The notes under the pieces: generated by a model | Told to the model about the DNA's origin: nothing | The model's database searches: none | Seen by the model: only the letters and a program-made list of their open reading frames with translations | DNA from: Patescibacteria group bacterium | Lineage (GTDB): Bacteria; Acidobacteriota; Polarisedimenticolia; Gp22-AA2 | Direction: 5' to 3' | Length of the DNA stretch: 64,000 nucleotides | Assembly (NCBI GenBank): GCA_035638115.1 | Contig: DASRAN010000007.1 | Coordinates: 5,215-69,214, forward strand | In this document: positions 1-64,000 of the stretch, one piece after another | How positions within the stretch are numbered: the first letter of the stretch is position 1 | Layout: each line of letters starts with the position of its first letter | Translations under genes and position numbers: made by a program

Positions 1-124
1 CGGACGAAAATGACGCGAGCGCCAGCGCGACGCAGGCGAGCGGTGCGGCGCAACGAGCGCCGTAAGGCGTGACGGCGCGCGCGGCGGCGGCGATACGGGT
101 GAGAGCGGCGAAGCGACGACCCAT
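1..124 (-). CDS. 5' part of a riboswitch-controlled exported protein, probably B12 uptake (e.g. TonB-dependent receptor); runs off the window
   Basis: ATG at 124 preceded by GAGGGAGG RBS; MGRRFAALTRIAAAARAVTPYGARCAAPLACVALALASFSS reads like a signal peptide; lies directly downstream of a cobalamin riboswitch. The product is inferred from context only. Confidence 0.55.
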   Translation of the reverse strand, partial: MGRRFAALTRIAAAARAVTPYGARCAAPLACVALALASFSS

Positions 125-170
125 GGCGACCTCCCTCGAGGCAATGGGCGCGCGACGGAACCGCTCGGAA

Positions 171-216
171 AATGCAAAAGCCCCGGGCTCGCAGGGGGAG
201 GCGCGACCGGGGCTTG
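171..216 (-). terminator. Intrinsic terminator in the riboswitch expression platform
   Basis: Minus strand AAGCCCCGG-TCGCG...TGCGA-GCCCGGGGCTTTTGCATTT: GC-rich hairpin followed by a T-tract, between the aptamer and the start codon. Confidence 0.65.
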
Positions 217-261
217 ACCAGCGTGCCTTTCCCGCGAAAGGTCCGTCACGTGCTCGATGTC

Positions 262-425
262 GCGCGCGGGTGTCCTGGCTTGCGGCTCTCTACTGACCGG
301 CCCTTCCCAGGAGCCCTGGGGCTCCCAGTGGGATTCTCCGGCGTTCGCTACCGCTTACAGTTGCGGGGCAGCGGGGGATTCGCACCCCCTTCCCTCAACC
401 TCCCCCGCGGCCGTGCCGGGCCGCG
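262..425 (-). ncRNA. Cobalamin (AdoCbl) riboswitch
   Basis: Minus strand GGGAAgggGGTGcgAATCcccc-GCTGCCCCGCAACTGTAA...CCACTGGG...CCTGGGAAGG...AGCCAGGACACC matches the conserved B12-box and cobalamin riboswitch signatures. Confidence 0.93.
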
Positions 426-490
426 GGGATCACGCGCGACATATTGTCAATGAACGACCACGGTCTTATACGCCGGCGGCGCCGGCGCTG

Positions 491-1447
491 TCAACGCGCT
501 TCGAACGGGGGGTCGCCGGCGAGCAGGAAATCCTTCAGGGCCGCCAGCAACTCGTCCGGCGCCTCGACCATCGGCAGGTGACCGCAGCGCTCCAGCACGA
601 CGAGCTTCGAGCCGGCGATCTGGTTGCGCGCCGCGCGGGCGGCGCTCGGGGCGGTGATCTCGTCCTCCTTGCCCCACACGATGAGCGTCGGCGCCGCGAT
701 CGGCGACAGGTCGTCGGCGAACCCCTCGCCGCGCCGGTACGACTCCAGCATGCGGCTGATCGCGTAGCCCGAGCCGGAGCGCACCCGCTCGGCGAACATC
801 TTGCGCGCCGCGGCGTCGGTCGCCCGCGTCGCGTCGTCGTAGTACATCAGCGTCAGCAGCCGGTGCGCCTCGGCGAGGGTGTCGAAGTCGAGGGCGCGCA
901 GCACCTCGGGGTCGTAGTTCGGCTTGTATCCGGCGCCGCTCACCAGCACCAGCCGCTCGACCCGCTCGGGATGCAAGAGCGCGAACAGCGACGCGACCCG
1001 CCCACCCATCGCATGCCCGACCAGGCTCGCCTTCTCGAGACCGACGGCGTCCATGAACTCGGCGAGAAAGTCGACCAGCGTCCCGGTCGAGTAGTCGAGC
1101 AGCGGTTTGTCGGAGGCGCCGAAGCCGATCTGATCCGGGACCAGGACGCGCAGACCGGCGGCGAGCGCGGTGGCGGCGGGGCGCCACGACTCCGAGGTGC
1201 CTCCCAGGCCGTGCAGGAAGATCACCGGCCGGCCCTGACCGCCCTCCAGGTAGTGCACGCCGAGGCCGAACAGCGCCGCGGTCCGGTTCCCGAGTCTCGC
1301 GGGCGTCACGCGGACGGCCGGGGGCCGCGGCGGGCGGGGCGTCGCGTCGGTCGCGGCCGGCTCGGCGGCGCCGATCGCCGTGACGGCCGCCGCCAGGGCG
1401 AGGGCCGTCACGAGCGCGCCGCGGCGACGCGGGCGCCGGCCGCTCAC
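491..1447 (-). CDS. Alpha/beta fold hydrolase with N-terminal signal-like segment
   Basis: FLHGLGG oxyanion motif, VPDQIGFGASDKP, GHAMGG at the nucleophile elbow (Ala where GxSxG has Ser), CGHLPMVE; GTG start overlaps the DUF885 stop (GTGA). Confidence 0.85.
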   Translation of the reverse strand: MSGRRPRRRGALVTALALAAAVTAIGAAEPAATDATPRPPRPPAVRVTPARLGNRTAALFGLGVHYLEGGQGRPVIFLHGLGGTSESWRPAATALAAGLRVLVPDQIGFGASDKPLLDYSTGTLVDFLAEFMDAVGLEKASLVGHAMGGRVASLFALLHPERVERLVLVSGAGYKPNYDPEVLRALDFDTLAEAHRLLTLMYYDDATRATDAAARKMFAERVRSGSGYAISRMLESYRRGEGFADDLSPIAAPTLIVWGKEDEITAPSAARAARNQIAGSKLVVLERCGHLPMVEAPDELLAALKDFLLAGDPPFEAR

Positions 1448-3330
1448 GCGCGCGCCGCCCGCGCCGGCCGGCGCCGGCGCTCGGCCGCGATCCAGCCCGT
1501 CACGCGATTCTCCAGGATCGGGAGCGGCAGCGGTCCGGCCAGCAGCACGGCGTCGTGGAAGTCGCGCAGGTCGAAGCGATCCCCGAGCGCCCGCCGGGCG
1601 CCGTCGCGCAGCTCGCGGATCGCCAGCTCGCCCAGCTTGTAGGCCAGCGCCTGCGCCGGCCAGGCGATGTAGCGATCGACCTCGACCGCGATGTCGTGAC
1701 CGGCCTTTCCGGCATTCTGCTCGAAGAAGGCGATGGCCCGCTCGCGCGACCAGCCGAAGGCGTGCAGGCCGGTGTCGACCACCAGACGGACGGCGCGCCA
1801 CATCTCGTAGGTCAGGCGGCCGAAGCGCGAGTAGGGGTCGCGATAGAGTCCCAGCTCGGCGCCGAGCGACTCGGCGTACAGACCCCATCCCTCGACGAAG
1901 GCGGTGTGATGCCCGTGACGGCGGAACGGGGGGAGATCCTCCAGCTCCTGGGCCAGGGCGATCTGCAGGTGATGGCCCGGCACCGCCTCGTGCGCCGCCA
2001 GCGCCTCCATCTCCCAGGTGGGGCGCGACGCCAGGTCATAGGTGTTGGCGTAGAAGTAGCCGGGCCGGCCGGCCGCGGCCGAGCCGGGATGGTAGTAGGC
2101 GGTCGTCTGCTCCTTCTCCGAATAGGACGGCACCGGCAGGACGCCGTACGGCAGACGCGGCAGGGTGCGGAACAGCCGCGTCAGCGCCGGGTCGATGCGC
2201 TTGCAGATGTCACGGTAGGCCGTGAGGATCTGCTCGCGCGAGGCGAGGAAGAAGCGCGCGTCGGAGCGCATGAAGCTCAGGAAGGACGGGAGGTCGCCAC
2301 GGTGATCCGTCTCGCGCATGGTCTCGAGCATCGCCGCGCGGATGCGCGCCACTTCCGCGAGACCGGTCTCGTGGATCGCCGCCGGGGCGAGGTCACGCGA
2401 CGTCATCAGCCGCACCAGGTGCGCGTACCACGCCTCGCCGTCCGGCAGGACGCAGAGCGCCAGCGAGGCGCGGGTCTTCGGCAGGTACTCGTCGACGAGA
2501 CAGGCGTGCAGCCGGCGGTAGGCCGGAACCACGACCTCGCGCGTGGCGCGGAGAATCGCGTCGCGGACCCGGCGTCCCGCCGCGCCGTCGAGCTCGGCCG
2601 GCAGGTCGGCGAGCACCATCGTGGCGATCGGCGTGGTGGCCGGGTCGTCGGCGATCTGGGCCGCCACCTGGCCGGGGACCATCTGCATGATGGCGCGCGG
2701 CGGCGTCAGGCCGCGGGCCGCTCCCTCGCGCAGCACCGCGATGGTCTGATCCACGAGCGTTCCGATGGCGGCCAGCCGAGCAGCGACGTTCTCGAGATCC
2801 GCCGCGGTCCGGCGCGGCGCGAGCCCCATCAGGTCGGCGACCTCCTGGTGGATGCCGCTCATCTGGTTGAGCGGCAGCATCTCGTCGTGGAACCGGAGCC
2901 CGTCGACCGTCAGCCCGGTCTCGTAGAGGAACAGGTCGAGGTCCATGCGCGCGGCGGGGGAGAGGGCCCGGCGATCGATCGCCCGCGCGCGCTTCTGCAG
3001 ATCGCGGTAGTACCCTCCGCGCCGGTCGTGGGCCTCGAGCGAGACATCCGACCATCGATCGTCGTAGCGCGGGTCGCCGACCAGCGTGGCCAGGATCGGG
3101 TACTCGCGCAGGCGCCATTCCCAGTCGCGCTCGAGAAGCGTCCTCAAGGCGGCGTCCGCGCCGGCGGACGGGGGCGGCGCCGCGGCGCGCCGCGCGGGGG
3201 CCGCGCCCCGGGCGCGCGCGGACGGGCGCCGGGCGCGGGGGCGGACGCGGGGGCGGACGCGCGGGCGGACGCGGGGGTGGACGCGGGGGTGGACGCGGGG
3301 GTGGACGCGGCGACGAGCGGGGCGGCTCAT
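1444..3330 (-). CDS. DUF885 domain-containing protein (putative metallopeptidase-like)
   Basis: Typical DUF885 motifs HEAVPGHHLQ, AFVEGWGLYAE, WRAVRLVVDTGLH, EVDRYIAWPAQALAYKLG; start uncertain (3330 or 3339). Confidence 0.88.
   Translation of the reverse strand: MSRPARRRVHPRVHPRVHPRVRPRVRPRVRPRARRPSARARGAAPARRAAAPPPSAGADAALRTLLERDWEWRLREYPILATLVGDPRYDDRWSDVSLEAHDRRGGYYRDLQKRARAIDRRALSPAARMDLDLFLYETGLTVDGLRFHDEMLPLNQMSGIHQEVADLMGLAPRRTAADLENVAARLAAIGTLVDQTIAVLREGAARGLTPPRAIMQMVPGQVAAQIADDPATTPIATMVLADLPAELDGAAGRRVRDAILRATREVVVPAYRRLHACLVDEYLPKTRASLALCVLPDGEAWYAHLVRLMTSRDLAPAAIHETGLAEVARIRAAMLETMRETDHRGDLPSFLSFMRSDARFFLASREQILTAYRDICKRIDPALTRLFRTLPRLPYGVLPVPSYSEKEQTTAYYHPGSAAAGRPGYFYANTYDLASRPTWEMEALAAHEAVPGHHLQIALAQELEDLPPFRRHGHHTAFVEGWGLYAESLGAELGLYRDPYSRFGRLTYEMWRAVRLVVDTGLHAFGWSRERAIAFFEQNAGKAGHDIAVEVDRYIAWPAQALAYKLGELAIRELRDGARRALGDRFDLRDFHDAVLLAGPLPLPILENRVTGWIAAERRRRPARAARA
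3241..3312. repeat. Six-copy 12-bp tandem repeat G(C/T)GGACGCG(G/C)(G/C)G
   Basis: Units start at 3241, 3253, 3265, 3277, 3289 and 3301; encodes (RVHP)3(RVRP)3 in the DUF885 N-terminus. Confidence 0.9.
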
Positions 3331-3399
3331 CCGCGCCACCCGCCCGGAGCTTCGGGGACGTCTGTCGCCGCGGTCGAACGTGGACTACAATGCGCGGGC

Positions 3400-3930
3400 A
3401 TGAAGGATCCAGATCCGCGGGATCGATCCCGGCCACCGTTCCGAATCCTGTTCGTCTGCACCGGCAACTCCGCGCGCAGCCAGCTGGCGGAAGGTCTCGC
3501 GAACCACCTGGGACAGGGTGACGTCGAGGCGCACAGCGCCGGCACCATGCCCGCCGGAGTCAACAACCACTCGGTCGCGGTCATGCAGGAGCGCGGCATC
3601 GACATCACGCACCAGCGCTCCAAGCGGATCGACGAGGTTCCGGGGCCGTTCGATCTGGTCATCACCTTGTGCGACGCCGCAGCGCTCCTCTGCCCGACCT
3701 CGGTGCGCGACTATCCGATGGAGCACTGGTCGACGCCCGACCCATCGTTCGTGCCCGGCGGTCCCGAGGCGGTCCACCAGGCGTTCCGCCGCGTGCGCGA
3801 TCGCCTCGAGCTCGAGATCACCGCGCTGATCGAGAAGCTGCGCAAGGGCGAGCGTGGCGCCGGTGGGACGCGCACCGGCGCCGCGACCCGCAGGGAGCCC
3901 GGGGTCACGAAGCGGGCGGCTCGTCGCTGA
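3400..3930 (+). CDS. arsC: Arsenate reductase, low-molecular-weight PTP family (thioredoxin type)
   Basis: LFVCTGNSARSQLAEG P-loop, HSAGT, DLVITLCDAAALLCP redox Cys pair, HWSTPDP; TACAAT -10 box 8 nt before the ATG. Confidence 0.85.
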   Translation: MKDPDPRDRSRPPFRILFVCTGNSARSQLAEGLANHLGQGDVEAHSAGTMPAGVNNHSVAVMQERGIDITHQRSKRIDEVPGPFDLVITLCDAAALLCPTSVRDYPMEHWSTPDPSFVPGGPEAVHQAFRRVRDRLELEITALIEKLRKGERGAGGTRTGAATRREPGVTKRAARR

Positions 3931-4264
3931 CCACGGCCCGGCCGGCGTCCTGCAGCACCTGCAACGCCTCGGACGCTTCGCCGTCGGGGACGTAGACGGC
4001 GAACGGCGTGGTCAACGGGGGAAGCAACCCCGCGGCCGGCGTCGTCGATCCATCGGGGTCGACCGCCGAGGGTCGTCCGCCTTCGTCGAGCCAGGCCAGC
4101 ACCGGATGGAAGCCGGCGCTCGTCAGCAAATCGTAGATGAGCGACGCCTCTTCCTCGAGCGGCGCCTGCGCGACGCAGCGCGTGCCGGAGAACAGGTCGT
4201 CGCAGGATGCGCACCGGGTTTCGCCCGGGGCATAGTCCTTTCCACAACGCGCGCAGCGATTCAC
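3905..4264 (-). CDS. Zinc-ribbon plus DUF2007-like small protein
   Basis: N-terminal CxxC...CxxC; LLTSAGF and VYVPDGEASEALQVL segments resemble putative signal-transducing DUF2007; TAGCAT 6 nt before the GTG. Confidence 0.6.
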   Translation of the reverse strand: MNRCARCGKDYAPGETRCASCDDLFSGTRCVAQAPLEEEASLIYDLLTSAGFHPVLAWLDEGGRPSAVDPDGSTTPAAGLLPPLTTPFAVYVPDGEASEALQVLQDAGRAVVSDEPPAS

Positions 4265-4296
4265 GCAGGCATGCTACGCCGCCTTACGCGGGGGCG

Positions 4297-5085
4297 TCAA
4301 CGACCGGCGGTCGGAGCCAGGCCGAAGAGCCGCTCGAGATTGCGCGTCGCCGCCTCGCCGATCGCGTCGGAAGAGATTCCCTTCAACGCGGCGATCGTCT
4401 CCGCCACGTGGATCACGCGCGCCGGCTCGTTGCGCCCGCCGCGCAGCGGGTGCGGGGAGAGGTAGGGCGAGTCGGTCTCGATGAGCAGGCGGTCGAGCGG
4501 GGTGGCGGCCGCGGCGTCGGCGAGCGCCCCGGCGTTCTTGAACGTGACCGGGCCCGCGAACGACAGGAGGAACCCGGTCTGCAGCGCCCGCGCCGCCTCC
4601 TCCGGCCCGCCCGAGAAGCAGTGGAAGACCCCGCCGCCGGCCGCCGCCCCCTCGTCGCGCAGGATGGCGAAGGTGTCGTCCCAGGCCGAGCGCGTGTGCA
4701 CGACGATCGGGAGGCGGAGCGTGCGGGCGAGGGTGATCTGCTCGCGGAAGACGGCGCGCTGCTCGGACGGCGGCGACATGTTGTAGTGGTAGTCGAGCCC
4801 GATCTCGCCGATGGCGACCGACTTGGGGCGCCGCGCCGCCCGTTCCAGGGCGCGCGCCACCTCGAGGCTCCAGTCCTTCGCCTCGTGCGGGTGGACCCCG
4901 GCGGTGAAGTGGATGAAGTCGTGGGCGGCGGCCAGGTCGGCGCACCGGTCGGCGTCGCCGATGCGGGTCGGGACGGTGACGATGTGCGCCAGGCCGGCGG
5001 TCCGGGCTCGGGCGATGACCGCGTCGCGGTCGGCGTCGAACCGGGCGTCGGTCAGGTGCGCGTGGCTGTCGCTCGCGATCGGCAC
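4297..5085 (-). CDS. tatD: TatD family deoxyribonuclease
   Basis: DSHAHL, GVHPHE, AIGEIGLDYHY, VVHTR, GVFHCFSG, LIETDSPYL. Confidence 0.93.
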   Translation of the reverse strand: MPIASDSHAHLTDARFDADRDAVIARARTAGLAHIVTVPTRIGDADRCADLAAAHDFIHFTAGVHPHEAKDWSLEVARALERAARRPKSVAIGEIGLDYHYNMSPPSEQRAVFREQITLARTLRLPIVVHTRSAWDDTFAILRDEGAAAGGGVFHCFSGGPEEAARALQTGFLLSFAGPVTFKNAGALADAAAATPLDRLLIETDSPYLSPHPLRGGRNEPARVIHVAETIAALKGISSDAIGEAATRNLERLFGLAPTAGR

Positions 5086-5099
5086 GCGGTGGGCGGCGC

Positions 5100-7109
5100 C
5101 TACTTGACCCGCCAGCCGGCCGGGACCGCGGGGTCGGCGGTGGTCAGCACGACCGGGCTGCCCGACGCGTCCGACGCCGCGAGCAGCATTCCCTGGGACA
5201 CGATGCCCCGGAGCTTCGCCGGCTTGAGGTTCGCCACCACGACGATCGTCTTGCCCACCAGCGACTCGGGCGCGTAGGCCGCGGCGATGCCGGCGACGAT
5301 GGTGCGCGTCGCGGTGCCGACGTCGACGGTCAGCTTCAGGAGGCGATCGGCGCCCTCGACGCGCTCTGCCGCCAGGACTTTCGCGGTCCGCAGCTCGACG
5401 CGCGCGAAATCGTCGATGGTGATCTCGGCGGGAGCGCCGCCGCCCGCCGTCGCGGCGGGTCGTGCCGACGCCGGAGCCGGTTGCAAGGGCGCCGGGGCGG
5501 GCGGGGATCCATCTCGGGTCTCCATGCTGATCTCCTTGTTCGGGGCCGCCCCGGCGAGCCAGGCGGCCTTGTCGATACGGGGGAAGAGCGCGGCGCCGCG
5601 GACGGTCCGCGCTCCGGGGGAGAGCGCCCCCCACTGGAACTTCTCGAGGCGCACGGCGGTCACGTCGCCTGGCGCGCCGACGGCGCTCCAGAGAGCCTGC
5701 GCCGAGGCCGGAATGACCGGCGCCACGAGGACGGCGACGATGCGCAGCCCCTCCGCCACGTCGTAGAGGATGGTGTCGAGCGTCCTCGCGGCGGCGGGGT
5801 CGCGCGCCAGCTTCCAGGGCTCGTGCTGCACGATGAACCGGTTCAGCGCTCCGACCAGGTCCCAGACCCGGCCCAGGCCGGTGTGGAACGAAAGGGCCTC
5901 GAAGTCGGCGATCAACCCGTCCCAGGCGGCGCCCGCCGTCTTCCTGAGTTCGCCGTCGCCCGCGAAGGCCGCGTCGGGCGCGGGCAGCACGCCGGCGCGG
6001 TAGTCCTCGATCATCTTGAGGGCGCGGCTCGCGAGGTTGCCGAGATCGTTCGCCAGGTCGGTGTTGACCCGCTCCACGAACGCCTCGTCGGAGTAGGAGG
6101 CGTCCTGTCCGAAGACCATCTCGCGCATCAGGAAGTAGCGCAGCGGATCGACGCCGAACTCCCGGATCAGGGGCAGCGGATCGACCACGCCTCCCTGCGA
6201 CTTGGAGATCTTCGCCGCATCGCGCAGCCACCAGCCGTGCGCCACGATGCGCCGCGGCAGCGGCTCGCCGGCCGACAGCAGGAACGCCGGCCAGTAGACG
6301 GCGTGGAAGCGGAGGATGTCCTTCCCCATGAAGTGCATGTCGCACGGCCAGTAGCGCTCGTAGAGCCCCGCCCCGGCACCGTACCCGAGGGCGGTGACGT
6401 AGTTGCTCAGCGCGTCGAACCAGACGTACAGGACGTGCGACGGATCGCCCGGGAACGGGATCCCCCAGGTGAAGGTGGAGCGGCTGATCGACAGATCCTT
6501 GAGGCCGGCGTCGACGAACGCCACCACCTCGTTGCGCCGCGTCTCCGGGAACACGAAGCCGGGCTGGTCGCGGTAGTGCCGGAGCAGCGGCTCGCGGTAG
6601 CGCGACAGGCGGAAGAAGTACGACTCCTCCTCGGTCCATTCGACCTTGTGCCCCTGGTCGGGGCAGCGGCCGTCGACGATCTGGTTCTCGGGATAGAACG
6701 ACTCGCACGAGGTGCAGTACCAGCCGGCGTAGCGGTCCTTGTAGATGTCTCCCCGCGCCTGGATCTTCGCGAACAGGGCCTCGACCCCGCGGCGGTGGCG
6801 GGGCTCGGTGGTGCGGATGAAGTCGTCGTTCCGGATGCCGAGCGTGGTCCAGAGGTCGCGAAAGCGCTCCACCACCTGGTCGGCCAGCGCGATCGGCTCG
6901 ATCCCGCGTGCCCTGGCGGCGCGCTCGATCTTCTGGCCGTGCTCGTCGGTCCCGGTCAGGAACCGGACGTCGCGGCCGCGCATGCGGGCGAACCGCGCCA
7001 CCACGTCGGTGACCACGGTGGTGTAGGTGTGGCCGATGTGCGGGACGTCGTTGACGTAGTAGATCGGCGTCGTGACGTAGAAGGGGCGGGACGGAGGTTC
7101 GGGGCTCAC
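5100..7109 (-). CDS. metG: Methionine--tRNA ligase with C-terminal tRNA-binding domain
   Basis: FYVTTPIYYVNDVPHIGH (HIGH), FLTGTDEHGQKI, GKDILRFH, KISKS, C-terminal ITIDDFARVELR...LKPAKLRG. Confidence 0.97.
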   Translation of the reverse strand: MSPEPPSRPFYVTTPIYYVNDVPHIGHTYTTVVTDVVARFARMRGRDVRFLTGTDEHGQKIERAARARGIEPIALADQVVERFRDLWTTLGIRNDDFIRTTEPRHRRGVEALFAKIQARGDIYKDRYAGWYCTSCESFYPENQIVDGRCPDQGHKVEWTEEESYFFRLSRYREPLLRHYRDQPGFVFPETRRNEVVAFVDAGLKDLSISRSTFTWGIPFPGDPSHVLYVWFDALSNYVTALGYGAGAGLYERYWPCDMHFMGKDILRFHAVYWPAFLLSAGEPLPRRIVAHGWWLRDAAKISKSQGGVVDPLPLIREFGVDPLRYFLMREMVFGQDASYSDEAFVERVNTDLANDLGNLASRALKMIEDYRAGVLPAPDAAFAGDGELRKTAGAAWDGLIADFEALSFHTGLGRVWDLVGALNRFIVQHEPWKLARDPAAARTLDTILYDVAEGLRIVAVLVAPVIPASAQALWSAVGAPGDVTAVRLEKFQWGALSPGARTVRGAALFPRIDKAAWLAGAAPNKEISMETRDGSPPAPAPLQPAPASARPAATAGGGAPAEITIDDFARVELRTAKVLAAERVEGADRLLKLTVDVGTATRTIVAGIAAAYAPESLVGKTIVVVANLKPAKLRGIVSQGMLLAASDASGSPVVLTTADPAVPAGWRVK

Positions 7110-7405
7110 TCCGGCTCCCAGTACACGGTGATGAAGCGGTACAGCTCCGACTCGAACGACTTCTGGTGGTAGCGGTTCAGGGTCCGTCCCATTTCGGGCG
7201 CGGCCGTGAGAACGCGCAGGTACTCGTTGACCATCGCGTCGACGTCCCCCTTGGCGGCCAGGGTCCGCAGCACCTTCTCGGTCTCGAGGGCCGGCTTCCG
7301 GACCCCCGGCTGTCCGCCCGCGCGCGTCGCCAGGTCGATGGCGCCCGAGGTGACCTCCATCGCGATCGACAGCATCCGCCCGGCCCTGGCCTTGTCGTAG
7401 ATCAT
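7106..7405 (-). CDS. Hypothetical protein, translationally coupled between larC and metG
   Basis: 99-aa ORF with 4-nt overlaps at both ends and a plausible helical composition. Confidence 0.7.
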   Translation of the reverse strand: MIYDKARAGRMLSIAMEVTSGAIDLATRAGGQPGVRKPALETEKVLRTLAAKGDVDAMVNEYLRVLTAAPEMGRTLNRYHQKSFESELYRFITVYWEPE

Positions 7406-8685
7406 CGTCGTCTCCTTGCCGCAGCGCGCGGCCGTCGGGGGACCCGGGCGCGCCGCCGCGCGGCCGCGCCGGGCCGGGCGGCCGCGCGGCGGGCCGGCCG
7501 GAGCCGGCCGCCGGTCCGGTCGTGGTGCGCCGCCACCGCCGCGCGCTGCACTTCCTTCAGCGGCACGTCGTGACGCAGCGCCAGGGCGCGGCAGTCTTCG
7601 TACTCGGGCGTCGCCTGCATGACCACGCCGTTGTGCACGCTCACCTTCATCCGCACCGGGCCGTACGGGGTGCTCACCGTGTCGAAGCGGCGCGCCATCT
7701 CGTACCGCCCCATCGGCAGGTAACGGAACCCGATGGTGGTGGTCTCGCGGAAGATCACCTCGGCAGCGATGTCGAGAACGCGCTCCGGGACGATCACCGT
7801 CGCCATGGTGCCGGGGCGGTTCTTCTTCATCTGGATCGGCGTGAAGAACACCTCCAGCGCCCCGACCGCGAACAGACGCTCCATGAGATGGCCGTAGAGC
7901 TGCGGATTCATGTCGTCGATCGTCGTCTCCATCACGACCACGGTCTCGCGCACCGCGCCTTCATTGATGAGATCGCCGTACAGAGCGCGCAGGAGGTTCG
8001 GGTGGTGCTCGTAGCGCCGCGAGCCGGCGCCGTAGCCGATCTTGCGGATGCGCATCGGCGGCAGCACGCCGAAATCGCTCGCCAGCGTGGTGACCAGCGC
8101 GGCGCCGGTCGGCGTCACCAGCTCCCCCTCGACGTGGGTCGCGTAGACGGGGCGGCCGCGCAGCAGCTCGGTGACCGCCGGCGGCGGCACCGGGAAGGTC
8201 CCGTGCGCCATCGACACCAGCCCGCGTCCGACGTGCAGCGGCGAACAGACGACGCGCGGCCAGCCGAGCGCCTCCATGCCGATCATCGTGCCGACGATGT
8301 CGACGATCGCGTCGACCGCGCCGACCTCGTGCAGGTGCACCTTCTCGGCCGTGACGCGGTGGACGCGCGCCTCGGCGCGCACCAGCCGGCCGAAAGCCTG
8401 CAGCGCCTTGTCCTGGACGGCGGGGGAGAGACGGCTCTTCATGATGAGGGCGCGGATCTCCGCCAGGCGGCGCTCCGGCTGGCGCGTGTCGGAGAGTGTC
8501 ACGTCGACCTTGGTCCCGGCGAGACCGGCGAACGTCGCGCGCCGCGAGGCGAGCGTGTAGCCGCGCACCGGGAGCGACCGGAGCCGGTCGCGCAGGTGGC
8601 CCAAGGACACGCCCAGGTCGACGAGGGCGCCCAGCATCATGTCGCCGCTGACGCCCGAGAAACAGTCCAGATAGAGTCCGCGCAT
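7402..8685 (-). CDS. larC: Nickel pincer cofactor biosynthesis protein LarC (TIGR00299-like)
   Basis: LDCFSGVSGDMMLGALVDLG, HLHEVGAVDAIVDI, GELVTPTGAA, ETTIDDMNPQ, QMKKNRPG, PEYEDC. Confidence 0.93.
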   Translation of the reverse strand: MRGLYLDCFSGVSGDMMLGALVDLGVSLGHLRDRLRSLPVRGYTLASRRATFAGLAGTKVDVTLSDTRQPERRLAEIRALIMKSRLSPAVQDKALQAFGRLVRAEARVHRVTAEKVHLHEVGAVDAIVDIVGTMIGMEALGWPRVVCSPLHVGRGLVSMAHGTFPVPPPAVTELLRGRPVYATHVEGELVTPTGAALVTTLASDFGVLPPMRIRKIGYGAGSRRYEHHPNLLRALYGDLINEGAVRETVVVMETTIDDMNPQLYGHLMERLFAVGALEVFFTPIQMKKNRPGTMATVIVPERVLDIAAEVIFRETTTIGFRYLPMGRYEMARRFDTVSTPYGPVRMKVSVHNGVVMQATPEYEDCRALALRHDVPLKEVQRAAVAAHHDRTGGRLRPARRAAARPGAAARRRARVPRRPRAAARRRR

Positions 8686-8720
8686 CGCGGCGGCAGGATA
8701 CACCAGCCCGCCGCCCGCCG

Positions 8721-8750
8721 TTGACACTCTCCGCGGCGCTTCCGTATAGT
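8721..8750 (+). promoter_or_regulatory. Sigma70-type promoter of the permease-amidohydrolase operon
   Basis: TTGACA-N18-TATAGT. Confidence 0.65.
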
Positions 8751-8795
8751 CGCCGCGGTTCGCACGCCCACCATCGACATCGGAGCCGTCGCCGA

Positions 8796-10633
<1,838 letters not shown>

Positions 10634-10637
<4 letters not shown>

Positions 10638-11977
10638 GCCGGCCCGGGCGGCGCGCCCCCGGCGCGCTGCGGCTTGAGTGTGCGGTGCTGCTCGCGGGTG
10701 CGGTGCTCCTCGCCGGGGCGCGCGCCGGCCGCGCCGACGAGCGGCCGAAACCGGGCGCCCCCGCGGCGCCGGTGGTCACAGCGCTGCGCTGCGGGCACCT
10801 TCTCGATGTGACCGGCGGGAGGACCGCCGGCGCCTCGACCATCGTGGTGCGCGGCGAGACGATCGAATCGATCGGCGCGGCGGGCGCCGCGGTGCCCGAG
10901 GGCGCCACGATCATCGACCTGTCGCGACTGACCTGCCTGCCGGGGCTCATCGACGCCCACACCCACACCTTCCTTCAGCCGGGGGACTACGACGTCCAGC
11001 TCCTGAAGCAGTCGTTGCCGCGCCGCACCCTGCAGGCGGCGGCCGCGGCGAAGGCGCTCCTGCTCGCGGGGTTCACGACCATCCGCGACCTCGAGACGGA
11101 GGGGGCGATGTACGGCGACGCCGCGTTGCGCGACGCCATCGCCGACGGTCTCGTGCCCGGCCCGCGGATGCAGGTGGCGACGCGGGCCATCTCCACCACC
11201 GGCAACTACGCCCTTCTCGACTACGCCCCCGAGGTGACGGTCCCCAAGGGGGTGCAGATCGCCGACGGCGCCGACGGCATGCGGCGCGCCGTGCGCGAGC
11301 AGATCCAGTACGGGGCCGACTGGATCAAGATCTACGGCGATTACCGGCGCTTCCGGCCGACCGGCGAGATCGAGGACCTGCGCGTCACCATGACGCCCGA
11401 GGAGATGGCCGCCGTGGTCGACGAGGCGTCGCGCCGTCATCGGCCGGTGGCGGCGCACTGCTACGGCAACGAGGCGGCGCGGCAGGCGATCCGGTCGGGG
11501 GTGCGCTCGATCGAGCACGGGCTGTTCCTCGACGAGGAGACCTTCCGGATGATGAAGGACAAGGGGGTCTGGTACTGCCCGACCCTCACCGCCTACCGGA
11601 CCTCCTGGGACGAGCAGAAGACCGAGGCCTGGAAGAAGGTGGCCGACGGGCACCGCGAGTCGTTCCGCCGCGCGCTCAAGCTGGGGGTGCGCATCGCCTC
11701 GGGGAGCGACGCCGGCGACTTCCCGCACGCCGGCGCCGGTCGCGAGCTCGAATTGCTGGTCGAGTACGGCATGACGCCGATCGAGGCGATCCGCGCGGCG
11801 ACTCTGGGCGGCGCGGAGCTTCTGGGATGGCGTGATCGCGTCGGCGCGCTCGCCCGCGGCATGCTGGCCGACGTGGTGGCGGTCGAGGGCGATCCGCTCG
11901 CCGACATCTCCGCCGTCCGGCGGGTGCGATTCGTCATGAAGGGCGGACAGGTGGCGCGGGCCCCCGAAGCCCGCTGA
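10634..11977 (+). CDS. Amidohydrolase family protein (Xaa-Pro dipeptidase-like, exported)
   Basis: PGLIDAHTH, GFTTIRDL, GADWIKIY, VAAHCYG, SIEHG, GSDAG; signal-like N-terminus; GTGA overlap with the permease. Confidence 0.9.
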
Positions 11978-12017
11978 GCCGGCCGCGGACGGCGCGGCAC
12001 GATCCCCCGGCGCGGGC

Positions 12018-13331
12018 TCAGTCCAGGGCGCCGGCCGGAAGGTCGGCGCCGGCCACCACCAGGACCTGGCGATCCAGGGTGACGTAGCGCCGCGCCGCAT
12101 CCTCCGCGGCGTGCCGATCGACCGCGTGGATGAGATCAGCGACCCGGTCGGGAAACTCGAATCCGAGCCCCTGGTACTCGCTGTCGGCCAGCAGACCCGC
12201 GGCGCCGGCGTTGGTCTCGAAGCGGCGCGGCAGCACCGAGGCCATCGCCTGCTTCGAATCGGCCAGCTCCTTCGGCTTGATGCCGGCGCTCAGGAACCGC
12301 GCCAGGGTCCTGCGGATCAGACGGGTGGCGCGCACCACGTTCTCCGTCGCCACGCCGGCGCGCACCACCACCGGGCCCGCCCCGAGACCGGCCCAGACGT
12401 ACGAGTGGGCGTAGTAGGCGAGACCTGCGTTCTCGCGCACCTCGAGCCCGAGACGCCCGCCGATCCCGAACTCGCCGAGGACGCTGTTCATGACGAGCGC
12501 CGCCTGGAGATCGGGGCCGCGCCGGCGCACCGCGGGAACGAAGCCGAGCGCGACGTCGGCCTGCGTCTTGCCCGCGATCGGATGGATGATGGCGCGCACC
12601 CCGGCGGGTGGCGGCGCGTCAGGGAACGGCGCCGGGCCCGCGCCACCGTCGCCGGCCTGCCGCGGCCCCCGGCCGGGGGCGGTCCAGGACGCGAAGTGAC
12701 GCGCCGCCAGATCGTGCGCCGCGGCAGCGGTCACCTGGCCCGCGATCACCAGGACCGCGCCGCGCGGGATGCAGCGCGCCGCGTGGAACCGGACCAGGTC
12801 GTCGCGGCCAAGGGCCTGGACACCGGCGCGCGTTCCATGGATCGGCGCGTGGTACGGATGTCCCTCGGGGAACAGGCTCTCGGCGAGCAGGTCGTCGGCG
12901 CGCGCGGTGGTGTCGCAATCGCGCTCGGCGAGGTCGGTCAGGATCCGGGCCCGCTCTCCCTCGACCTCCGCGGCGGGGAATTCGGGCGCGGAGACGATGA
13001 CGCGCAGCCGCTCCAGCGCGAACGGCAGGTGTCCCGGAAGCATCCGCAAGGTGACGTCGAGGCCGTCGAGCCGGGTGCGGGCCAGGAAGGCGGCGCCCAG
13101 GTTCTCGAAATCGCCCGCGATCCGGGCGGCGGTCAGCCCTCCCGCGCCGCGGTCGAGGAGCCGGGAGACGAACGCCGCGGCGCCGGGCTTGTCCAGGGAA
13201 TCGAATCCCGAGCCGGCCGGCAGGATGAGATGGACCGCGACCGATCGGGTCGCCGGGTTCGGCCGCGCGATGACCGCGAGCCCGTTGTCGAGCACGACCC
13301 GCCGCGCCGCGACCAGCGATTTCGGGCTCAC
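12018..13331 (-). CDS. M16 (pitrilysin-like) peptidase, non-catalytic subunit
   Basis: LDNGLAVI, lacks HxxEH, REN AGLAYY C-terminal M16 motif; GTGA overlap with its partner. Confidence 0.85.
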   Translation of the reverse strand: MSPKSLVAARRVVLDNGLAVIARPNPATRSVAVHLILPAGSGFDSLDKPGAAAFVSRLLDRGAGGLTAARIAGDFENLGAAFLARTRLDGLDVTLRMLPGHLPFALERLRVIVSAPEFPAAEVEGERARILTDLAERDCDTTARADDLLAESLFPEGHPYHAPIHGTRAGVQALGRDDLVRFHAARCIPRGAVLVIAGQVTAAAAHDLAARHFASWTAPGRGPRQAGDGGAGPAPFPDAPPPAGVRAIIHPIAGKTQADVALGFVPAVRRRGPDLQAALVMNSVLGEFGIGGRLGLEVRENAGLAYYAHSYVWAGLGAGPVVVRAGVATENVVRATRLIRRTLARFLSAGIKPKELADSKQAMASVLPRRFETNAGAAGLLADSEYQGLGFEFPDRVADLIHAVDRHAAEDAARRYVTLDRQVLVVAGADLPAGALD

Positions 13332-14653
13332 AACGCCGCCGGCGCGCCGGCCGTCGCGGCCGGCTCGAGGATCCCGACCGTCCGGTGCGCGGCGTCGAGA
13401 CGGGCGGCGGCCGCGCGCGTCACGGCGGCCGCCGTGACGGCGGCGACGCGGCGGGGGAGATCGAGCCAGATGCGGTGCGATCCGATGGTCTCGAAGAACC
13501 CCAGCTGGTGCGCCGCGTCGGTGACGCTCTCGCTCTCGAGCGCGTGGCGCGCGAGGATCTGATTCTTCGAGCGCGCCAGGTCCGCCGGCTCGATGCGTCC
13601 GGCCCGGAGGGCCTCGACCTCGGCGACGATGCCCGCCTCGACGCTCGCCGGCGTGACGCCTTCGCGCACCGTCGCCTGCGCCATATAAAGAAAAGGATAC
13701 CGGGTCGGGATGAGCGTCGTCGCGATCTCGCTGGCGAGGCCGCCGTCCACCAGGGCGCGCCAGAGACGCGACGCCTTGCTCGGCCCGCGGCCCTGTCCGC
13801 CGCTCCAGGCGTTGACGCTCGGCCCGCCGGCCAGGATGCCGTCGGCGACCAGGAGCGCCGCGAAGTCGGCGTCGGCCGCGGCGGGCGCCGGCCAGGCGAG
13901 GCTGACGTAGGCGGCGCCCGAAGGGCGGCGCACGCTGACCCGCCGCTCGCCCGCCTGGTCCGGCTCGATGGTGCGCACGGTGGGAGGGGACGGTCCCTTC
14001 GGCAGCCGCCCGAAATGCCGTCGCACCAGCCGCAGGGCGTTTTCGGGATCGAAGTCGCCGGCGGCCACCACGATGGCGTTGCCGGGGACGTAGAACGATC
14101 GATAGTGCCGCACCAGGTCCTCGCGCGTGATGGCGCGCAGGTCGGACACGTAGCCGATCGTCGGCCAGCGGTACGGGTGGGCCTGGAGGGCGGTCCCGGT
14201 CACCTCGCGATCGAGGTAGGTGCGCGGGTCGTTCTCGCCACCCTGGAGCTCCGAGATCACCACGGTGCGCTCGCGCTCCACCTCGCGCGGGTCGTAAAGG
14301 CATTCACCCATGCGGGAGGCCTCGAGCCGCAGCATCTCCTCGAACGCCCCCGCCTGCACGGTTTCGAAGTAGGTGGTGACGTCGAGCCAGGTGTAGCCGT
14401 TCCAGACGCCGCCCGCCAGCTCGACCCGGCGCGTGATCTCGTCCCGGCCGAAGCGCCGCGTCCCCTTGAAGTTCATGTGCTCGACCCAGTGGGAAATCCC
14501 GGTGATCCCCGGCCGCTCGTCACGCGAGCCCACCCGGTACCAGCACCAGAGGGAGACGAGCGGCACCTGCCGCATCGGGCGGAGGAGCACGGTGAGACCG
14601 TTGCGCAGCGTCGCGACGATCGGCGCCGCGGACGAAGAGGAGCGTCGCGTCAT
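13328..14653 (-). CDS. M16 peptidase, catalytic subunit
   Basis: LRNGLTV, WYRVGSRDE, SHWVEHMNFKG (HxxEH), ERERTVVISE, HPYRWPTIG. Confidence 0.92.
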   Translation of the reverse strand: MTRRSSSSAAPIVATLRNGLTVLLRPMRQVPLVSLWCWYRVGSRDERPGITGISHWVEHMNFKGTRRFGRDEITRRVELAGGVWNGYTWLDVTTYFETVQAGAFEEMLRLEASRMGECLYDPREVERERTVVISELQGGENDPRTYLDREVTGTALQAHPYRWPTIGYVSDLRAITREDLVRHYRSFYVPGNAIVVAAGDFDPENALRLVRRHFGRLPKGPSPPTVRTIEPDQAGERRVSVRRPSGAAYVSLAWPAPAAADADFAALLVADGILAGGPSVNAWSGGQGRGPSKASRLWRALVDGGLASEIATTLIPTRYPFLYMAQATVREGVTPASVEAGIVAEVEALRAGRIEPADLARSKNQILARHALESESVTDAAHQLGFFETIGSHRIWLDLPRRVAAVTAAAVTRAAAARLDAAHRTVGILEPAATAGAPAAL

Positions 14654-14705
14654 GCGGCGTATGGTATGTCAGGTGCCGTACAATGAGTCCCTTCATGAGC
14701 GCGCG

Positions 14706-15764
14706 ATGATCGGGGAACGGTCCACGACTCCGGGTTCCGCCTGGCGCGATCGGCCGATGGTCGAGGTGTGGCGGGGGGAGCGGGTCGAATCGCTGCATCA
14801 CGGGGCCGCCGTTCTCGTCGACGACGCGGGCGGCGTGGTCGCCGCGCTCGGCGACCCGGGTCTGGCGACCTATCTGCGCTCGTCGGCCAAGCCCGCGCAG
14901 GTCCTGCCCGTGATCCTCTCCGGCGCCGCGGAGCGCTTCGGCTTCACCGAGTCCGAAATCGCCGTCATGATCGGTTCGCACGGCGGCGAGCCGTTCCATC
15001 TCGAGGCGGTGCGCTCCATCCTGAAGCGCGCCGGGATCGGCGAGGAGGCGCTCCAGTGCGGGGCGCACCCGCCGTTCTACCGTCCCGCCGCCCGCGCGCT
15101 GCGTCTCGCGGGACAGGAGCCGTCGGCCCTGCACAACAACTGCTCGGGGAAGCATGCCGGCATGCTGGCGCTCGCGGCGCATCTCGGCGCGCCGATCGGC
15201 ACCTACCTCGAGCCGGGCCACCCGGTGCAGCAGCGCATTCTCGAGGTCGTGGCGCGACTGGCCGGGGTCGCGGCCGGCTCGATCGGGACGGCCGTCGACG
15301 GCTGCTCGGCGCCGACCTTCGCCATCCCCCTCGAAGCGGCGGCGACGCTGTACGCAAGGCTCCTCGCGCCCGAGGCGCTGCCCGAGGATCTCGGGCGTGC
15401 CTCGCGCCGCGCCGTCGCCGCGATGCGGCGCTATCCGGAGATGGTGGCGGGGACGGAGAGGCTGTGCACCGATCTGATGCGGCAGGGCGGGGACGGGTTG
15501 ATCGCGAAAATCGGCGCCGAGGGCTTCTACGGGCTCGGGTACGTCCGCGGCGGCCGCGGATTCGGCCTCGCGATCAAGATCTCGGACGGCGACGGCGACA
15601 GGGCGCGTCCGACGGCGGCGATCGACGCGCTTCGCCAGCTCGGGGTCCTGACCGGGCCGGCGGCGGACGAGATCCTCGCGCGTCACGTCGGACCGATCCG
15701 CAACCACCGCGGGCTCGTGGTGGGCCGGGTCCGGTCCTGCTTCGCCCTCGCTCCGGGCGCCTGA
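14706..15764 (+). CDS. L-asparaginase II (Rhizobium AnsA type)
   Basis: RGERVESLH, RSSAKP, HNNCSGKHAG, VDGCSAP, AKIGAEG, KISDG; start may instead be 14758. Confidence 0.88.
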   Translation: MIGERSTTPGSAWRDRPMVEVWRGERVESLHHGAAVLVDDAGGVVAALGDPGLATYLRSSAKPAQVLPVILSGAAERFGFTESEIAVMIGSHGGEPFHLEAVRSILKRAGIGEEALQCGAHPPFYRPAARALRLAGQEPSALHNNCSGKHAGMLALAAHLGAPIGTYLEPGHPVQQRILEVVARLAGVAAGSIGTAVDGCSAPTFAIPLEAAATLYARLLAPEALPEDLGRASRRAVAAMRRYPEMVAGTERLCTDLMRQGGDGLIAKIGAEGFYGLGYVRGGRGFGLAIKISDGDGDRARPTAAIDALRQLGVLTGPAADEILARHVGPIRNHRGLVVGRVRSCFALAPGA

Positions 15765-15851
15765 TCCGCCGCCCGGACGCACGCGGAGCCCGTGCTATAC
15801 TCATCGCCCATCGTTCCTTCGGGAGCGCCGCGGTGGCCCTCCCGTCATGGA

Positions 15852-16436
15852 GTGAATCCAAAACCTTCCGTGCGGCCCCGACGTTCCGCCCGCGCCCTCG
15901 TGCTCGCGCTCGCCCTCGGAGCGGCGCTCCTGCCGGCCGTCCCCGCGCGGGCGCAGAAGATGCCGTCGATCGGTCCGTCGCAGGGGCTGCGCCCCGGCAA
16001 CCTGGCGTTCGATTTCACCGGCAAGGATCTCGACGGGCACCCCTATCACCTCAAGGATCTCCGGGGACAGGTGGTCCAGGTCGTCTTCTGGGCGACCTGG
16101 TGCGTCCCGTGCGTCGAGGAGATCCCGGCCATGCGCCAGGTGTACGCGAAATACCGCGATCGCGGCCTCGTGGTGCTGGGGGTGGTCGTGCCGGCCGATC
16201 AGACCAAGACCGGGGTGCGCGAGTTCGCGACCCAGCACAAGATGGACTATCCGATCGTCTGGGACGGCGCGGACGCGATCGTGAACCGCTACCGCATCGA
16301 CGCCATCCCGCAGATCTTCCTCATCGGCCGTGACGGCGTGATCCGGTACGCGGGGGGCGAGCTCCCCGAGGGATACGATTCGATCCTCGAGTCCGCTCTC
16401 GCCCAGGACGTGCCGCCGCGGGCCGCCGCCCGGTGA
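15852..16436 (+). CDS. TlpA/ResA-like thiol-disulfide oxidoreductase
   Basis: Signal peptide; FWATWCVPC, YRIDAIPQIFLIGRDG; start approximate. Confidence 0.88.
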   Translation: MNPKPSVRPRRSARALVLALALGAALLPAVPARAQKMPSIGPSQGLRPGNLAFDFTGKDLDGHPYHLKDLRGQVVQVVFWATWCVPCVEEIPAMRQVYAKYRDRGLVVLGVVVPADQTKTGVREFATQHKMDYPIVWDGADAIVNRYRIDAIPQIFLIGRDGVIRYAGGELPEGYDSILESALAQDVPPRAAAR

Positions 16437-17725
16437 CCGCCGCCCGCCGGCGGGAACGGGCGATCCTCATCGGCGTCAGCCGCGCCCGCGGCGATCGCGC
16501 GGCGCTCGACGAGCACCTCGACGAGCTCGAGCGACTCGCCGCCACCGCCGGGGCCGCCGTCGCGGCCCGCCTCGTGCAGGAGCGCGGCGTGGTCTCCCCG
16601 GCGACTCTCCTGCGCAAAGGGAAGGTCGAGGAGCTCAAGAGCCTCTGCCTCGAGCACAAGGCGACGCTGGTCATCTTCGACGAGGATCTGAGCCCGGCGC
16701 AGGTGCGCAATCTCGAGAAGGAGACCGAGGCCACGGTCCTGGATCGCTCGGCGCTGATCCTGGACATCTTCGCGCGGCGCGCCCGCTCGCGCGAGGCGCG
16801 CACGCAGGTGGAGCTGGCCCAGCTGCGCTACCTCTTGCCGCGGCTGACGAGGCAATGGACGCACCTGTCGCGGCAGGCGGGCGGCATCGGCCAGCGTGGT
16901 GTGGGTGAGACGCAGCTGGAGAGCGATCGCCGGCTGATCCATCGCCGCATCGCGCGTCTGGCCGCCGAGCTGTCGACCATCGAGAAGGAGCGGCGCGAGC
17001 GGCGCAAGAGCCGTGACGGCGTGCCGCGTGCCGCCCTGGTCGGCTACACGAACGCCGGCAAGTCCACGGTGCTCAACCTGCTCACCGGGGCCGGGGCGTT
17101 CGTCGAGGACCGCCTGTTCGCGACCCTCGATCCCCTGGTGCGCCGCGTGGGCGAGAAGGGCCGCGCCTCGTTCCTGCTGATCGACACGGTCGGGTTCATC
17201 CGCAAGCTACCGCACCATCTGGTCGCCTCGTTCCGCAGCACGCTCGAGGAGGCGGCGGACGCCGATCTCCTGGTGCACGTCGCCGACGCGTCCTCGCCCG
17301 CGATCGCGGATCATCTCGAGACCACGCGCGAGACGCTCGAGGGCCTGGGGCTCGGCGATCGCCCCGCGCTCATGGTCCTGAACAAGGCCGATCAGGTCGC
17401 TCCGGACGCCCTGGACCGGCTCCAGGCGGGGTACCCCCACGCCCTCGCCATCTCGGCGCTCGATCCGGGCGACGGGATCCGCCTCATGCGCGCCATCGAG
17501 GAGAAGCTGTCGACCGGGGTGATCGAGGAGACGGTGTCGCTGCCGCTCCGCTCGGCGGGGATCCTGGCCCGGCTGTCGAGCCTCGTGCAGGTGACCGGCA
17601 CGCGCTACACCGCGGAGCAGGTGGAGGTCCGGTTCCGCTCCCGGCCCGAGACGCGCGAGCGGGTGGCGCGGCTTCTGGCCTCCCCCGAGGCGTCGCCCGC
17701 CGGCGCGCGGCGGAAGGTCCAGTGA
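16433..17725 (+). CDS. hflX: Ribosome rescue GTPase HflX
   Basis: QVELAQLRYLLPRL, GETQLESDRR, VGYTNAGKST, LFATLD, DTVGFIRKLPHHLV, NKAD. Confidence 0.96.
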   Translation: MTAARRRERAILIGVSRARGDRAALDEHLDELERLAATAGAAVAARLVQERGVVSPATLLRKGKVEELKSLCLEHKATLVIFDEDLSPAQVRNLEKETEATVLDRSALILDIFARRARSREARTQVELAQLRYLLPRLTRQWTHLSRQAGGIGQRGVGETQLESDRRLIHRRIARLAAELSTIEKERRERRKSRDGVPRAALVGYTNAGKSTVLNLLTGAGAFVEDRLFATLDPLVRRVGEKGRASFLLIDTVGFIRKLPHHLVASFRSTLEEAADADLLVHVADASSPAIADHLETTRETLEGLGLGDRPALMVLNKADQVAPDALDRLQAGYPHALAISALDPGDGIRLMRAIEEKLSTGVIEETVSLPLRSAGILARLSSLVQVTGTRYTAEQVEVRFRSRPETRERVARLLASPEASPAGARRKVQ

Positions 17726-18843
17726 GCGCGCGTCCCCGCCGGGCGGCGCGCGGTCGCAGGCTGCGCGTCGCCGTCGTCTACGGCGGACGCTCGGTGGAGC
17801 ACGAGGTCTCGCTGGTCTCGGCCAAGGCGATCATGGCGGCGTTGGACCCGGCGCGCTACGAGGTGCTGCCGGTCCTGGTGTCTCGCGACGGCCGCTGGAG
17901 CGCGGGGCGTTCGGGCGCGAAGTCCCGGTCCCTGGCGGGGGTGAGCGAGCTGCTCCGTTTCACCGGGAGCGGCGCCCGGTCGGTGGACGTCGTGTTCCCG
18001 ATCATCCACGGCACGGGGGGGGAGGACGGCACCCTGCAGGGGCTGCTGACGCTGGCCGGCCTGCCGTTCGTCGGCGCCGGCGTGCTCGGCTCGGCGCTCG
18101 GGATGGACAAGGCGGCCATGAAGACGATGTTCCAGGAGGCCGGCCTGCCGATCGTGCGTTACCGCGCCGTGTCGCGGCGCGAGCACGACGCCGCCGCCGC
18201 CGGGATCGAGTCCATTCTCGAGCGTCACTGCGGCTATCCCTGCTTCGTGAAACCCGCCAACGGCGGCAGCAGCGTGGGTATCTCGAAGTGCCGCGATCGG
18301 GACGGGCTGCAGCGCGCCCTGCGCCTGGCGTTCCGATACGACCACCGAATCGTGGTCGAAACCGCCGTGGACGGGCGGGAGATCGAATGCAGCGTGCTCG
18401 GGAACGAACACCCCGACGCCTCGGTGGCGGGCGAGATCGTGCCGGCGGGGGAGTTCTACGATTACAAGTCGAAATACGCCGACACCGGCTCGCGGCTGGT
18501 GATTCCCGCGCCGCTGAGCCGCGCGCAGCAGGCGCTGGTCCGCGACCTGTCGATCCGCGCCTTCCAGGCGCTCGACCTGGCGGGGTTCGCACGCGTCGAT
18601 TTCTTCGTGGAGCGGGGGAGCGGCGCCGTGCTGTTGAACGAGGTGAACACGCTTCCGGGGTTCACGCCCATCAGCATGTATCCCAAGCTCTGGGAGGCGA
18701 GCGGGCTGCCGTTCCCCCGCCTGGTCGATCGGTTGATCGCCCTGGCGCTGGAGCGCCATGCCCTGGGTCGCAGGCTGGTGACCACCTTCGGGCCGGGGGG
18801 GCCACGGGGACCGAGGAAGGCCGGGGCGCCCCGGCGTCGGTGA
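17722..18843 (+). CDS. ddl: D-alanine--D-alanine ligase
   Basis: YGGRSVEHEVS, HGTGGEDG, KPANGGSSVG, FYDYKSKY, NEVNTLPGFT...SMYP. Confidence 0.96.
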   Translation: MSARPRRAARGRRLRVAVVYGGRSVEHEVSLVSAKAIMAALDPARYEVLPVLVSRDGRWSAGRSGAKSRSLAGVSELLRFTGSGARSVDVVFPIIHGTGGEDGTLQGLLTLAGLPFVGAGVLGSALGMDKAAMKTMFQEAGLPIVRYRAVSRREHDAAAAGIESILERHCGYPCFVKPANGGSSVGISKCRDRDGLQRALRLAFRYDHRIVVETAVDGREIECSVLGNEHPDASVAGEIVPAGEFYDYKSKYADTGSRLVIPAPLSRAQQALVRDLSIRAFQALDLAGFARVDFFVERGSGAVLLNEVNTLPGFTPISMYPKLWEASGLPFPRLVDRLIALALERHALGRRLVTTFGPGGPRGPRKAGAPRRR

Positions 18844-18947
18844 TCGGCCGTTCGCGAGCCGCGGTCGCTTGACATTCGTCGCGAGGGATCTTAATTATCT
18901 CCAGGTCATCGGCGGCCGGATCGACGATGCCGCGGACGACAGGGACC

Positions 18948-19538
18948 ATGCTCGACACCAACGTCCTCGTCCTCAACAGGCTTTTTCAGGCGATCCAGGT
19001 GACATCGGTTCGCAAGGCCTTCTGTCTGCTCTACAAGGGACAGGTCCGGGCCGTGAATCCCGATTACTCGACCTGCGCCTGGGAGGACTGGGTCGACGTG
19101 CCGCCGCAGCCGGACGACGAGGTGATCGTCACGCCGACCATCAAGGTCCGCATTCCACGCGTCGTCCTGCTGGTCGATTTCGATCGCCTGCCGAGGCACG
19201 AGGTCCGCTTCACGCGCAAGAACATCTTCTATCGCGACCGCAATCGGTGCCAGTACTGCGGCGACAAGTTCCAGACCCGCGACCTGAACCTGGACCATGT
19301 CGTGCCGCTCTCGCGCGGCGGGAAGTCGACCTGGGAGAACGTCGTCTGCTGCTGCATCCCGTGCAACTCCCGCAAAGGCGGGTCGCTGCCGGAGGAGGCG
19401 GGCATGAGACTCGTGCAGTCGCCGGCGCGGCCCCGGTGGCACCCGCTGGTGAAGATCTCCCTGGCCTCCGGCCGGTACGAGGCCTGGAGGAACTTCCTGG
19501 ACGCGGTCTACTGGAACACCGAGCTGCGCGAGGACTGA
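18948..19538 (+). CDS. HNH endonuclease
   Basis: VLVLN N-terminus, RDRNRCQYCG, LDHVVPLSRGG, WENVVCCCIPCNSRKG. Confidence 0.92.
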   Translation: MLDTNVLVLNRLFQAIQVTSVRKAFCLLYKGQVRAVNPDYSTCAWEDWVDVPPQPDDEVIVTPTIKVRIPRVVLLVDFDRLPRHEVRFTRKNIFYRDRNRCQYCGDKFQTRDLNLDHVVPLSRGGKSTWENVVCCCIPCNSRKGGSLPEEAGMRLVQSPARPRWHPLVKISLASGRYEAWRNFLDAVYWNTELRED

Positions 19539-19617
19539 GTCAGGCTCTCGCGGCGCCGTTGTCCGACCCCGGTTGCCCGGCCCTCCAAGGCGGCCTATCC
19601 TGTGCACCCGTGACCCG

Positions 19618-20349
19618 ATGACCTATTACGACCGCGCGGACTCCCGATCCCAGGTGATGCTCGGTGGGCGAGTGACCCCGGGCATCCGGGCGCTCATGAT
19701 CGCCAACGGCGCCGTCTTCCTGGTCCAGATGCTGACGCTTCGGGTCGGCGGTACGGCCATCGAGCCGCTCTTCGGCCTGCAACCCGAACAGGTCATCCAC
19801 AAGCCGTTCTTTGTCTGGCAGCTGGTGACCTACATGTTCCTGCACTCCACCGGGTGGATCTTCCACGTGGTGCTGAACATGTTGATGCTCTGGATGTTCG
19901 GGGCCGAGGTGGAGCGGGCGTGGGGGACCCGGCCGTTTCTGAGGTACTACTTCGTCTGCGGCATCGGGGCCGCCCTCACGACCTGCGTCCTGTTCCCGCA
20001 CAGCCTGACGATCGGGGCCTCCGGTGCGGTGTTCGGAGTCATGCTGGCGTACGCCCTGATGTTCCCCAACCGGCAGATCCTCTTCTGGTTCATCTTCCCG
20101 ATGCGCGCCGTGAGCTTCGTGCTTCTCTGCGCCGTCATCGAGATGGCCCAGCTCCTCGAAATGCAGGACGGCATCGCGCACATCGCGCATCTCGGCGGGA
20201 TGCTCTTCGGATACCTGTACTTGAAGCGGGCCTGGCGTATCCGGCCGTTCCTGTCCGAGCTGCACTGGAGGCTGAGGCGGCGGCGCTTCCGCGTCGTCGA
20301 TCGGCCGGACCAGACGCCCCGCCCCGACCGGCACTATCCGTACCACTGA
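19618..20349 (+). CDS. Rhomboid family intramembrane serine protease
   Basis: WQLVTYMFLH, HVVLNM, GASGA catalytic Ser, AHIAHLGG catalytic His. Confidence 0.93.
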   Translation: MTYYDRADSRSQVMLGGRVTPGIRALMIANGAVFLVQMLTLRVGGTAIEPLFGLQPEQVIHKPFFVWQLVTYMFLHSTGWIFHVVLNMLMLWMFGAEVERAWGTRPFLRYYFVCGIGAALTTCVLFPHSLTIGASGAVFGVMLAYALMFPNRQILFWFIFPMRAVSFVLLCAVIEMAQLLEMQDGIAHIAHLGGMLFGYLYLKRAWRIRPFLSELHWRLRRRRFRVVDRPDQTPRPDRHYPYH

Positions 20350-20399
20350 GGGAACACGGGGCGGGCACGAACCCGCCGGTCACCCGGCGGACGCTTCAA

Positions 20400-21338
20400 T
20401 CAGCGGCAGGTCGACCCGAGGTAGTAAGAGGCCGAGGCCGCGAGGGCTTCGGACGGGGTCACGCCATCGGCCTGTATCCGGGCCACGAGCCATGCACGAC
20501 CGCCCCCATCGAACCCGACGATGCGCTGCACGGCGTCGCCGACGCGACCCACTCCGACGAGCATCGTCGAGCAGGCGGGCTCCGAGGCGACGCCGATCGA
20601 CGTCGAAATCGACGGGCCCGAGGTAATCACGATCGGCACGTCTGTTCCGCCCTCGATGCCGGGTGACTGGTTCGCCTTGCCGGGGAGAACAGGGGGCAGA
20701 CCTGGACCGACGCACGGCGCATTGTGCTTCGGTCCGCAGACACCGATGATCGGCACGTCGGTTCCGCCGTTGGGCCTCAAGTCGCGGCCGTTCAGGATGG
20801 CGGGGCCGAGCAGTCTTGGTGCGGCGAACAGTCGCCCGGTGCCGAGGTCCAGCGGCGCGTAGAAGACCTTTGCGTTGTCACGCCAGAAAAACAGGTAGGC
20901 ACCGGCCGAAGAAACGCCGACGGCCGGGGAGCGATCGTTTCCGGGGCCGAAGGTGACCGGGCGCGGGTCGCTCCAGGAGCCGGAATCGAACCGGCTCCAG
21001 GTGAGCTTCATCGCCTGTCCGTCCCAGTGACTCCAGATGAGAATCGGAGCGCCGCTGCGGGGATCGGCTGCCAGGACCGGAGTCACGTCGGGTTCGTCAC
21101 CCGAAGTCGAGGGCACCACGCCCGTCCGCACCCCGAAGGCGTCTGTGTACGTCCAGGACAGACTACGGCCGTCCGTGGACGGGGTCTTTCGATCGAGTCC
21201 CACGGCCTCGACCGTCAGCGAACCGCCTCCGGGAACGGGAATGGACGAAGCCGCCAGACAGGGGGCCATCGACGCGGCGGTCAGGACGGTGATCGCCGCC
21301 GCCACCCGCCTCCATGCATCGCGAAGCCTCTGTCTCAT
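20400..21338 (-). CDS. Secreted hypothetical protein with duplicated GGTDVPI motif
   Basis: ATG 12 nt after the TPR stop; signal peptide; beta-propeller-like segments (PVLAADP...LIWSHWDG, DRSPAV...LFFWRD). Confidence 0.72.
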   Translation of the reverse strand: MRQRLRDAWRRVAAAITVLTAASMAPCLAASSIPVPGGGSLTVEAVGLDRKTPSTDGRSLSWTYTDAFGVRTGVVPSTSGDEPDVTPVLAADPRSGAPILIWSHWDGQAMKLTWSRFDSGSWSDPRPVTFGPGNDRSPAVGVSSAGAYLFFWRDNAKVFYAPLDLGTGRLFAAPRLLGPAILNGRDLRPNGGTDVPIIGVCGPKHNAPCVGPGLPPVLPGKANQSPGIEGGTDVPIVITSGPSISTSIGVASEPACSTMLVGVGRVGDAVQRIVGFDGGGRAWLVARIQADGVTPSEALAASASYYLGSTCR

Positions 21339-21349
21339 GGCACGCCGCC

Positions 21350-22261
21350 TCAGACCGGATTCTTCAGGTTGATGATGCTGCTGACGTCGAAATTCCTCAG
21401 GAAGTCCTTGATCACCGGAAGGTGAGGGAAGAACTCCTGCAGCCGGTCGAAGTAATGGTCGCTCTTCGCCTCGTCTCCCTTCAGGAGGTGGATTTCCCCG
21501 AGGAGGTAATAGCAGTTCTTCTGAATGTCCTTGTAGTCCTGCTGGATGGCGAGCGTCAGCGCCTGCTCGCCGTGATCGCCGGCTAAGACCAGCTCCTTCG
21601 TCTGCATGTAGGCGAAACTGAGATCCTGGTGGCTCTCGCTCACGCAGCGAACGTTGTCGTTCTTCTCGGCGATTGCAAGCGCCTGATGAATGATGGTGAT
21701 GCCGCGCCGGTACTTTTTCTTGAGGAGCAGGCAGTACCCGAGATTCTCGGTGATCGTATCGATCGGCCAGGACGCTTTCCGCTCCCCGCGCTTGCCCAGC
21801 GCGAGAGCGACCCGGAACTCGGCGACCGCGTCGTCGAGGTAGCTCTTGTTCATGTAGATGTTGCCGATGAGGTTGTGGCAGGAGGCTTTCCACGCCGGGT
21901 TGTCGATCGCCTCGCAGGCGTTGAGGGCGCGCTTCGCGTACATCAGCGCCCGATCGAGCCGGCCCTGGCGTCTCAGGGCGCTGGCGATGTTGAACGATGT
22001 ACGGAAGACGATCTGGGGCTCGCGGGTCCGGAGGAGGATCTGCCTCAACCCGCGCTCGGCTTCCTTGATGTCACCCGCCGCCAGCCGGGCGGTGCTGAGG
22101 TTGCAGAGAGCCTTGACCAGGAGTGCCTGGTCGGCCATCTCCTCGGCGAGGGCGATGGCCCGCTCGAAATTATCGATGGCCCTTCGGAAGTCGCCCCTCC
22201 GGACGAATTGCTCGCCCGCCTCGGTGAGGTCCAAAAAACTGGCCTGAGTCTCGGCGTCCAT
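21350..22261 (-). CDS. Tetratricopeptide repeat protein
   Basis: Multiple TPR-like helical pairs (NLSTA, NIASA, NLIGNIY, NLGYC, DLSFAY, LLGEIH); GGGAG RBS. Confidence 0.85.
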   Translation of the reverse strand: MDAETQASFLDLTEAGEQFVRRGDFRRAIDNFERAIALAEEMADQALLVKALCNLSTARLAAGDIKEAERGLRQILLRTREPQIVFRTSFNIASALRRQGRLDRALMYAKRALNACEAIDNPAWKASCHNLIGNIYMNKSYLDDAVAEFRVALALGKRGERKASWPIDTITENLGYCLLLKKKYRRGITIIHQALAIAEKNDNVRCVSESHQDLSFAYMQTKELVLAGDHGEQALTLAIQQDYKDIQKNCYYLLGEIHLLKGDEAKSDHYFDRLQEFFPHLPVIKDFLRNFDVSSIINLKNPV

Positions 22262-22273
22262 CGGGAGCGGCCC

Positions 22274-22642
22274 TCAGTTCCCCTTGCGGTTGCCGATCTT
22301 GTCTTCGAACTGGAGCTTGAATTGGACGTACTCGAGGACCTCTTCCTGCGCCCTGGGGCTGAGCCGGTGGAACTGGCGCAGGATCTCAGCGTCGCGTTCC
22401 TTCAGCGCGCCGGGGACCTCCTCGTGGAAGAATTCGGCGATGTTCATTTCGAACACAGAGAGGATACGGAACAGTGTTTCCAGGCTGACCTTGTACTCGC
22501 CGTTCTCCATTCGGCACAGATCGGACTGCTGGATGCCAATGCGAGCGGCGAGATCGGCCTGGGTCAGATCGCGGTCCTTCCGGAGTGCGCGGATTCTGGA
22601 CCCGACGAGGAGGGATTGCTTCTTGAATTTAGCTGTCAGCAT
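22274..22642 (-). CDS. Xre/Cro-family helix-turn-helix transcriptional regulator
   Basis: RIRALRKDRDLTQADLAARIGIQQSDLCRMENGEYKVSLETL. Confidence 0.92.
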   Translation of the reverse strand: MLTAKFKKQSLLVGSRIRALRKDRDLTQADLAARIGIQQSDLCRMENGEYKVSLETLFRILSVFEMNIAEFFHEEVPGALKERDAEILRQFHRLSPRAQEEVLEYVQFKLQFEDKIGNRKGN

Positions 22643-22720
22643 ATGATTTCCAGAGGTTGATTGCCTCGAAATTGCTTGCAGGACAAGGAGTTCAGCCCGA
22701 TGCGAGCGCAGCAATAATAC

Positions 22721-22749
22721 TTGACACCGTTGCCGCCGGAACATATACT
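22721..22749 (+). promoter_or_regulatory. Near-consensus sigma70 promoter facing the sigma factor gene
   Basis: TTGACA-N17-TATACT, about 300 nt upstream of the ATG at 23050. Confidence 0.7.
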
Positions 22750-23049
22750 GCTGTTGTCAGCTCGCACACAGAACCCAGCTTGCCGTGTCAAGAGATCGAT
22801 GGACGAGGCCAGAGGCAGCGCGATCACCGGCTCCCATCCTGTTCTCCGAGACATTGGATGGCGCCCTCCCTTGTGCTGCCCGGATTTGGAATCCGAAAGG
22901 CCTTACCCCTCGACCCCTCGGTTACGAGCTCTGGAGCCTCAAAAGCTCCATAAATTTGACGGAAATGTATTGCGATAATGAAATAAAGTCAAGCAAAAAG
23001 AAGGCGTCCCCGACCGGGTCAACCTGGCGGGGAAGGAGGTCCTAGACAG

Positions 23050-23967
23050 ATGGCGAAGGGCTCGACCGACCGCAATTCCTGTGTCTCACGCTATCTCCAC
23101 GAGATCAGCGAATTCCCCCTCCTGACCAAGGAGGAAGAGCACGCGATCGCACGTCGGATGGGTCAGGAAGGTTCAGGGGATCCGACCTACCACGATTTGG
23201 TCAAATCGAACCTCAGTTTCGTCGTCAAGATTGCCAGCGAGTACAGGAACATGGGACTCCCGTTCGAGGATCTGCTCAACGAGGGGAACATCGGACTGAT
23301 CGAGGCGGCTCATCACTTCGATCCCACCCGCGGGACCAAGTTCATCACCTACGCCATCTGGTGGATCCGGAAATCGATCCTGAAAGCGTTGTCGCAGCAC
23401 GCGGCCATGGTCCGCATCCCGAACTACCAGCTCAAGAAGGTCCGCAACGTCCGCAACACGGGACGGATGCTCTCCAAGGAGCTGGGGCGCGAGGCCGACC
23501 GCGAGGAGATCTCCAAGGAGCTGCGCGTCACCATCGCGAAGATCGACGAGATCCTGCAGATGAAGATGCGGGAGCTGTCGCTCGACGACAAGGTCGGCCG
23601 CGATCGCGACACGCCGATTTCCGATTACCTGGTGGACGGTCGCTCGGTGAACCCCGAGGACGAGCTCATCAAGCACGAGAACCAGGGTCTCATCCGCCTG
23701 GCCCTCAGGAATCTGAGCGACCAGGAGCAGACCGTGATCATCAACCGCTTCGGGCTCGAGGGCGGGCGGATCTTCACGCTCAAGGAAATCGGCGAGAAGC
23801 TCGGCGTATCGCGCGAACGGGTGCGGCAGATCGAAAGCCAGGCCAAGAAGCGCCTCAAGAAGGTGATCGGCCGCCAGCAGCGCACCGACGCTTCGGCTCC
23901 AAAGGCCGGTCGCCGGCGCAAGGTCTCGTTGCCGCGCGTCGACCCGGTCCACGACGTCAGCCACTGA
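23050..23967 (+). CDS. RpoD/RpoS-like sigma70-family factor lacking region 1.1
   Basis: YLHEISEFPLLTKEEE, SNLSFVVKIA, DLLNEGNIGLIEAA, FITYAIWWIR, TLKEIGEKLGVSRERVRQIE; GGAGG RBS. Confidence 0.93.
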   Translation: MAKGSTDRNSCVSRYLHEISEFPLLTKEEEHAIARRMGQEGSGDPTYHDLVKSNLSFVVKIASEYRNMGLPFEDLLNEGNIGLIEAAHHFDPTRGTKFITYAIWWIRKSILKALSQHAAMVRIPNYQLKKVRNVRNTGRMLSKELGREADREEISKELRVTIAKIDEILQMKMRELSLDDKVGRDRDTPISDYLVDGRSVNPEDELIKHENQGLIRLALRNLSDQEQTVIINRFGLEGGRIFTLKEIGEKLGVSRERVRQIESQAKKRLKKVIGRQQRTDASAPKAGRRRKVSLPRVDPVHDVSH

Positions 23968-24075
23968 CAGCCAGAGAGAACCCATCCACAGCGCCCGCGG
24001 CGTCTCGTTGAACGCCGCGGGCCGCTGTGTTAATCTGCGCCCACGGGCGGACCGCAAACGCCCGTGCGAGAGGCC

Positions 24076-24354
24076 ATGCGGCTCACACGCGACCAGGTCG
24101 AGTTCGTATCGCAGCACATCGTCCGGGGGCTCCTCCGGGACGAGTTCATCGCCGCCGACCACCCGGACAAGGTCATCGACGTCATCGCGCAGGTCGTGAC
24201 CGCCGACCTCGAGGCCGAGGACCGGCTCAACGACGAAGTCCGCGAGATGCTCAAGAACTACGCCGATGAGATCAGCCGCAGTTCCCTCAACTACCAGGAT
24301 CTCTTCCGCAAGGCCAAGGCCAAGCTCGCTCGCGAGCGGAAGATGGTGATCTAG
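24076..24354 (+). CDS. DUF507 family protein
   Basis: MRL...EDRLNDEVREML...YQDLFRKAKAKLARERKMVI. Confidence 0.8.
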   Translation: MRLTRDQVEFVSQHIVRGLLRDEFIAADHPDKVIDVIAQVVTADLEAEDRLNDEVREMLKNYADEISRSSLNYQDLFRKAKAKLARERKMVI

Positions 24355-24362
24355 GGTCCATC

Positions 24363-24647
24363 ATGCGACTGAGCCACGAGCGTTGCGTCCATCTCTCGCA
24401 CCAGGTCATCAACGTCCTGGAGGACGACGACGAGGTCGAGTTCCTGCACGACGCGAACGACATTCGTCTGAAGATCCTGCAGATTCTCGAATCGGAGATG
24501 GCCCACCAGGACGAGCTCGAAGAGGCGATCCGCCGACGCATCCTGTCGCAGCGGCGCGACCTCCCGGAGGGCAGCGCCGAGTACGACCTCCTCTTCCGCC
24601 GCTACTATGAAGAGGAGATGAAGAAGGTCAAGCGAGTCCGGGAGTAG
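24363..24647 (+). CDS. DUF507 family protein (second copy)
   Basis: MRLSHER...IRRRILSQRRDLPEGSAEYDLLFRRYYEEEM. Confidence 0.8.
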   Translation: MRLSHERCVHLSHQVINVLEDDDEVEFLHDANDIRLKILQILESEMAHQDELEEAIRRRILSQRRDLPEGSAEYDLLFRRYYEEEMKKVKRVRE

Positions 24648-24680
24648 ATCCCCATCGCCCCGGCCGGCGCGCAACCCTCC

Positions 24681-26624
24681 ATGAGCGCCTCCAGCCCACT
24701 CGTCGTCGGGACGGCGGGTCACATCGACCACGGCAAGAGCCTCCTCGTCCGCGCCCTCACCGGCATCGACCCCGATCGCCTGAAGGAAGAGCAGGAGCGC
24801 GGCATCACCATCGATCTCGGGTTCGCCCATCTCACCCTCGCCGACGGCACACGTGTCGGGTTCGTCGACGTTCCCGGTCACGAGCGGTTCGTGCGCAACA
24901 TGCTGGCCGGCGTCGGCGGGATCGACCTCGTGCTCTTGGTCATCGCGGCCGACGAATCGATCAAGCCGCAGACCCGAGAGCACTTCGACATCTGCCGCCT
25001 GCTCCGCGTGCCGCGGGGGATCGTGGTGCTCACCAAGTCCGACCTCGTGGAGCAGGAGATTCTGGACCTGGTCCGTCTGGAGGTCCGCGAGCTCGTCGCG
25101 GGATCCTTTCTCGAGTCGTCTCCCGTGGTCGCGGTCAGCGGCCGGACCGGCGCGGGGCTGGAGGATCTGAAGCGCGCGCTCGCGGAGGCGGCAGCCAGGC
25201 TGCCGGGGCGCGCCTCGGACGGGTTGCCACGTCTTCCGATCGACCGTGCCTTCAGCATCCGGGGGTTTGGCACCGTCGTCACGGGCACCTTGATCGCCGG
25301 GACGCTCCACGAGGGTGACGAGGTAGTCCTGCTCCCGAGTGAGCTTGCCACGCGCGTGCGGGGACTCGAGGTGCACGGCCGTCCGACCCCGATCGCGACA
25401 CCGGGACAGCGCGTCGCGGCCAACCTCCAAAGCGTCGAGGCCGGCGCCATCGCGCGCGGCGACCTCCTGACAGTGCCCGGCGTGCTCGAGCCGTCGCGCA
25501 TTTTTGACGTCGAAATCGAGTACCTTCCGACCGCGGGCGGCCCCCTGAAGGATCTGTCACGCGTCGGGTTCCATCTGATGACGTCGGAGACGCCCGCTCG
25601 GGTCAAGCTGGTGGGCGGCGGATCGATCCCTCCGGGCGCGACCGCGTTCGCCCAGTTGCGCACCGAACGACCGGTCACCGCCATTCCGGGGGATCGCTTC
25701 ATCCTGAGGAGGCAGTCGCCGCCGATGACCATCGCCGGGGGGACGTTGCTGCACAACGCGCCCCCCAAGCTTCGCCGCATGGCTCCCGAGACCCGGCGAC
25801 GCTACGAGCAGCTCGCCAGTCCCGATCCGGCGTCACGCCTGCGATGGCTCATCGAGGAGGCGGGTCCCGCCGGATGCGACGCGGCGTTCCTGCGCAGCCG
25901 CACCGGCGTCGTCTTCGCCGCGTCGTCAGCCCCGATTGCGTCTCTGGTACGTGACGGCGTCATCCTGGCTCTCCCGACGATGCCGCCTCGTTACGTGGCG
26001 CGAGGGGAGATTGATGGGCTCCGGCGGGCCGTGGTCGGGGCGCTCGAGACCTTCCACCGGAAAGAGCCGCTGCGCGAAGGGCTGGCGCGCGAGGAGATCC
26101 GGGCGCGGATCTTCGCGGACAGCCACCCCGACGTCTTCAAGAACCTGATGACCGCCATGGTCGCGGACGGGACCCTGCGCCTCGAACGCGACCGTGCTGC
26201 TCTCGCCAGTCACCGGATCTCCCTGAGCGCGGAGGATCACGCCCTCCTCGATCGCCTGGAGAAGGCCTATCGCGACGCCGGCACCAACCCCCCCGAGCTC
26301 GCCGAGGCGACGAAAGCGGTCGGGATCGCGGCGCTGAAGGTCGAAAAGCTGCTGCACCTCCTGCTGTCGCGCGGCCGGCTGGTGCGGATCCCCGACGGGA
26401 AAGTCTTCCACGCGGAGGCGATCGAGGACCTCAAGCGCAGGTTGTGGAGCCGGGGCGCCGCGCAGGACTCGATCGACATCGCCGCGTTCAAGGAGCTGAG
26501 CGGCACGAGCCGGAAGAATGCCATCCCCCTCCTCGAATATCTCGACCAGGTCAGGGTGACGCGTCGGGAGGGGGATCGCCGCCGCATCCTCCCGCCGCCG
26601 CGCCCCGCCGAACCTGCGGATTGA
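24681..26624 (+). CDS. selB: Selenocysteine-specific translation elongation factor
   Basis: [41 protein letters not shown]-terminal winged helices ending [14 protein letters not shown]. Confidence 0.96.
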
Positions 26625-26649
26625 CAGCGTCGGGGGCGGGGTCTAAGAT
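26621..26649 (+). promoter_or_regulatory. Sigma70 promoter of tatA
   Basis: TTGACA-N17-TAAGAT. Confidence 0.7.
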
Positions 26650-26668
26650 GCGTGCGAGGTGACGTGAC

Positions 26669-26842
26669 ATGGGTTCGATTGGGTTTCCGGAACTGATCCT
26701 CATTTTCATCATCGTTCTGCTAATCTTCGGCGGGAAGAAGATCCCCGAGCTCGCCCGCGGGCTCGGTGAGGGCATCCGCAACTTCCGCGAATCGCTCCAC
26801 GGCCAGAATCCACAGGACGAAAAGAAGGACAAGCCCCAGTAA
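26669..26842 (+). CDS. tatA: Twin-arginine translocase TatA/TatE subunit (not in the ORF track)
   Basis: Read by hand: MGSIGFPELILIFIIVLLIFGGKKIPELARGLGEGIRNFRESL...; FGxKKxPELARGLG signature, 57 aa. Confidence 0.93.
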   Translation: MGSIGFPELILIFIIVLLIFGGKKIPELARGLGEGIRNFRESLHGQNPQDEKKDKPQ

Positions 26843-26881
26843 GGTCGCCGCCCCGTCGCAGGCCGCCGGGCCACGTTGCGC

Positions 26882-28606
26882 ATGGCTCTCCGAACCTCGC
26901 ACGATCCCGCGCCTCAAGTCCTCGAAGAGATCGCCTTCCAGAAGGCGACCGTCGCGCGGCTGCGCCGCGAGATCGGCGACGTCGACCGCAACAGCCGCCG
27001 CCGATACATCCGCGAGTTCTACGCCGAGTTCAGCCGATACGAAGCGATCTCCTCCTGGGACGACCTGGTGATCGCCTGCTACAAGGCGGACCTCGTCTAT
27101 GTCGGGGACTACCATGCGTTGCCGGCGTCGCAGGAGTTCGCGGCGCGGCTGCTCGAGTCGATCGCGGTTCGCTCGCGCCGGGTCGTGCTCGGGCTCGAGA
27201 TGATCTACGGGCGGCACCAGGCGCTGCTCGATCGCTTCATGCGTGGTGCGATGACCGAGCCGCAGTTCCTGAAGGCCATCCGCTACGACCTCGACTGGGG
27301 CTACGAGTGGAATGGGTTCCGGGGACTGTTCGAAGTGGCGCGGCGTCACGGTGTCTCGGTGTTCGGTCTCGACTGCGGGCCGCGCACCGGCTTCCAGCAC
27401 ATCCGCCGCCGAGATCAGTACGCCGCCACCCGGCTGGCCGGCGTCATCGAAGCGAACCCAGGAGCGCGCGCCGTGGTGCTGTTCGGCGAGTCGCACCTGG
27501 CGCGCACCCACCTGCCCGGCCGCGTCACCCGGCGGCTGAAGCGGAGCGGGGTCGAGAAGCGCTCCGTCCTCGTGCTGCAGAACCTCGAGGAGATCTCCTG
27601 GAAGATGGCGGAGGACGGCCTCAAGGACGTCGAGGTCGCACGACTGGCGCCGGACGCCTACTGTCACTTCAACACCGGCCCCATCGCCAAGTACGAAGCC
27701 TATCGCCGGACCATCGAGATCTGGAAAGGGGAGGCGGATCAGGACGATCAGGTCGATTTGACCTCGACGGTGCACGGGGTGATCGACATGATTCTGCGCT
27801 TCCTGCGCGTCGACAAGCTCACGCGCCGGGTGCGTACCCACGGGCGGACGCGCGAGCCGCTCGTCGACGTCTACCCCGAGGTCTACTCCGCCCTCGAGAT
27901 CGAGGATCTGCGCGAGGTCCTGCGCGCCGCGGAGTTCGCGGACGACGAGATGCAGGAGGTCCTCGACCACGTGGGGCGCAACGGCTCGTGCTACGTCCCG
28001 CGCATCAACGCGGTGTTCATCGGCACGTTCAACATGGCGCACGCCGGTGAGGAGGCAGCCCACTTCGTCAATCAAGCGCTCAAGGGCGAAATCGACGGAC
28101 GCCCGCCGCGGACCATGGCCCAGCACGACGTGTTCTACTCTTCGGTGATGGAGGAGGCGCTCGGTTTCTTCGGATCGAAGCTGGTCGACCCGTCGCGTAA
28201 TCACTTCTTCGAGACCGAGTTCTACCAGTACTACCGCAAGGATCCGGCCGAGATCGAGGCGCACACGCCCTACACGCACGACGAGTTCAACGCCATCATC
28301 GGCTTCATCCTGAGCCACAAGAAGTTCGAGCGGGAGTACCGGAACTACGACGCGGTCCCCGAGGAGATCCTCGCCGGCATCCGTTCAGAGCCGCGTCGCG
28401 CCAACATCCTGGTTCACGAGCTGGGCTACTTCCTCGGGCAGCAGCTCCACGACGGCTACCGCGACGGGATCGTCGATCGCCGCGAGATCCTGGCCCTGTT
28501 CCGCACCTCGTTCCGGCGGACCGGGAGCGCGTTGCGGGCCTACCTCGCCCTGGCCGTGAAACTGGCCTCGGGTGCGGGCGGGCTGCACCCCGCCGGACGC
28601 GCCTGA
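26882..28606 (+). CDS. ChaN/EreA-like domain protein with additional C-terminal domain
   Basis: LVYVGDYH, VVLGLEM, YDLDWG in the N-terminal half; C-terminal half with GEEAAHF and VMEEALGF. Confidence 0.65.
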   Translation: MALRTSHDPAPQVLEEIAFQKATVARLRREIGDVDRNSRRRYIREFYAEFSRYEAISSWDDLVIACYKADLVYVGDYHALPASQEFAARLLESIAVRSRRVVLGLEMIYGRHQALLDRFMRGAMTEPQFLKAIRYDLDWGYEWNGFRGLFEVARRHGVSVFGLDCGPRTGFQHIRRRDQYAATRLAGVIEANPGARAVVLFGESHLARTHLPGRVTRRLKRSGVEKRSVLVLQNLEEISWKMAEDGLKDVEVARLAPDAYCHFNTGPIAKYEAYRRTIEIWKGEADQDDQVDLTSTVHGVIDMILRFLRVDKLTRRVRTHGRTREPLVDVYPEVYSALEIEDLREVLRAAEFADDEMQEVLDHVGRNGSCYVPRINAVFIGTFNMAHAGEEAAHFVNQALKGEIDGRPPRTMAQHDVFYSSVMEEALGFFGSKLVDPSRNHFFETEFYQYYRKDPAEIEAHTPYTHDEFNAIIGFILSHKKFEREYRNYDAVPEEILAGIRSEPRRANILVHELGYFLGQQLHDGYRDGIVDRREILALFRTSFRRTGSALRAYLALAVKLASGAGGLHPAGRA

Positions 28607-28622
28607 AGGACACGGACCGGGC

Positions 28623-29957
<1,335 letters not shown>

Positions 29958-30004
29958 CAATCGGGTCTCCTTCCGTCGGCCGGCGGGCCGGTGCGGTCCC
30001 ACAC

Positions 30005-30021
30005 AGCAACGCCGATACCAA
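30005..30021 (-). promoter_or_regulatory. Sigma54 (-24/-12) promoter of the EBP gene
   Basis: Minus strand TTGGTATCGGCGTTGCT: GG-N10-GC with TTGC(T). Confidence 0.75.
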
Positions 30022-30101
30022 CGGCCGCCGCGACGTCGCGTCAGGCACCCGTCGCGCCCAAGTGTCTGCCGTCATTCGCGATCCGGCCGGCGGCCGGCCG
30101 G

Positions 30102-30177
30102 GTGACACGGAGCGTCACAGCGCGGCCGTCCGGACGTCTGTCACACTGTGAGCAGGGGGATCGAGCCGTGTCACACT
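30102..30177. promoter_or_regulatory. Candidate enhancer (UAS) cluster: GTGAC-N7-GTCAC plus two TGTCACACTG direct repeats
   Basis: Palindrome at 30102-30118; TGTCACACTG at 30139-30148 and 30168-30177, 80-160 bp upstream of the sigma54 promoter. Confidence 0.55.
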
Positions 30178-30201
30178 GCATGACGCCGCTTAGGGCAGCA
30201 C

Positions 30202-32031
30202 ATGCCGGCTGAAACGGCTCCGGGCGATCTGCGCGAGTACCTCGCCCTGCTGCGTCGCGAGGGGGGCCTCGTCGAGATCGACGCCGAGGTCGACGCGCGG
30301 CTGGAGGCCGCTGAAATCCATCGCCGTGTCGTCGCCGCCGGCGGCCCGGCGCTCCTGTTTCGCCGCGTGCGCGGCGGCGACCTTCCGGTGGTCACGAATC
30401 TGTTCGGTTCGGCGCGCCGCGTCGCGCTCGCGTTCGGACGCCGTCCGAAGGACCTGGTGGCGCGCGCCGCCGCCCTGCCGGAAACGCTCCTCCCGCCGAC
30501 CGCGGCACGGATCTGGGCGCATCGCGATCTGTTGCGCGACCTGCTGCGCACCGGCACCCGGAGGAGCCGTGGCGGTCCGGTGCTCGAGACGATCGAGCGC
30601 CCGCCGCGCCTGACCGGGGTTCCGGCGCTGACCACCTGGGCGAAGGATGGTGGCCCGTTCATCACGCTCGGCCAGGTCTACACCGAGCATCCCGACGGAC
30701 ACGGCCACAACCTTGGTCTCTACCGTCTGCAGATTTTCGACGACGCCACGACCGGCATGCACTGGCAGATTGGCAAGGGAGGAGGATTCCATCACGCCGC
30801 GGCCGAGGAGCGCCAAAAGCCGCTGCCCGTGGCCGTCTCTCTCGGCGGACCACCGGCGCTTTTGCTGGGCGCCGTGGCGCCGCTGCCGGAGAACGTGCCC
30901 GAGCTGCTCCTCGCGTCGCTGGCGCTGGGCGGGCGCCTGCCAATGACCCGGCTCGGGGGATTTCCGCTGCCGATCCCCGCGTCGGCCGAGATGGCGCTCC
31001 TGGGCGAGGTCCGCCCCGGCGAGCGGAGGCCGGAGGGACCGTTCGGCGATCACTACGGCTACTACTCGCTGGCCCACGACTATCCGGTCTTCCACGTCGA
31101 GACCGTGGCCCGGCGGCGCGACGCCATCTTCCCCGCCACGGTGGTCGGCAAGCCGCGCCAGGAGGATTTCTTCATCGGCGACTACCTCCAGGAGATGCTG
31201 TCGCCGCTGTTCCCCGTCGTCATGCCGCAGGTGCGCGACCTCTGGTCCTACGGCGAGACGGGATACCACTCGTTGTCCGCGGCGGTCGTGCGGCAGCGTT
31301 ACCGGCGCGAGGCGATGGCCGCGGCGTTCCGCATCCTGGGGGAGGGACAGCTCTCGCTGACCAAGTTCCTGCTGGTTCTCGACAGACCGGCCGACCTGAA
31401 GGATTTCCGCGCCGTCCTGACCGCCGTGCTCGAGCGCGCCGATTTCCGCACCGACCTGTACATCATGGGTAACCTGTCGATGGACAGCCTCGACTACGCC
31501 GGCCCGCGCATCAACGAGGGGAGCAAGGGGGTGCTGCTCGGCGTCGGAGAGCCGCGGCGCGAGCTTCCGCGTTCGTACGCAGGGCCGCCGCCCGCCGGCG
31601 TCGCGCAAGCGCGTGTCTTCAGCCCCGGCTGCCTGGTCCTGGAGGCGCCACCGTATCCGCGCTCGGCCGCGCAGGGCCGGCCGGCGGGCGACGTCGCGGC
31701 GCTCCTCGCGCACCCGTCGCTGGACGCGTGGCCGCTGGTGGTCCTGACCGACGACGCGGCGCGCGCCACGAAGAGCGTCTTCAACTTCCTCTGGACGACG
31801 TTCACCCGCTTCGACCCGGCCGCCGACCTCCACGGCCGCGCCGTGCGCCTGGAGCGGAACCACCCGTCGTTCGAGACGCCGGTGGCCATCGACGCGCGTC
31901 TCAAGCCGTGGTACCCGGAGGAGCTGTTCTGCGATCCCGGCACCGCCGCGCTCGTCACGCGGCGCTGGAAGGAGTACTTTCCTGCCGGCGGTGTCGAGAT
32001 GGGGGATTCGGACCGCGGGCATCTCGACTAG
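30202..32031 (+). CDS. UbiD family decarboxylase, long form
   Basis: VVTNLFGS, GLYRLQ, HWQIGKGG, EGPFGDHYGYY, TVVGKPRQED; C-terminal FTRFDPAAD repeat domain. Confidence 0.9.
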   Translation: MPAETAPGDLREYLALLRREGGLVEIDAEVDARLEAAEIHRRVVAAGGPALLFRRVRGGDLPVVTNLFGSARRVALAFGRRPKDLVARAAALPETLLPPTAARIWAHRDLLRDLLRTGTRRSRGGPVLETIERPPRLTGVPALTTWAKDGGPFITLGQVYTEHPDGHGHNLGLYRLQIFDDATTGMHWQIGKGGGFHHAAAEERQKPLPVAVSLGGPPALLLGAVAPLPENVPELLLASLALGGRLPMTRLGGFPLPIPASAEMALLGEVRPGERRPEGPFGDHYGYYSLAHDYPVFHVETVARRRDAIFPATVVGKPRQEDFFIGDYLQEMLSPLFPVVMPQVRDLWSYGETGYHSLSAAVVRQRYRREAMAAAFRILGEGQLSLTKFLLVLDRPADLKDFRAVLTAVLERADFRTDLYIMGNLSMDSLDYAGPRINEGSKGVLLGVGEPRRELPRSYAGPPPAGVAQARVFSPGCLVLEAPPYPRSAAQGRPAGDVAALLAHPSLDAWPLVVLTDDAARATKSVFNFLWTTFTRFDPAADLHGRAVRLERNHPSFETPVAIDARLKPWYPEELFCDPGTAALVTRRWKEYFPAGGVEMGDSDRGHLD

Positions 32032-32065
32032 ACATCGCGCCTCGGCGCGCGGGAGAGGAATCGCC

Positions 32066-32689
32066 ATGTGGAAGCCAACCGCGTTCATCGCGCTCGCGAC
32101 GCTCGGCCTGGCCACAGGCCTGGTCTGGGCGCTGCAGACCTCGACGGAGTTCAACGCCAAGATCGATTTCACCAGGTACAAGACGTGGTCGTGGGGCCAG
32201 TCCGAGGTCCCTGCGAATCCGGTGGCAGAAAAGCGGATCCGCGACGCGGTCGAGGCCCGCCTGGCGGAGAAGGGGTGGACGAAGACCGACGCCGGTGCCG
32301 GCGATGCGGTGGTCTCGATCCACGGCGTGGTCAAGGATCAGGAAAGCTTCGACGTGCTCTACTCGGGCTGGGCGCCGGGATGGGGCGGGTCCGGTTACGG
32401 GGTCGGCAGCGGCGTCGGCACCTCGGTCCAGACGAAGGTGCGCTCTGGAACCCTGGTCATCGATGTCTTCGATGCGACGACGAAGACGCTCGTCTGGCGC
32501 GGGACCGCCGAAGGGACCCTCGGGCCGGCGAGCGAGGTCGACAAGAACATGAAGAAGATCGATCAGGCAGTCGAAAAGCTCCTGAAGAATTTCCCGCCGA
32601 CACCCGCCAACGGTGCGCCGGGCGGGAAGCCGCCCGAACAAAAAACTCCCGAAGGAAAAGCGCCGGAGGGGAGCCGGGTCCCGCGGTGA
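32066..32689 (+). CDS. DUF4136 domain-containing exported protein
   Basis: DFTRYKTWSW, IRDAVEARLAEKGW, GTLVIDVFDA...LVWRGTA...KLLKNFPP. Confidence 0.85.
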   Translation: MWKPTAFIALATLGLATGLVWALQTSTEFNAKIDFTRYKTWSWGQSEVPANPVAEKRIRDAVEARLAEKGWTKTDAGAGDAVVSIHGVVKDQESFDVLYSGWAPGWGGSGYGVGSGVGTSVQTKVRSGTLVIDVFDATTKTLVWRGTAEGTLGPASEVDKNMKKIDQAVEKLLKNFPPTPANGAPGGKPPEQKTPEGKAPEGSRVPR

Positions 32690-32707
32690 AAAGGGATCGG
32701 GGGGCCG

Positions 32708-32736
32708 TTCACAGCGGTCCATGGCTGTGACATAAT
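32708..32736 (+). promoter_or_regulatory. Sigma70-like promoter overlapped by palindrome TCACAGC-N8-GCTGTGA
   Basis: TTCACA-N17-CATAAT, with perfect 7-bp inverted arms at 32709-32715 and 32724-32730. Confidence 0.5.
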
Positions 32737-32805
32737 CCGCCGTCCTGATAACGGCAGTTCATCACCGAGGGCCGGCCCGTCCCGGTCGCGGCAAGAGGTT
32801 CGCAG

Positions 32806-33465
32806 ATGAAGAGACTCGCGCTCGGTCTGGTCCTGGTCGTTCTCTTCGCAACGTCCGGTGCTTTCGCCCAGGCTTCGTCCAAGCCGATCGTGGGACACTT
32901 CGCGCTCGGCTACGCCGAGCCGCTGGGCACGGCCGGCGACTTCGTGGACGCCGGCTGGAACATCTCCGGCGGCGTCACGATGCATCCGAACCCGCAAAAG
33001 CCGTTCGGCATCCGCTTCGACCTCGGCTACTCCTGGTTCGATGCCTCGAACCAGGCGGTCGACTCAGCGAACGGCAGCGGGGCCATCACCAAGGTCGACG
33101 ACGGATACGCCTCGATGGGCAACCTGTCGGTCGACGGACTGTACGAATTCGGCGGCAAGGGACACATCGGCGGCTACTTCGGGGCCGGGATCAGCTCCTA
33201 CACGCGCTACTGGTCGCTGACGCGCGAGGCGATTGTGAGCGGCATCTATTGCGACCCGTGGACCGGCTGGTGCTACCCGTACACGACGGTGGGCGACGCC
33301 ATCGTGGACAACGATCGTCTCACCAAGATCGGCTACAACGCGGTCCTGGCCATCGCCTTCCCGCTGCAATCGGGATCCGAGATCTATATCGAGGCGGCCT
33401 ACCACCGGATGAACACCGACCCGGCGACCGAGTACCTGCCGATCGTCCTCGGGTGGCGCTGGTAG
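32806..33465 (+). CDS. Outer membrane beta-barrel protein
   Basis: Signal peptide, alternating beta-strand pattern, aromatic C-terminus (LGWRW). Confidence 0.8.
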   Translation: MKRLALGLVLVVLFATSGAFAQASSKPIVGHFALGYAEPLGTAGDFVDAGWNISGGVTMHPNPQKPFGIRFDLGYSWFDASNQAVDSANGSGAITKVDDGYASMGNLSVDGLYEFGGKGHIGGYFGAGISSYTRYWSLTREAIVSGIYCDPWTGWCYPYTTVGDAIVDNDRLTKIGYNAVLAIAFPLQSGSEIYIEAAYHRMNTDPATEYLPIVLGWRW

Positions 33466-33468
33466 AGG

Positions 33469-34110
33469 TCAGATCACCTTCTTCGCGCGAAGATCCCAGA
33501 TCACGGTGTAGATCACCTTCCGGACGCTGTCCTCCGCCGACTTGTCCACCCAGGTCTGGGTCTGACCCGTCCAGACGAGTTTCTGCGTGGCGAGGTCGTA
33601 GACATTTGTCTCCAGGCAGACCACCCTGTCGACCGTGGTGTAACCGGGGCTGGTGACGTACCCGTAGCTCATCGACATGTACGGGTACCAGCCGCCGTAG
33701 TAGCCACCGTAGCCGCCATATCCGACGCCCACCGCCATCGTGGTGGGCGGGACGTAGGTCTCCCGATCTTCAACGCTGACGAGGCGGGTCACCAGAACGT
33801 GCGTGAAGCCGTCCTTGACCAGAGCGGCGGAGACGGCGTCCTTGTCGATTTTCTTCGGCTCCGGATCGGGGATGCGCAGGTAGCTCACTTCGCCGTCGTA
33901 CTTGTCCCGCTTCAGGTCGTTGACGAAGGTGTCCTCGAAGAGTTTGCGCAGGGAGTCGTTCTGCGCCACGCCCACGACGAACACCTTCTTCACCGTCCCC
34001 GGCCGGAAGTCGGGCGTCGTCGATGACGACAGCATCTTCGTGGACGAGGCGCAGCACAGGGCGCCCACAGCCAGCACGAGCAAGCCAAGGGTCAGGCGCG
34101 TCCGTTTCAT
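33469..34110 (-). CDS. Putative lipoprotein (DUF4136-like)
   Basis: Lipobox-like VGALCC, ETNVYDLATQKLVWTG, G/Y-rich loop. Confidence 0.7.
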   Translation of the reverse strand: MKRTRLTLGLLVLAVGALCCASSTKMLSSSTTPDFRPGTVKKVFVVGVAQNDSLRKLFEDTFVNDLKRDKYDGEVSYLRIPDPEPKKIDKDAVSAALVKDGFTHVLVTRLVSVEDRETYVPPTTMAVGVGYGGYGGYYGGWYPYMSMSYGYVTSPGYTTVDRVVCLETNVYDLATQKLVWTGQTQTWVDKSAEDSVRKVIYTVIWDLRAKKVI

Positions 34111-34131
34111 TCCTGCCGTCATCATGCCTCC

Positions 34132-34701
34132 TTAGAAGCCGACACCGACGCCGGCGCTGTAGATCCAGGGACTGGTGTAGGGATAGGTCAGGTCGTCCGA
34201 CTTGTAGGAGAAGTTGTAGAGCGCCGACACGAAGAAGAACGCCCGGTCTCCCATCGGCTGGCTGATGCCCGCCCCCGCCAGGTAGCTCGACTGGTTGCTC
34301 CGCGCCGTCGAGAAATCGGACAGGACGTACTCGTAGTTCAGGTACTCGTACTCGGCCTCGAGGAAGAAGGTCGGTACCGGGAAGTACTGTACGAACGCGC
34401 GCGCCCCGTAGTTGGTCGTGCTGACGCTCGAGTCGTAGCGGTCGTCGTTCTGCCACTGGTAGATCAGGGTGGAGCCGATCGCGACCTGCGGGCTGATGCG
34501 ATAGCCGAACAGCGGCTCCGCCGACACCCAGCTGACGTCGCCGAAGCCGAGACCGACGCCGCCTCCGAAGAAGAAATGGGGCTGGAACGGCGGCGGCGCC
34601 TGGACCATGACGACCGGCGTGGCGGCCGCGGTGGGTAACGTCGCGGCCCCGGACAGCGCGGCGACCAGCGGCGCCATCAGGACGAGCGTGGCGGCTTTCA
34701 T
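34132..34701 (-). CDS. Outer membrane beta-barrel protein
   Basis: Signal peptide; FFFGGGVGLGFG; ends YSAGVGVGF. Confidence 0.75.
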   Translation of the reverse strand: MKAATLVLMAPLVAALSGAATLPTAAATPVVMVQAPPPFQPHFFFGGGVGLGFGDVSWVSAEPLFGYRISPQVAIGSTLIYQWQNDDRYDSSVSTTNYGARAFVQYFPVPTFFLEAEYEYLNYEYVLSDFSTARSNQSSYLAGAGISQPMGDRAFFFVSALYNFSYKSDDLTYPYTSPWIYSAGVGVGF

Positions 34702-34936
34702 GGCTTCTCCTTCTTCGGGGCGACGCGTTCGACGTTCGACGACTTCTGCGTCCCGGTGTGAGTCGTGGACCTCGAACCCTGCCGACCCGGCATTATGACA
34801 CCGGGCCGCCGGCCGGAGCCCCGCGGATCGGCCGCACATCAGCGGTGCCGGCGACGCGTCTTAGTCGTAGACTGGCGCCCGCGCCCGCGCCGGATGCGGC
34901 ATCCGGAGTCGGAGCGCCCGCCCTCCGGGAGCCCGC

Positions 34937-36664
34937 GTGAAGCGCTTTCGATTCGGCCCGGTCCTGTCCAAGCGACCGCCGTTCACGGCGGGGGACGGCC
35001 TCATCCTGCTCGGCCTCGCGGCGCTTCTGTACGTCGGCGTCCGTCTGGCGTTCGCCGCGCCGCAGTCGATCGCCGGCCCGACGATCTCGACCTCGGCCCG
35101 CGCGCTGCCCTGGTACGCGCTCCTGTCGGTCGGGCGGATGACGATCGCCTACTTCCTGTCGCTCGTCTTCAGCCTGGCGTACGGTTACGCCTCGGCCCGC
35201 CATCGCGCCGCCAATCGCGTGCTGCTGCCGCTGCTCGACGTCCTGCAGAGCGTGCCGATCCTGTCGTTCCTCCCGGTCGTGCTCCTGGGGCTCAGCTCGG
35301 TCCTGCCGGTGTCGATCGCCGCGGAGCTGGCGGCGATCGTCCTCATCTTCACGTCGCAGGCCTGGAACATGACCTTCTCCTTCTACCAGTCGATGACCAC
35401 GATGCCCGGGGATCTCCAGGAGGCGGCGTCGGTCTTCCGCTTCGACCCCTGGCTGCGGCTCAAGACTCTCGAGCTGCCGTTCGCGGCGGTGGGGCTCATC
35501 TGGAACAGCATGATGTCCTGGGCCGGCGGCTGGTTCTTCCTGATGGCCGCCGAGATCTACAACGTCGGCGCGCGCGACTTCCGGCTGCCCGGGCTCGGCT
35601 CGTATCTCCAGGTCGCCGCCAACGAGGGGGACATGCGCGCCGTCCTGCTGGGCGTCGGGACGCTGGTGCTGATCATCGCGCTGCTCGACCAGCTCGTCTG
35701 GCGGCCCCTTCTGACCTGGGCGGACAAGTTCAAGCTGGAGATGGTCGAGGGGGACGACCGGCCCTCTTCGTGGTTTCTCGACGTGCTGTCGCGCTCGTGG
35801 ATCCTGCAGAAGTGCTCGGAGCGGTACCTGGAGCCGGCGGCGGAGCGCTTCGACGCGCGTCTGCGCCGCCGCGCGGGTCGCGTGCTGCCGGCGCTCGAGC
35901 GGGCGGGGGAGGGCCATCACCTGTCCGCGACGGCCATCGGCGGCATTTCCATCCTGGCGCTTCTGGCCGGGTTCGGTGGATGGCAGGCGGTCCGCATGCT
36001 GATGCTCCTGCCGGCGGAGGACTGGGCGCGTCTCGCGGTGGGGCTCCTGGCGACGTTCGGGCGCGTCTGCCTGTCGCTGACCCTGGCGCTTCTCTGGACC
36101 ATTCCGCTCGGCGTCCTGATTGGCACCCGCCGCCGCGTCGCCGCCGTCCTGCAGCCGATCGTGCAGATCGTCGCGTCGGTTCCCGCCACCGCCATCTTCC
36201 CCGTGATCGTGGTCGCGCTGGTGAGGATGCGCGGCGGCGTGAACCTGGCGGCGACGCTTCTGATGCTGATGGGCACGCAGTGGTACCTGCTGTTCAACAT
36301 CATCGCCGGCGCCTCCGCCATCCCGCTCGACCTGCGCTACACCACCGACCTCCTGCGCGTGTCGTCTCTCGACCGCTGGCGCATCCTGATCCTCCCGGCG
36401 CTCTTCCCCTACATCATCACCGGCGCCATCACCGCCAGCGGCGGTGCCTGGAACGCCAGCATCGTCGCCGAGCACGTGTCGTACGCGGGGAAGGTCTACA
36501 CGACCACAGGCGTCGGGGCGGTGATCGCCTCGGCCACCGACCGCGGCAACTACCCGCTGCTGCTGGCCGGCACGCTGGCGCTCGTCGTCACCGTGGTCGC
36601 CATCAACCGCCTGTTCTGGCGTCGGCTGTACCGGCTGGCCGAGGTGCGGTATCGTCTGGACTGA
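34937..36664 (+). CDS. NitT/TauT-type ABC transporter permease (double membrane domain)
   Basis: LDVLQSVPILSFLP, QAWNMTFSFYQS, SWAGGWFFL, QWYLLFNIIAG, GGAWNASIVAE. Confidence 0.9.
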   Translation: MKRFRFGPVLSKRPPFTAGDGLILLGLAALLYVGVRLAFAAPQSIAGPTISTSARALPWYALLSVGRMTIAYFLSLVFSLAYGYASARHRAANRVLLPLLDVLQSVPILSFLPVVLLGLSSVLPVSIAAELAAIVLIFTSQAWNMTFSFYQSMTTMPGDLQEAASVFRFDPWLRLKTLELPFAAVGLIWNSMMSWAGGWFFLMAAEIYNVGARDFRLPGLGSYLQVAANEGDMRAVLLGVGTLVLIIALLDQLVWRPLLTWADKFKLEMVEGDDRPSSWFLDVLSRSWILQKCSERYLEPAAERFDARLRRRAGRVLPALERAGEGHHLSATAIGGISILALLAGFGGWQAVRMLMLLPAEDWARLAVGLLATFGRVCLSLTLALLWTIPLGVLIGTRRRVAAVLQPIVQIVASVPATAIFPVIVVALVRMRGGVNLAATLLMLMGTQWYLLFNIIAGASAIPLDLRYTTDLLRVSSLDRWRILILPALFPYIITGAITASGGAWNASIVAEHVSYAGKVYTTTGVGAVIASATDRGNYPLLLAGTLALVVTVVAINRLFWRRLYRLAEVRYRLD

Positions 36665-36694
36665 CGCCGCGCCGCGCGGCAGGAGCACGAGACC

Positions 36695-37987
36695 ATGGCC
36701 ATGCAGACCCCGAGTTCCGAAAGTCCCGAAAGCCGCGACCTGCTCGTCCTGAAGGACGTCAGCAAGTCGTACGGCGCCGGGGTGCAGATGTACTGCGCGG
36801 TCGCGGACGTGACCCTCGTCATCCGGGAAGGGGAGTTCGTCAGCCTGCTGGGGCCGTCAGGCTGCGGCAAGTCGACGCTCCTGCGCATCATCACCGGCCT
36901 GAACCGCGCGACCACCGGAACCGTGCTCTACCGCGGCGAGCCGGTCGTCGAGGTGAACCCGCACGCCACCATCGTGTTCCAGACCTTCGCGCTCTATCCC
37001 TGGCTGACGGTCGAGGAGAACGTCGAGGTGGCGTTGAAGGCGCGGGGCGTGCCGCCGGGGGAGCGGCGCCAGCGTGCCCGGCACCTGATCGACATCGTCG
37101 GGCTGGATGGGTTCGAGTCGGCCTACCCGCGCGAGCTGTCGGGCGGCATGCGGCAGAAAGTCGGCTTCGCGCGGGCCATGGCGGTCGAGCCGGAATTGCT
37201 CTGTCTCGACGAGCCGTTCTCGGCCCTCGACGTGCTCTCCGCCGAGGCGCTGCGCGGCGAGCTGCTCGAGCTGTGGCTCACCAAGGCGATCCCGACCAAG
37301 GCGATTCTCATGGTGACGCACAACATCGAGGAGGCGGTCCTGATGTCGGATCGCGTGGTAATCATGGCGAAGAATCCCGGCCGCGTGCTGGCGGAGATTC
37401 CCGTGACGCTCCGGCATCCGCGCAAGCGCCAGGACACGGCGTTCCTGGCGATCGTCGACAAGATCTACGCCGCGGTCGCCGGCCGCACGCGTCCCGAGGC
37501 GGAGACCCTGGCGCAGGCGGCGCGCAAGCTGCCCAAGGCGCGCCTCAACGCCCTCGCCGGCCTGGTGGAGATCCTCGTGGCCGACGGCGGGCGCGCCGAC
37601 CTGCCGCGCCTCGGCGCCGACCTGTCGCTCGAGCTGGACGACCTGCTGCCGATCGTCGAGGCGGGGGAGCTCGTCGGCTTCTGCCAGGTGCAGGAAGGCG
37701 ACCTGCTCATCACGCCGCTCGGCCGCCTGTACGCCGAGGCCTCGATTCTCACGCGCAAAGAGATTGCCGCCGGGCGCGCCCTGCGCCTGCCGATGATCCG
37801 CTGGATCTACGAGACGTTGCAGCGCGATGACGACCGCCGGGTCGATCGCGACTTCTTCCTCGACAAGCTGCGCGAAGAGGTCGGCGATTTCGCCGAAGAC
37901 CAGCTCGATGTCGCCATCTCCTGGGGCCGCTTCGCCGAGCTGTACGCCTACGACAAGGACACCGACGAGCTGTTCCTCGAGCCCTGA
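36695..37987 (+). CDS. NitT/TauT ABC transporter ATP-binding protein with C-terminal AAA-associated domain
   Basis: GPSGCGKST, LSGGMRQ, LDEPFSALD, VTH; C-terminal WGRFAELYAYD. Confidence 0.92.
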   Translation: MAMQTPSSESPESRDLLVLKDVSKSYGAGVQMYCAVADVTLVIREGEFVSLLGPSGCGKSTLLRIITGLNRATTGTVLYRGEPVVEVNPHATIVFQTFALYPWLTVEENVEVALKARGVPPGERRQRARHLIDIVGLDGFESAYPRELSGGMRQKVGFARAMAVEPELLCLDEPFSALDVLSAEALRGELLELWLTKAIPTKAILMVTHNIEEAVLMSDRVVIMAKNPGRVLAEIPVTLRHPRKRQDTAFLAIVDKIYAAVAGRTRPEAETLAQAARKLPKARLNALAGLVEILVADGGRADLPRLGADLSLELDDLLPIVEAGELVGFCQVQEGDLLITPLGRLYAEASILTRKEIAAGRALRLPMIRWIYETLQRDDDRRVDRDFFLDKLREEVGDFAEDQLDVAISWGRFAELYAYDKDTDELFLEP

Positions 37988-38073
37988 AGGTGCTCCACGT
38001 CGGCGCCGCGCCGCTGTTGTAGACTCCCGCCAACGGACCTTCGCCGCCGTCGAACCAGTCGCCGTCGTGGGGG

Positions 38074-39056
38074 ATGGCCTCCATGCACTGTCCTGGATGC
38101 TCCCGGCCCCTTCCCGAAGCAGCGTCGCGATGCCCGCACTGCGGCGCGATCGCGCGCGCGGCCTCGGGCGCGGCCCGAAGCGCGGCCTCGAGCGCGGCCC
38201 CGAGCCCGCCGCCGGGCGCGCGTCGACCGCTGAGCGATCTGCCGACCGCCGACCTCCCCGGGGCCGAGGCGCCCGGCGCCTCGCCGTCGTCCGGGCGGAG
38301 GGATCCTCTGGCCCTCGCTCCAGGGAGCCTGTTCGCCGAACGCTTCCTGATCGTCGAGAAGATCGGCGAAGGCGGGATGGGCGAGGTCTACAAAGCGATC
38401 GACACGCGCCTCGACGGCCCGGTCGCGCTGAAGATGATCCGGCCGGCCACGGCGCGGCACGCCGGCAGCGTCGATCGATTCAAGGACGAGGTGCGGATCG
38501 CGCGCCAGATCAGCCACCCGTCGGTGAGCCGCGTGCACGACCTGGGCGAGATCGACGGGCAGGTCTACCTGTCGATGGAGTGGATCCAGGGGGAGACGCT
38601 GCGGCAACTTCTGCGGCGCGCCGGGTCGCTCGAGGCCGACCGGGCGATTCAGATCGCGGCCGAGATCGCCGGGGCGCTCGAGGCCGCGCACCAGCACGGC
38701 GTCGTCCACCGCGACCTGAAGCCCGAGAACGTCATGATCGACGAGCGCGGCGAAGTGCATGTCATGGATTTCGGCATCGCCGTGCTGGAGGAGGCGCAGG
38801 GCCGGACGGCGGCGCCCGGGCCGCTTGGGACTCCCGGCTACATGGCGCCGGGGCCGCCGAGCTGGCGCCCCAGGACGCCTCGGTCGCGTTCGCCAACGCC
38901 GCCGTCCGCTGCCTGCTCGGCCGCAACGACGAGGCTCTCGACCTGCTGGAGAAGGCGGTACGGCTGGGCGTCACGCGCGACGACATCGAGAACGACCCCG
39001 ACAGACCCCTGCACCCCCTGCCGCGCTACCGCCGCATCGTCGAGCTGGCGGGGTAG
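38074..39056 (+). pseudogene. Zinc-ribbon Ser/Thr kinase-TPR gene with internal deletion and frameshift
   Basis: CxxC-CxxC, GEGGMGEVYKA, VALK, HRDLKPEN, DFG and GTPGYMAP, then an abrupt switch at ~38850 to another frame encoding a TPR C-terminus (AELAPQDASVAFANAAVRCLLGRNDEALDLLEKA...NDPD). Confidence 0.75.
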
Positions 39057-39086
39057 CTAACGGGGTCACTAATAATGATGGGGGTC

Positions 39087-39455
39087 CTAGGGCCGGATCG
39101 GGACGATTTCGGGGTCGATCGAGGCGATTTCCCCGTCCTCGTCGTCGAACGTCTTGATGGTGTACTTGTCACGGATACCCGAGACCTGGCCCCTGCCGAC
39201 GGCGGGGAAGGAGCGACCCTGGGGGGCGCGGCCGTAGATGGTGTCCGCGTGGCACAGCGTCCGGCTGAAGGACCGCGACGGCTTACCCGCCACCAGAAAG
39301 TAGTCGGCCTCGTCGAAGACGACCGAGACCTTGGCGACCTCTTCGTGGTGATTCCTGAAGTGCCAGTGGACGAACTCTGTCTCCACCACCGGCTGGAAGT
39401 CGTTGACGACCTCGATCGACCCATCCGGCTGCAAGATGACTTCGATGTCCGCCAC
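39087..39455 (-). CDS. Small beta-rich hypothetical protein with C-terminal IDPEIV
   Basis: GTG start with GGGGAGG RBS; 122 aa; own sigma70-like promoter. Confidence 0.7.
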   Translation of the reverse strand: MADIEVILQPDGSIEVVNDFQPVVETEFVHWHFRNHHEEVAKVSVVFDEADYFLVAGKPSRSFSRTLCHADTIYGRAPQGRSFPAVGRGQVSGIRDKYTIKTFDDEDGEIASIDPEIVPIRP

Positions 39456-39566
39456 GAGTGGCCTCCCCGCGTGCCGTCGCACGCATCCCCGGTCCCCGGC
39501 CGCGACGAAGGCGAGTCCGCCGCCGCGTGCCTTAGCTCTGTGAGGGTTGGAACGAACGCTGAGGCG

Positions 39567-39596
39567 ACGGTACGCCGGGGCGGAGGGGGGTGTCAA
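39567..39596 (-). promoter_or_regulatory. Sigma70-like promoter of the 122-aa gene
   Basis: TTGACA-N18-TACCGT on the minus strand. Confidence 0.5.
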
Positions 39597-39628
39597 GAAG
39601 CCCGCAGTGCCGCGTAATAGTAGGTCGA

Positions 39629-42600
39629 CTACGCCGCCTTCCCGAAGTCGGTTGGGATAGCGAACGACCTAATACGACGGTAAAGCTTCTGGCGATTCCA
39701 TCCGATAAATCTGGCAGCCTTCGTCTTGTCCCCTCGAAACCGGCGCAGGGCATCTTCGATCATGATCTGCTCGCCCGTCTTTTGAGCATTAACACGACCT
39801 CGTACATCGCGGACACCACCGATCGAATCCAAGCCCTCGTGTGAACCTATGACTTCCGGCCTGGAGCAGACAAGACCTGGGCGACCTGAGTCCGCAGACC
39901 CTGCAAGTGAAGGAAGTGTGTCAGGAAGGTCAGCGATAGTAATGACCTCGCGCGGATTCACAACCATAAGGCTCTCTATTAGGTGTTCAAGCTCACGCAC
40001 ATTGCCAGGCCAGGAGTACGAAAGTAGAGCCTCAAGGACACCAGGACCAAGCTCTCGCGGAGGCGTGTTTGCGTGAGCTTGTCGACTTAGAAACTCCGCG
40101 ACCAAAAGCGGAATGTCTTCCCTTCGCTCACGAAGTGTTGGCGCAACGATCCCGATGACGTTCAAGCGATAAAACAGGTCTTGTCGAAATCGTCCCTGAG
40201 CTATGAGCGAAGAGAGGTCTGCGTTGGTGGCAGCGATAACCCTAACATTAACCCGACGCGTTTGGTTCTCTCCCAACCGGCGAATCTCACGCTCTTGCAG
40301 AACACGCAGAAGCCGTGACTGCAAGTTGATCGATGTATTCGCGATCTCGTCAAGAAAAAGCGTCCCACCGCTTGCCTCTTCAAGCAACCCTACGCGATCG
40401 CGGTCCGCCCCGGTGAAGGCGCCACGTCGGCATCCGAACAACTCGACCTCAAGTAGGCCCTCTGGAAGGGCGCCACAATCAACAGTCAAAAACGGACCCT
40501 GGCGACGCGCACCATTCGCGTGTATTGCTCGGGCAATAAGCCCCTTGCCAGTCCCGCTTTCTCCGGTGATGAGAATTGTACTGTTCAAGTCGAGTACACC
40601 TGCGATAGTCTCATGCAACCGACGCATAACAACGCTTGTTCCTATAAGTTCCGGGAACCGACTTGCGGCCTGACGTCTGAGTCGAGAATTCTCTTCACGC
40701 ATTTGGCCGAACACACGAGCGTTCGCAATTGCGATTGCAGCTTGACTTGCGAACGATTCAACAAAGGTCCGGTCCTTGTCCGTGAACTTCTGAGCATTGC
40801 TCCGAGTATCGAGGTAGATGACCCCCAGTACCTCATCTCGAGACTTCATGGGGACGCACAAAATAGACCTAATCTCCCGAACGATGATGCTGTGCACCGA
40901 TGCAAGCGAGGGATCCTGACCCACGTCAGTCGAGAAAACGATGAGCCCTTGTTCTGCGCGGCGCAGTACAGATCGACTAAACGTTGTCAAGTCCTCCAGG
41001 TCTGTGTTCCCTATTCCTCTTGCGCAGGAGACGCGCATCTGTCCGTCCGTAGAGGACTTCAGAAACATGATTCCTCGTTCTGCCCGAATGCTGTCAATCG
41101 CTAGGTCAAGTATCCGGCCGAGTAGTGCATCTAGGTCGCGAGTAGAAGCGAGCTTCTGTCCGATCTCGCTCAGAGCAGCCAGCATTTTCCGGGAAATCAT
41201 CTCGCTTCGACGCAACGTAGCGGTGTTGAACCGTGAGCGACGTCCGTATTCACGCGCTAGTTCACGATAGTGAGCGAGTACCAGGGAGACGTGAGGCGTG
41301 GAGAGAAACGAGCGTCGGAATCGAGAATCACTTATGTCTTGCGAGACCTCCCGAAGAACGTTGGTGGCCCTACGCAGATACCATAAAGCACGAGACAACG
41401 ACAGTGTGCGCTCATGCAGTGTTGCTAGCAACGCAAGAGATTGCCAGGTAACATCGCGATTACGTGTCTCGTGAGCAATGGAGAGGGCATCCAGAGCGCA
41501 CGCGATAGCGTCACGTGGTTGTCCGACCGAAAGCAGCAGTGATGCTCTTATGAGGAGGCACTCTGAGTGAACTGATCTCAGCCCAACGCGCTGCGCCAAG
41601 CGTTGCACACGCGCTAGCTGGGCCATGTGTTGGGGCAAATCTACGCCCATTTCCACAGATAACAACGTGAGCGTAGTCTCAGCCTGGATCCAAATGTCAT
41701 ATGGTGCCGGCGCACGATAGGTCGAAATGGCCGTCTTGAGTCGTTCGATAGCCTCGGAGGAAAGACCGAGTCCGGATTCGTTGATGGCATGTAAGCGGTG
41801 TAGTTCAAGAAGGGACTGGTGGAATCGCATTTCGAGTGCAAGGCGAATTGCCTTTGTAATTACTCGCTTGGCCAAGGTATAGGCCCCAACAGCTACGAGC
41901 GAGTATGCCCATGTGGTCAGGTAAAGAATAGTTAGCGAAGGTATATTGTGAAGTTCGGTTCTCGCTCCGAGGCGTGAGAGGAGGGAGAGAGCAGATCCGG
42001 GGTAGCCCCCACGAACGAGGACCTGGGCCTGATTAAGATGGGCTATGAGTGCGTGGTGCTGGTCGCCCGAACGGCGAAACTCGGCAGCAGCAATGGCATT
42101 AAGTCGAATAGCAGGCTTCAATGCGCCCTGTGCTCGAAACGTCTCGCCTGCATTTACAAAGACGGTCCAACGGAGGTGGGCGAGTGATAACTCTCGGCTC
42201 AACGACCGTGCTGTTCGATACTGATCTCGGGCAGCGCTGTACCTACCAACATCAGATAGCAGGATTCCCGTATTTAGTACGGCCGTTGCGAATGCTTGCC
42301 AATTGCCAGACTGTTTAAGGAGGCGAGCTCGCCGCTGCTCGTATTTCAAGGCAAGCCTATATGTTCCTTCTCTCCAGTGGGCAGAGGCGATGGCACGTAG
42401 GGCATCTACGGCATATGACAACTCGTGTGTTCGCCGAGCAGCGGCAAGGGATCTGAACAGTACACGTCGACCACGATCCCTGCGTTCCAACCAACAGAGC
42501 CCGTCTCCTATGATCGCAAGAGCTTGCACGGCCCGCCCACTGTAGCCATTTATTCTACAGAGTCGGAGGGCCCTGCGCGCCTGTAGGATGCCTAAGGCGT

Positions 42601-44755
42601 AGTTGGATAATGCCAGCTCGCAGTATGCTCGGGAAATAAGAAGAGAGACCTGCGTATCGGGCGGAACGTCATCGCTAATCGCCACCCGAGTGAGTACGTC
42701 GCGACACTCGTGATAGCGCCCAGACTTGAACAGTGCAACAGCCAGTAACGCGGACAGTTGGGCCGAGTCAGAAGTCCCGTGTGCACTTGATGCTAGGGCA
42801 TTATGAAGGGGAGATATGGCGTGATGATAGTTGCCATGCTCCACAAAGGCGCGTCCCGCAAGACCATAACAACGGACAGATGATCCGTGGTTCCCAGCAG
42901 CGGCATGATGGTGACCAGCATATCCAAGATCGTGAGGGGTAGTTGCCCGAGCCTCGTAGAAGTCTGCAAGTCGTTGATGGAGGATTGCATGATGCGCAGT
43001 GTCCGGAGAATCGTTTAGGGACACGCGAAGGGAGTTGCTAGGCACGGAAAAGCAGTCGGGGTGATCGTCGTCGCTGGGTGTTACAAGAGCAAGCATAACT
43101 AGCCTGGAGATAACACCCTGGATGTCGTCATCTGAACGTCCCAGAAGAAGTGCGATGGTATGCGATGTCAAGGGAGCCGTAGAGATGCCTACAAGCCGTA
43201 ACACGTCAGTGTCCGAGGACGGTAGACTGTCGAGCAGAGGACCAGAAACGGTTCGGGCTATCTCCTTCTGAAGTCCAGAGCGGAGATGCGGTGAGTAACT
43301 GAGTACCCCCTGCTCGTAGGAAACTATTCCCCGAACTGAGTACTCACTCAGTAGAGCATCATTTATGAATGGGTGTCCACCAGAGTCAGTGTCAAGGTCG
43401 GAGACTAGATTGCTAGGTGCAACTGGGATACCTAGAGATTCTGCAACAGATGTGGCTAGCGTGTGTCGTGGAGAGCGGCCTATCGCGAGCATGTCGGGAA
43501 GTGCATGAGCAGCTAGTGAGTTGGAACGGTGCTCTCGCATCAGGCAGGTGATGGGAGGGCAGACCAAGATAATGGCAGTTGGAGGAAAGTGTGAGTTGCG
43601 AAGGCGAGCGATAAAGGGATGAGCGCGCTCGTATTCAGAATGAGGCAAGTTTAGCGAGAGGATCCATGGTCTCCAGGCCATTGCCTCGGGTGAGCGAGCG
43701 AGCAGGGCGAGGTCCTTCAAGGAATGTGTAATGCGAATTGCATAACCATTGCGGAAAAGGCGCAATAAGAGATATCGGGCGAGAGCCTCCAAGGTTGGTG
43801 AGGGGATCGCGTAGAAATAGAAAAGTAGTGGACGAATGACCGACTCAGTGCTGGACTTAACTATTGACTCGCAGATCCGTTGTACTTCCGGCTCGAAGTG
43901 CGTTAGGGAAGGTGATACATGCTTCGTCCCGGAGGTCGTACAGTGTCGCACTGTGTCGCTCGTTGACAAAGTCTTTAGCTTTTCGGAAACGTCGAGCGCG
44001 GAGAGCGGCCTATCGGCCGGGTTTGGTGAGAGGAGGGTGGAACAAAGTGAGCGAACCGCTCGTTCGAAGTGCTGTTCGCCAAGTGAGCTACTGTCGCGAT
44101 TATCGCTGTGCACGCCACGTTGTCCCAACAAGCACTCGGAAATGATCTTGCCGAGAGAATAGAGATCGGATGTGTAGGTGGTCCGTCCCTCGTTCATAGT
44201 TTCGGGGGCAGCATAATGCGGCGTAAACACTATAGCGTCTCGTAGAGTGCTCTCTACGTGCCTATGAGACGCTCCGAAGTCAATGACCTTAGGGATTGCA
44301 GGCGTGAGGGTAGAAGAATTCTGGGGGAGCAGGATGTGGGCGCTTTTTAAGTCTCCGTGGATGAACCCGCGGCGATGGAAGTAATCTAGGAAGCCACAGA
44401 CATTTGCTAGTTGCAGGAGAAGTAGATCGCGGGATGCGGTGCAGGCGAATGCTGCGATGTCGACGCCACGTATATGTTCGAGTACGAGGAAAGGCATTCT
44501 TGCGTGAGTTGTGTGACCAAAGTCCAGCAGTCTCGGAACGAATGGGTGATCGTTGAAGACGGTCAGAACCTCGATCTCTGCGCTGAACTGTCGTAATGCG
44601 GTGAGGGATCGATAGGAGTCAGTAGATGTATTGTATCGCTTGATAATGCGTGCTGTTCCGTCGACCGAACGAATGGCTTCCAAGATCGAACTGGACGACC
44701 CCTCTGCGAGGTTGGAAACAATATCGTAACCAGGGAATTCTGGAAGCTGATTCAT
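39629..44755 (-). CDS. Low-GC giant sigma54 EBP: diverged Ser/Thr kinase - degenerate NTPase - TPR - GAF - AAA+ - HTH
   Basis: 1708-aa open frame; HGDLKSAH/DFG/APE kinase remnants, TPR-like repeats, GAF (SILCVPM...GVIYLD), GESGTGKG, GAFTGA, WPGNVRELEH, GDKTKAARFIGWNRQKLYRR. Confidence 0.9.
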   Translation of the reverse strand: MNQLPEFPGYDIVSNLAEGSSSSILEAIRSVDGTARIIKRYNTSTDSYRSLTALRQFSAEIEVLTVFNDHPFVPRLLDFGHTTHARMPFLVLEHIRGVDIAAFACTASRDLLLLQLANVCGFLDYFHRRGFIHGDLKSAHILLPQNSSTLTPAIPKVIDFGASHRHVESTLRDAIVFTPHYAAPETMNEGRTTYTSDLYSLGKIISECLLGQRGVHSDNRDSSSLGEQHFERAVRSLCSTLLSPNPADRPLSALDVSEKLKTLSTSDTVRHCTTSGTKHVSPSLTHFEPEVQRICESIVKSSTESVIRPLLFYFYAIPSPTLEALARYLLLRLFRNGYAIRITHSLKDLALLARSPEAMAWRPWILSLNLPHSEYERAHPFIARLRNSHFPPTAIILVCPPITCLMREHRSNSLAAHALPDMLAIGRSPRHTLATSVAESLGIPVAPSNLVSDLDTDSGGHPFINDALLSEYSVRGIVSYEQGVLSYSPHLRSGLQKEIARTVSGPLLDSLPSSDTDVLRLVGISTAPLTSHTIALLLGRSDDDIQGVISRLVMLALVTPSDDDHPDCFSVPSNSLRVSLNDSPDTAHHAILHQRLADFYEARATTPHDLGYAGHHHAAAGNHGSSVRCYGLAGRAFVEHGNYHHAISPLHNALASSAHGTSDSAQLSALLAVALFKSGRYHECRDVLTRVAISDDVPPDTQVSLLISRAYCELALSNYALGILQARRALRLCRINGYSGRAVQALAIIGDGLCWLERRDRGRRVLFRSLAAARRTHELSYAVDALRAIASAHWREGTYRLALKYEQRRARLLKQSGNWQAFATAVLNTGILLSDVGRYSAARDQYRTARSLSRELSLAHLRWTVFVNAGETFRAQGALKPAIRLNAIAAAEFRRSGDQHHALIAHLNQAQVLVRGGYPGSALSLLSRLGARTELHNIPSLTILYLTTWAYSLVAVGAYTLAKRVITKAIRLALEMRFHQSLLELHRLHAINESGLGLSSEAIERLKTAISTYRAPAPYDIWIQAETTLTLLSVEMGVDLPQHMAQLARVQRLAQRVGLRSVHSECLLIRASLLLSVGQPRDAIACALDALSIAHETRNRDVTWQSLALLATLHERTLSLSRALWYLRRATNVLREVSQDISDSRFRRSFLSTPHVSLVLAHYRELAREYGRRSRFNTATLRRSEMISRKMLAALSEIGQKLASTRDLDALLGRILDLAIDSIRAERGIMFLKSSTDGQMRVSCARGIGNTDLEDLTTFSRSVLRRAEQGLIVFSTDVGQDPSLASVHSIIVREIRSILCVPMKSRDEVLGVIYLDTRSNAQKFTDKDRTFVESFASQAAIAIANARVFGQMREENSRLRRQAASRFPELIGTSVVMRRLHETIAGVLDLNSTILITGESGTGKGLIARAIHANGARRQGPFLTVDCGALPEGLLEVELFGCRRGAFTGADRDRVGLLEEASGGTLFLDEIANTSINLQSRLLRVLQEREIRRLGENQTRRVNVRVIAATNADLSSLIAQGRFRQDLFYRLNVIGIVAPTLRERREDIPLLVAEFLSRQAHANTPPRELGPGVLEALLSYSWPGNVRELEHLIESLMVVNPREVITIADLPDTLPSLAGSADSGRPGLVCSRPEVIGSHEGLDSIGGVRDVRGRVNAQKTGEQIMIEDALRRFRGDKTKAARFIGWNRQKLYRRIRSFAIPTDFGKAA

Positions 44756-44764
44756 CAGGACTCG

Positions 44765-44792
44765 AATGTAGAGTTTGTGCGAGTCCGGTCAA
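44765..44792 (-). promoter_or_regulatory. Sigma70-like promoter for the low-GC EBP
   Basis: TTGACC-N16-TACATT, 9 nt before the ATG, no obvious RBS. Confidence 0.45.
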
Positions 44793-44822
44793 GAAAAGGA
44801 AAGGGGGCCCGTTAGGGCCCCC
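44793..44822 (-). terminator. Intrinsic terminator after the peptide gene
   Basis: GGGGGCCC-TAAC-GGGCCCCC followed by TTTCCTTTT. Confidence 0.8.
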
Positions 44823-44849
44823 GAAATTAATCCGTATCACTTTCTTTTG

Positions 44850-45122
44850 TTAGCAGCCGCCCAGGCCACATCGACCGCCGCCACCCCAGGTTGCAGTGTC
44901 AGCAGAAACCGTTCCACCAGTCGAGCGCGGGGACACCGTAGTGCCGCCCTGGACCGGGGCGCTGGAACCGAAGCCCAGGAACTGCATGAGGACCTGGAGG
45001 AAGCCGAAGTGCGTTCCAGTCGCGACCGGGTTCGAGTGGGGGGCGGCGATTGCAGCCGTCGGACCGAACGCCACCACCGCGAGAATCATCAGCACCGCTG
45101 CACTCTTCAGCATCTTGCTCAT
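44850..45122 (-). CDS. 90-aa secreted peptide precursor (signal peptide; C-terminal TATWGGGGRCGLGGC)
   Basis: AGGGGAGG RBS; Sec-type signal with AIA cleavage motif; dedicated sigma54 promoter and terminator. Confidence 0.8.
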   Translation of the reverse strand: MSKMLKSAAVLMILAVVAFGPTAAIAAPHSNPVATGTHFGFLQVLMQFLGFGSSAPVQGGTTVSPRSTGGTVSADTATWGGGGRCGLGGC

Positions 45123-45187
45123 CGCCCTACCTCCCCTTTTGGCTTCTCAGCCCGGTTATCATTTCGTCGTACTCGGGCGACCCTTAG

Positions 45188-45204
45188 AGCAACGACGATG
45201 CCAA
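45188..45204 (-). promoter_or_regulatory. Sigma54 (-24/-12) promoter of the peptide gene
   Basis: Minus strand TTGGCATCGTCGTTGCT matches TGGCAC-N5-TTGCW with correct GG-N10-GC spacing. Confidence 0.82.
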
Positions 45205-45213
45205 ATTCGTGAC

Positions 45214-45469
45214 TGTCTCGTGCCGCGTCGCGTATCCATAAGAAATGGCGTGAGATGTTGTCTTACGAAACTGTACCGAAAGGTACGGTACACCCTGCCC
45301 GGAACACGATTTAGTAAGTAGTTCACCCTAGGGACTTCTATCTATCAGCATTTACAGCAAGATACGGATGGTCTCGCGAGACGCCGATGAGACTGTTCAG
45401 TTATCGCTGTTATCGGGCTGTGTTTGCTTGAGATACGGCATTGGTCGTCTCAGGTCTTTGAAGTGAGAC
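45214..45469. promoter_or_regulatory. Candidate enhancer sites (TGAGA[C/T] / GTCTC[A/G] repeats) in an AT-richer intergenic region
   Basis: TGAGAT-gtt-GTCTTA 45251-45265; GTCTC-GC-GAGAC 45371-45382; TGAGAC 45388; TGAGAT 45429-N12-GTCTCA 45447-N11-TGAGAC 45464. Confidence 0.55.
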
Positions 45470-45505
45470 TGCGGGATCGAGCCAAAAGCCGGCCTGTGGG
45501 GGCGC

Positions 45506-50752
<5,247 letters not shown>

Positions 50753-50820
50753 GGCCCCAGCCCTCAAGAACTTGCCGGGAAAGTACTCCGGTTCGCGCCC
50801 CCCCGCAAGGGCATACCCGC

Positions 50821-50884
50821 GGCGGCCTGCAACCGGCGGCGGTCTGCAACCCGCGGTGGCCTGTCCCGCGGCGGCCTGCACCAG
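50821..50884. repeat. Four imperfect 15-17-bp tandem repeats GGCGGCCTGCA(A)CC upstream of the kinase-EBP
   Basis: Units at 50821, 50838, 50855 and 50870. Confidence 0.6.
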
Positions 50885-50901
50885 GACGGGCGGAGCGTCG
50901 G

Positions 50902-52296
50902 CTAGTTGACGGGGATGTCGCGCGGGCCGGGGGAGTGGAACTGGAGGTCGGACTCGGCCGCCCGGCCGCGGCGGGTCAGCTTGCGCTGCCGCATGCGGGC
51001 GTCGGCGATGGCGATCAGGTCCTCGCAGGTGCGGCCGTCGGCGGGGAAGGAGGCCGATCCGAGGGTGACGTCGACGGCGATGGCGGTGTTGCGCGCCACC
51101 GCGAACTTGTGCCGCAGGACGCCCTGCTCGAGCCGGGTCGCGACCGCGTCGATCCGATCGGCCGCCACCCCGGTGAGGATCAGCAGGAACTGATCGCCGG
51201 CGTAGCGCACGCAGGTGTCGCCCGGCCGCATCTGGCCGCGGATGGCGCGCGCCAGGCCGCGCAGCACGCGGTCGCCCGCCTGCCGTCCGTAGCGCTCGTT
51301 GATCTCCCCGAAACCGTCGACGTCCAGCTCGATCAGGCTCAGGGTGGACTTCTGCTGCGCCGCGCGGCGCAGCTCCTGCTCGAAGCTGCTGAACAACTGG
51401 CTCGCCGCCGGCAGCCGCGTCAGCGGGTCGGATGCCGGGGAGGTGGCGTCCGCGCCCGGCGCCGCCGCTGCGCCGTCCTCCTGCGCCCCGTCGAGACGCT
51501 GCGCCGTGGTGATCAGCAGGCGCACCACCTCCGGGTCGCAGGTGGTGCCGGCCTCGTCGCGCAGATCGGCCAGGGCCTGCGAGGGGACGGCCGGCGTCCC
51601 TCCGGCGGGACCGGCCAAAAGCGACTCGTAGCGCTCCACGGCGCCGAGCACGCGCGCGGCGGCGGGGATCGCCTCGCCGCGCAGGCCGTCGGGTCCGCCG
51701 GTGCCGTCGAACTTCTCGTAACGCGAGCGGATGACGCGCGCCAGCGGCGCGGGCAGCCGCGACCGCTCGATCTGCTCCGCGTCGAGACCACGCAGCAGGA
51801 CGGCGGCGCGCACGACCGCGACGTCGGCGGGCGGCAGGCCGATCGCCATCGCGACTTCGGTGGCCATCGACTGGACCCGTCGCACGCGCCGCGCGGCCGC
51901 GTCGTTGACCGGATCGGCCGCGAACACCAGCGCGCCGATGATCGACTGGCTGGTCTCGACGATCTCGTCCCGGTGCCGGAGGCTCGATTGCGACGTCGAT
52001 CGGTCCTGCCGCAGCGTCAGCAGCAGGACGATGCCCGCGGTCAGCGCGCTCGCGGCGAGCGCGACACCCGCGGTGCTCAGCGTGAGCGGCGGCCATTCGG
52101 GACGATGGGGGAGCAGCAGGACGACCGCCGGCAGCAGGAACCCCGCGGCGACGGTCAGGGCGATCATCAGGCGGATGCTGCGGCTCAAGGTCGCGATCGC
52201 CTCCACGATGGCGGTGCGAGGGCGCCCCTCATCCCCCCGGCCGGAGCGCGCCCCGCACCCACCCAGAAGATCGGGCGCGGCGGGCGGCCGGTCCAT
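50902..52296 (-). CDS. Membrane-anchored degenerate HD-GYP + GGDEF protein
   Basis: Two TM helices; SRYEKFDGTGGPDGLRGEAIP (degenerate HD-GYP); DPLTRL, LDVDGFGEINERYG, RPGD I-site, AGDQF; start uncertain. Confidence 0.8.
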   Translation of the reverse strand: MDRPPAAPDLLGGCGARSGRGDEGRPRTAIVEAIATLSRSIRLMIALTVAAGFLLPAVVLLLPHRPEWPPLTLSTAGVALAASALTAGIVLLLTLRQDRSTSQSSLRHRDEIVETSQSIIGALVFAADPVNDAAARRVRRVQSMATEVAMAIGLPPADVAVVRAAVLLRGLDAEQIERSRLPAPLARVIRSRYEKFDGTGGPDGLRGEAIPAAARVLGAVERYESLLAGPAGGTPAVPSQALADLRDEAGTTCDPEVVRLLITTAQRLDGAQEDGAAAAPGADATSPASDPLTRLPAASQLFSSFEQELRRAAQQKSTLSLIELDVDGFGEINERYGRQAGDRVLRGLARAIRGQMRPGDTCVRYAGDQFLLILTGVAADRIDAVATRLEQGVLRHKFAVARNTAIAVDVTLGSASFPADGRTCEDLIAIADARMRQRKLTRRGRAAESDLQFHSPGPRDIPVN

Positions 52297-52414
52297 TTCA
52301 CTTTCGAAATCGGGACACACCGCGGAGCGGGAGCGGGCGGCGGCCTCCCGCGGGACCTGGAGAATCCGTGTGCTAGCATCGCCGGGAGAGATTTCCAGCC
52401 GTCGGGATGCCCTG

Positions 52415-55369
52415 ATGACACGACCGAAGAAGAAACCATCCTCGCGCGTCGCTCCCGACTCCACGAGAACCACTCCCGCTCCTCCTGCGCCGCCCGCGGG
52501 CGGCGCGCGCCGCCCGTTCCGCCGAATCGCCATCGCGGTCGCGCTGCTGATCGCCGCGGTCCTGGCCTGGGCGTCGGTGCGGCGGGTCGGTCCCGCCGAA
52601 CGCGCCTATCGCGTCGGCCGGGGCGGCGGGGCCGTCACCCGGCTCGCGCCGGGCCTGCGGGTCGTCGTTCCCGGGATCGCGAGGCTCGTCGTCGTCCCGC
52701 CCGATCCCCTGCAGCAGCAGGGGGAGGTGGCGCTGCGGACGCCCGAGGGCGCGGAGGTCAAGGTGTCGTGGGGGATCGTGGCCGCGATCCCCGACGCGGC
52801 TCTCGCCGCCCTGGTCGCCGACACCGGTGGGGGAGCCGATCCCGGCGCGGCCCTGCGTGGCGCCGCGCGCGAGGCGATCGAACGTTGGGGCGGCACGGCG
52901 TCGGTCGAGTCGATCGCCCTGGGCGAGGGGCGCGCCGGGGTCGAGAACGCCATCCGGACCCGGTTGACGACGCTGGGGTTCGAGACCCGTTCCGTGAGCC
53001 TGCGCTGGTCGAGCGGCACCGCCGAGGAGCGCGCCGCGCTCGCGGCCCGCGCCCTGGCAGCGCGCACCGTGGCCACCGGCGTGAAGGTCGCCATCATCGG
53101 CCTCGACGGAGCCGACTGGGAGGTGATCGAGCCGCTGATCGCGCGCGGCCGGCTGCCGACCCTGGCCCGGCTGCGGGCGCGCGCCGCATGGGGCCCGATG
53201 AAGTCGATGGACCCGATGCTCTCTCCGATCCTCTGGACCACCGTCGCGACCGGGAAGCCGCCCGATCAGCACGGCATCATCGATTTCCTGGTGCGCGACG
53301 CGCGCACCGGCAAGCCCGAGCCGGTCTCGAGCCGCGCCCGGCGAGTGAAGGCGCTGTGGAACATCACCACCGACGCCGGTCGCAGCGCCGACGTCATCGC
53401 CTGGTGGGCGACCTGGCCCGCCGAGGAGATCCAGGGTCACCTGGTCTCCGATCGCGTCGCCTACAGCACCTTCTCGTTCACCGGCGATCTCCCCGACCAG
53501 ACCGGGGCGACCTGGCCCGCCGACGATTTCCAGAAGCTGCGGCCCCTCCTGGTCGACGCCGCGAAGATCCGCGACGCCGAGCTGCGACGGTTCGCCGACG
53601 CCACGCCGGAGGAGTTCCGCCGGCTCGCCACCATCGTCGCCAGCGAGCGCTCGTACCAGGCCGCGGCTCTCGACCTTCTCAAGCGCGGGCAGCCCGATCT
53701 CTTCGCCCTCTATTACCAGGGGATCGACGAGGTGTCGCACCGCTTCGCGCACTTCATGCCGCCCAAGATGGCGATGGTCACGCAGGCGGACTACGCGCGC
53801 TACCACGGCACCGTCGAGGCGTACTACGAATACCAGGACGCGCTGCTCGGCGAGATCCTCCCGAAGCTCGATCCGCAAACCGAGATCCTCGTGCTCTCGG
53901 ATCACGGCTTCCGCAACGGCGGCGGCCGGCCGCCGGACGACCCGCCGTACATCGAAGGGAAGCCCGGTCTCTGGCACCGGCGGTATGGCATCTTCATGAT
54001 GACGGGACCGGTCACCGTGCCCGGGCGTCTCGACACCACCTCGCTGCTGGACGTCGCGCCGACGGTTCTCTACCTCCTCGGACTGCCGCGCGCGGAGGAC
54101 ATGCCGGGCCGGGTCGTGCAGGAGGGGATCGACCCCGGGTTCCGGGCCCGCGTTCCCGGGCGGAGCATCGCCACCTACGAGGGGATCGGCCGCACCACGC
54201 GACCGGCCCAGGACCTGGTCGCCGACAGCCGCGTCGACGACGAGATGATCGCCAAGCTGAGAAGCCTCGGGTACGTCGGCGGCGAGGTTGCGACCGGGTC
54301 GGACGGCGGCGCGGGCGGTCCCTCCTCGGGCGCGGCCTCCTCGGGTACGGGCTCCTCGGGCCCGGCCTCCTCCTCCGCTCCCTCGGGGGGCGGCGAAGCG
54401 CTGGTGACGGCGCACGTCAACGAGGCGATGCTCGAGCTGAAGAACAAGAACTATCCGCGCGCCGAGGCCGCGGTCGCGGCGGCGCTCCAGATGTCGCCGA
54501 CCCTGGTGCCGGCGCTCATCCTCAAGGCGCAGATCGCCCGCGAGCAGAAGCAGTACGACCTCGCCATCGACACCGCCAGGAAGATTCTGGATCTCGATCC
54601 GGAAGGGGAGCGGCAGTCGTACAGCCAGATCGCCCTGGTCTATCTCGACGCCGGCCGGACGCAGGAGGGGATCGCCTTCCTGCGCGACATGGCCCGCGAT
54701 CATCCCAAGGTGGGCGAGATCCCCGCGGCGCTGGGGATGCTGCTCCTGAAGACCGGCGACAAGACGGGGGCCGAGGCGGAGCTCCTGAAGTCGCTGCACC
54801 TCGACCCGTCGCTCGGCGAGCCGCTCACCGAGCTGTACACGCTCTACAAGGACACCGACAAGATCTCCACGCTCGAGCCGATCGTCCGCCAGGGGCTGGC
54901 GATCAACGACCAGTCGGTCGTGCATCACAACTGGATGGGGCTCATCTATCAGTGGAACAAGAACCTGGGGAAGGCCGAGCAGGAGTTCAAGCGGGCGATG
55001 GAGATCGACCCGGACTACGCCGCGACGATGGCGAACCTGGGCGCGCTCTATGGCCGTTCAGGCCGGCTTCCGGAGGCGGTGGAGATCCTGAAGCGGGCGG
55101 TCGGCAAGGACGACAACAATCTCGAGGCCTGGATCAACCTCGGGGCGGCCGAAGGCCGGATGAATCATCCGAAAGAGGCGATCACGGCGCTCGAGACGGC
55201 GCGCCGGAAAGGGGCACGCAGCACCACGCTCTACAACGCGCTGGCGCTGGCCTACCTGCAGGATCATCAGAAGGAACGGGCGCTCGGCTACCTGAAGGAG
55301 TCGCTCGTCATCGACCCGAGCCAGAAGGACGCGAAAGAGCTTCTGGAGATGATGAGCCGATCGTCCTGA
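52415..55369 (+). CDS. Alkaline phosphatase/NPP superfamily protein with N-terminal SPFH-like segment and C-terminal TPRs
   Basis: TM anchor; IIGLDGADW, SPILWTTVATG, VLSDHGF, SLLDVAPTVLYLLG, LRSLGYV; multiple C-terminal TPRs. Confidence 0.85.
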   Translation: MTRPKKKPSSRVAPDSTRTTPAPPAPPAGGARRPFRRIAIAVALLIAAVLAWASVRRVGPAERAYRVGRGGGAVTRLAPGLRVVVPGIARLVVVPPDPLQQQGEVALRTPEGAEVKVSWGIVAAIPDAALAALVADTGGGADPGAALRGAAREAIERWGGTASVESIALGEGRAGVENAIRTRLTTLGFETRSVSLRWSSGTAEERAALAARALAARTVATGVKVAIIGLDGADWEVIEPLIARGRLPTLARLRARAAWGPMKSMDPMLSPILWTTVATGKPPDQHGIIDFLVRDARTGKPEPVSSRARRVKALWNITTDAGRSADVIAWWATWPAEEIQGHLVSDRVAYSTFSFTGDLPDQTGATWPADDFQKLRPLLVDAAKIRDAELRRFADATPEEFRRLATIVASERSYQAAALDLLKRGQPDLFALYYQGIDEVSHRFAHFMPPKMAMVTQADYARYHGTVEAYYEYQDALLGEILPKLDPQTEILVLSDHGFRNGGGRPPDDPPYIEGKPGLWHRRYGIFMMTGPVTVPGRLDTTSLLDVAPTVLYLLGLPRAEDMPGRVVQEGIDPGFRARVPGRSIATYEGIGRTTRPAQDLVADSRVDDEMIAKLRSLGYVGGEVATGSDGGAGGPSSGAASSGTGSSGPASSSAPSGGGEALVTAHVNEAMLELKNKNYPRAEAAVAAALQMSPTLVPALILKAQIAREQKQYDLAIDTARKILDLDPEGERQSYSQIALVYLDAGRTQEGIAFLRDMARDHPKVGEIPAALGMLLLKTGDKTGAEAELLKSLHLDPSLGEPLTELYTLYKDTDKISTLEPIVRQGLAINDQSVVHHNWMGLIYQWNKNLGKAEQEFKRAMEIDPDYAATMANLGALYGRSGRLPEAVEILKRAVGKDDNNLEAWINLGAAEGRMNHPKEAITALETARRKGARSTTLYNALALAYLQDHQKERALGYLKESLVIDPSQKDAKELLEMMSRSS

Positions 55370-56012
55370 CGAACGCCGCCGGCACCAATAGCGGTGCCTC
55401 GAGCGCCGACCACGCCCCCGAGTCCTGTGCCATCGCGCGCAGCGCCCGGAAGTGATCGCCGTATCGATCGAGGGCCTCGCGAAACTCGTCCGGCCGCAGT
55501 CCCGGATATCGCCCGGCACGCGCTTGCTCCACGGTGTATCCCCAGGCGGCCGCCTCATAGAAGTGATGCTCGATCTCCGCGCCCGTCCGACGGGGCAGCG
55601 GCAGCGAGGTCGCCCCCGCCAGGTGGCGGGCGTGGAAATATTCGTGATCGAGGAGCAGGAGGGTCCACCCCTCGCTCCGGCCGGCGGCCAGGACGCCCGG
55701 GTCGTACAGGATGTCGTTGCGGGCGCCGGGACCGGCGAAAGGCGCGCTGACGGGCGTCGTCGGATCCTCGGCGCCGGGACGCACCAGCGCCATGTAGACG
55801 GACGCCTGCGAGCCGGCGGCGGGCGCGGGCAGCGGTCGCACCGATCCGACGTAGACCCTGAAATCGGAGTGCAGGGACTGCAGGAGCAGTTCGGCCGGGT
55901 CGGTCGAAAGGTCATCGATCGGGGCCGCGATCGAGTGTCCCTGGCGCGCCATCGCGATGAGAAGAGCCAGGCCCAGAACCCTTGCGCAACGCGGCGTTGA
56001 GCGGGATGGCAT
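55308..56012 (-). CDS. Secreted hypothetical protein with HExxH motif
   Basis: Signal peptide; LLDHEYFH; downstream FYEAAAWG. Confidence 0.6.
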   Translation of the reverse strand: MPSRSTPRCARVLGLALLIAMARQGHSIAAPIDDLSTDPAELLLQSLHSDFRVYVGSVRPLPAPAAGSQASVYMALVRPGAEDPTTPVSAPFAGPGARNDILYDPGVLAAGRSEGWTLLLLDHEYFHARHLAGATSLPLPRRTGAEIEHHFYEAAAWGYTVEQARAGRYPGLRPDEFREALDRYGDHFRALRAMAQDSGAWSALEAPLLVPAAFVRTIGSSSPEALSRPSGSGR

Positions 56013-56114
56013 GCCCGTTCAGGTACGCCGAAACCGGCGTCGGCTCAAGGGGCAACTGCGCCCGGCGAGCGGATTCCCCGCATGGGCGGACGGGCAGCGT
56101 GCTATAGTCGCGAA

Positions 56115-56630
56115 ATGCAGAAGCGCCTAGTCAGACACTCGGGGGCGTATACGAGTAACGCGCAGGTGGCCCGCCGTGTCTACCGTGCCTTGAAGACTCC
56201 CAGCGACGTCGATCGCACCACCGACCCCATCCTCGGCTTTCACTTCCGCGGGCGCGAGGACTACATCATGATGCGCTGCAACAAGAGCCCGGAAGTCAGC
56301 ATCAAGGGGAAGGGGCAGACGGCCGGGGAGGTCAAGTTTTTCGCCTACAGCGACTTCAAGGAGTGCAGCCCCGAGGACGTGATCTTCCGTCTCAAGGCGG
56401 ACCTGACGCTCATCGAGCTCTACGCCCGCGGCGCGATCGAGAAGCTGACCTGGACCGGCTGGGAGGAATTCTGCCGGTGGCTCGACGGTCTGCAGGAAGA
56501 GGGCGTGCAGATCTCCCTCAAGCTCCCCTGCCTGGTGTACGCGGCCGCCAAGGGGCAGAAGCCGTCGATGCAGAACTACATCGTCGAGGCGACCAAGGCC
56601 GCGCTCAAGCAGAACCCCCAGCAGGACTGA
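56115..56630 (+). CDS. Hypothetical protein with possible C-terminal ribbon-helix-helix
   Basis: TATAGT 6 nt before the ATG; host-like codon usage; C-terminal VQISLKLP...SMQNYIVEA. Confidence 0.7.
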   Translation: MQKRLVRHSGAYTSNAQVARRVYRALKTPSDVDRTTDPILGFHFRGREDYIMMRCNKSPEVSIKGKGQTAGEVKFFAYSDFKECSPEDVIFRLKADLTLIELYARGAIEKLTWTGWEEFCRWLDGLQEEGVQISLKLPCLVYAAAKGQKPSMQNYIVEATKAALKQNPQQD

Positions 56631-56786
56631 CCGCCGCGCGTTGGACCGCGTGCGTGCCTCTGCTATGATGACGCGCCCGCACGATGCGGGCTCCCATCGG
56701 TCGCGTGTCTTGCGGGTCTCCTGGGGGGCACCCGCGCACCACGAGCGGCCGCCCATCTCGGTGAGAGAGGCCTTCGGTCGATCGAC

Positions 56787-58649
56787 GTGAGCGCGCGGAG
56801 CCTCCTGGTCTTCCTCACACTGACGGCGATCGCGGCCGCCCCCGATGCGGCGCCGGCCGGCGCGGCGCGCGCGACGGCCGCCCCCGAGACCCCCGTTCCG
56901 ACCATCGCCACGTATCCCGCGGATCAGATCCATCCGGGTCTGCGCGGCGTCGCGCGGACGGTGTTCGAAGGTGATCGCCTGGAGGAATTCGAGGTCGAGT
57001 TCCTCGGCGTCCTCAAGAACGCCATCGGTCCGCAGCAGGACATGATCCTGGCGCGCCTGCACGGCGCGAAGGTGGAATTCACCGGCGTGGTCGCGGGGAT
57101 GAGCGGCAGTCCCGTGTACGTCGACGGACGTCTGGTCGGCGCGCTCTCGTACCGCATGGGGTCGTTCGCCAAGGAGCCGATCGCCGGCATCACGCCGATC
57201 GCCGACATGATCAAGCTCGCCGGCCGTGCCACCGCGGCGCCGGGACGCGCGGCGGCGCAGCCCGCTGCGGACGTGCTCGGCTGGCTGGCGCGCGGGGCCG
57301 ACCGATCCGCGCCGCCGGCGCTGCCAGGCGCGCGCGTGACGGCGGAGCTGGCGACCGGCGGCTCGGGATTCGAGCCGATCGGCACGCCGCTCGTCTGCGC
57401 CGGTTGCGACGCGGCGACGCTGAAGTACTACCTGCCGGGGTTCGAGCTCCTGGGCCTGCAGCCCGCCGCGGGCGGCGGCTCGGGAGTCGCGTCGAAGGAC
57501 CACAAGCCCGGACCGCTGGTGCCCGGATCGGCGATCGGCGCCGAGCTCGCGGGTGGCGACCTCAGCCTGGCGGCGATCGGGACCCTGACGCACATCGACG
57601 GCACGCACGTCTTCGCCTTCGGTCACCAGTTCACCGGGTTCGGTCCGGTCGAGATCCCGATGACCCAGGCGGAGGTCGTGCTGACGCTCGCCTCCCAGGC
57701 CGGGTCGTTCAAGCTCGCCAACGCCACCGAGCCGATCGGCACCGTCGTCGAGGACGGGCTCACGGCGATCATGGGCGAGATCGGGCGGATCCCGCCGACC
57801 TTGCCTCTCGAGGTGCGCGTCGAGGGGACGGGCGAGAAACGCGTCTTCCACTACGACGTGGTTCGCGACCGCACGCTCGGCCCGATGATCGCGGCGCTGA
57901 CCATGGCCCAGAGTCTGGTCCGCAGCACCGACTTCGACGCCGCCGCGACCGCGGCGCTCCATTGCCGCATCCAGCTCAAGGGCCGCCCCGACGTGACCTT
58001 CGACGATCTCTACGCCGGCACGAACCCCAATCAGCCGGTGCACCTGCTCCTGGCCAACGACGTCGGCGGCATCGTGGGTCTGCTCTCCAACAACCCGTTC
58101 GAGGATCCGGGTCTCGAGCGGATGAGCGTCGACGTGAAGCTCCTCGGTGCCGCGCAGATCGCCCAGATCACCTCCCTGAGCGCCTCGCGCGGCGAGGTGC
58201 GGCCCGGCGAGCCCTTCCAGGTGACGGCGACGATCGCCGCCTACCGCGGCAAGGAATCGAACGTCGCCTTCAACGTCACCCTTCCCGAGGACACACCCTC
58301 GGGCGACGTGCAGATCCTGGTGGGCGGTGCGGGGGCGATGGACGGACTCGATCGCCGGTTGATCGATCGGCAGCTGGCGCAGGCCGGCGGGCTGGACGAC
58401 ATCATCCGCCTGATCGGCCGCCAGCGGCGCAGCAACGCGCTCTACCTGCGCGTCACCCGGCGAGCGCCGACCGCGATCGTCCGCAGCGATCTCCTGCCCG
58501 AGCTGCCGTTGTCCGTCTTCAACGTCTTCAACAATCCGCGGCTGAGCGCCGACGCCACGCTGCTGCTCGAGGCTTCGATCGTGGAGATCTCGCGCGATGT
58601 CGATCTGGCGATGGTCGGTGGACGCCGCATCTCCCTGAAGGTCAAATGA
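56787..58649 (+). CDS. SpoIVB peptidase S55 domain-containing protein
   Basis: Signal peptide; GVVAGMSGSPVYVDGRLVGALSY, AGITPIADM, AFGHQF. Confidence 0.9.
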   Translation: MSARSLLVFLTLTAIAAAPDAAPAGAARATAAPETPVPTIATYPADQIHPGLRGVARTVFEGDRLEEFEVEFLGVLKNAIGPQQDMILARLHGAKVEFTGVVAGMSGSPVYVDGRLVGALSYRMGSFAKEPIAGITPIADMIKLAGRATAAPGRAAAQPAADVLGWLARGADRSAPPALPGARVTAELATGGSGFEPIGTPLVCAGCDAATLKYYLPGFELLGLQPAAGGGSGVASKDHKPGPLVPGSAIGAELAGGDLSLAAIGTLTHIDGTHVFAFGHQFTGFGPVEIPMTQAEVVLTLASQAGSFKLANATEPIGTVVEDGLTAIMGEIGRIPPTLPLEVRVEGTGEKRVFHYDVVRDRTLGPMIAALTMAQSLVRSTDFDAAATAALHCRIQLKGRPDVTFDDLYAGTNPNQPVHLLLANDVGGIVGLLSNNPFEDPGLERMSVDVKLLGAAQIAQITSLSASRGEVRPGEPFQVTATIAAYRGKESNVAFNVTLPEDTPSGDVQILVGGAGAMDGLDRRLIDRQLAQAGGLDDIIRLIGRQRRSNALYLRVTRRAPTAIVRSDLLPELPLSVFNVFNNPRLSADATLLLEASIVEISRDVDLAMVGGRRISLKVK

Positions 58650-60880
58650 CGCCGACATCGTCCACCCTGCACCGCGTGTTCACGGCGGCGGTCGCCGCCG
58701 TCGTGCTGTCCGCCGGCCTTCTGGCCCCGCCCCTCGGCGCGGTCTCGTCGCGCACCTGGAAGCAGCGGGAGCGCTCCGAATTCGATCAGGGGGAGCCGCA
58801 CGGCGTCGCCCTCTCCGCCGACGGTCCGATCCGCCTGGGCTCGCGACTCGACACGCTCGCGCCGTCGGACCAGCCCTACCTCTGGGCGGTGGCGGCCGAC
58901 GCGAAGGGCGTCCTGTACGCCGCCGGCGGCAACGAAGGGCGCATCGACCGGATCCAGCCCGACGGCAAGAGCGCGGCGTTCTTCAAGGTGGAGGAGCCGG
59001 AGGTCCAGTCCCTCGCCGTCGACGCTGCGGGCGCCCTGTACGCCGGGACGGCGCCGGGAGGGAAGGTCTACAAGATCGGCGCGGACGGAAAGCGGATCTG
59101 GGTGGCGGAGACGGGGGAGAGCTACGTCTGGTCGCTGCTCTTCGATCGCCACGGGTCGTTGTTCGCCGCGACCGGCACGCGCGGCCGCGTCGTGAAGATC
59201 AACCCGGACGGCAGCACGCACCTCTATTTCGACAGCGCCGAGACCCACATCCGCACCCTCGCGCTCGACGCGCAGGGCGATCTGCTGGCCGGGACCGACG
59301 GCCACGGGCTGATCATGAAGATCACCTCGGAAGCCCATGGGACGGTGCTGTACGACGCGCCGCTGGCCGAGGTGACCGCGCTCGCCCCCGCTCCCGACGG
59401 CACCATCTACGCCGCGGTCGCGGGCGAAGCGGGCGGACGTCCGTCGCGCCCGGCGCCGCAACCCCCGCCGGGCCGGCCCAACGCGCCCGACGGCGGCGAG
59501 CCGCCGCCGGCGCCCCAGCCGCCGCCGCCCGACAATCCGCAGCCGGGGAGCGCGCCGGAGCAGCGCGTCACCGTCGGCATGGAGGGGAAGGTGCTGGCGA
59601 TCTCGCCGGACGGCTACGCCCGCGAGGTCTGGTCGGCCGGCCAGGAGATCATCCTCAGCCTGGCGGTCCAGCGTGACGGATCGCTCCTGATGGGTTCAGG
59701 CAGCCAGGGACGTCTGTACGTCGTCGATTCGCGACGGAACGTGAGCGAGGTGGCCCGCTCCGCCTCGTCGCAGGTGACCGCGCTCCTGCGTCGTTCCGCC
59801 ACGGGCGGAAAGGGAGACGAGATCGTCGTGGCGGGGAGCAACCTGGGCAGCCTGTCGATCCTCAAGCCGGGATACGCGGAGAAGGGGGAGTTCCAGTCGA
59901 AGCCGCTCGACGCCCAGTCGTTTGCGCAGTGGGGGCGCGCGGCCTGGCGCGGCGACGTGCCCCCCGGAACCTCGATCACCCTGCAGGCGCGCAGCGGCAA
60001 CACCGACCCGCCCGATCGCACCTGGAGCGAGTGGGGGGCCGAGCTGACCGACCCCCACGGCAGCCTCCTCGACTGCCCGCCGGCGCGTTTCCTCCAGTGG
60101 CGCGCGCTCCTGAAGAGCGGCGGCGGCGAGAAGAGCCCGGAGCTGCGCGAGGTCGACGTCGTCTACATGCAGCGCAACCTGCCGCCGGAGTTCCGCAAGC
60201 TCGAGGTCCTGCCTCCTGGGGTGTCGCTGCAGGCGATCCCCGCGCCGCCGCCTTCGCCCGAGGCCAAGGCGTCGGGGGGCGACACGGACAGCGGGCGGCA
60301 CCGGTCCCGGCCCCAGTCGCGCCGCGGATTCGATCCCGGCGCGCGCAGCGTGACCTGGCAGGTCTCCGACCCGAACGACGACGACCTGACCTACGACGTG
60401 CAGTTCAAGGAGATCGGCGATCGGGCCTGGCGGACGATCCGCACCGGGATCGACGAGGACTTCGTCAGCTTCGACGGCTCGACGCTGCCGGACGGGACCT
60501 ACGTCGTGCGCGTGGTCGCCAGCGACGCCGTCTCGAATCCCGCCGGGCTGGCGTTGACCGCCGAGAAGCTGTCGCCGCCGTTCGACGTCGACAACACCCC
60601 GCCGCGCATCGATCACCTCAAGGCGCGCGTCGAGGGCGGCAAGCTGCACGTCAGCTTCACGGCCGCCGACGGATTCAGCGTCCTGCGCGAAGCGTCCTAC
60701 TCGGTCGACGCGGGGGACTGGATCCTCGCCCGGCCGGTCGACGGCCTGAGCGATTCGGGCTCCGAGGATTACGATGTCGCGGCGCCGGCGCCCGGCGCGG
60801 GGGAGCACAGCATCGTCGTGCGGGTCCCCGACGCCGTGGGCAACGTCGGTTCGGGGCGGATCGTGGTCGAGGTGCCCTGA
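58646..60880 (+). CDS. Exported beta-propeller (WD40/NHL-like) protein with C-terminal Ig/FN3-like domains
   Basis: Repeated propeller blades (YLWAVAAD, YVWSLLFD, HIRTLALD), RSGNT..PD..WSEW, VDNTPP; ATGA overlap with the S55 gene. Confidence 0.8.
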   Translation: MTPTSSTLHRVFTAAVAAVVLSAGLLAPPLGAVSSRTWKQRERSEFDQGEPHGVALSADGPIRLGSRLDTLAPSDQPYLWAVAADAKGVLYAAGGNEGRIDRIQPDGKSAAFFKVEEPEVQSLAVDAAGALYAGTAPGGKVYKIGADGKRIWVAETGESYVWSLLFDRHGSLFAATGTRGRVVKINPDGSTHLYFDSAETHIRTLALDAQGDLLAGTDGHGLIMKITSEAHGTVLYDAPLAEVTALAPAPDGTIYAAVAGEAGGRPSRPAPQPPPGRPNAPDGGEPPPAPQPPPPDNPQPGSAPEQRVTVGMEGKVLAISPDGYAREVWSAGQEIILSLAVQRDGSLLMGSGSQGRLYVVDSRRNVSEVARSASSQVTALLRRSATGGKGDEIVVAGSNLGSLSILKPGYAEKGEFQSKPLDAQSFAQWGRAAWRGDVPPGTSITLQARSGNTDPPDRTWSEWGAELTDPHGSLLDCPPARFLQWRALLKSGGGEKSPELREVDVVYMQRNLPPEFRKLEVLPPGVSLQAIPAPPPSPEAKASGGDTDSGRHRSRPQSRRGFDPGARSVTWQVSDPNDDDLTYDVQFKEIGDRAWRTIRTGIDEDFVSFDGSTLPDGTYVVRVVASDAVSNPAGLALTAEKLSPPFDVDNTPPRIDHLKARVEGGKLHVSFTAADGFSVLREASYSVDAGDWILARPVDGLSDSGSEDYDVAAPAPGAGEHSIVVRVPDAVGNVGSGRIVVEVP

Positions 60881-60887
60881 CCCCGCC

Positions 60888-63233
60888 TCACTCGCGGCGG
60901 AACCAGTTCAAGAGACGACGGGCCCAGGAGACGAACGGGCGATTGTGCTCGCACTCCTCGGTCGGCGCGCTCCCCTCGATGAAGGTCTCGTCGACCTTGT
61001 CGGGGCAGTGCCAGCCCGCCAGCTTTCCGGTGGTCGGATCGATCTCGGCGCGGACCAGGCCCTCCGGCTCCTCCCACTTGAGGTCGCCGTTGATCCCCGC
61101 CCCGCGGGCCAGATCGGCCCAGATCGGCAGGGCGAGCACCGACCCGCCCATGCGCAGCGGCCGGTTGTTGTCGAAGCCGACCCAGACCAGCGCCAGGAAG
61201 TCGGGACTGAATCCGGCGAACCAGGCGTCGCGGCCGTCGTCGGTCGTCCCTGTCTTGCCGGCGAAATCTCCGGTCAGGCTCCAGGCGCCGACGCTCGCGC
61301 CGGTGCCGTAACGCAGCACGTCGCGCATCAGGTCGAGGGTGAGCCAGGCGGCCTGCGGTGTGGCGGCGCGACCGGCGGCCGGCGGCGGGACGTCGATCGG
61401 ATGTCCCTGCTCGTCGAGGATCGCGTCGATGGCGCGCGGACCGACGCGCGCCCCGAGGTTCGCGAAGGTCGTGTAGGCCGACGCGATCTCGAGCGGCGTG
61501 ACCTCGAACGTCCCCAGCGCCAGCGAGGGCACCGGCTCGAGGGGGCTCTCGATGCCGCAGCGGCGCGCGGTGCGGACGACCTCGTTCAGGCCGATGTCCT
61601 GCGCCACGCGGATGGTCGGCACGTTGAGACTGTTGGCGAGCGCCTGCCTGGCGGTCACGGGGCCCCTGTACTGCTCGTCGAAATCGTGCGGCGACCACAC
61701 CTTCCCCGACACCACCATCTCGAGCGGCGAATCGTCGAGCACCGTGGCGGGGGTGAAGCGGCTGTCGGATTCGCGCTGCGAGAGCGCGAAGCCGGCGAGA
61801 TAGACGAACGGCTTGAAGAGCGATCCCGGCTGCCGGTGCGCCTGCGCGGCCCGGTTGAACTGCGTCTGCCGGTAATCGCGCCCGCCGACCATCGCCAGGA
61901 TGGCCCCGTCCGACGGCCGCAGCGCCACGACGGCGCCCTCGATCGCCCCGCCCGGCAGCGGCCGCAGGTGCCGGTAGGCGCGCTCGTCGTCGGCCAGCCG
62001 CTTCTCGAGCGCCGTCTCGGCGCGCTCCTGCAGCAACGGATCGAGCGTGGTGAAGACACGCAGCCCGCCGGCGTTGCCCTCGAGCACGCCGGCGTTCTTC
62101 AGCACCTCGGCGACGTAGTCGACGAAGTAGGGCGCCTGGCGGGGATCGTGCGACGGCTCCGGTCTCAGACGCAGCGGCGTCGTGGCGGCGGCGCGCTCCT
62201 CGGCGGCGCTGATGAACCCTTCCTCGCGCATCAGCCGAAGCACGAGGTTCCGGCGATCGACCGCCGCGTCGGGATGGCGATACGGGTGGTACCGTCCTGG
62301 CGACTGGATGAGCCCGGCCAGGAGCGCCGACTCCGGAAGGTCGAGGTAGCGCGCCTCCTTGCCGAAGTAGTGGCGCGAGGCGGCGCCGACGCCGAGGATG
62401 GCGTACGGTCCGCGCTGCGCGAGGTAGATCTCGTTCAGGTAGCGCTCCAGGATCTCGTCCTTGCTGTGCGCCAGCTCCAAGGCGATCGCCGCCAGGCTCT
62501 CCCAGACCTTCAGAGTCAGCGTCCGGCTCTCCTGGTCCTGGTAGAGGTTCTTGGCGAGCTGTTGCGTGATGGTGCTGCCGCCCTGGACCACCTCGCCCTC
62601 GTGCAGGTTGGCCATCAGGGCGCGGGCGACGCCGCGCAGGTCGATGCCCGGATGCTGCGCGAAGCGCCGATCCTCGACGGCGATGACCGCCTGGCGCAGG
62701 GCGGCCGGGGTCTCGTCCAGGCGGATCGGCGCCCGCTCCTCGTGCGCTCCGCCCGACAGGAGCCCGAGCGGCTCGGGCTCGAGCGCGGCGTCCACGACGT
62801 CCTGGCCGGTGGCCAGGTCTTCCACCGCGTGGATCCCGTCCGAGCCGATCCGCACGCGCACCAGCCGCTCCGGCACCGTCCCGTGCGGTCCCTCGAACCG
62901 GTTGAGGGCGATCTCCCAGCCGCGGAACCGCCGGGCGTACTCGCCGGGCGTCGCCGGGTGCCCTTCGACCTTGCGGTATCCCAGCCGGGTGAGACGCTCG
63001 ACGAGATCACCCGGTGTGAGCGGTGTGCCTTCGCGCAGGGGGAAGGCGAGCGACTCGACCCGAACCGGTGCGGGCGGCCCGTGCCGCGCGAACCGCCAGT
63101 TGGCGTCGAGGAAGGCGACGGTCATGGCGCCGGCGAGGACGACGGCGAGCCCGAGCGGGGCGAGAAGGAGCCAGCGGCGCGTCCTGCGCCGTCCGCCCGG
63201 CCGACTCCCTCGCTGGTTCGCGGCGTTGTCCAT
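60888..63233 (-). CDS. mrcB: Class A penicillin-binding protein, PBP1B type with UB2H domain
   Basis: TM anchor, LTRLGY..PGEY (UB2H), AVEDRRF, GGSTITQQLAKN, YLNEIY, QPGSLFKP (SxxK), SLN, GKTGT. Confidence 0.93.
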   Translation of the reverse strand: MDNAANQRGSRPGGRRRTRRWLLLAPLGLAVVLAGAMTVAFLDANWRFARHGPPAPVRVESLAFPLREGTPLTPGDLVERLTRLGYRKVEGHPATPGEYARRFRGWEIALNRFEGPHGTVPERLVRVRIGSDGIHAVEDLATGQDVVDAALEPEPLGLLSGGAHEERAPIRLDETPAALRQAVIAVEDRRFAQHPGIDLRGVARALMANLHEGEVVQGGSTITQQLAKNLYQDQESRTLTLKVWESLAAIALELAHSKDEILERYLNEIYLAQRGPYAILGVGAASRHYFGKEARYLDLPESALLAGLIQSPGRYHPYRHPDAAVDRRNLVLRLMREEGFISAAEERAAATTPLRLRPEPSHDPRQAPYFVDYVAEVLKNAGVLEGNAGGLRVFTTLDPLLQERAETALEKRLADDERAYRHLRPLPGGAIEGAVVALRPSDGAILAMVGGRDYRQTQFNRAAQAHRQPGSLFKPFVYLAGFALSQRESDSRFTPATVLDDSPLEMVVSGKVWSPHDFDEQYRGPVTARQALANSLNVPTIRVAQDIGLNEVVRTARRCGIESPLEPVPSLALGTFEVTPLEIASAYTTFANLGARVGPRAIDAILDEQGHPIDVPPPAAGRAATPQAAWLTLDLMRDVLRYGTGASVGAWSLTGDFAGKTGTTDDGRDAWFAGFSPDFLALVWVGFDNNRPLRMGGSVLALPIWADLARGAGINGDLKWEEPEGLVRAEIDPTTGKLAGWHCPDKVDETFIEGSAPTEECEHNRPFVSWARRLLNWFRRE

Positions 63234-63327
63234 GGTCGTGGTCCCGCCGGTCCCGCCGGCGCGTCGCGGCTAGTCTAGGAGCCTGGGCGGGAAATATCCA
63301 GGGTCGCGGGCCTCAGCGCGGCCGCGA

Positions 63328-64000
63328 TCAGCTGGCGTCGTCGGGCGTCGAGGGAGGCTCGGGCCCGTCCTCGTACGAGGCTTTGAAGATCGTCGAGAGA
63401 TCCCCGGACAGGATGTCGTCCGGGATCGAGGCGCGATCGAGGATGACCTTGTTGCGGGTCGTCTGCTTGGCGCGATAGAGCGCCGCGTCGGCGGCGCGGA
63501 TGAAGTCCGCCTCCGTGCGCACCGACTGGTTGGCGGGGATCGACGCCAGGCCGATGCTGACCGTGATGCGCACCAGGAACTCCCGGTGCCGGTAGACGTG
63601 CTCCTCCGCCGCCTTGCGCACGCGCTCGGCCACGACGGCGGCGCGGATGCCGTCGGTGTTGGGCAGGATGATGAGGAACTCCTCGCCCCCGTAGCGGCCC
63701 ACGATGTCGATCTCCCGGGCGTTATCGAGCAGCACCTTGGCGAATTCCGCCAGGATCTGATCACCGCAGTCGTGGCCGTACTTGTCGTTCACCTGCTTGA
63801 AGTGATCGAGGTCGATCATCATGAGCGACAGCGGCGTGCCATAGCGCCGGGCCCGCTTGAACTCCTCCGCCAGACGGCGCCGCAGGTAGCGGTCGTTCAG
63901 GAGGTTGGTGCGATCGTCGGTGACCGACAGCTTCAGCAGCTTCTCGTTGGCGTCCCGGAGCTGCCGGTTGGCGCGCTCGAGGGAGGTGTAGAGGTAGCGC
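63328..64000 (-). CDS. Diguanylate cyclase, C-terminal part (5' end outside the window)
   Basis: Coiled coil, TDDRTNLLN, MIDLDHFKQVNDKYGH, REID I-site, RYGGEEF intact. Confidence 0.92.
   Translation of the reverse strand, partial: RYLYTSLERANRQLRDANEKLLKLSVTDDRTNLLNDRYLRRRLAEEFKRARRYGTPLSLMMIDLDHFKQVNDKYGHDCGDQILAEFAKVLLDNAREIDIVGRYGGEEFLIILPNTDGIRAAVVAERVRKAAEEHVYRHREFLVRITVSIGLASIPANQSVRTEADFIRAADAALYRAKQTTRNKVILDRASIPDDILSGDLSTIFKASYEDGPEPPSTPDDAS

What the first reader, a model, noticed from the sequence alone, without database searches (positions are those of the whole stretch)
39629..44755. Low-GC, strongly diverged paralogue of the adjacent EBP with eroded kinase and NTPase but intact sigma54 output
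Seen: GC counts of 26/60 (43321-43380) and 29/60 (41641-41700) versus 44/60 in EBP1 (46201-46260), yet a 1708-codon frame stays open. The kinase glycine loop (AEGSSSS) and catalytic loop (HGDLKSAH) are altered, and no Walker A is recognisable where EBP1 has GPPGSGKS, whereas GESGTGK, GAFTGA and the HTH are conserved. No integrase, transposase or flanking att repeat was seen. Inference: a horizontally swapped or rapidly diversifying sensor allele, a specificity cassette with the peptide gene, as in pherotype-variable quorum loci.
Basis: partly seen in the sequence, partly recalled or inferred. Interest (0 to 1): 0.65.

Follow-up and report, generated by a model that had tools for sequence, protein, structure and literature searches.

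The report
Hypervariable low-GC sigma-54 activator gene
A giant regulator gene and the small secreted-peptide gene in front of it form a native 6-kb block that changes many times faster than its neighbours and has stayed AT-shifted in a 70% GC soil bacterium and its relatives, which fits a signal-and-receptor specificity cassette rather than foreign DNA or an assembly error.

Summary
EBP2 (39629-44755, minus strand, 1708 codons) lies in the lowest-GC 5 kb of the genome: GC 0.54 and GC3 0.54, against 0.93 in its neighbours. It has no internal stop, where 63 would be expected by chance. Its kinase glycine loop, catalytic-loop Asn and STAND Walker A/B motifs are lost, while the sigma-54 AAA+ module and HTH are intact.

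It is neither a chimera nor a recent import. An independent single-run assembly reproduces both GC junctions. Thirteen genomes in 10 genera of the family carry a syntenic orthologue that is also GC3-depressed. The EBP1, EBP2 and EBP3 trees agree with one another.

The peptide gene plus EBP2 form an island of divergence with sharp edges. Where flanking proteins are 96% identical, EBP2 is 54-57% identical (sensor half 48%). dS is at least 4 times higher than in the flanks, and dN/dS is about 0.19. Two near-identical strains show no excess divergence, which argues against hypermutation. Composition is near equilibrium.

My best reading is an ancient, vertically inherited paralogue of EBP1 whose non-catalytic sensor half diversifies together with the peptide. 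"Horizontally swapped" is not supported. The receptor role and the cause of the low GC are inferred, not shown.

The parts
39629..44755 (-). EBP2 coding sequence, 1708 aa: kinase-like domain, degenerate STAND NTPase, TPR, GAF, sigma-54 AAA+ and Fis-type HTH. GC 0.543, GC3 0.536.
   Evidence: There are no internal stops against 63 expected. The identical protein is found on two other assemblies.
43970..44728 (-). Kinase-like domain (residues about 10-262). The G-loop reads LAEGSSSS and the catalytic loop HGDLKSAH (Asn replaced by His). Lys39, Glu60, Asp135, Asp159 and APE are kept.
   Evidence: Pfam Pkinase E 1.4e-25. Alignments. AF2 pLDDT 83, with Foldseek kinase hits of TMt about 0.7. The same derived motifs occur in all four alleles of the window's genus-level clade.
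43001..43903 (-). Degenerate STAND NTPase module (nucleotide-binding, helical and winged-helix domains; residues about 285-585). Walker A is replaced by AIPSPTLE and Walker B by ILSLNL.
   Evidence: Alignment A6. No AAA_16 hit. AF2 pLDDT 85. Top Foldseek hits are 6mfv STAND-TPR, Apaf-1, CED-4, MalT, plant NLRs and Avs5. A PDB profile search hits P-loop, winged-helix and TPR segments.
41276..43000 (-). TPR / MalT-like helical-repeat sensor region (residues about 586-1160). Together with the NTPase part it is the fastest-evolving stretch of the protein.
   Evidence: Weak TPR_12, TPR_19 and TPR_MalT hits. AF2 helices. Mean pairwise identity is 0.22-0.36 per 100 columns.
40724..41143 (-). GAF domain (residues 1205-1344).
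   Evidence: Pfam GAF_2, GAF and GAF_3. Many columns are invariant across the nine orthologues.
39908..40648 (-). Sigma-54 interaction AAA+ domain and lid (residues 1370-1616). GESGTGK, GAFTGA and the Walker B FLDE are intact.
   Evidence: Pfam Sigma54_activat E 5.9e-65 and AAA_lid_14. Invariant columns.
39668..39772 (-). Fis-type HTH (HTH_8). Its recognition region is nearly identical to that of EBP3 and unlike that of EBP1.
44765..44792 (-). Sigma-70-like promoter TTGACC-N16-TACATT. It ends 9 nt before the EBP2 ATG, which predicts a leaderless or nearly leaderless mRNA.
   Evidence: The TTGACC and TAnnnT elements are conserved at the same place in eight genomes of five genera. The leaderless reading is an inference.
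44793..44822 (-). Intrinsic-terminator-like hairpin (8 G-C pairs followed by a T-run) between the peptide gene and EBP2.
   Evidence: An equivalent GC hairpin plus T-run is present in all eight genomes examined.
44850..45122 (-). 90-aa secreted-peptide precursor gene: signal peptide followed by an A(T/I)WGG-Cys-loop tail. It belongs to the same low-GC, hyperdivergent block.
   Evidence: Gene callers of two other assemblies also call it.
45189..45203 (-). Sigma-54 promoter element TGGCATCGTCGTTGC upstream of the peptide gene.
   Evidence: It is the only match in the 64-kb window (0.09 expected). The same element sits upstream of the peptide gene in four other genera. rpoN is present in the genome.
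39629..45750 (.). Island of divergence and low GC. Nucleotide identity to the closest relatives falls from 0.90-0.94 to 0.4-0.65 within the last ~250 nt of EBP1. It returns to 0.92 immediately after the EBP2 stop codon.
   Evidence: (sliding identity of the window against L108 and L109).
45506..50752 (-). EBP1, the full-length paralogue with intact kinase and STAND motifs and normal composition (GC3 0.925).
28623..29957 (-). EBP3, a 444-aa activator without a recognisable sensor. It shares EBP2's HTH. It lies directly downstream of EBP2 in other genera but is about 9.7 kb away here.

Best explanation
EBP2 is a native, vertically inherited, ancient tandem paralogue of EBP1. Both have the same architecture: Hanks-type kinase domain, STAND NTPase, TPR, GAF, sigma-54 AAA+ and HTH.

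The block and its behaviour (shown). EBP2 and the sigma-54-driven secreted-peptide gene just upstream form a ~6-kb block. The block is kept at one chromosomal position across the family. It diverges far faster than its flanks at both silent and replacement sites, fastest in the sensor half. It sits at its own compositional equilibrium of GC3 about 0.55, in a genome where GC3 is about 0.93.

The protein in the window's genus-level clade (shown for motifs and predicted folds, inferred for function). The kinase G-loop, the catalytic-loop Asn and the STAND Walker A and B motifs were lost once and have stayed lost, while the folds are retained. I therefore infer that the N-terminal 1150 residues act as a non-catalytic sensor or scaffold.

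Proposed mechanism (inferred).
- EBP2 is made at a low level from its own sigma-70-type promoter. The mRNA looks leaderless, and a quarter of its codons are codons that are rare in this genome.
- A signal sensed by the TPR / pseudo-STAND / GAF part releases the intact AAA+ module.
- The released module binds enhancers through an HTH shared with EBP3 and fires the sigma-54 promoter of the peptide gene.
- Peptide and sensor diversify together as a specificity pair, as in pherotype loci.

The low GC (inferred). It reflects the absence, in this one block, of whatever force drives GC3 up elsewhere in the genome. Candidates are weak codon selection because expression is rare, and little effective homologous recombination between highly diverged alleles. 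AT-biased mutation then sets the composition. It does not reflect foreign origin.
For: Not an artefact:
- A Logan contig from the single run SRR6184671 and an ENA contig are 100% identical to the window across both GC junctions.

Native and old:
- A syntenic orthologue is present in 13 genomes of 10 genera.
- EBP1, EBP2 and EBP3 are each monophyletic (SH-aLRT 99-100) with congruent internal topology.
- EBP1 and EBP2 profiles align over 1626 columns.
- No closer N-terminal homologue exists outside the clade.

Conserved GC3 depression:
- The sensor half has GC3 0.53-0.77, against 0.83-0.94 for EBP1 of the same genomes.
- Along the gene, GC3 tracks conservation (Spearman 0.67, p 0.002).
- Polarised third-position changes run 156 from G/C to A/T against 130 the other way, which is near equilibrium.

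Island of divergence:
- Window against L108, L109 and L113: ABC ATPase 96-97% amino-acid identity, permease 90-94%, EBP1 86-92%, peptide 58-78%, EBP2 54-57% (N-terminal part 48%, C-terminal part 70%).
- L108 against L109: flank dS 0.14-0.15; EBP2 dS 0.62, dN 0.118, omega 0.19.
- The edges fall at the EBP1 3' end and at the EBP2 stop codon.

No hypermutation:
- L113 against L114: EBP2 dS 0.018, flanks 0.038. About 23 silent differences are observed, where about 197 would be expected at a 4-fold rate.

Selection keeps the gene:
- There are no internal stops against 63 expected.
- Length is 1697-1714 aa in all complete orthologues.
- AF2 pLDDT is 83-85, with kinase and STAND folds recovered.
- The derived motif losses are shared by four alleles that are only about 47% identical to the window's in the N-terminal 700 residues.

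Regulatory layout, conserved across genera:
- Sigma-54 promoter, peptide gene, terminator, sigma-70-like promoter, EBP2.
- rpoN is present.
- EBP2 and EBP3 share their HTH.

Rare codons:
- 25% of EBP2 codons are codons used at less than 2 per 1000 in the flanks.
Against:
- Peptide binding by EBP2 is pure inference. The peptide carries a Sec-type signal peptide while EBP2 shows no membrane or periplasmic part in the predicted model. A re-import step would be needed, and the adjacent ABC transporter is of the NitT/TauT type, not an oligopeptide permease.
- The best-conserved part of the peptide is the A(I/T)WGG motif itself. Only the short Cys loop behind it varies.
- No discordance between EBP2 alleles and flanks was seen, and no coexisting allele classes within one species. 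With 5-7 alleles, a steadily fast clock confined to the block cannot be fully separated from deep allelic lineages.
- omega is about 0.19 with no window above 0.33, so positive selection is not demonstrated.
- NG86 dS is unreliable near saturation. Part of the dS excess is expected simply because silent sites at GC3 0.55 are less constrained than at 0.93. My own estimate of this effect is about 2.5-fold.
- The cause of the low GC is not tested. Other hypervariable loci noted in this scan are GC-rich in AT-rich genomes, so 'escape to mutational equilibrium' is not a general rule.
Confidence: 0.6

Rival explanations
1. Recent horizontal acquisition or allele swap from a lower-GC donor: the block is foreign DNA that has not yet ameliorated.
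For: There is a sharp GC drop of 16 points, codon usage unlike the host, and boundaries that coincide with gene ends.
Against: - Orthologues sit at the same site in 10 genera and are also GC3-depressed.
- The gene trees are congruent with those of EBP1 and EBP3.
- Outside the family the best N-terminal hits are 26-33% identical, and they are generic kinases or EBP1-like proteins.
- There is no integrase, tRNA gene or direct repeat.
- Substitution flux is near compositional equilibrium rather than ameliorating towards GC.
Confidence: 0.04
2. MAG or assembly chimera: a low-GC fragment of another organism was joined into a high-GC contig.
For: The genome is a 73%-complete MAG in 98 contigs. Seven of 13 orthologues in relatives are cut by contig ends.
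Against: - Both junctions are reproduced base for base in a Logan assembly of a single run and in an ENA contig.
- The same low-GC gene lies between the same high-GC neighbours on contigs of 226 kb and 830 kb from other samples.
- The junctions fall inside a conserved gene order.
Confidence: 0.01
3. Relaxed selection: the sensor half has lost its function along with its catalytic motifs and is decaying towards AT-rich pseudogene composition. Only the GAF-AAA+-HTH part matters.
For: - The G-loop, the catalytic Asn and Walker A/B are lost.
- dN is 10-30 times that of the flanks, and omega is higher than in the flanks (0.19 against 0.02-0.10).
- One orthologue (G003) has an in-frame TAG exactly at the border to the GAF module.
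- AT drift is what decay would give.
Against: - The frame is open in every complete orthologue (1697-1714 aa) and has no internal stop against 63 expected.
- omega stays at 0.09-0.33 in all 150-codon windows.
- The folds are predicted with high confidence.
- The derived 'dead' motifs are themselves conserved among alleles that are about 47% identical.
- The fast rate and low GC3 are also seen in genera that keep GxxGxGK[ST] and HGDLKPxN.
Confidence: 0.12
4. A locally raised, AT-biased mutation rate explains both the divergence and the low GC. Possible sources are transcription-linked or repair-deficient mutagenesis of this block.
For: dS as well as dN is raised, by at least 4-fold. The composition shift also affects the intergenic part and, in other genera, the adjacent EBP3 (GC3 0.68-0.82 when adjacent, 0.89-0.94 when moved away).
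Against: The closest pair, L113 and L114, shows EBP2 dS 0.018 against 0.038 in the flanks. That is about 23 silent differences where about 197 would be expected at a 4-fold rate. No diversity-generating element, repeat template or reverse transcriptase is seen nearby.
Confidence: 0.1
5. An arms-race sensor rather than a signal receptor: the STAND-TPR part recognises a phage or competitor protein, as in Avs-type defence proteins, and evolves fast for that reason. The link with the peptide would be regulatory only.
For: The fold search returns STAND sensors including Avs5 and NLRs. STAND-TPR sensors of defence systems are known to evolve fast (my own knowledge).
Against: - PADLOC gives only generic kinase and sigma-54 AAA+ hits and no STAND defence model.
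- The output is a transcription activator, not an effector.
- The tight, family-wide linkage to a sigma-54-driven secreted-peptide gene and to EBP1 and EBP3 is not a defence-island context.
Confidence: 0.08

Closest known systems
Pherotype (specificity-group) quorum-sensing loci of Bacillota: agrBDCA of Staphylococcus, comQXPA of Bacillus subtilis, comCDE of Streptococcus
   Same: - A signal-peptide gene lies next to its presumed receptor.
- A hypervariable block has sharp borders between conserved flanks.
- The sensor part varies much more than the output part.
- For comparison, comQ clusters are only 65-70% identical at the nucleotide level in strains whose gyrA genes are about 100% identical (PMC4408185). 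Here flanking proteins are 96% identical against 54-57% for EBP2.
   Different: - The organism is an Acidobacteriota-like bacterium.
- The presumed receptor is a cytoplasmic 1708-aa sigma-54 activator, not a membrane histidine kinase.
- No processing, modification or export gene lies in the block.
- Coexisting discrete allele classes, cross-inhibition and any peptide-receptor contact are all untested.
- The block also carries a 40-point GC3 deficit that persists across genera.
RRNPP-type cytoplasmic TPR peptide receptors (Rap-Phr, PlcR-PapR, NprR-NprX)
   Same: A cytoplasmic TPR-containing regulator is encoded beside a secreted pro-peptide gene. Specificity diversification of such pairs is well documented (PMC5199041, listed).
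   Different: - No sequence membership was found.
- The TPR region here belongs to a STAND module fused to a kinase-like domain, GAF and a sigma-54 AAA+ activator.
- No Opp-type importer is seen nearby.
STAND regulators with TPR sensors: MalT/LAL family, M. tuberculosis PknK-type kinase-STAND-TPR proteins, TOMM kinase/cyclase fusion (TIGR03903)
   Same: The domain order is kinase, then P-loop STAND NTPase, then winged helix, then TPR. The fold search returns 6mfv, MalT and Apaf-1/CED-4. EBP1 hits AAA_16, and its kinase domain hits TIGR03903.
   Different: The output is GAF plus a sigma-54 AAA+ and Fis HTH, rather than LuxR HTH or a cyclase. In the window's clade Walker A and B are gone, so the nucleotide switch that defines STAND signalling cannot work in the usual way.
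GAF-regulated sigma-54 enhancer-binding proteins (NifA, NorR, FhlA)
   Same: The arrangement GAF, AAA+ with GAFTGA, and Fis-type HTH is the same. The best NCBIfam hit is NifA, though below its cut-off. In NorR the GAF domain represses the AAA+ domain until a signal arrives (PMC2941729, listed).
   Different: There is an extra 1150-residue N-terminal kinase-like/STAND/TPR region, and the protein reaches no equivalog cut-off.
Replacement-type hypervariable loci with atypical composition in otherwise homogeneous genomes (for example the Pseudomonas aeruginosa pyoverdine, O-antigen and pilin regions; my own knowledge)
   Same: A syntenic locus with conserved flanks shows extreme divergence and codon usage unlike the rest of the genome.
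   Different: Those loci encode surface or secreted functions and are usually explained by exchange between species. Here the gene is an intracellular regulator, its trees are congruent with vertical descent, and the compositional state is near equilibrium.

Membership tests
[quoted passage not shown] | Sigma54_activat AAA+ domain with Walker A GxxGxGK and Walker B hhhhDE | tested here: met
   PF00158 E 5.9e-65. GESGTGK at residue 1398 and LFLDE are present and invariant in the nine orthologues.
[quoted passage not shown] | GAFTGA loop that contacts sigma-54 | tested here: met
   GAFTGA at residue 1445, invariant across orthologues.
[quoted passage not shown] | C-terminal Fis-type HTH, with a sigma-54 promoter and rpoN available | tested here: met
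   HTH_8 E 7.8e-10. TGGCAT-N5-TTGC at 45189-45203. rpoN on contig C93. Binding and activation were not tested.
[quoted passage not shown] | Membership of a named equivalog (NifA, NtrC, NorR and others) | tested here: not met
   All NCBIfam hits are below their curated cut-offs. The best is NifA at 330 bits against a cut-off of 529.
Catalytically competent Hanks-type Ser/Thr kinase | Glycine-rich loop GxGxxG | tested here: not met
   The loop reads LAEGSSSS in the window and LAESSVCT or LAEGTLCT in the sister alleles.
Catalytically competent Hanks-type Ser/Thr kinase | Catalytic loop HRDxKxxN, with the Asp and the Mg-binding Asn | tested here: not met
   The loop reads HGDLKSAH. The Asp is kept, Arg is replaced by Gly, and Asn by His, in all four alleles of the clade. 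Other genera have HGDLKPxN.
Catalytically competent Hanks-type Ser/Thr kinase | VAIK Lys, alpha-C Glu, DFG Asp, APE and the kinase fold | tested here: met
   K39, E60, D159 and A183-P184-E185 are invariant. The AF2 model matches kinase structures, for example PknB with TMt 0.76.
STAND P-loop NTPase (AAA_16 / NB-ARC / MalT type) | Walker A GxxxxGK[ST] and Walker B acidic residues | tested here: not met
   The window has AIPSPTLE and ILSLNL where orthologues in other genera have G(x)4GK[ST] and hhhhDD (one, G020, has GAGRT). EBP1 has GPPGSGKS.
STAND P-loop NTPase (AAA_16 / NB-ARC / MalT type) | Pfam or profile hit to a STAND NTPase family | tested here: not met
   No AAA_16 or nSTAND hit in the window's protein. 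Only sub-threshold hits occur in the G022 orthologue.
STAND P-loop NTPase (AAA_16 / NB-ARC / MalT type) | Fold: nucleotide-binding domain, helical domain, winged helix, then a repeat sensor | tested here: met
   The AF2 model of residues 280-700 has pLDDT 85. Foldseek hits are 6mfv (E 6.5e-9), Apaf-1, CED-4, MalT, NLRs and Avs5. It is homologous to EBP1's AAA_16 region by hhalign.
Pherotype-type polymorphic peptide-signalling cassette | Signal-peptide gene adjacent to the receptor, both inside one hypervariable block between conserved flanks | tested here: met
Pherotype-type polymorphic peptide-signalling cassette | Sensor part more variable than output part | tested here: met
   N-terminal part 26-48% identical against 57-82% for the C-terminal part. 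EBP1 over the same genome pairs gives 43-63% against 60-84%.
Pherotype-type polymorphic peptide-signalling cassette | Discrete allele classes coexisting in one species, discordant with the genome phylogeny | tested here: inconclusive
   Only 5 full and 3 partial alleles of the clade were found, and their order agrees with the flanks. The excess dS is absent in the closest pair and 4-fold or more in the others, which fits deep alleles but does not prove them.
Pherotype-type polymorphic peptide-signalling cassette | Allele-specific activation by the cognate peptide, and a dedicated processing or export gene | not testable with these tools
   No processing or export gene lies in the block. Activity needs experiments.
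Horizontally acquired genomic island | Absent from relatives at that site, with integrase, tRNA or direct-repeat borders and a donor-like homologue elsewhere | tested here: not met

The most novel reading that the evidence does not exclude
The peptide-EBP2 block is a pherotype-like specificity cassette of a kind not yet described. In it, a cytoplasmic pseudokinase / pseudo-STAND / TPR sigma-54 activator would be the allele-specific receptor of an exported and re-imported A(I/T)WGG-type peptide, in Acidobacteriota.

Its long-lived, mutually non-recombining alleles have escaped the force that drives this genome to GC3 0.93. The block would therefore display the genome's bare mutational equilibrium (GC3 about 0.55). 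That makes it a natural experiment on why GC-rich bacteria are GC-rich.
Probability: 0.22. Interest if true: 0.8.

Novelty: new variant of a known kind. Interest (0 to 1): 0.62.

Why it matters
There are three reasons.

- It gives a concrete, testable candidate for peptide-based, allele-specific cell-cell signalling in Acidobacteriota, a dominant but poorly understood soil phylum. The receptor class, a sigma-54 activator with a kinase-like/STAND/TPR sensor, has not to my knowledge been characterised.
- It shows a pseudoenzyme transition inside a bacterial regulator. Kinase and STAND motifs were lost once and then held, with the folds retained. A fully equipped paralogue lies next door, and orthologues with intact motifs exist for comparison.
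- A native gene has stayed 40 GC3 points below its genome across at least 10 genera and is near compositional equilibrium. This bears directly on the open debate over whether selection or recombination-linked processes keep bacterial genomes GC-rich (PMC11879095). EBP3 has intermediate GC3 when adjacent to EBP2 and normal GC3 when moved away, which points to a regional cause rather than a gene-specific one.

On the practical side, a genome-trained gene caller truncated the orthologue to its last 517 codons. Such genes are therefore under-annotated in public data.

Tried and rejected
- The genome-contig scan with the full EBP2 alignment chose generic patterns (WPGNVREL) and returned unrelated sigma-54 activators. 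It was of no use beyond one short contig.
- The metagenome-contig scan with the N-terminal alignment found no relatives.
- PADLOC gave only generic domain hits, so I dropped the defence-system reading as the main explanation.
- Foldseek on the 1-700 model was swamped by kinases. I re-modelled residues 280-700 to see the STAND fold.
- I first read the JGI gene calls as showing that L113 and L114 carry only a 517-aa remnant. Translation showed a fully open 1707-aa frame, so that idea was rejected.
- dN/dS between the window and its relatives is unusable because dS is saturated.
- Rare-tRNA gating: tRNAs for AGA and CTA are present. A tRNA-Leu(UAA) was not found, but the MAG is only 73% complete, so this is inconclusive.
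- The Ansaldi and Dubnau 2004 paper on comQXP could not be read.
- Literature searches found no paper describing this domain architecture.

Full report
**Observation**

The window is G000:C7:5215-69214 of a MAG of 3.25 Mb in 98 contigs, 73% complete and 70.3% GC.

- From about 39.6 to 45.3 kb, GC falls to 0.52-0.57 between flanks of 0.69-0.77.
- This is the lowest of 2819 five-kb windows of the genome (0.542; mean 0.703, sd 0.022). It is also the longest of only 20 stretches below 60% GC.
- The minus-strand frame 39629-44755 encodes 1708 residues with no internal stop. Shuffles give 63 +/- 8 stops, and the other five frames have 58-86.
- The deficit is mainly at silent sites. GC1/GC2/GC3 are 0.62/0.48/0.54 in EBP2 and 0.76/0.51/0.93 in EBP1.
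- 25% of EBP2 codons are codons used at less than 2 per 1000 in the neighbouring genes, where they make up 1.7%.

**What the protein is**

Pfam finds Pkinase (10-250), weak TPR, GAF (1205-1344), Sigma54_activat (1370-1536), AAA_lid_14 and HTH_8. It finds no AAA_16, which EBP1 has. Profile-profile comparison of nine EBP2 orthologues with five EBP1 orthologues gives probability 100 over 1626 columns. The two are therefore full-length paralogues, but old ones: 37% identity over the C-terminal 625 residues and 33% in the kinase.

- Kinase. EBP2 keeps Lys39, Glu60, Asp135 (as HGD), Asp159 and APE. It has LAEGSSSS in place of GxGxxG and HGDLKSAH in place of HxDxKxxN.
- STAND module. Where EBP1 reads GPPGSGKS and orthologues in other genera read G(x)4GK[ST], EBP2 reads AIPSPTLE. 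Walker B (hhhhDD) is ILSLNL.
- Folds. They persist. AF2 of residues 1-700 has pLDDT 83 and matches kinases. AF2 of residues 280-700 has pLDDT 85. Its best Foldseek hits are a STAND-TPR protein (6mfv), Apaf-1, CED-4, MalT, plant NLRs and Avs5.
- Output. The sigma-54 module is intact: GESGTGK, GAFTGA, Walker B and the Fis-type HTH. rpoN is present in the genome.

**Not a chimera, not an import**

- The exact protein is encoded on a Logan contig assembled from the single run SRR6184671 and on an ENA contig. Both are 100% identical to the window across both GC junctions.
- No tRNA gene, att-like repeat or recombinase is present.
- Relatives settle the point. The order EBP1, peptide gene, EBP2, EBP3 recurs in other genera of the family.
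- A family-wide search finds an EBP2 orthologue in 13 of 29 genomes, in 10 of 18 genera.
- In a tree of the AAA+-HTH part, EBP1, EBP2 and EBP3 are each monophyletic (SH-aLRT 99-100). Together they are separate from other activators of the genome, and their internal topologies agree.
- A search of 5.8 billion proteins with the sensor half finds only two close relatives (47-48%). Everything else is at most 33% identical.

**The low GC is conserved**

- In every orthologue the gene is GC3-depressed relative to EBP1 of the same genome. The sensor half has GC3 0.53-0.77, against 0.83-0.94 for EBP1.
- In most genera GC3 rises in the conserved GAF-AAA+-HTH part to 0.7-0.9. Along the alignment, GC3 correlates with conservation (Spearman 0.67, p 0.002). 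In the window's own allele it is uniformly low.
- Third-position changes polarised with an outgroup run 156 from G/C to A/T against 130 the other way. The block therefore sits near its own equilibrium rather than ameliorating or still decaying.
- EBP3 has GC3 0.68-0.82 where it lies directly downstream of EBP2. Where it lies 8-10 kb away, as in the window and in L108, its GC3 is 0.89-0.94. This points to a regional effect rather than a gene-specific one.

**An island of divergence**

Closer relatives were reached through the sensor-half search (L108, L109) and through the neighbouring ABC ATPase (L113-L118).

| Comparison | Flanking genes | Peptide | EBP2 |
|---|---|---|---|
| Window vs L108/L109/L113, amino-acid identity | ABC ATPase 96-97%, permease 90-94%, EBP1 86-92% | 58-78% | 54-57% (N-part 48%, C-part 70%) |
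| L108 vs L109 | dS 0.14-0.15, omega 0.02-0.10 | dS 0.26, omega 0.16 | dS 0.62, dN 0.118, omega 0.19 (0.09-0.33 per 150-codon window) |
| L113 vs L114 | dS 0.038 | dS 0.014 | dS 0.018 |

- In sliding windows, nucleotide identity drops from 0.90-0.94 to 0.4-0.65 within the last 250 nt of EBP1. It returns to 0.92 directly after the EBP2 stop codon.
- Between the window and the others, EBP2 dS is saturated while the flanks stay at 0.28-0.43.
- For the near-identical pair L113 and L114, about 23 silent differences are observed where about 197 would be expected at a 4-fold rate. This argues against a constant local hypermutation.
- The pattern is instead consistent with deep allelic lineages, or with flanks that are homogenised by recombination while the block is not.
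- The same fast rate holds at greater depth. Within one other genus, the EBP2 N-part is 38-40% identical against 63% for EBP1.
- Seven of 13 EBP2 orthologues are cut by contig ends, against 1 of 18 EBP1 genes (Fisher p 0.004). This could reflect strain heterogeneity within samples, but it is only suggestive.

**Erosion is old and held**

All four full alleles of the window's clade (W, L108, L109, L113) share the G-loop loss, HGDLKSAH, a 9-residue deletion in the C-lobe, AI[PQH][ST]P in place of Walker A, and [IV]LSL[NCT]L in place of Walker B. These alleles are only about 47% identical to the window's in the N-terminal 700 residues. The losses therefore happened once and have been kept under purifying selection. 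This fits a pseudoenzyme sensor or scaffold rather than a dying gene. One orthologue (G003) has a GAG-to-TAG change exactly before the GAF module. It is either a split or a local defect.

**Regulatory layout**

- Upstream of the 90-aa peptide gene (44850-45122) lies the only TGGCAY-N5-TTGC element of the window (45189-45203; 0.09 expected by chance). The same element precedes the peptide gene in four other genera.
- Between the peptide gene and EBP2 there is a strong GC hairpin with a T-run, followed by TTGACC-N16/17-TAnnnT ending about 9-11 nt before the start codon. Both are conserved in eight genomes.
- I infer that the peptide gene is the sigma-54 target and that EBP2 has its own weak, probably leaderless transcript.
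- EBP2 and EBP3 share the HTH recognition region (GDKTKAARFIGWNRQKLYRR against GDKTRAARFIGWSRPKLYRR). EBP1's differs. EBP2 and EBP3 probably use the same enhancers.

**Interpretation**

What is shown:
- A native, ancient paralogue.
- A hyperdivergent, GC3-poor block with sharp borders that includes the peptide gene.
- Faster change in the sensor half than in the output half.
- Motifs lost while folds and output are kept.

What is inferred:
- The N-terminal half senses a signal, possibly the peptide or something that depends on it.
- Peptide and sensor co-diversify as a specificity pair.
- The low GC results from AT-biased mutation acting where the genome's GC-raising force is weak. Either expression is rare, or recombination between diverged alleles is ineffective. 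Whether recombination raises bacterial GC through biased conversion or through more effective selection is debated (PMC11879095).

Cautions:
- The peptide is exported and EBP2 is cytoplasmic, and no oligopeptide importer is nearby.
- The A(I/T)WGG core of the peptide is conserved. Only the Cys loop behind it varies.
- No allele-flank discordance was seen.
- omega never approaches 1.
- Other agents of this scan report the opposite sign elsewhere: GC-rich hypervariable genes in AT-rich genomes.

**Comparison with known systems**

- The closest functional analogy is to pherotype loci (agr, comQXP, comCDE). Strains whose gyrA genes are nearly identical carry comQ alleles only 65-70% identical (PMC4408185).
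- There is also an analogy to RRNPP receptors.
- The closest structural relatives are STAND-TPR regulators (MalT, PknK-type proteins) and GAF-controlled sigma-54 activators (NifA, NorR).
- EBP2 is a member of the sigma-54 activator class. Its kinase and STAND domains fail the motif tests for catalytic competence. Membership of the pherotype-cassette class is met only for the genomic features.
- Literature searches found no description of this architecture or of this locus.
- The taxon is probably Acidobacteriota: the best named hits of the neighbouring ABC ATPase are Candidatus Polarisedimenticolia at 84%.

**Verdict**

I classify this as a new variant of a known kind, namely a polymorphic signalling or replacement locus. 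Its unusual receptor class and its compositional anomaly, conserved across genera, are worth following up.

Noticed in passing
L113:11405-16528 and L114:11342-16465 (orthologues on JGI contigs of 226 kb and 830 kb): The public gene calls give only the last 517 codons (GAF-AAA+-HTH) of a frame that is open for 1707 codons. The low-GC3 sensor half was not called at all. Genome-trained gene finders seem to miss it.
   Followed up: yes
window 38083-39060 (+), with 39087-39455 (-): The kinase gene that converges on EBP2 is a truncated remnant: 325 aa, with the Pkinase profile matched only to position 166 of 263. The window has a gap of about 1.3 kb relative to L109. Relatives carry versions of 494 to 766 aa with TPRs, and L108 lacks both this gene and the conserved 122-aa ORF. 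The 3' flank of EBP2 is structurally unstable.
   Followed up: partly
L023 (G003:C404), codon 941 of the partial frame: The EBP2 orthologue has an in-frame TAG (GAG in the others) directly before a Met that opens the GAF-AAA+-HTH part. It could be a natural split into sensor and activator, a nonsense mutation or a sequencing error.
   Followed up: partly
window 28623-29957 (-), and L018-L022: EBP3 lies directly downstream of EBP2 in five other genomes, where its GC3 is 0.68-0.82. In the window and in L108 it lies 8-10 kb away, with GC3 0.89-0.94. About 9.7 kb separates EBP2 and EBP3 here, carrying the ABC transporter, DUF4136 and UbiD genes.
   Followed up: partly
family-wide: Seven of 13 EBP2 orthologues are cut by contig ends, usually within the sensor half, against 1 of 18 EBP1 genes of similar length (Fisher p 0.004). 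This may be a sign of strain-level heterogeneity that breaks assemblies.
   Followed up: partly
window 45506-52096 (-): The 2196-codon open frame of EBP1 is over-long. The first ~445 codons are an Arg/Ala-rich read-through typical of high-GC DNA. Orthologues start just before the kinase domain, at about 50752.
   Followed up: partly
G000 C2:102718-108759, C18:20258-23852, C2:62339-65301; window 21964-23934: These are the other stretches of the MAG below 60% GC. I did not examine what they encode (an rRNA operon is possible), nor whether any behaves like the EBP2 block.
   Followed up: no
L019, L020, L021 (between EBP1 and EBP2): The peptide precursors of other genera carry 1 to 8 tandem AIWG(G) units. 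G008 has eight GKDSAIWG repeats. The window's clade has one unit followed by a variable Cys-x4/5-Cys loop: CGLGGC, CGYPGC, CFGPNC or CFGPTC.
   Followed up: partly
L117:1-1532: In one close relative, a 2941-aa RHS/YD-repeat protein gene with low GC (0.50-0.57) and an Xre-type HTH gene lie beyond EBP3.
   Followed up: no

What the first reader, a model, noticed from the sequence alone, without database searches (positions are those of the whole stretch)
44850..45122. Secreted 90-aa precursor with a Trp-Gly-rich, Cys-x4-Cys C-terminal core
Seen: signal peptide (MSKMLKSAAVLMILAVVAFGPTAAIA), an amphipathic segment (FGFLQVLMQFLGF), a G/T/S spacer with repeated GGT (QGGTTV, TGGTV), and a terminal TATWGGGGRCGLGGC-stop with two Cys able to form a small ring. 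The gene is monocistronic with its own promoter and terminator. Inference: a pheromone or bioactive peptide precursor whose mature part is the C-terminal 10-15 residues. No RiPP-modifying enzymes lie nearby, so processing would be proteolytic or encoded in trans.
Basis: partly seen in the sequence, partly recalled or inferred. Interest (0 to 1): 0.72.

Follow-up and report, generated by a model that had tools for sequence, protein, structure and literature searches.

The report
Sigma-54-driven secreted AIWGG-motif peptide gene
This is a real gene in an uncultured soil Acidobacteriota lineage for a small exported peptide, switched on from a sigma-54 promoter and wedged between two giant kinase/sigma-54-activator genes; its conserved business end is a short Ala-Ile-Trp-Gly-Gly motif present in one to eight copies in relatives, which suggests an undescribed peptide-signal cassette, although its function is untested.

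Summary
The 90-codon ORF at 44850..45122 (-) is real. It has a Sec-type signal peptide, a Shine-Dalgarno site and its own terminator. About 35 distinct relatives exist, and dN/dS is 0.16-0.48.

The promoter is sigma-54 type (TGGCAT-N5-TTGCT, 45188..45203). It is the only such site in the window and is invariant in every related locus examined. GTCTC/GAGAC enhancer palindromes lie upstream of it.

The gene always follows a ~1740-aa Ser/Thr-kinase-STAND-TPR-GAF-sigma54-activator gene (EBP-A). It usually precedes a second, persistently low-GC one (EBP-B).

The family occurs only in one GTDB family of Acidobacteriota. It matches no Pfam, NCBIfam, PDB or Rfam entry and no paper in the library searched.

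The invariant unit is [D/E/N]-x-A-I/T-W-G-G, and relatives carry 2-8 tandem copies, some with no Cys.

No peptide-modifying enzyme lies within about 20 kb.

Best reading (~0.4): a sigma-54/EBP-controlled, Sec-exported precursor of a pheromone-like peptide. Rivals are a ZraP-like periplasmic stress or metal-binding protein, a RiPP modified in trans, and an antimicrobial peptide.

The parts
44850..45122 (-). Peptide gene: 90 codons plus TAA stop, 65.6% GC
   Evidence: ORF and translation. Homologues. dN/dS 0.16-0.48.
45045..45122 (-). Sec-type signal peptide, residues 1-26, predicted cleavage AIA|AP
   Evidence: Rule-based n/h/c analysis. AlphaFold helix at residues 3-19. A-x-A|A-P is conserved across the family.
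44970..45011 (-). Conserved hydrophobic helix, residues 38-51 (HFGFLQVLMQFLGF); family motif phi-phi-[D/E/Q]-x-phi-phi-x-x-phi-G-phi
   Evidence: AlphaFold helix at residues 37-48, local pLDDT about 68. Mean identity 0.76 among close and 0.37 among distant members. <H> 0.61, muH 0.21.
44907..44969 (-). Variable G/S/T/P spacer, residues 52-72, predicted disordered
   Evidence: Least conserved region: identity 0.14, with many length changes. pLDDT below 50.
44871..44906 (-). Conserved core unit, residues 73-84 (SADTATWGGGGR); family consensus [S/T]-T-[D/E]-x-A-I/T-W-G-G..[R/K/H]
   Evidence: Most conserved region: identity 0.63 over 29 sequences. Position-specific counts. Present in 2-8 tandem copies in relatives.
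44853..44870 (-). Terminal Cys-x4-Cys loop, residues 85-90 (CGLGGC)
   Evidence: A Cys pair is present in 29 of 31 tabulated members, with loops of 2-5 residues. It is absent in several multi-unit members.
45130..45134 (-). Shine-Dalgarno site GGAGG, 8 nt before the ATG
   Evidence: Conserved in related loci.
45188..45203 (-). Sigma-54 promoter TGGCAT-N5-TTGCT (GG-N10-GC), 66 nt upstream of the ATG
   Evidence: Only match in the window; 0.02 expected by chance. It is the only invariant block in the alignment of 10 upstream regions. Present at -57 to -71 in nine loci and upstream of the peptide ORF in L030, L031 and L034. rpoN is present in the genome.
45371..45393 (-). Putative enhancer site 2: GTCTCA-N5-GTCTCGCGAGAC, including a perfect 12-bp palindrome
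   Evidence: Coordinates. Conserved in L010, L012, L013 and L014. Of the 9 strict sigma-54 promoters in the genome, this is the only one with 6 half-sites within 350 bp; the others have 0-1.
45447..45469 (-). Putative enhancer site 1: GTCTCA-N11-TGAGAC inverted repeat
44803..44822 (-). Intrinsic terminator of the peptide gene (GGGGGCCC-TAAC-GGGCCCCC followed by a T-run)
   Evidence: Equivalent hairpins follow the gene in L003, L011, L014, L015 and L016.
44765..44792 (-). Sigma-70-like promoter (TTGACC-16-TACATT) for the downstream EBP-B gene
   Evidence: TTGACC immediately after the terminator recurs in L003, L011 and L014.
45506..50752 (-). EBP-A: Ser/Thr kinase, AAA_16 (STAND), TPR, GAF, sigma-54 AAA+ and HTH_8 domains. 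The mechanical ORF runs to 52096, but the kinase starts at residue 456 of it, so the true start is near 50752.
   Evidence: Pfam. Orthologues are about 1720-1830 aa with the kinase at the N-terminus. No transmembrane segment. Lies upstream of the peptide gene in every locus with enough contig.
39629..44755 (-). EBP-B: 1708-aa paralogue (kinase-like, TPR, GAF, sigma-54 AAA+ and HTH_8 domains), 54% GC in a ~70% GC genome
   Evidence: Pfam. GC 54-57% in six loci. Orthologue alignment A4. Downstream of the peptide gene in most loci; absent in G007, G019 and G011.

Best explanation
Shown or near-shown: the gene encodes a 90-aa pre-peptide. It is transcribed only when RNA polymerase-sigma54 at TGGCAT-N5-TTGCT is activated by an enhancer-binding protein bound at the upstream GTCTC/GAGAC palindromes. 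The obvious activators are the flanking cytoplasmic giants EBP-A (always present) and EBP-B (usually present). The product is exported by Sec and cleaved after AIA26. This leaves a ~64-aa, largely disordered periplasmic or extracellular peptide made of a short hydrophobic helix, a variable Gly/Ser/Thr/Pro tether and a conserved C-terminal unit, [S/T]-T-[D/E]-x-A-I/T-W-G-G..R, followed by a small loop that is probably disulfide-closed.

Inferred: the A-I-W-G-G unit is the functional epitope. In relatives it is amplified to 2-8 copies, and copy number changes rapidly between close relatives. The precursor would therefore work like a pheromone or hormone polyprotein: proteases outside the cytoplasm release or expose AIWGG-containing peptides that act as a diffusible signal. 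The kinase-TPR-GAF activators would set the output and possibly, directly or through a membrane receptor kinase with a periplasmic TPR domain, sense it.
For: - Gene reality: homologues and purifying selection.
- Sigma-54 control: a unique promoter that is invariant across loci sharing only 30-40% peptide identity. It is the only sigma-54 promoter in the genome with a GTCTC/GAGAC cluster. rpoN is present.
- Cassette: EBP-A, peptide, EBP-B synteny in the window and in L003, L010-L014, L029-L031, L033, L117, L118, L035 and L128/129. Both EBPs lack transmembrane segments.
- Export: signal-peptide features.
- Unit hypothesis:
  - The core is the most conserved region.
  - Tandem units of 7, 8, 10 and 14 residues occur in P0017, G006, G008, G011, G017, G021, G022 and P0040-P0051.
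  - The repeats are real at DNA level: 24 bp x 8 at 97% identity and 42 bp x 3.3 at 84%.
  - AlphaFold predicts no folded domain: pLDDT 57 for the single-unit form and 50 for a multi-unit form.
- Signal-like features:
  - The propeptide gene lies next to TPR-containing regulators.
  - The Cys-loop residues are hypervariable beside an invariant motif.
  - Genus g8 carries two tandem peptide genes.
  - A kinase-TM-TPR receptor-type kinase lies two genes away in L010 and L013.
Against: - There is no evidence of transcription, translation, cleavage or secretion across the outer membrane.
- No common protease site flanks the units. Spacers end in K, R, H, D or N.
- Peptide pheromones are rare in diderm bacteria, and no Opp-type importer is consistently linked.
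- The neighbouring receptor kinase is not universal. It is absent in L012 and in the g18 clade, and the window's own copy looks truncated.
- The EBPs could respond to purely intracellular cues, with the peptide as a non-signalling effector.
- His- or Cys-rich endings would equally fit metal binding.
Confidence: 0.4

Rival explanations
1. Periplasmic stress or metal-handling protein, a functional analogue of ZraP, Spy or CpxP. On this reading the sigma-54/EBP pair induces a small Sec-exported protein, and its Trp/Gly/His/Cys-rich units bind a metal ion or unfolded envelope proteins. It stays in the periplasm as an intact 64-aa chain and is not a signal.
For: - It is sigma-54-dependent and lies next to an EBP gene.
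- It is small, Sec-exported and Gly/Trp-rich, with a Cys pair.
- Cys-less relatives instead carry regularly spaced His (AAIWGGH x4 in G011, GAIWGGH in G022, P0043 and P0049), so either thiols or imidazoles are usually present.
- From memory, not tested here: E. coli zraP is sigma-54/ZraR-dependent and its product has Gly/His/Trp/Cys-rich ends, and the prion octarepeat PHGGGWGQ binds Cu(II).
Against: - There is no Pfam or NCBIfam match to LTXXQ/Metal_resist or any other family.
- The ligand-type residue is not conserved. The position after WGG(SG) is R, K, H or Y. The 8-unit G008 form (DSAIWGGK) has neither His nor Cys.
- The EBPs carry kinase, STAND, TPR and GAF sensors rather than a periplasmic metal-sensing histidine kinase.
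Confidence: 0.2
2. RiPP precursor whose A-I-W-G-G cores, and/or the terminal Cys, are modified by enzymes encoded elsewhere (for example Trp cross-linking, prenylation or thioether formation). The conserved helix would serve as the recognition sequence.
For: - The layout resembles leader, recognition helix, variable spacer and conserved core.
- Relatives have multi-core precursors.
- The invariant Trp sits in a Gly-rich context.
Against: - No radical-SAM, YcaO, lanthipeptide, P450, prenyltransferase, C39-ABC or other maturase lies within ~20 kb in the window or in any of ~15 related loci.
- A classical Sec signal peptide is unusual for RiPPs and removes the peptide from cytoplasmic ATP- or SAM-dependent enzymes.
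- Among the genome's sigma-54 promoters, only the peptide gene has the GTCTC/GAGAC cluster.
Confidence: 0.12
3. Antimicrobial peptide (bacteriocin- or microcin-like): a membrane-seeking hydrophobic helix joined to a Gly-rich, disulfide-looped head, released to kill competitors.
For: - It has a hydrophobic helix and a Gly-rich region with a terminal disulfide loop.
- From memory: it formally resembles the Y-G-N-G-V-x-C-x4-C box of class IIa bacteriocins and the C-terminal disulfide of microcin V.
- Its loop residues are variable.
Against: - No immunity gene, dedicated exporter or double-glycine leader is present.
- The mature peptide is near-neutral (net +1).
- The Trp-to-Cys spacing varies from 1 to 8, so there is no fixed pediocin-type box.
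- The gene is a vertically inherited, syntenic, mostly single-copy chromosomal gene present in most good genomes of one family. It is not a patchy mobile trait.
- Cys-less repeat forms such as DSAIWGGK x8 do not look membrane-active.
Confidence: 0.1
4. Self-assembling or surface-structural peptide. The AIW strands, separated by turn-forming G/N/D spacers, would stack into a Trp-ladder sheet or fibril (a functional-amyloid-like matrix component) produced under sigma-54 control.
For: - Relatives have short hydrophobic-aromatic units separated by Gly/Asn/Asp-rich turns.
- From general knowledge, sigma-54 regulons often concern the cell exterior. Pilin genes are among this genome's sigma-54 promoters.
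Against: - Unit length varies (7, 8, 10 and 14 residues) and many members have a single unit.
- AlphaFold gives no sheet with confidence (pLDDT 50).
- No nucleator or secretion partner genes are present.
Confidence: 0.06

Closest known systems
RRNPP-type peptide signalling of Bacillota (Rap-Phr, PlcR-PapR, NprR-NprX)
   Same: A small Sec-exported pro-peptide gene lies directly beside the gene of a cytoplasmic TPR-containing regulator. The conserved active part lies toward the C-terminus of the pro-peptide. No modifying enzyme is needed.
   Different: - The host is a diderm acidobacterium.
- The regulators are 1700-aa kinase-STAND-TPR-GAF sigma-54 activators, not HTH-TPR RRNPP proteins.
- The promoter is sigma-54 type.
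- No Opp importer is linked.
- The motif is amplified in tandem.
- Nothing shows that the peptide is sensed.
Polyprotein peptide precursors of eukaryotes (yeast alpha-factor; fungal Kex2-processed repeat proteins, PMC7329392)
   Same: A signal peptide is followed by tandem copies of one short unit, and copy number differs between close relatives.
   Different: - This is a bacterium.
- No dibasic Kex2-type site lies between units.
- Many members, including the window's, have a single unit plus a Cys loop.
zraP-zraSR and pspA-pspF: sigma-54/EBP-controlled small envelope-stress proteins (from general knowledge)
   Same: A small gene with a sigma-54 promoter lies next to its activator gene. For ZraP, the product is Sec-exported and Gly/His/Trp/Cys-rich.
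   Different: - No sequence or profile similarity was found.
- The product is disordered rather than a helical LTXXQ fold.
- The activators carry Ser/Thr-kinase, STAND and TPR inputs instead of a two-component receiver domain.
Multi-core RiPP precursors (cyanobactins; Trp-crosslinked darobactin, streptide and tryglysin classes)
   Same: A short Trp-containing core is repeated in some precursors, behind a conserved N-terminal region.
   Different: - It has a Sec signal peptide.
- No maturase lies in any of ~15 loci.
- The residue following the motif is not fixed, so no common Trp-Lys pair exists.

Membership tests
Sec (SPase I) secreted protein | N-terminal positive n-region, hydrophobic h-region of 7-15 residues, small residues at -3 and -1 (A-x-A) | tested here: met
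   K3 and K6; h-region Kyte-Doolittle mean 3.05; AIA|AP after residue 26. A-x-A|A-P is conserved in 29 sequences. AlphaFold helix at residues 3-19. SignalP was not available.
Sigma-54-dependent gene | -24/-12 promoter with GG-N10-GC (TGGCAC-N5-TTGCW) | tested here: met
   TGGCATCGTCGTTGCT at 45188..45203; unique in the window, 0.02 expected by chance. Invariant in the 10-locus alignment and in further loci.
Sigma-54-dependent gene | rpoN in the genome, and an enhancer-binding AAA+ activator with upstream binding sites | tested here: met
   Sigma54_DBD found on contig C93. Two flanking proteins carry Sigma54_activat plus HTH_8. Conserved GTCTC/GAGAC palindromes lie at -249 to -347. Actual dependence was not testable.
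RRNPP peptide quorum sensing | Cognate receptor is an RRNPP-fold HTH/TPR (or Rap) protein encoded next to the propeptide gene | tested here: not met
   The neighbours have TPR_12/TPR_MalT repeats, but within a kinase-STAND-GAF-sigma54 AAA+ architecture.
RRNPP peptide quorum sensing | The mature peptide is re-imported by Opp and binds the receptor | not testable with these tools
   Only a TauB/SsuB-like ABC system (ABC_tran plus AAA_assoc_C, BPD_transp_1) is nearby, and only in some loci.
RiPP precursor | Maturase gene(s) clustered with the precursor gene | tested here: not met
   Pfam scans of window ORFs from 23 to 64 kb and of neighbours in about 15 loci found none.
RiPP precursor | Post-translational modification of core residues | not testable with these tools
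   This needs mass spectrometry.
Class II bacteriocin / microcin | Double-glycine leader, C39-peptidase ABC exporter and an adjacent immunity gene | tested here: not met
   It has a Sec signal peptide instead. No exporter or small immunity ORF lies between the peptide gene and the EBP genes.
Pediocin-like (class IIa) box | Fixed Y-G-N-G-V-x-C-x4-C | tested here: not met
   The Trp-to-Cys gap is 1-8 residues and the loop is 2-5.
ZraP/CpxP/Spy (LTXXQ) periplasmic proteins | Match to the Pfam LTXXQ or Metal_resist models; helical hairpin fold | tested here: not met
   No family matched for the window protein or for any of 29 members. The model is mostly disordered.
Tandem-unit (polyprotein) peptide precursor | Signal peptide followed by two or more copies of one short unit | tested here: inconclusive
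   The window's own peptide has one unit. At least 20 relatives have 2-8 units. Release of the units is untested.

The most novel reading that the evidence does not exclude
The cassette is a peptide autoinducer circuit in a diderm phylum. A sigma-54 promoter drives a Sec-exported polyprotein-like precursor. AIWGG-containing peptides, with a variable Cys loop acting as a specificity tag, accumulate outside the cell. They are sensed through TPR domains, either on the membrane receptor Ser/Thr kinase nearby or, after uptake, on the giant kinase-STAND-TPR-GAF activators. This feeds back on the same promoter. It would be a sigma-54-based, Hanks-kinase-coupled counterpart of RRNPP quorum sensing in Acidobacteriota.
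Probability: 0.22. Interest if true: 0.85.

Novelty: new variant of a known kind. Interest (0 to 1): 0.62.

Why it matters
Peptide-based cell-cell signalling is textbook for Gram-positive bacteria but almost unknown in diderm soil phyla, and Acidobacteriota are abundant yet genetically opaque.

This cassette has clean, testable parts: one promoter, defined enhancer palindromes, one or two activators, and one small secreted product with a 5-residue invariant motif. It offers a direct way to ask three questions:
- What do giant kinase/sigma-54 activator fusions sense?
- Do Acidobacteriota use secreted peptides as signals?
- Why is a short Trp-Gly motif amplified up to eight-fold?

Even if the peptide turns out to be a periplasmic stress or metal-binding factor, it defines a new protein family with an unusually explicit regulatory context.

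Tried and rejected
- **Known protein or RNA families.** Pfam and NCBIfam gave nothing significant for the window protein or for 29 members. The only recurrent hit was a weak signal-peptide-level match to NF040554 mini_HHHH (best E 0.021). A PDB profile search gave only noise at E 1.8. Rfam gave only a sub-threshold MicX hit.
- **Structure.** AlphaFold of the single-unit form (pLDDT 57) and of a multi-unit form (pLDDT 50) gave no fold, so no fold search was run.
- **GTDB species genomes scanned by peptide pattern.** The first scan found nothing. The last scan, using the EBP-B N-terminal alignment, gave the phylum name but mostly unrelated kinases.
- **False positives.** P0026 and P0038 from the profile search are unrelated repeat proteins.
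- **Bacteriocin and pediocin-box reading.** Rejected because spacing is variable and no immunity gene or exporter is present.
- **Regular beta-roll or solenoid (RTX-like) reading of the repeats.** Rejected because unit length varies (7, 8, 10 and 14 residues).
- **Lipoprotein, Tat, pilin and WXG100 readings.** Rejected because there is no lipobox, no twin-arginine motif, no class III signal and no Pfam hit.
- **UbiD-like decarboxylase as maturase.** It lies next to the peptide genes in G007 but 13 kb away in the window. This was judged a product of local rearrangement.
- **Other regulon members.** A genome-wide search found no second sigma-54 promoter with the GTCTC/GAGAC cluster.
- **Literature.** Five searches found nothing on the motif or the cassette.
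Full report
**1. The observation**

- GGAGG lies 8 nt upstream of the ATG.
- An 8-bp all-GC hairpin with a T-run lies at 44803..44822.
- The N-terminus has the three parts of a Sec/SPase I signal: Lys3 and Lys6, a hydrophobic core, and AIA|AP.
- AlphaFold with a 29-sequence alignment gives helices at residues 3-19 and 37-48 and low confidence elsewhere (mean pLDDT 57).
- The 'amphipathic' segment is better described as a short hydrophobic helix (<H> 0.61, muH 0.21).

**2. It is a real gene**

- A search of 5.8 billion proteins found 12 close homologues (50-87% identity).
- A profile search of 1.84 billion cluster representatives found 24 true members. Two further hits are unrelated repeat proteins.
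- A second search, seeded with a multi-unit member, found 12 more.
- Pairwise dN/dS of the gene is 0.16-0.48.
- Conservation is uneven. In the 29-sequence alignment the core preceding the Cys pair is the most conserved part (0.63 mean pairwise identity). The spacer is the least conserved (0.14) and varies in length.

**3. The promoter is sigma-54 type**

- TGGCATCGTCGTTGCT at 45188..45203 (-), 66 nt before the ATG, is the only match to TGGCAY-N5-TTGCW in the 64-kb window (0.02 expected).
- TGGCAT-N5-TTGCT lies at -57 to -71 in every related locus where upstream DNA is available, including members with only 30-40% peptide identity.
- In a 10-locus alignment of the upstream regions it is the only invariant block.
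- Upstream lie a GTCTCA-N11-TGAGAC inverted repeat (45447..45469) and GTCTCA-N5-GTCTCGCGAGAC (45371..45393). Both are conserved in the closer loci.
- The 3.25-Mb, 73%-complete assembly has nine strict sigma-54 promoters. Only this one carries such a half-site cluster: 6 within 350 bp, against 0-1 for the others and a background of 0.86.
- rpoN is present in the genome.

**4. The cassette**

- The upstream gene (45506 to about 50752) encodes EBP-A, a Ser/Thr kinase-AAA_16-TPR-GAF-Sigma54_activat-HTH_8 protein.
- The downstream gene (39629..44755) encodes EBP-B, a 1708-aa paralogue.
- Neither protein has a transmembrane segment.
- The order EBP-A, peptide, EBP-B recurs in four metagenome contigs, in the multi-core member's contig, in sister genomes G001, G003, G006, G008, G010, G017, G021 and G022 and in L128/L129.
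- EBP-A is upstream wherever the contig allows. EBP-B is missing in G007, G019 and G011, which keep EBP-A, the promoter and the peptide. EBP-A is therefore the constant partner.
- After the peptide's terminator, a TTGACC -35 box begins a sigma-70-like promoter for EBP-B.

**5. Distribution**

- With the family profile, 0 of about 370 other genomes sampled across the phylum have the gene. Within the window's own GTDB family, 11 of 29 genomes have it, including 8 of the 11 high-quality ones.
- Several apparent absences are assembly breaks. In G004, G005, G012, G013, G020 and G023 the contig ends within or right after EBP-A. G008 and G021 carry divergent repeat forms that the profile missed.

**6. 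What is conserved: the main correction**

The Cys pair is frequent but not defining.

- It is present in 29 of 31 tabulated members.
- The Trp-to-Cys distance is 1-8 residues, the loop 2-5 and the tail 0-2.
- The invariant element is [S/T]-[T/P]-[D/E/N]-x-A-I/T/V-W-G, usually followed by G and, a few residues on, a basic residue.

Many relatives repeat the unit:

| Member | Units |
|---|---|
| P0017 | four EAIWGGSGx units, 42-bp period, 84% DNA identity |
| G008 | eight DSAIWGGK units, 24-bp period, 97% identity, no Cys |
| G011 | AAIWGGH-type x5, no Cys |
| G022 | GAIWGxx x4, no Cys |
| G017 | GAIWGGKPGD x4, then GAIWGCKTC |
| G021 | five units, ending GAIWGCKGPC |
| G006 | two units |
| P0040-P0051 | 3-6 units with G/N/D/H/R/K spacers of 2-10 residues |

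- Copy number differs between close relatives: 3, 5, 6 and 6 units in P0041, P0039, P0040 and P0042.
- Genus g8 carries two tandem peptide genes.
- Unit length varies (7, 8, 10 and 14 residues), and AlphaFold finds no fold in a six-unit member (pLDDT 50). The units therefore behave as beads on a string, not as a repeat domain.
- The window's peptide is a single-unit form with T in place of I (TATWGGGGR) and a C-x4-C end.

**7. What it is not**

- It matches no Pfam, NCBIfam, PDB or Rfam family.
- No radical-SAM, YcaO, lanthipeptide, P450 or prenyltransferase gene, C39-ABC exporter or immunity-like gene occurs among the window ORFs scanned (23-64 kb) or in the related loci.
- The neighbourhood is regulatory and housekeeping. 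It holds a Phosphodiest-TPR protein, an ABC importer, a Ser/Thr kinase, a third small EBP, UbiD, SelB, a sigma-70 factor, PBP1 and a GGDEF protein.
- Five literature searches found nothing on the motif or the cassette.

**8. Mechanism**

Shown or strongly indicated:
- Transcription depends on sigma-54 and an EBP.
- The product is exported by Sec.
- The exported product is small and disordered, and its constrained part is the AIWGG unit.

Inferred: what the peptide does.

I favour a pheromone-like precursor (about 0.4) for these reasons:
- The gene sits beside TPR-bearing regulators, as the propeptide genes of RRNPP systems do.
- Tandem amplification of a short unit behind a signal peptide is the hallmark of hormone or pheromone polyproteins.
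- The loop next to the invariant motif is hypervariable.
- In L010 and L013 a receptor-type kinase (zinc ribbon, kinase, one transmembrane segment, TPR ectodomain) lies two genes away.

Against this reading:
- No shared protease site flanks the units.
- No importer is linked.
- The receptor kinase is not universal.

The main rival (about 0.2) is a ZraP-like periplasmic stress or metal-binding protein. The His-rich Cys-less variants favour it. The non-conserved ligand position and the His- and Cys-free G008 form weaken it. A RiPP modified in trans (0.12), an antimicrobial peptide (0.10) and a self-assembling matrix peptide (0.06) are less likely, for the reasons given under the rival explanations.

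**9. Earlier notes**

After I had found the repeat variants, a look-up showed that an earlier agent, working on another genome, had described the same 'AIWG-repeat cassette' (e1-907139). This agrees with my reading but is not independent evidence of function. Same-genome notes on the module, the enhancer repeats, the low-GC paralogue and a third EBP match what I saw.

One nuance concerns EBP-B. In the five-sequence orthologue alignment the kinase-like domain keeps invariant K39, HGD(133-135), D159-x-G and A-P-E. It is therefore degenerate in the Gly loop and the catalytic-loop Asn, but not wholly eroded.

**10. Verdict**

- This is an undescribed, lineage-restricted peptide family in an unusually explicit sigma-54/dual-activator cassette. 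Its function is unknown and it is most likely a signalling peptide.
- Novelty: a new variant of a known kind (regulator-linked secreted propeptides).
- Interest: 0.62.

Noticed in passing
39629-44755 (EBP-B); also L010, L011, L012, L013, L014, L003: EBP-B is 54-57% GC (GC3 0.54-0.63) in every locus from several genera. EBP-A and the flanks are 68-74% GC (GC3 about 0.9). This compositional anomaly has persisted through speciation and has not been ameliorated. Public gene callers miss most of EBP-B in L010 and L128, calling only the C-terminal 517-626 aa.
   Followed up: partly
G020:C137, G012:C385, G013:C133, G005:C122, G004:C152, G023:C124, G017:C97: In at least seven sister MAGs the contig ends within or just after EBP-A, exactly where the peptide gene should follow. 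This may reflect the sharp GC drop or strain-level hypervariability of the peptide locus. It also inflates the apparent absences of the gene.
   Followed up: partly
38023-39060 (+): The neighbouring Ser/Thr kinase gene looks truncated and frameshifted in this MAG. The kinase N-terminal part is in one frame (38074..39060) and the conserved C-terminus (...RYRRIVELAG) is in another (37827..39056). Orthologues in L013 (763 aa) and L010 (494 aa) are zinc-ribbon, kinase, one-TM, TPR receptor-type kinases.
   Followed up: partly
28623-30071 (-) and 30202-32031 (+): A third, sensor-less EBP (Sigma54_activat plus HTH_8, 459 aa) sits behind a near-consensus sigma-54 promoter, TGGTAT-N5-TTGCT, with TGTGAC/GTCAC-type upstream repeats. 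It is divergent from a UbiD-family decarboxylase gene. In the g18 clade a similar small EBP directly follows EBP-B. In G007 the UbiD gene abuts the peptide genes.
   Followed up: partly
50753-52096 (-): The mechanical 2196-aa ORF of EBP-A over-extends by about 450 codons at its 5' end. The kinase domain starts at residue 456 and orthologues are about 1740 aa. The extension overlaps the oppositely oriented Phosphodiest-TPR gene frame (51731..55369).
   Followed up: partly
45135-45187 (-): The 5' untranslated leader (GGTCGCCCGAGTACGACGAAATGATAACCGGGCTGA...) is nearly identical in the window, L012 and L013, although those peptides share only ~55% identity. GCCCG/CGGGC could form a hairpin. There is no Rfam match.
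   Followed up: no
39087-39596 (-); L013 7081-7449; L010 15661-16029: A conserved 122-aa cytoplasmic protein of unknown function (VADIEVILQPDGSIEV...DPEIVPIRP; no Pfam hit) directly follows EBP-B in three loci.
   Followed up: no
24681-26624 (+): A SelB (selenocysteine-specific elongation factor) gene is present, so the organism probably uses selenocysteine. The peptide gene ends in TAA, so this has no bearing on it.
   Followed up: no
G007:C27 96400-96975 (L028 9865-10479); G019:C365 (L032 6161-6777): Genus g8 has two tandem peptide genes about 50 nt apart, probably one transcript, with different cores (TTDGAIWGCSLRGTC and RPDEAIWGGCRARGTC). It has no EBP-B.
   Followed up: partly
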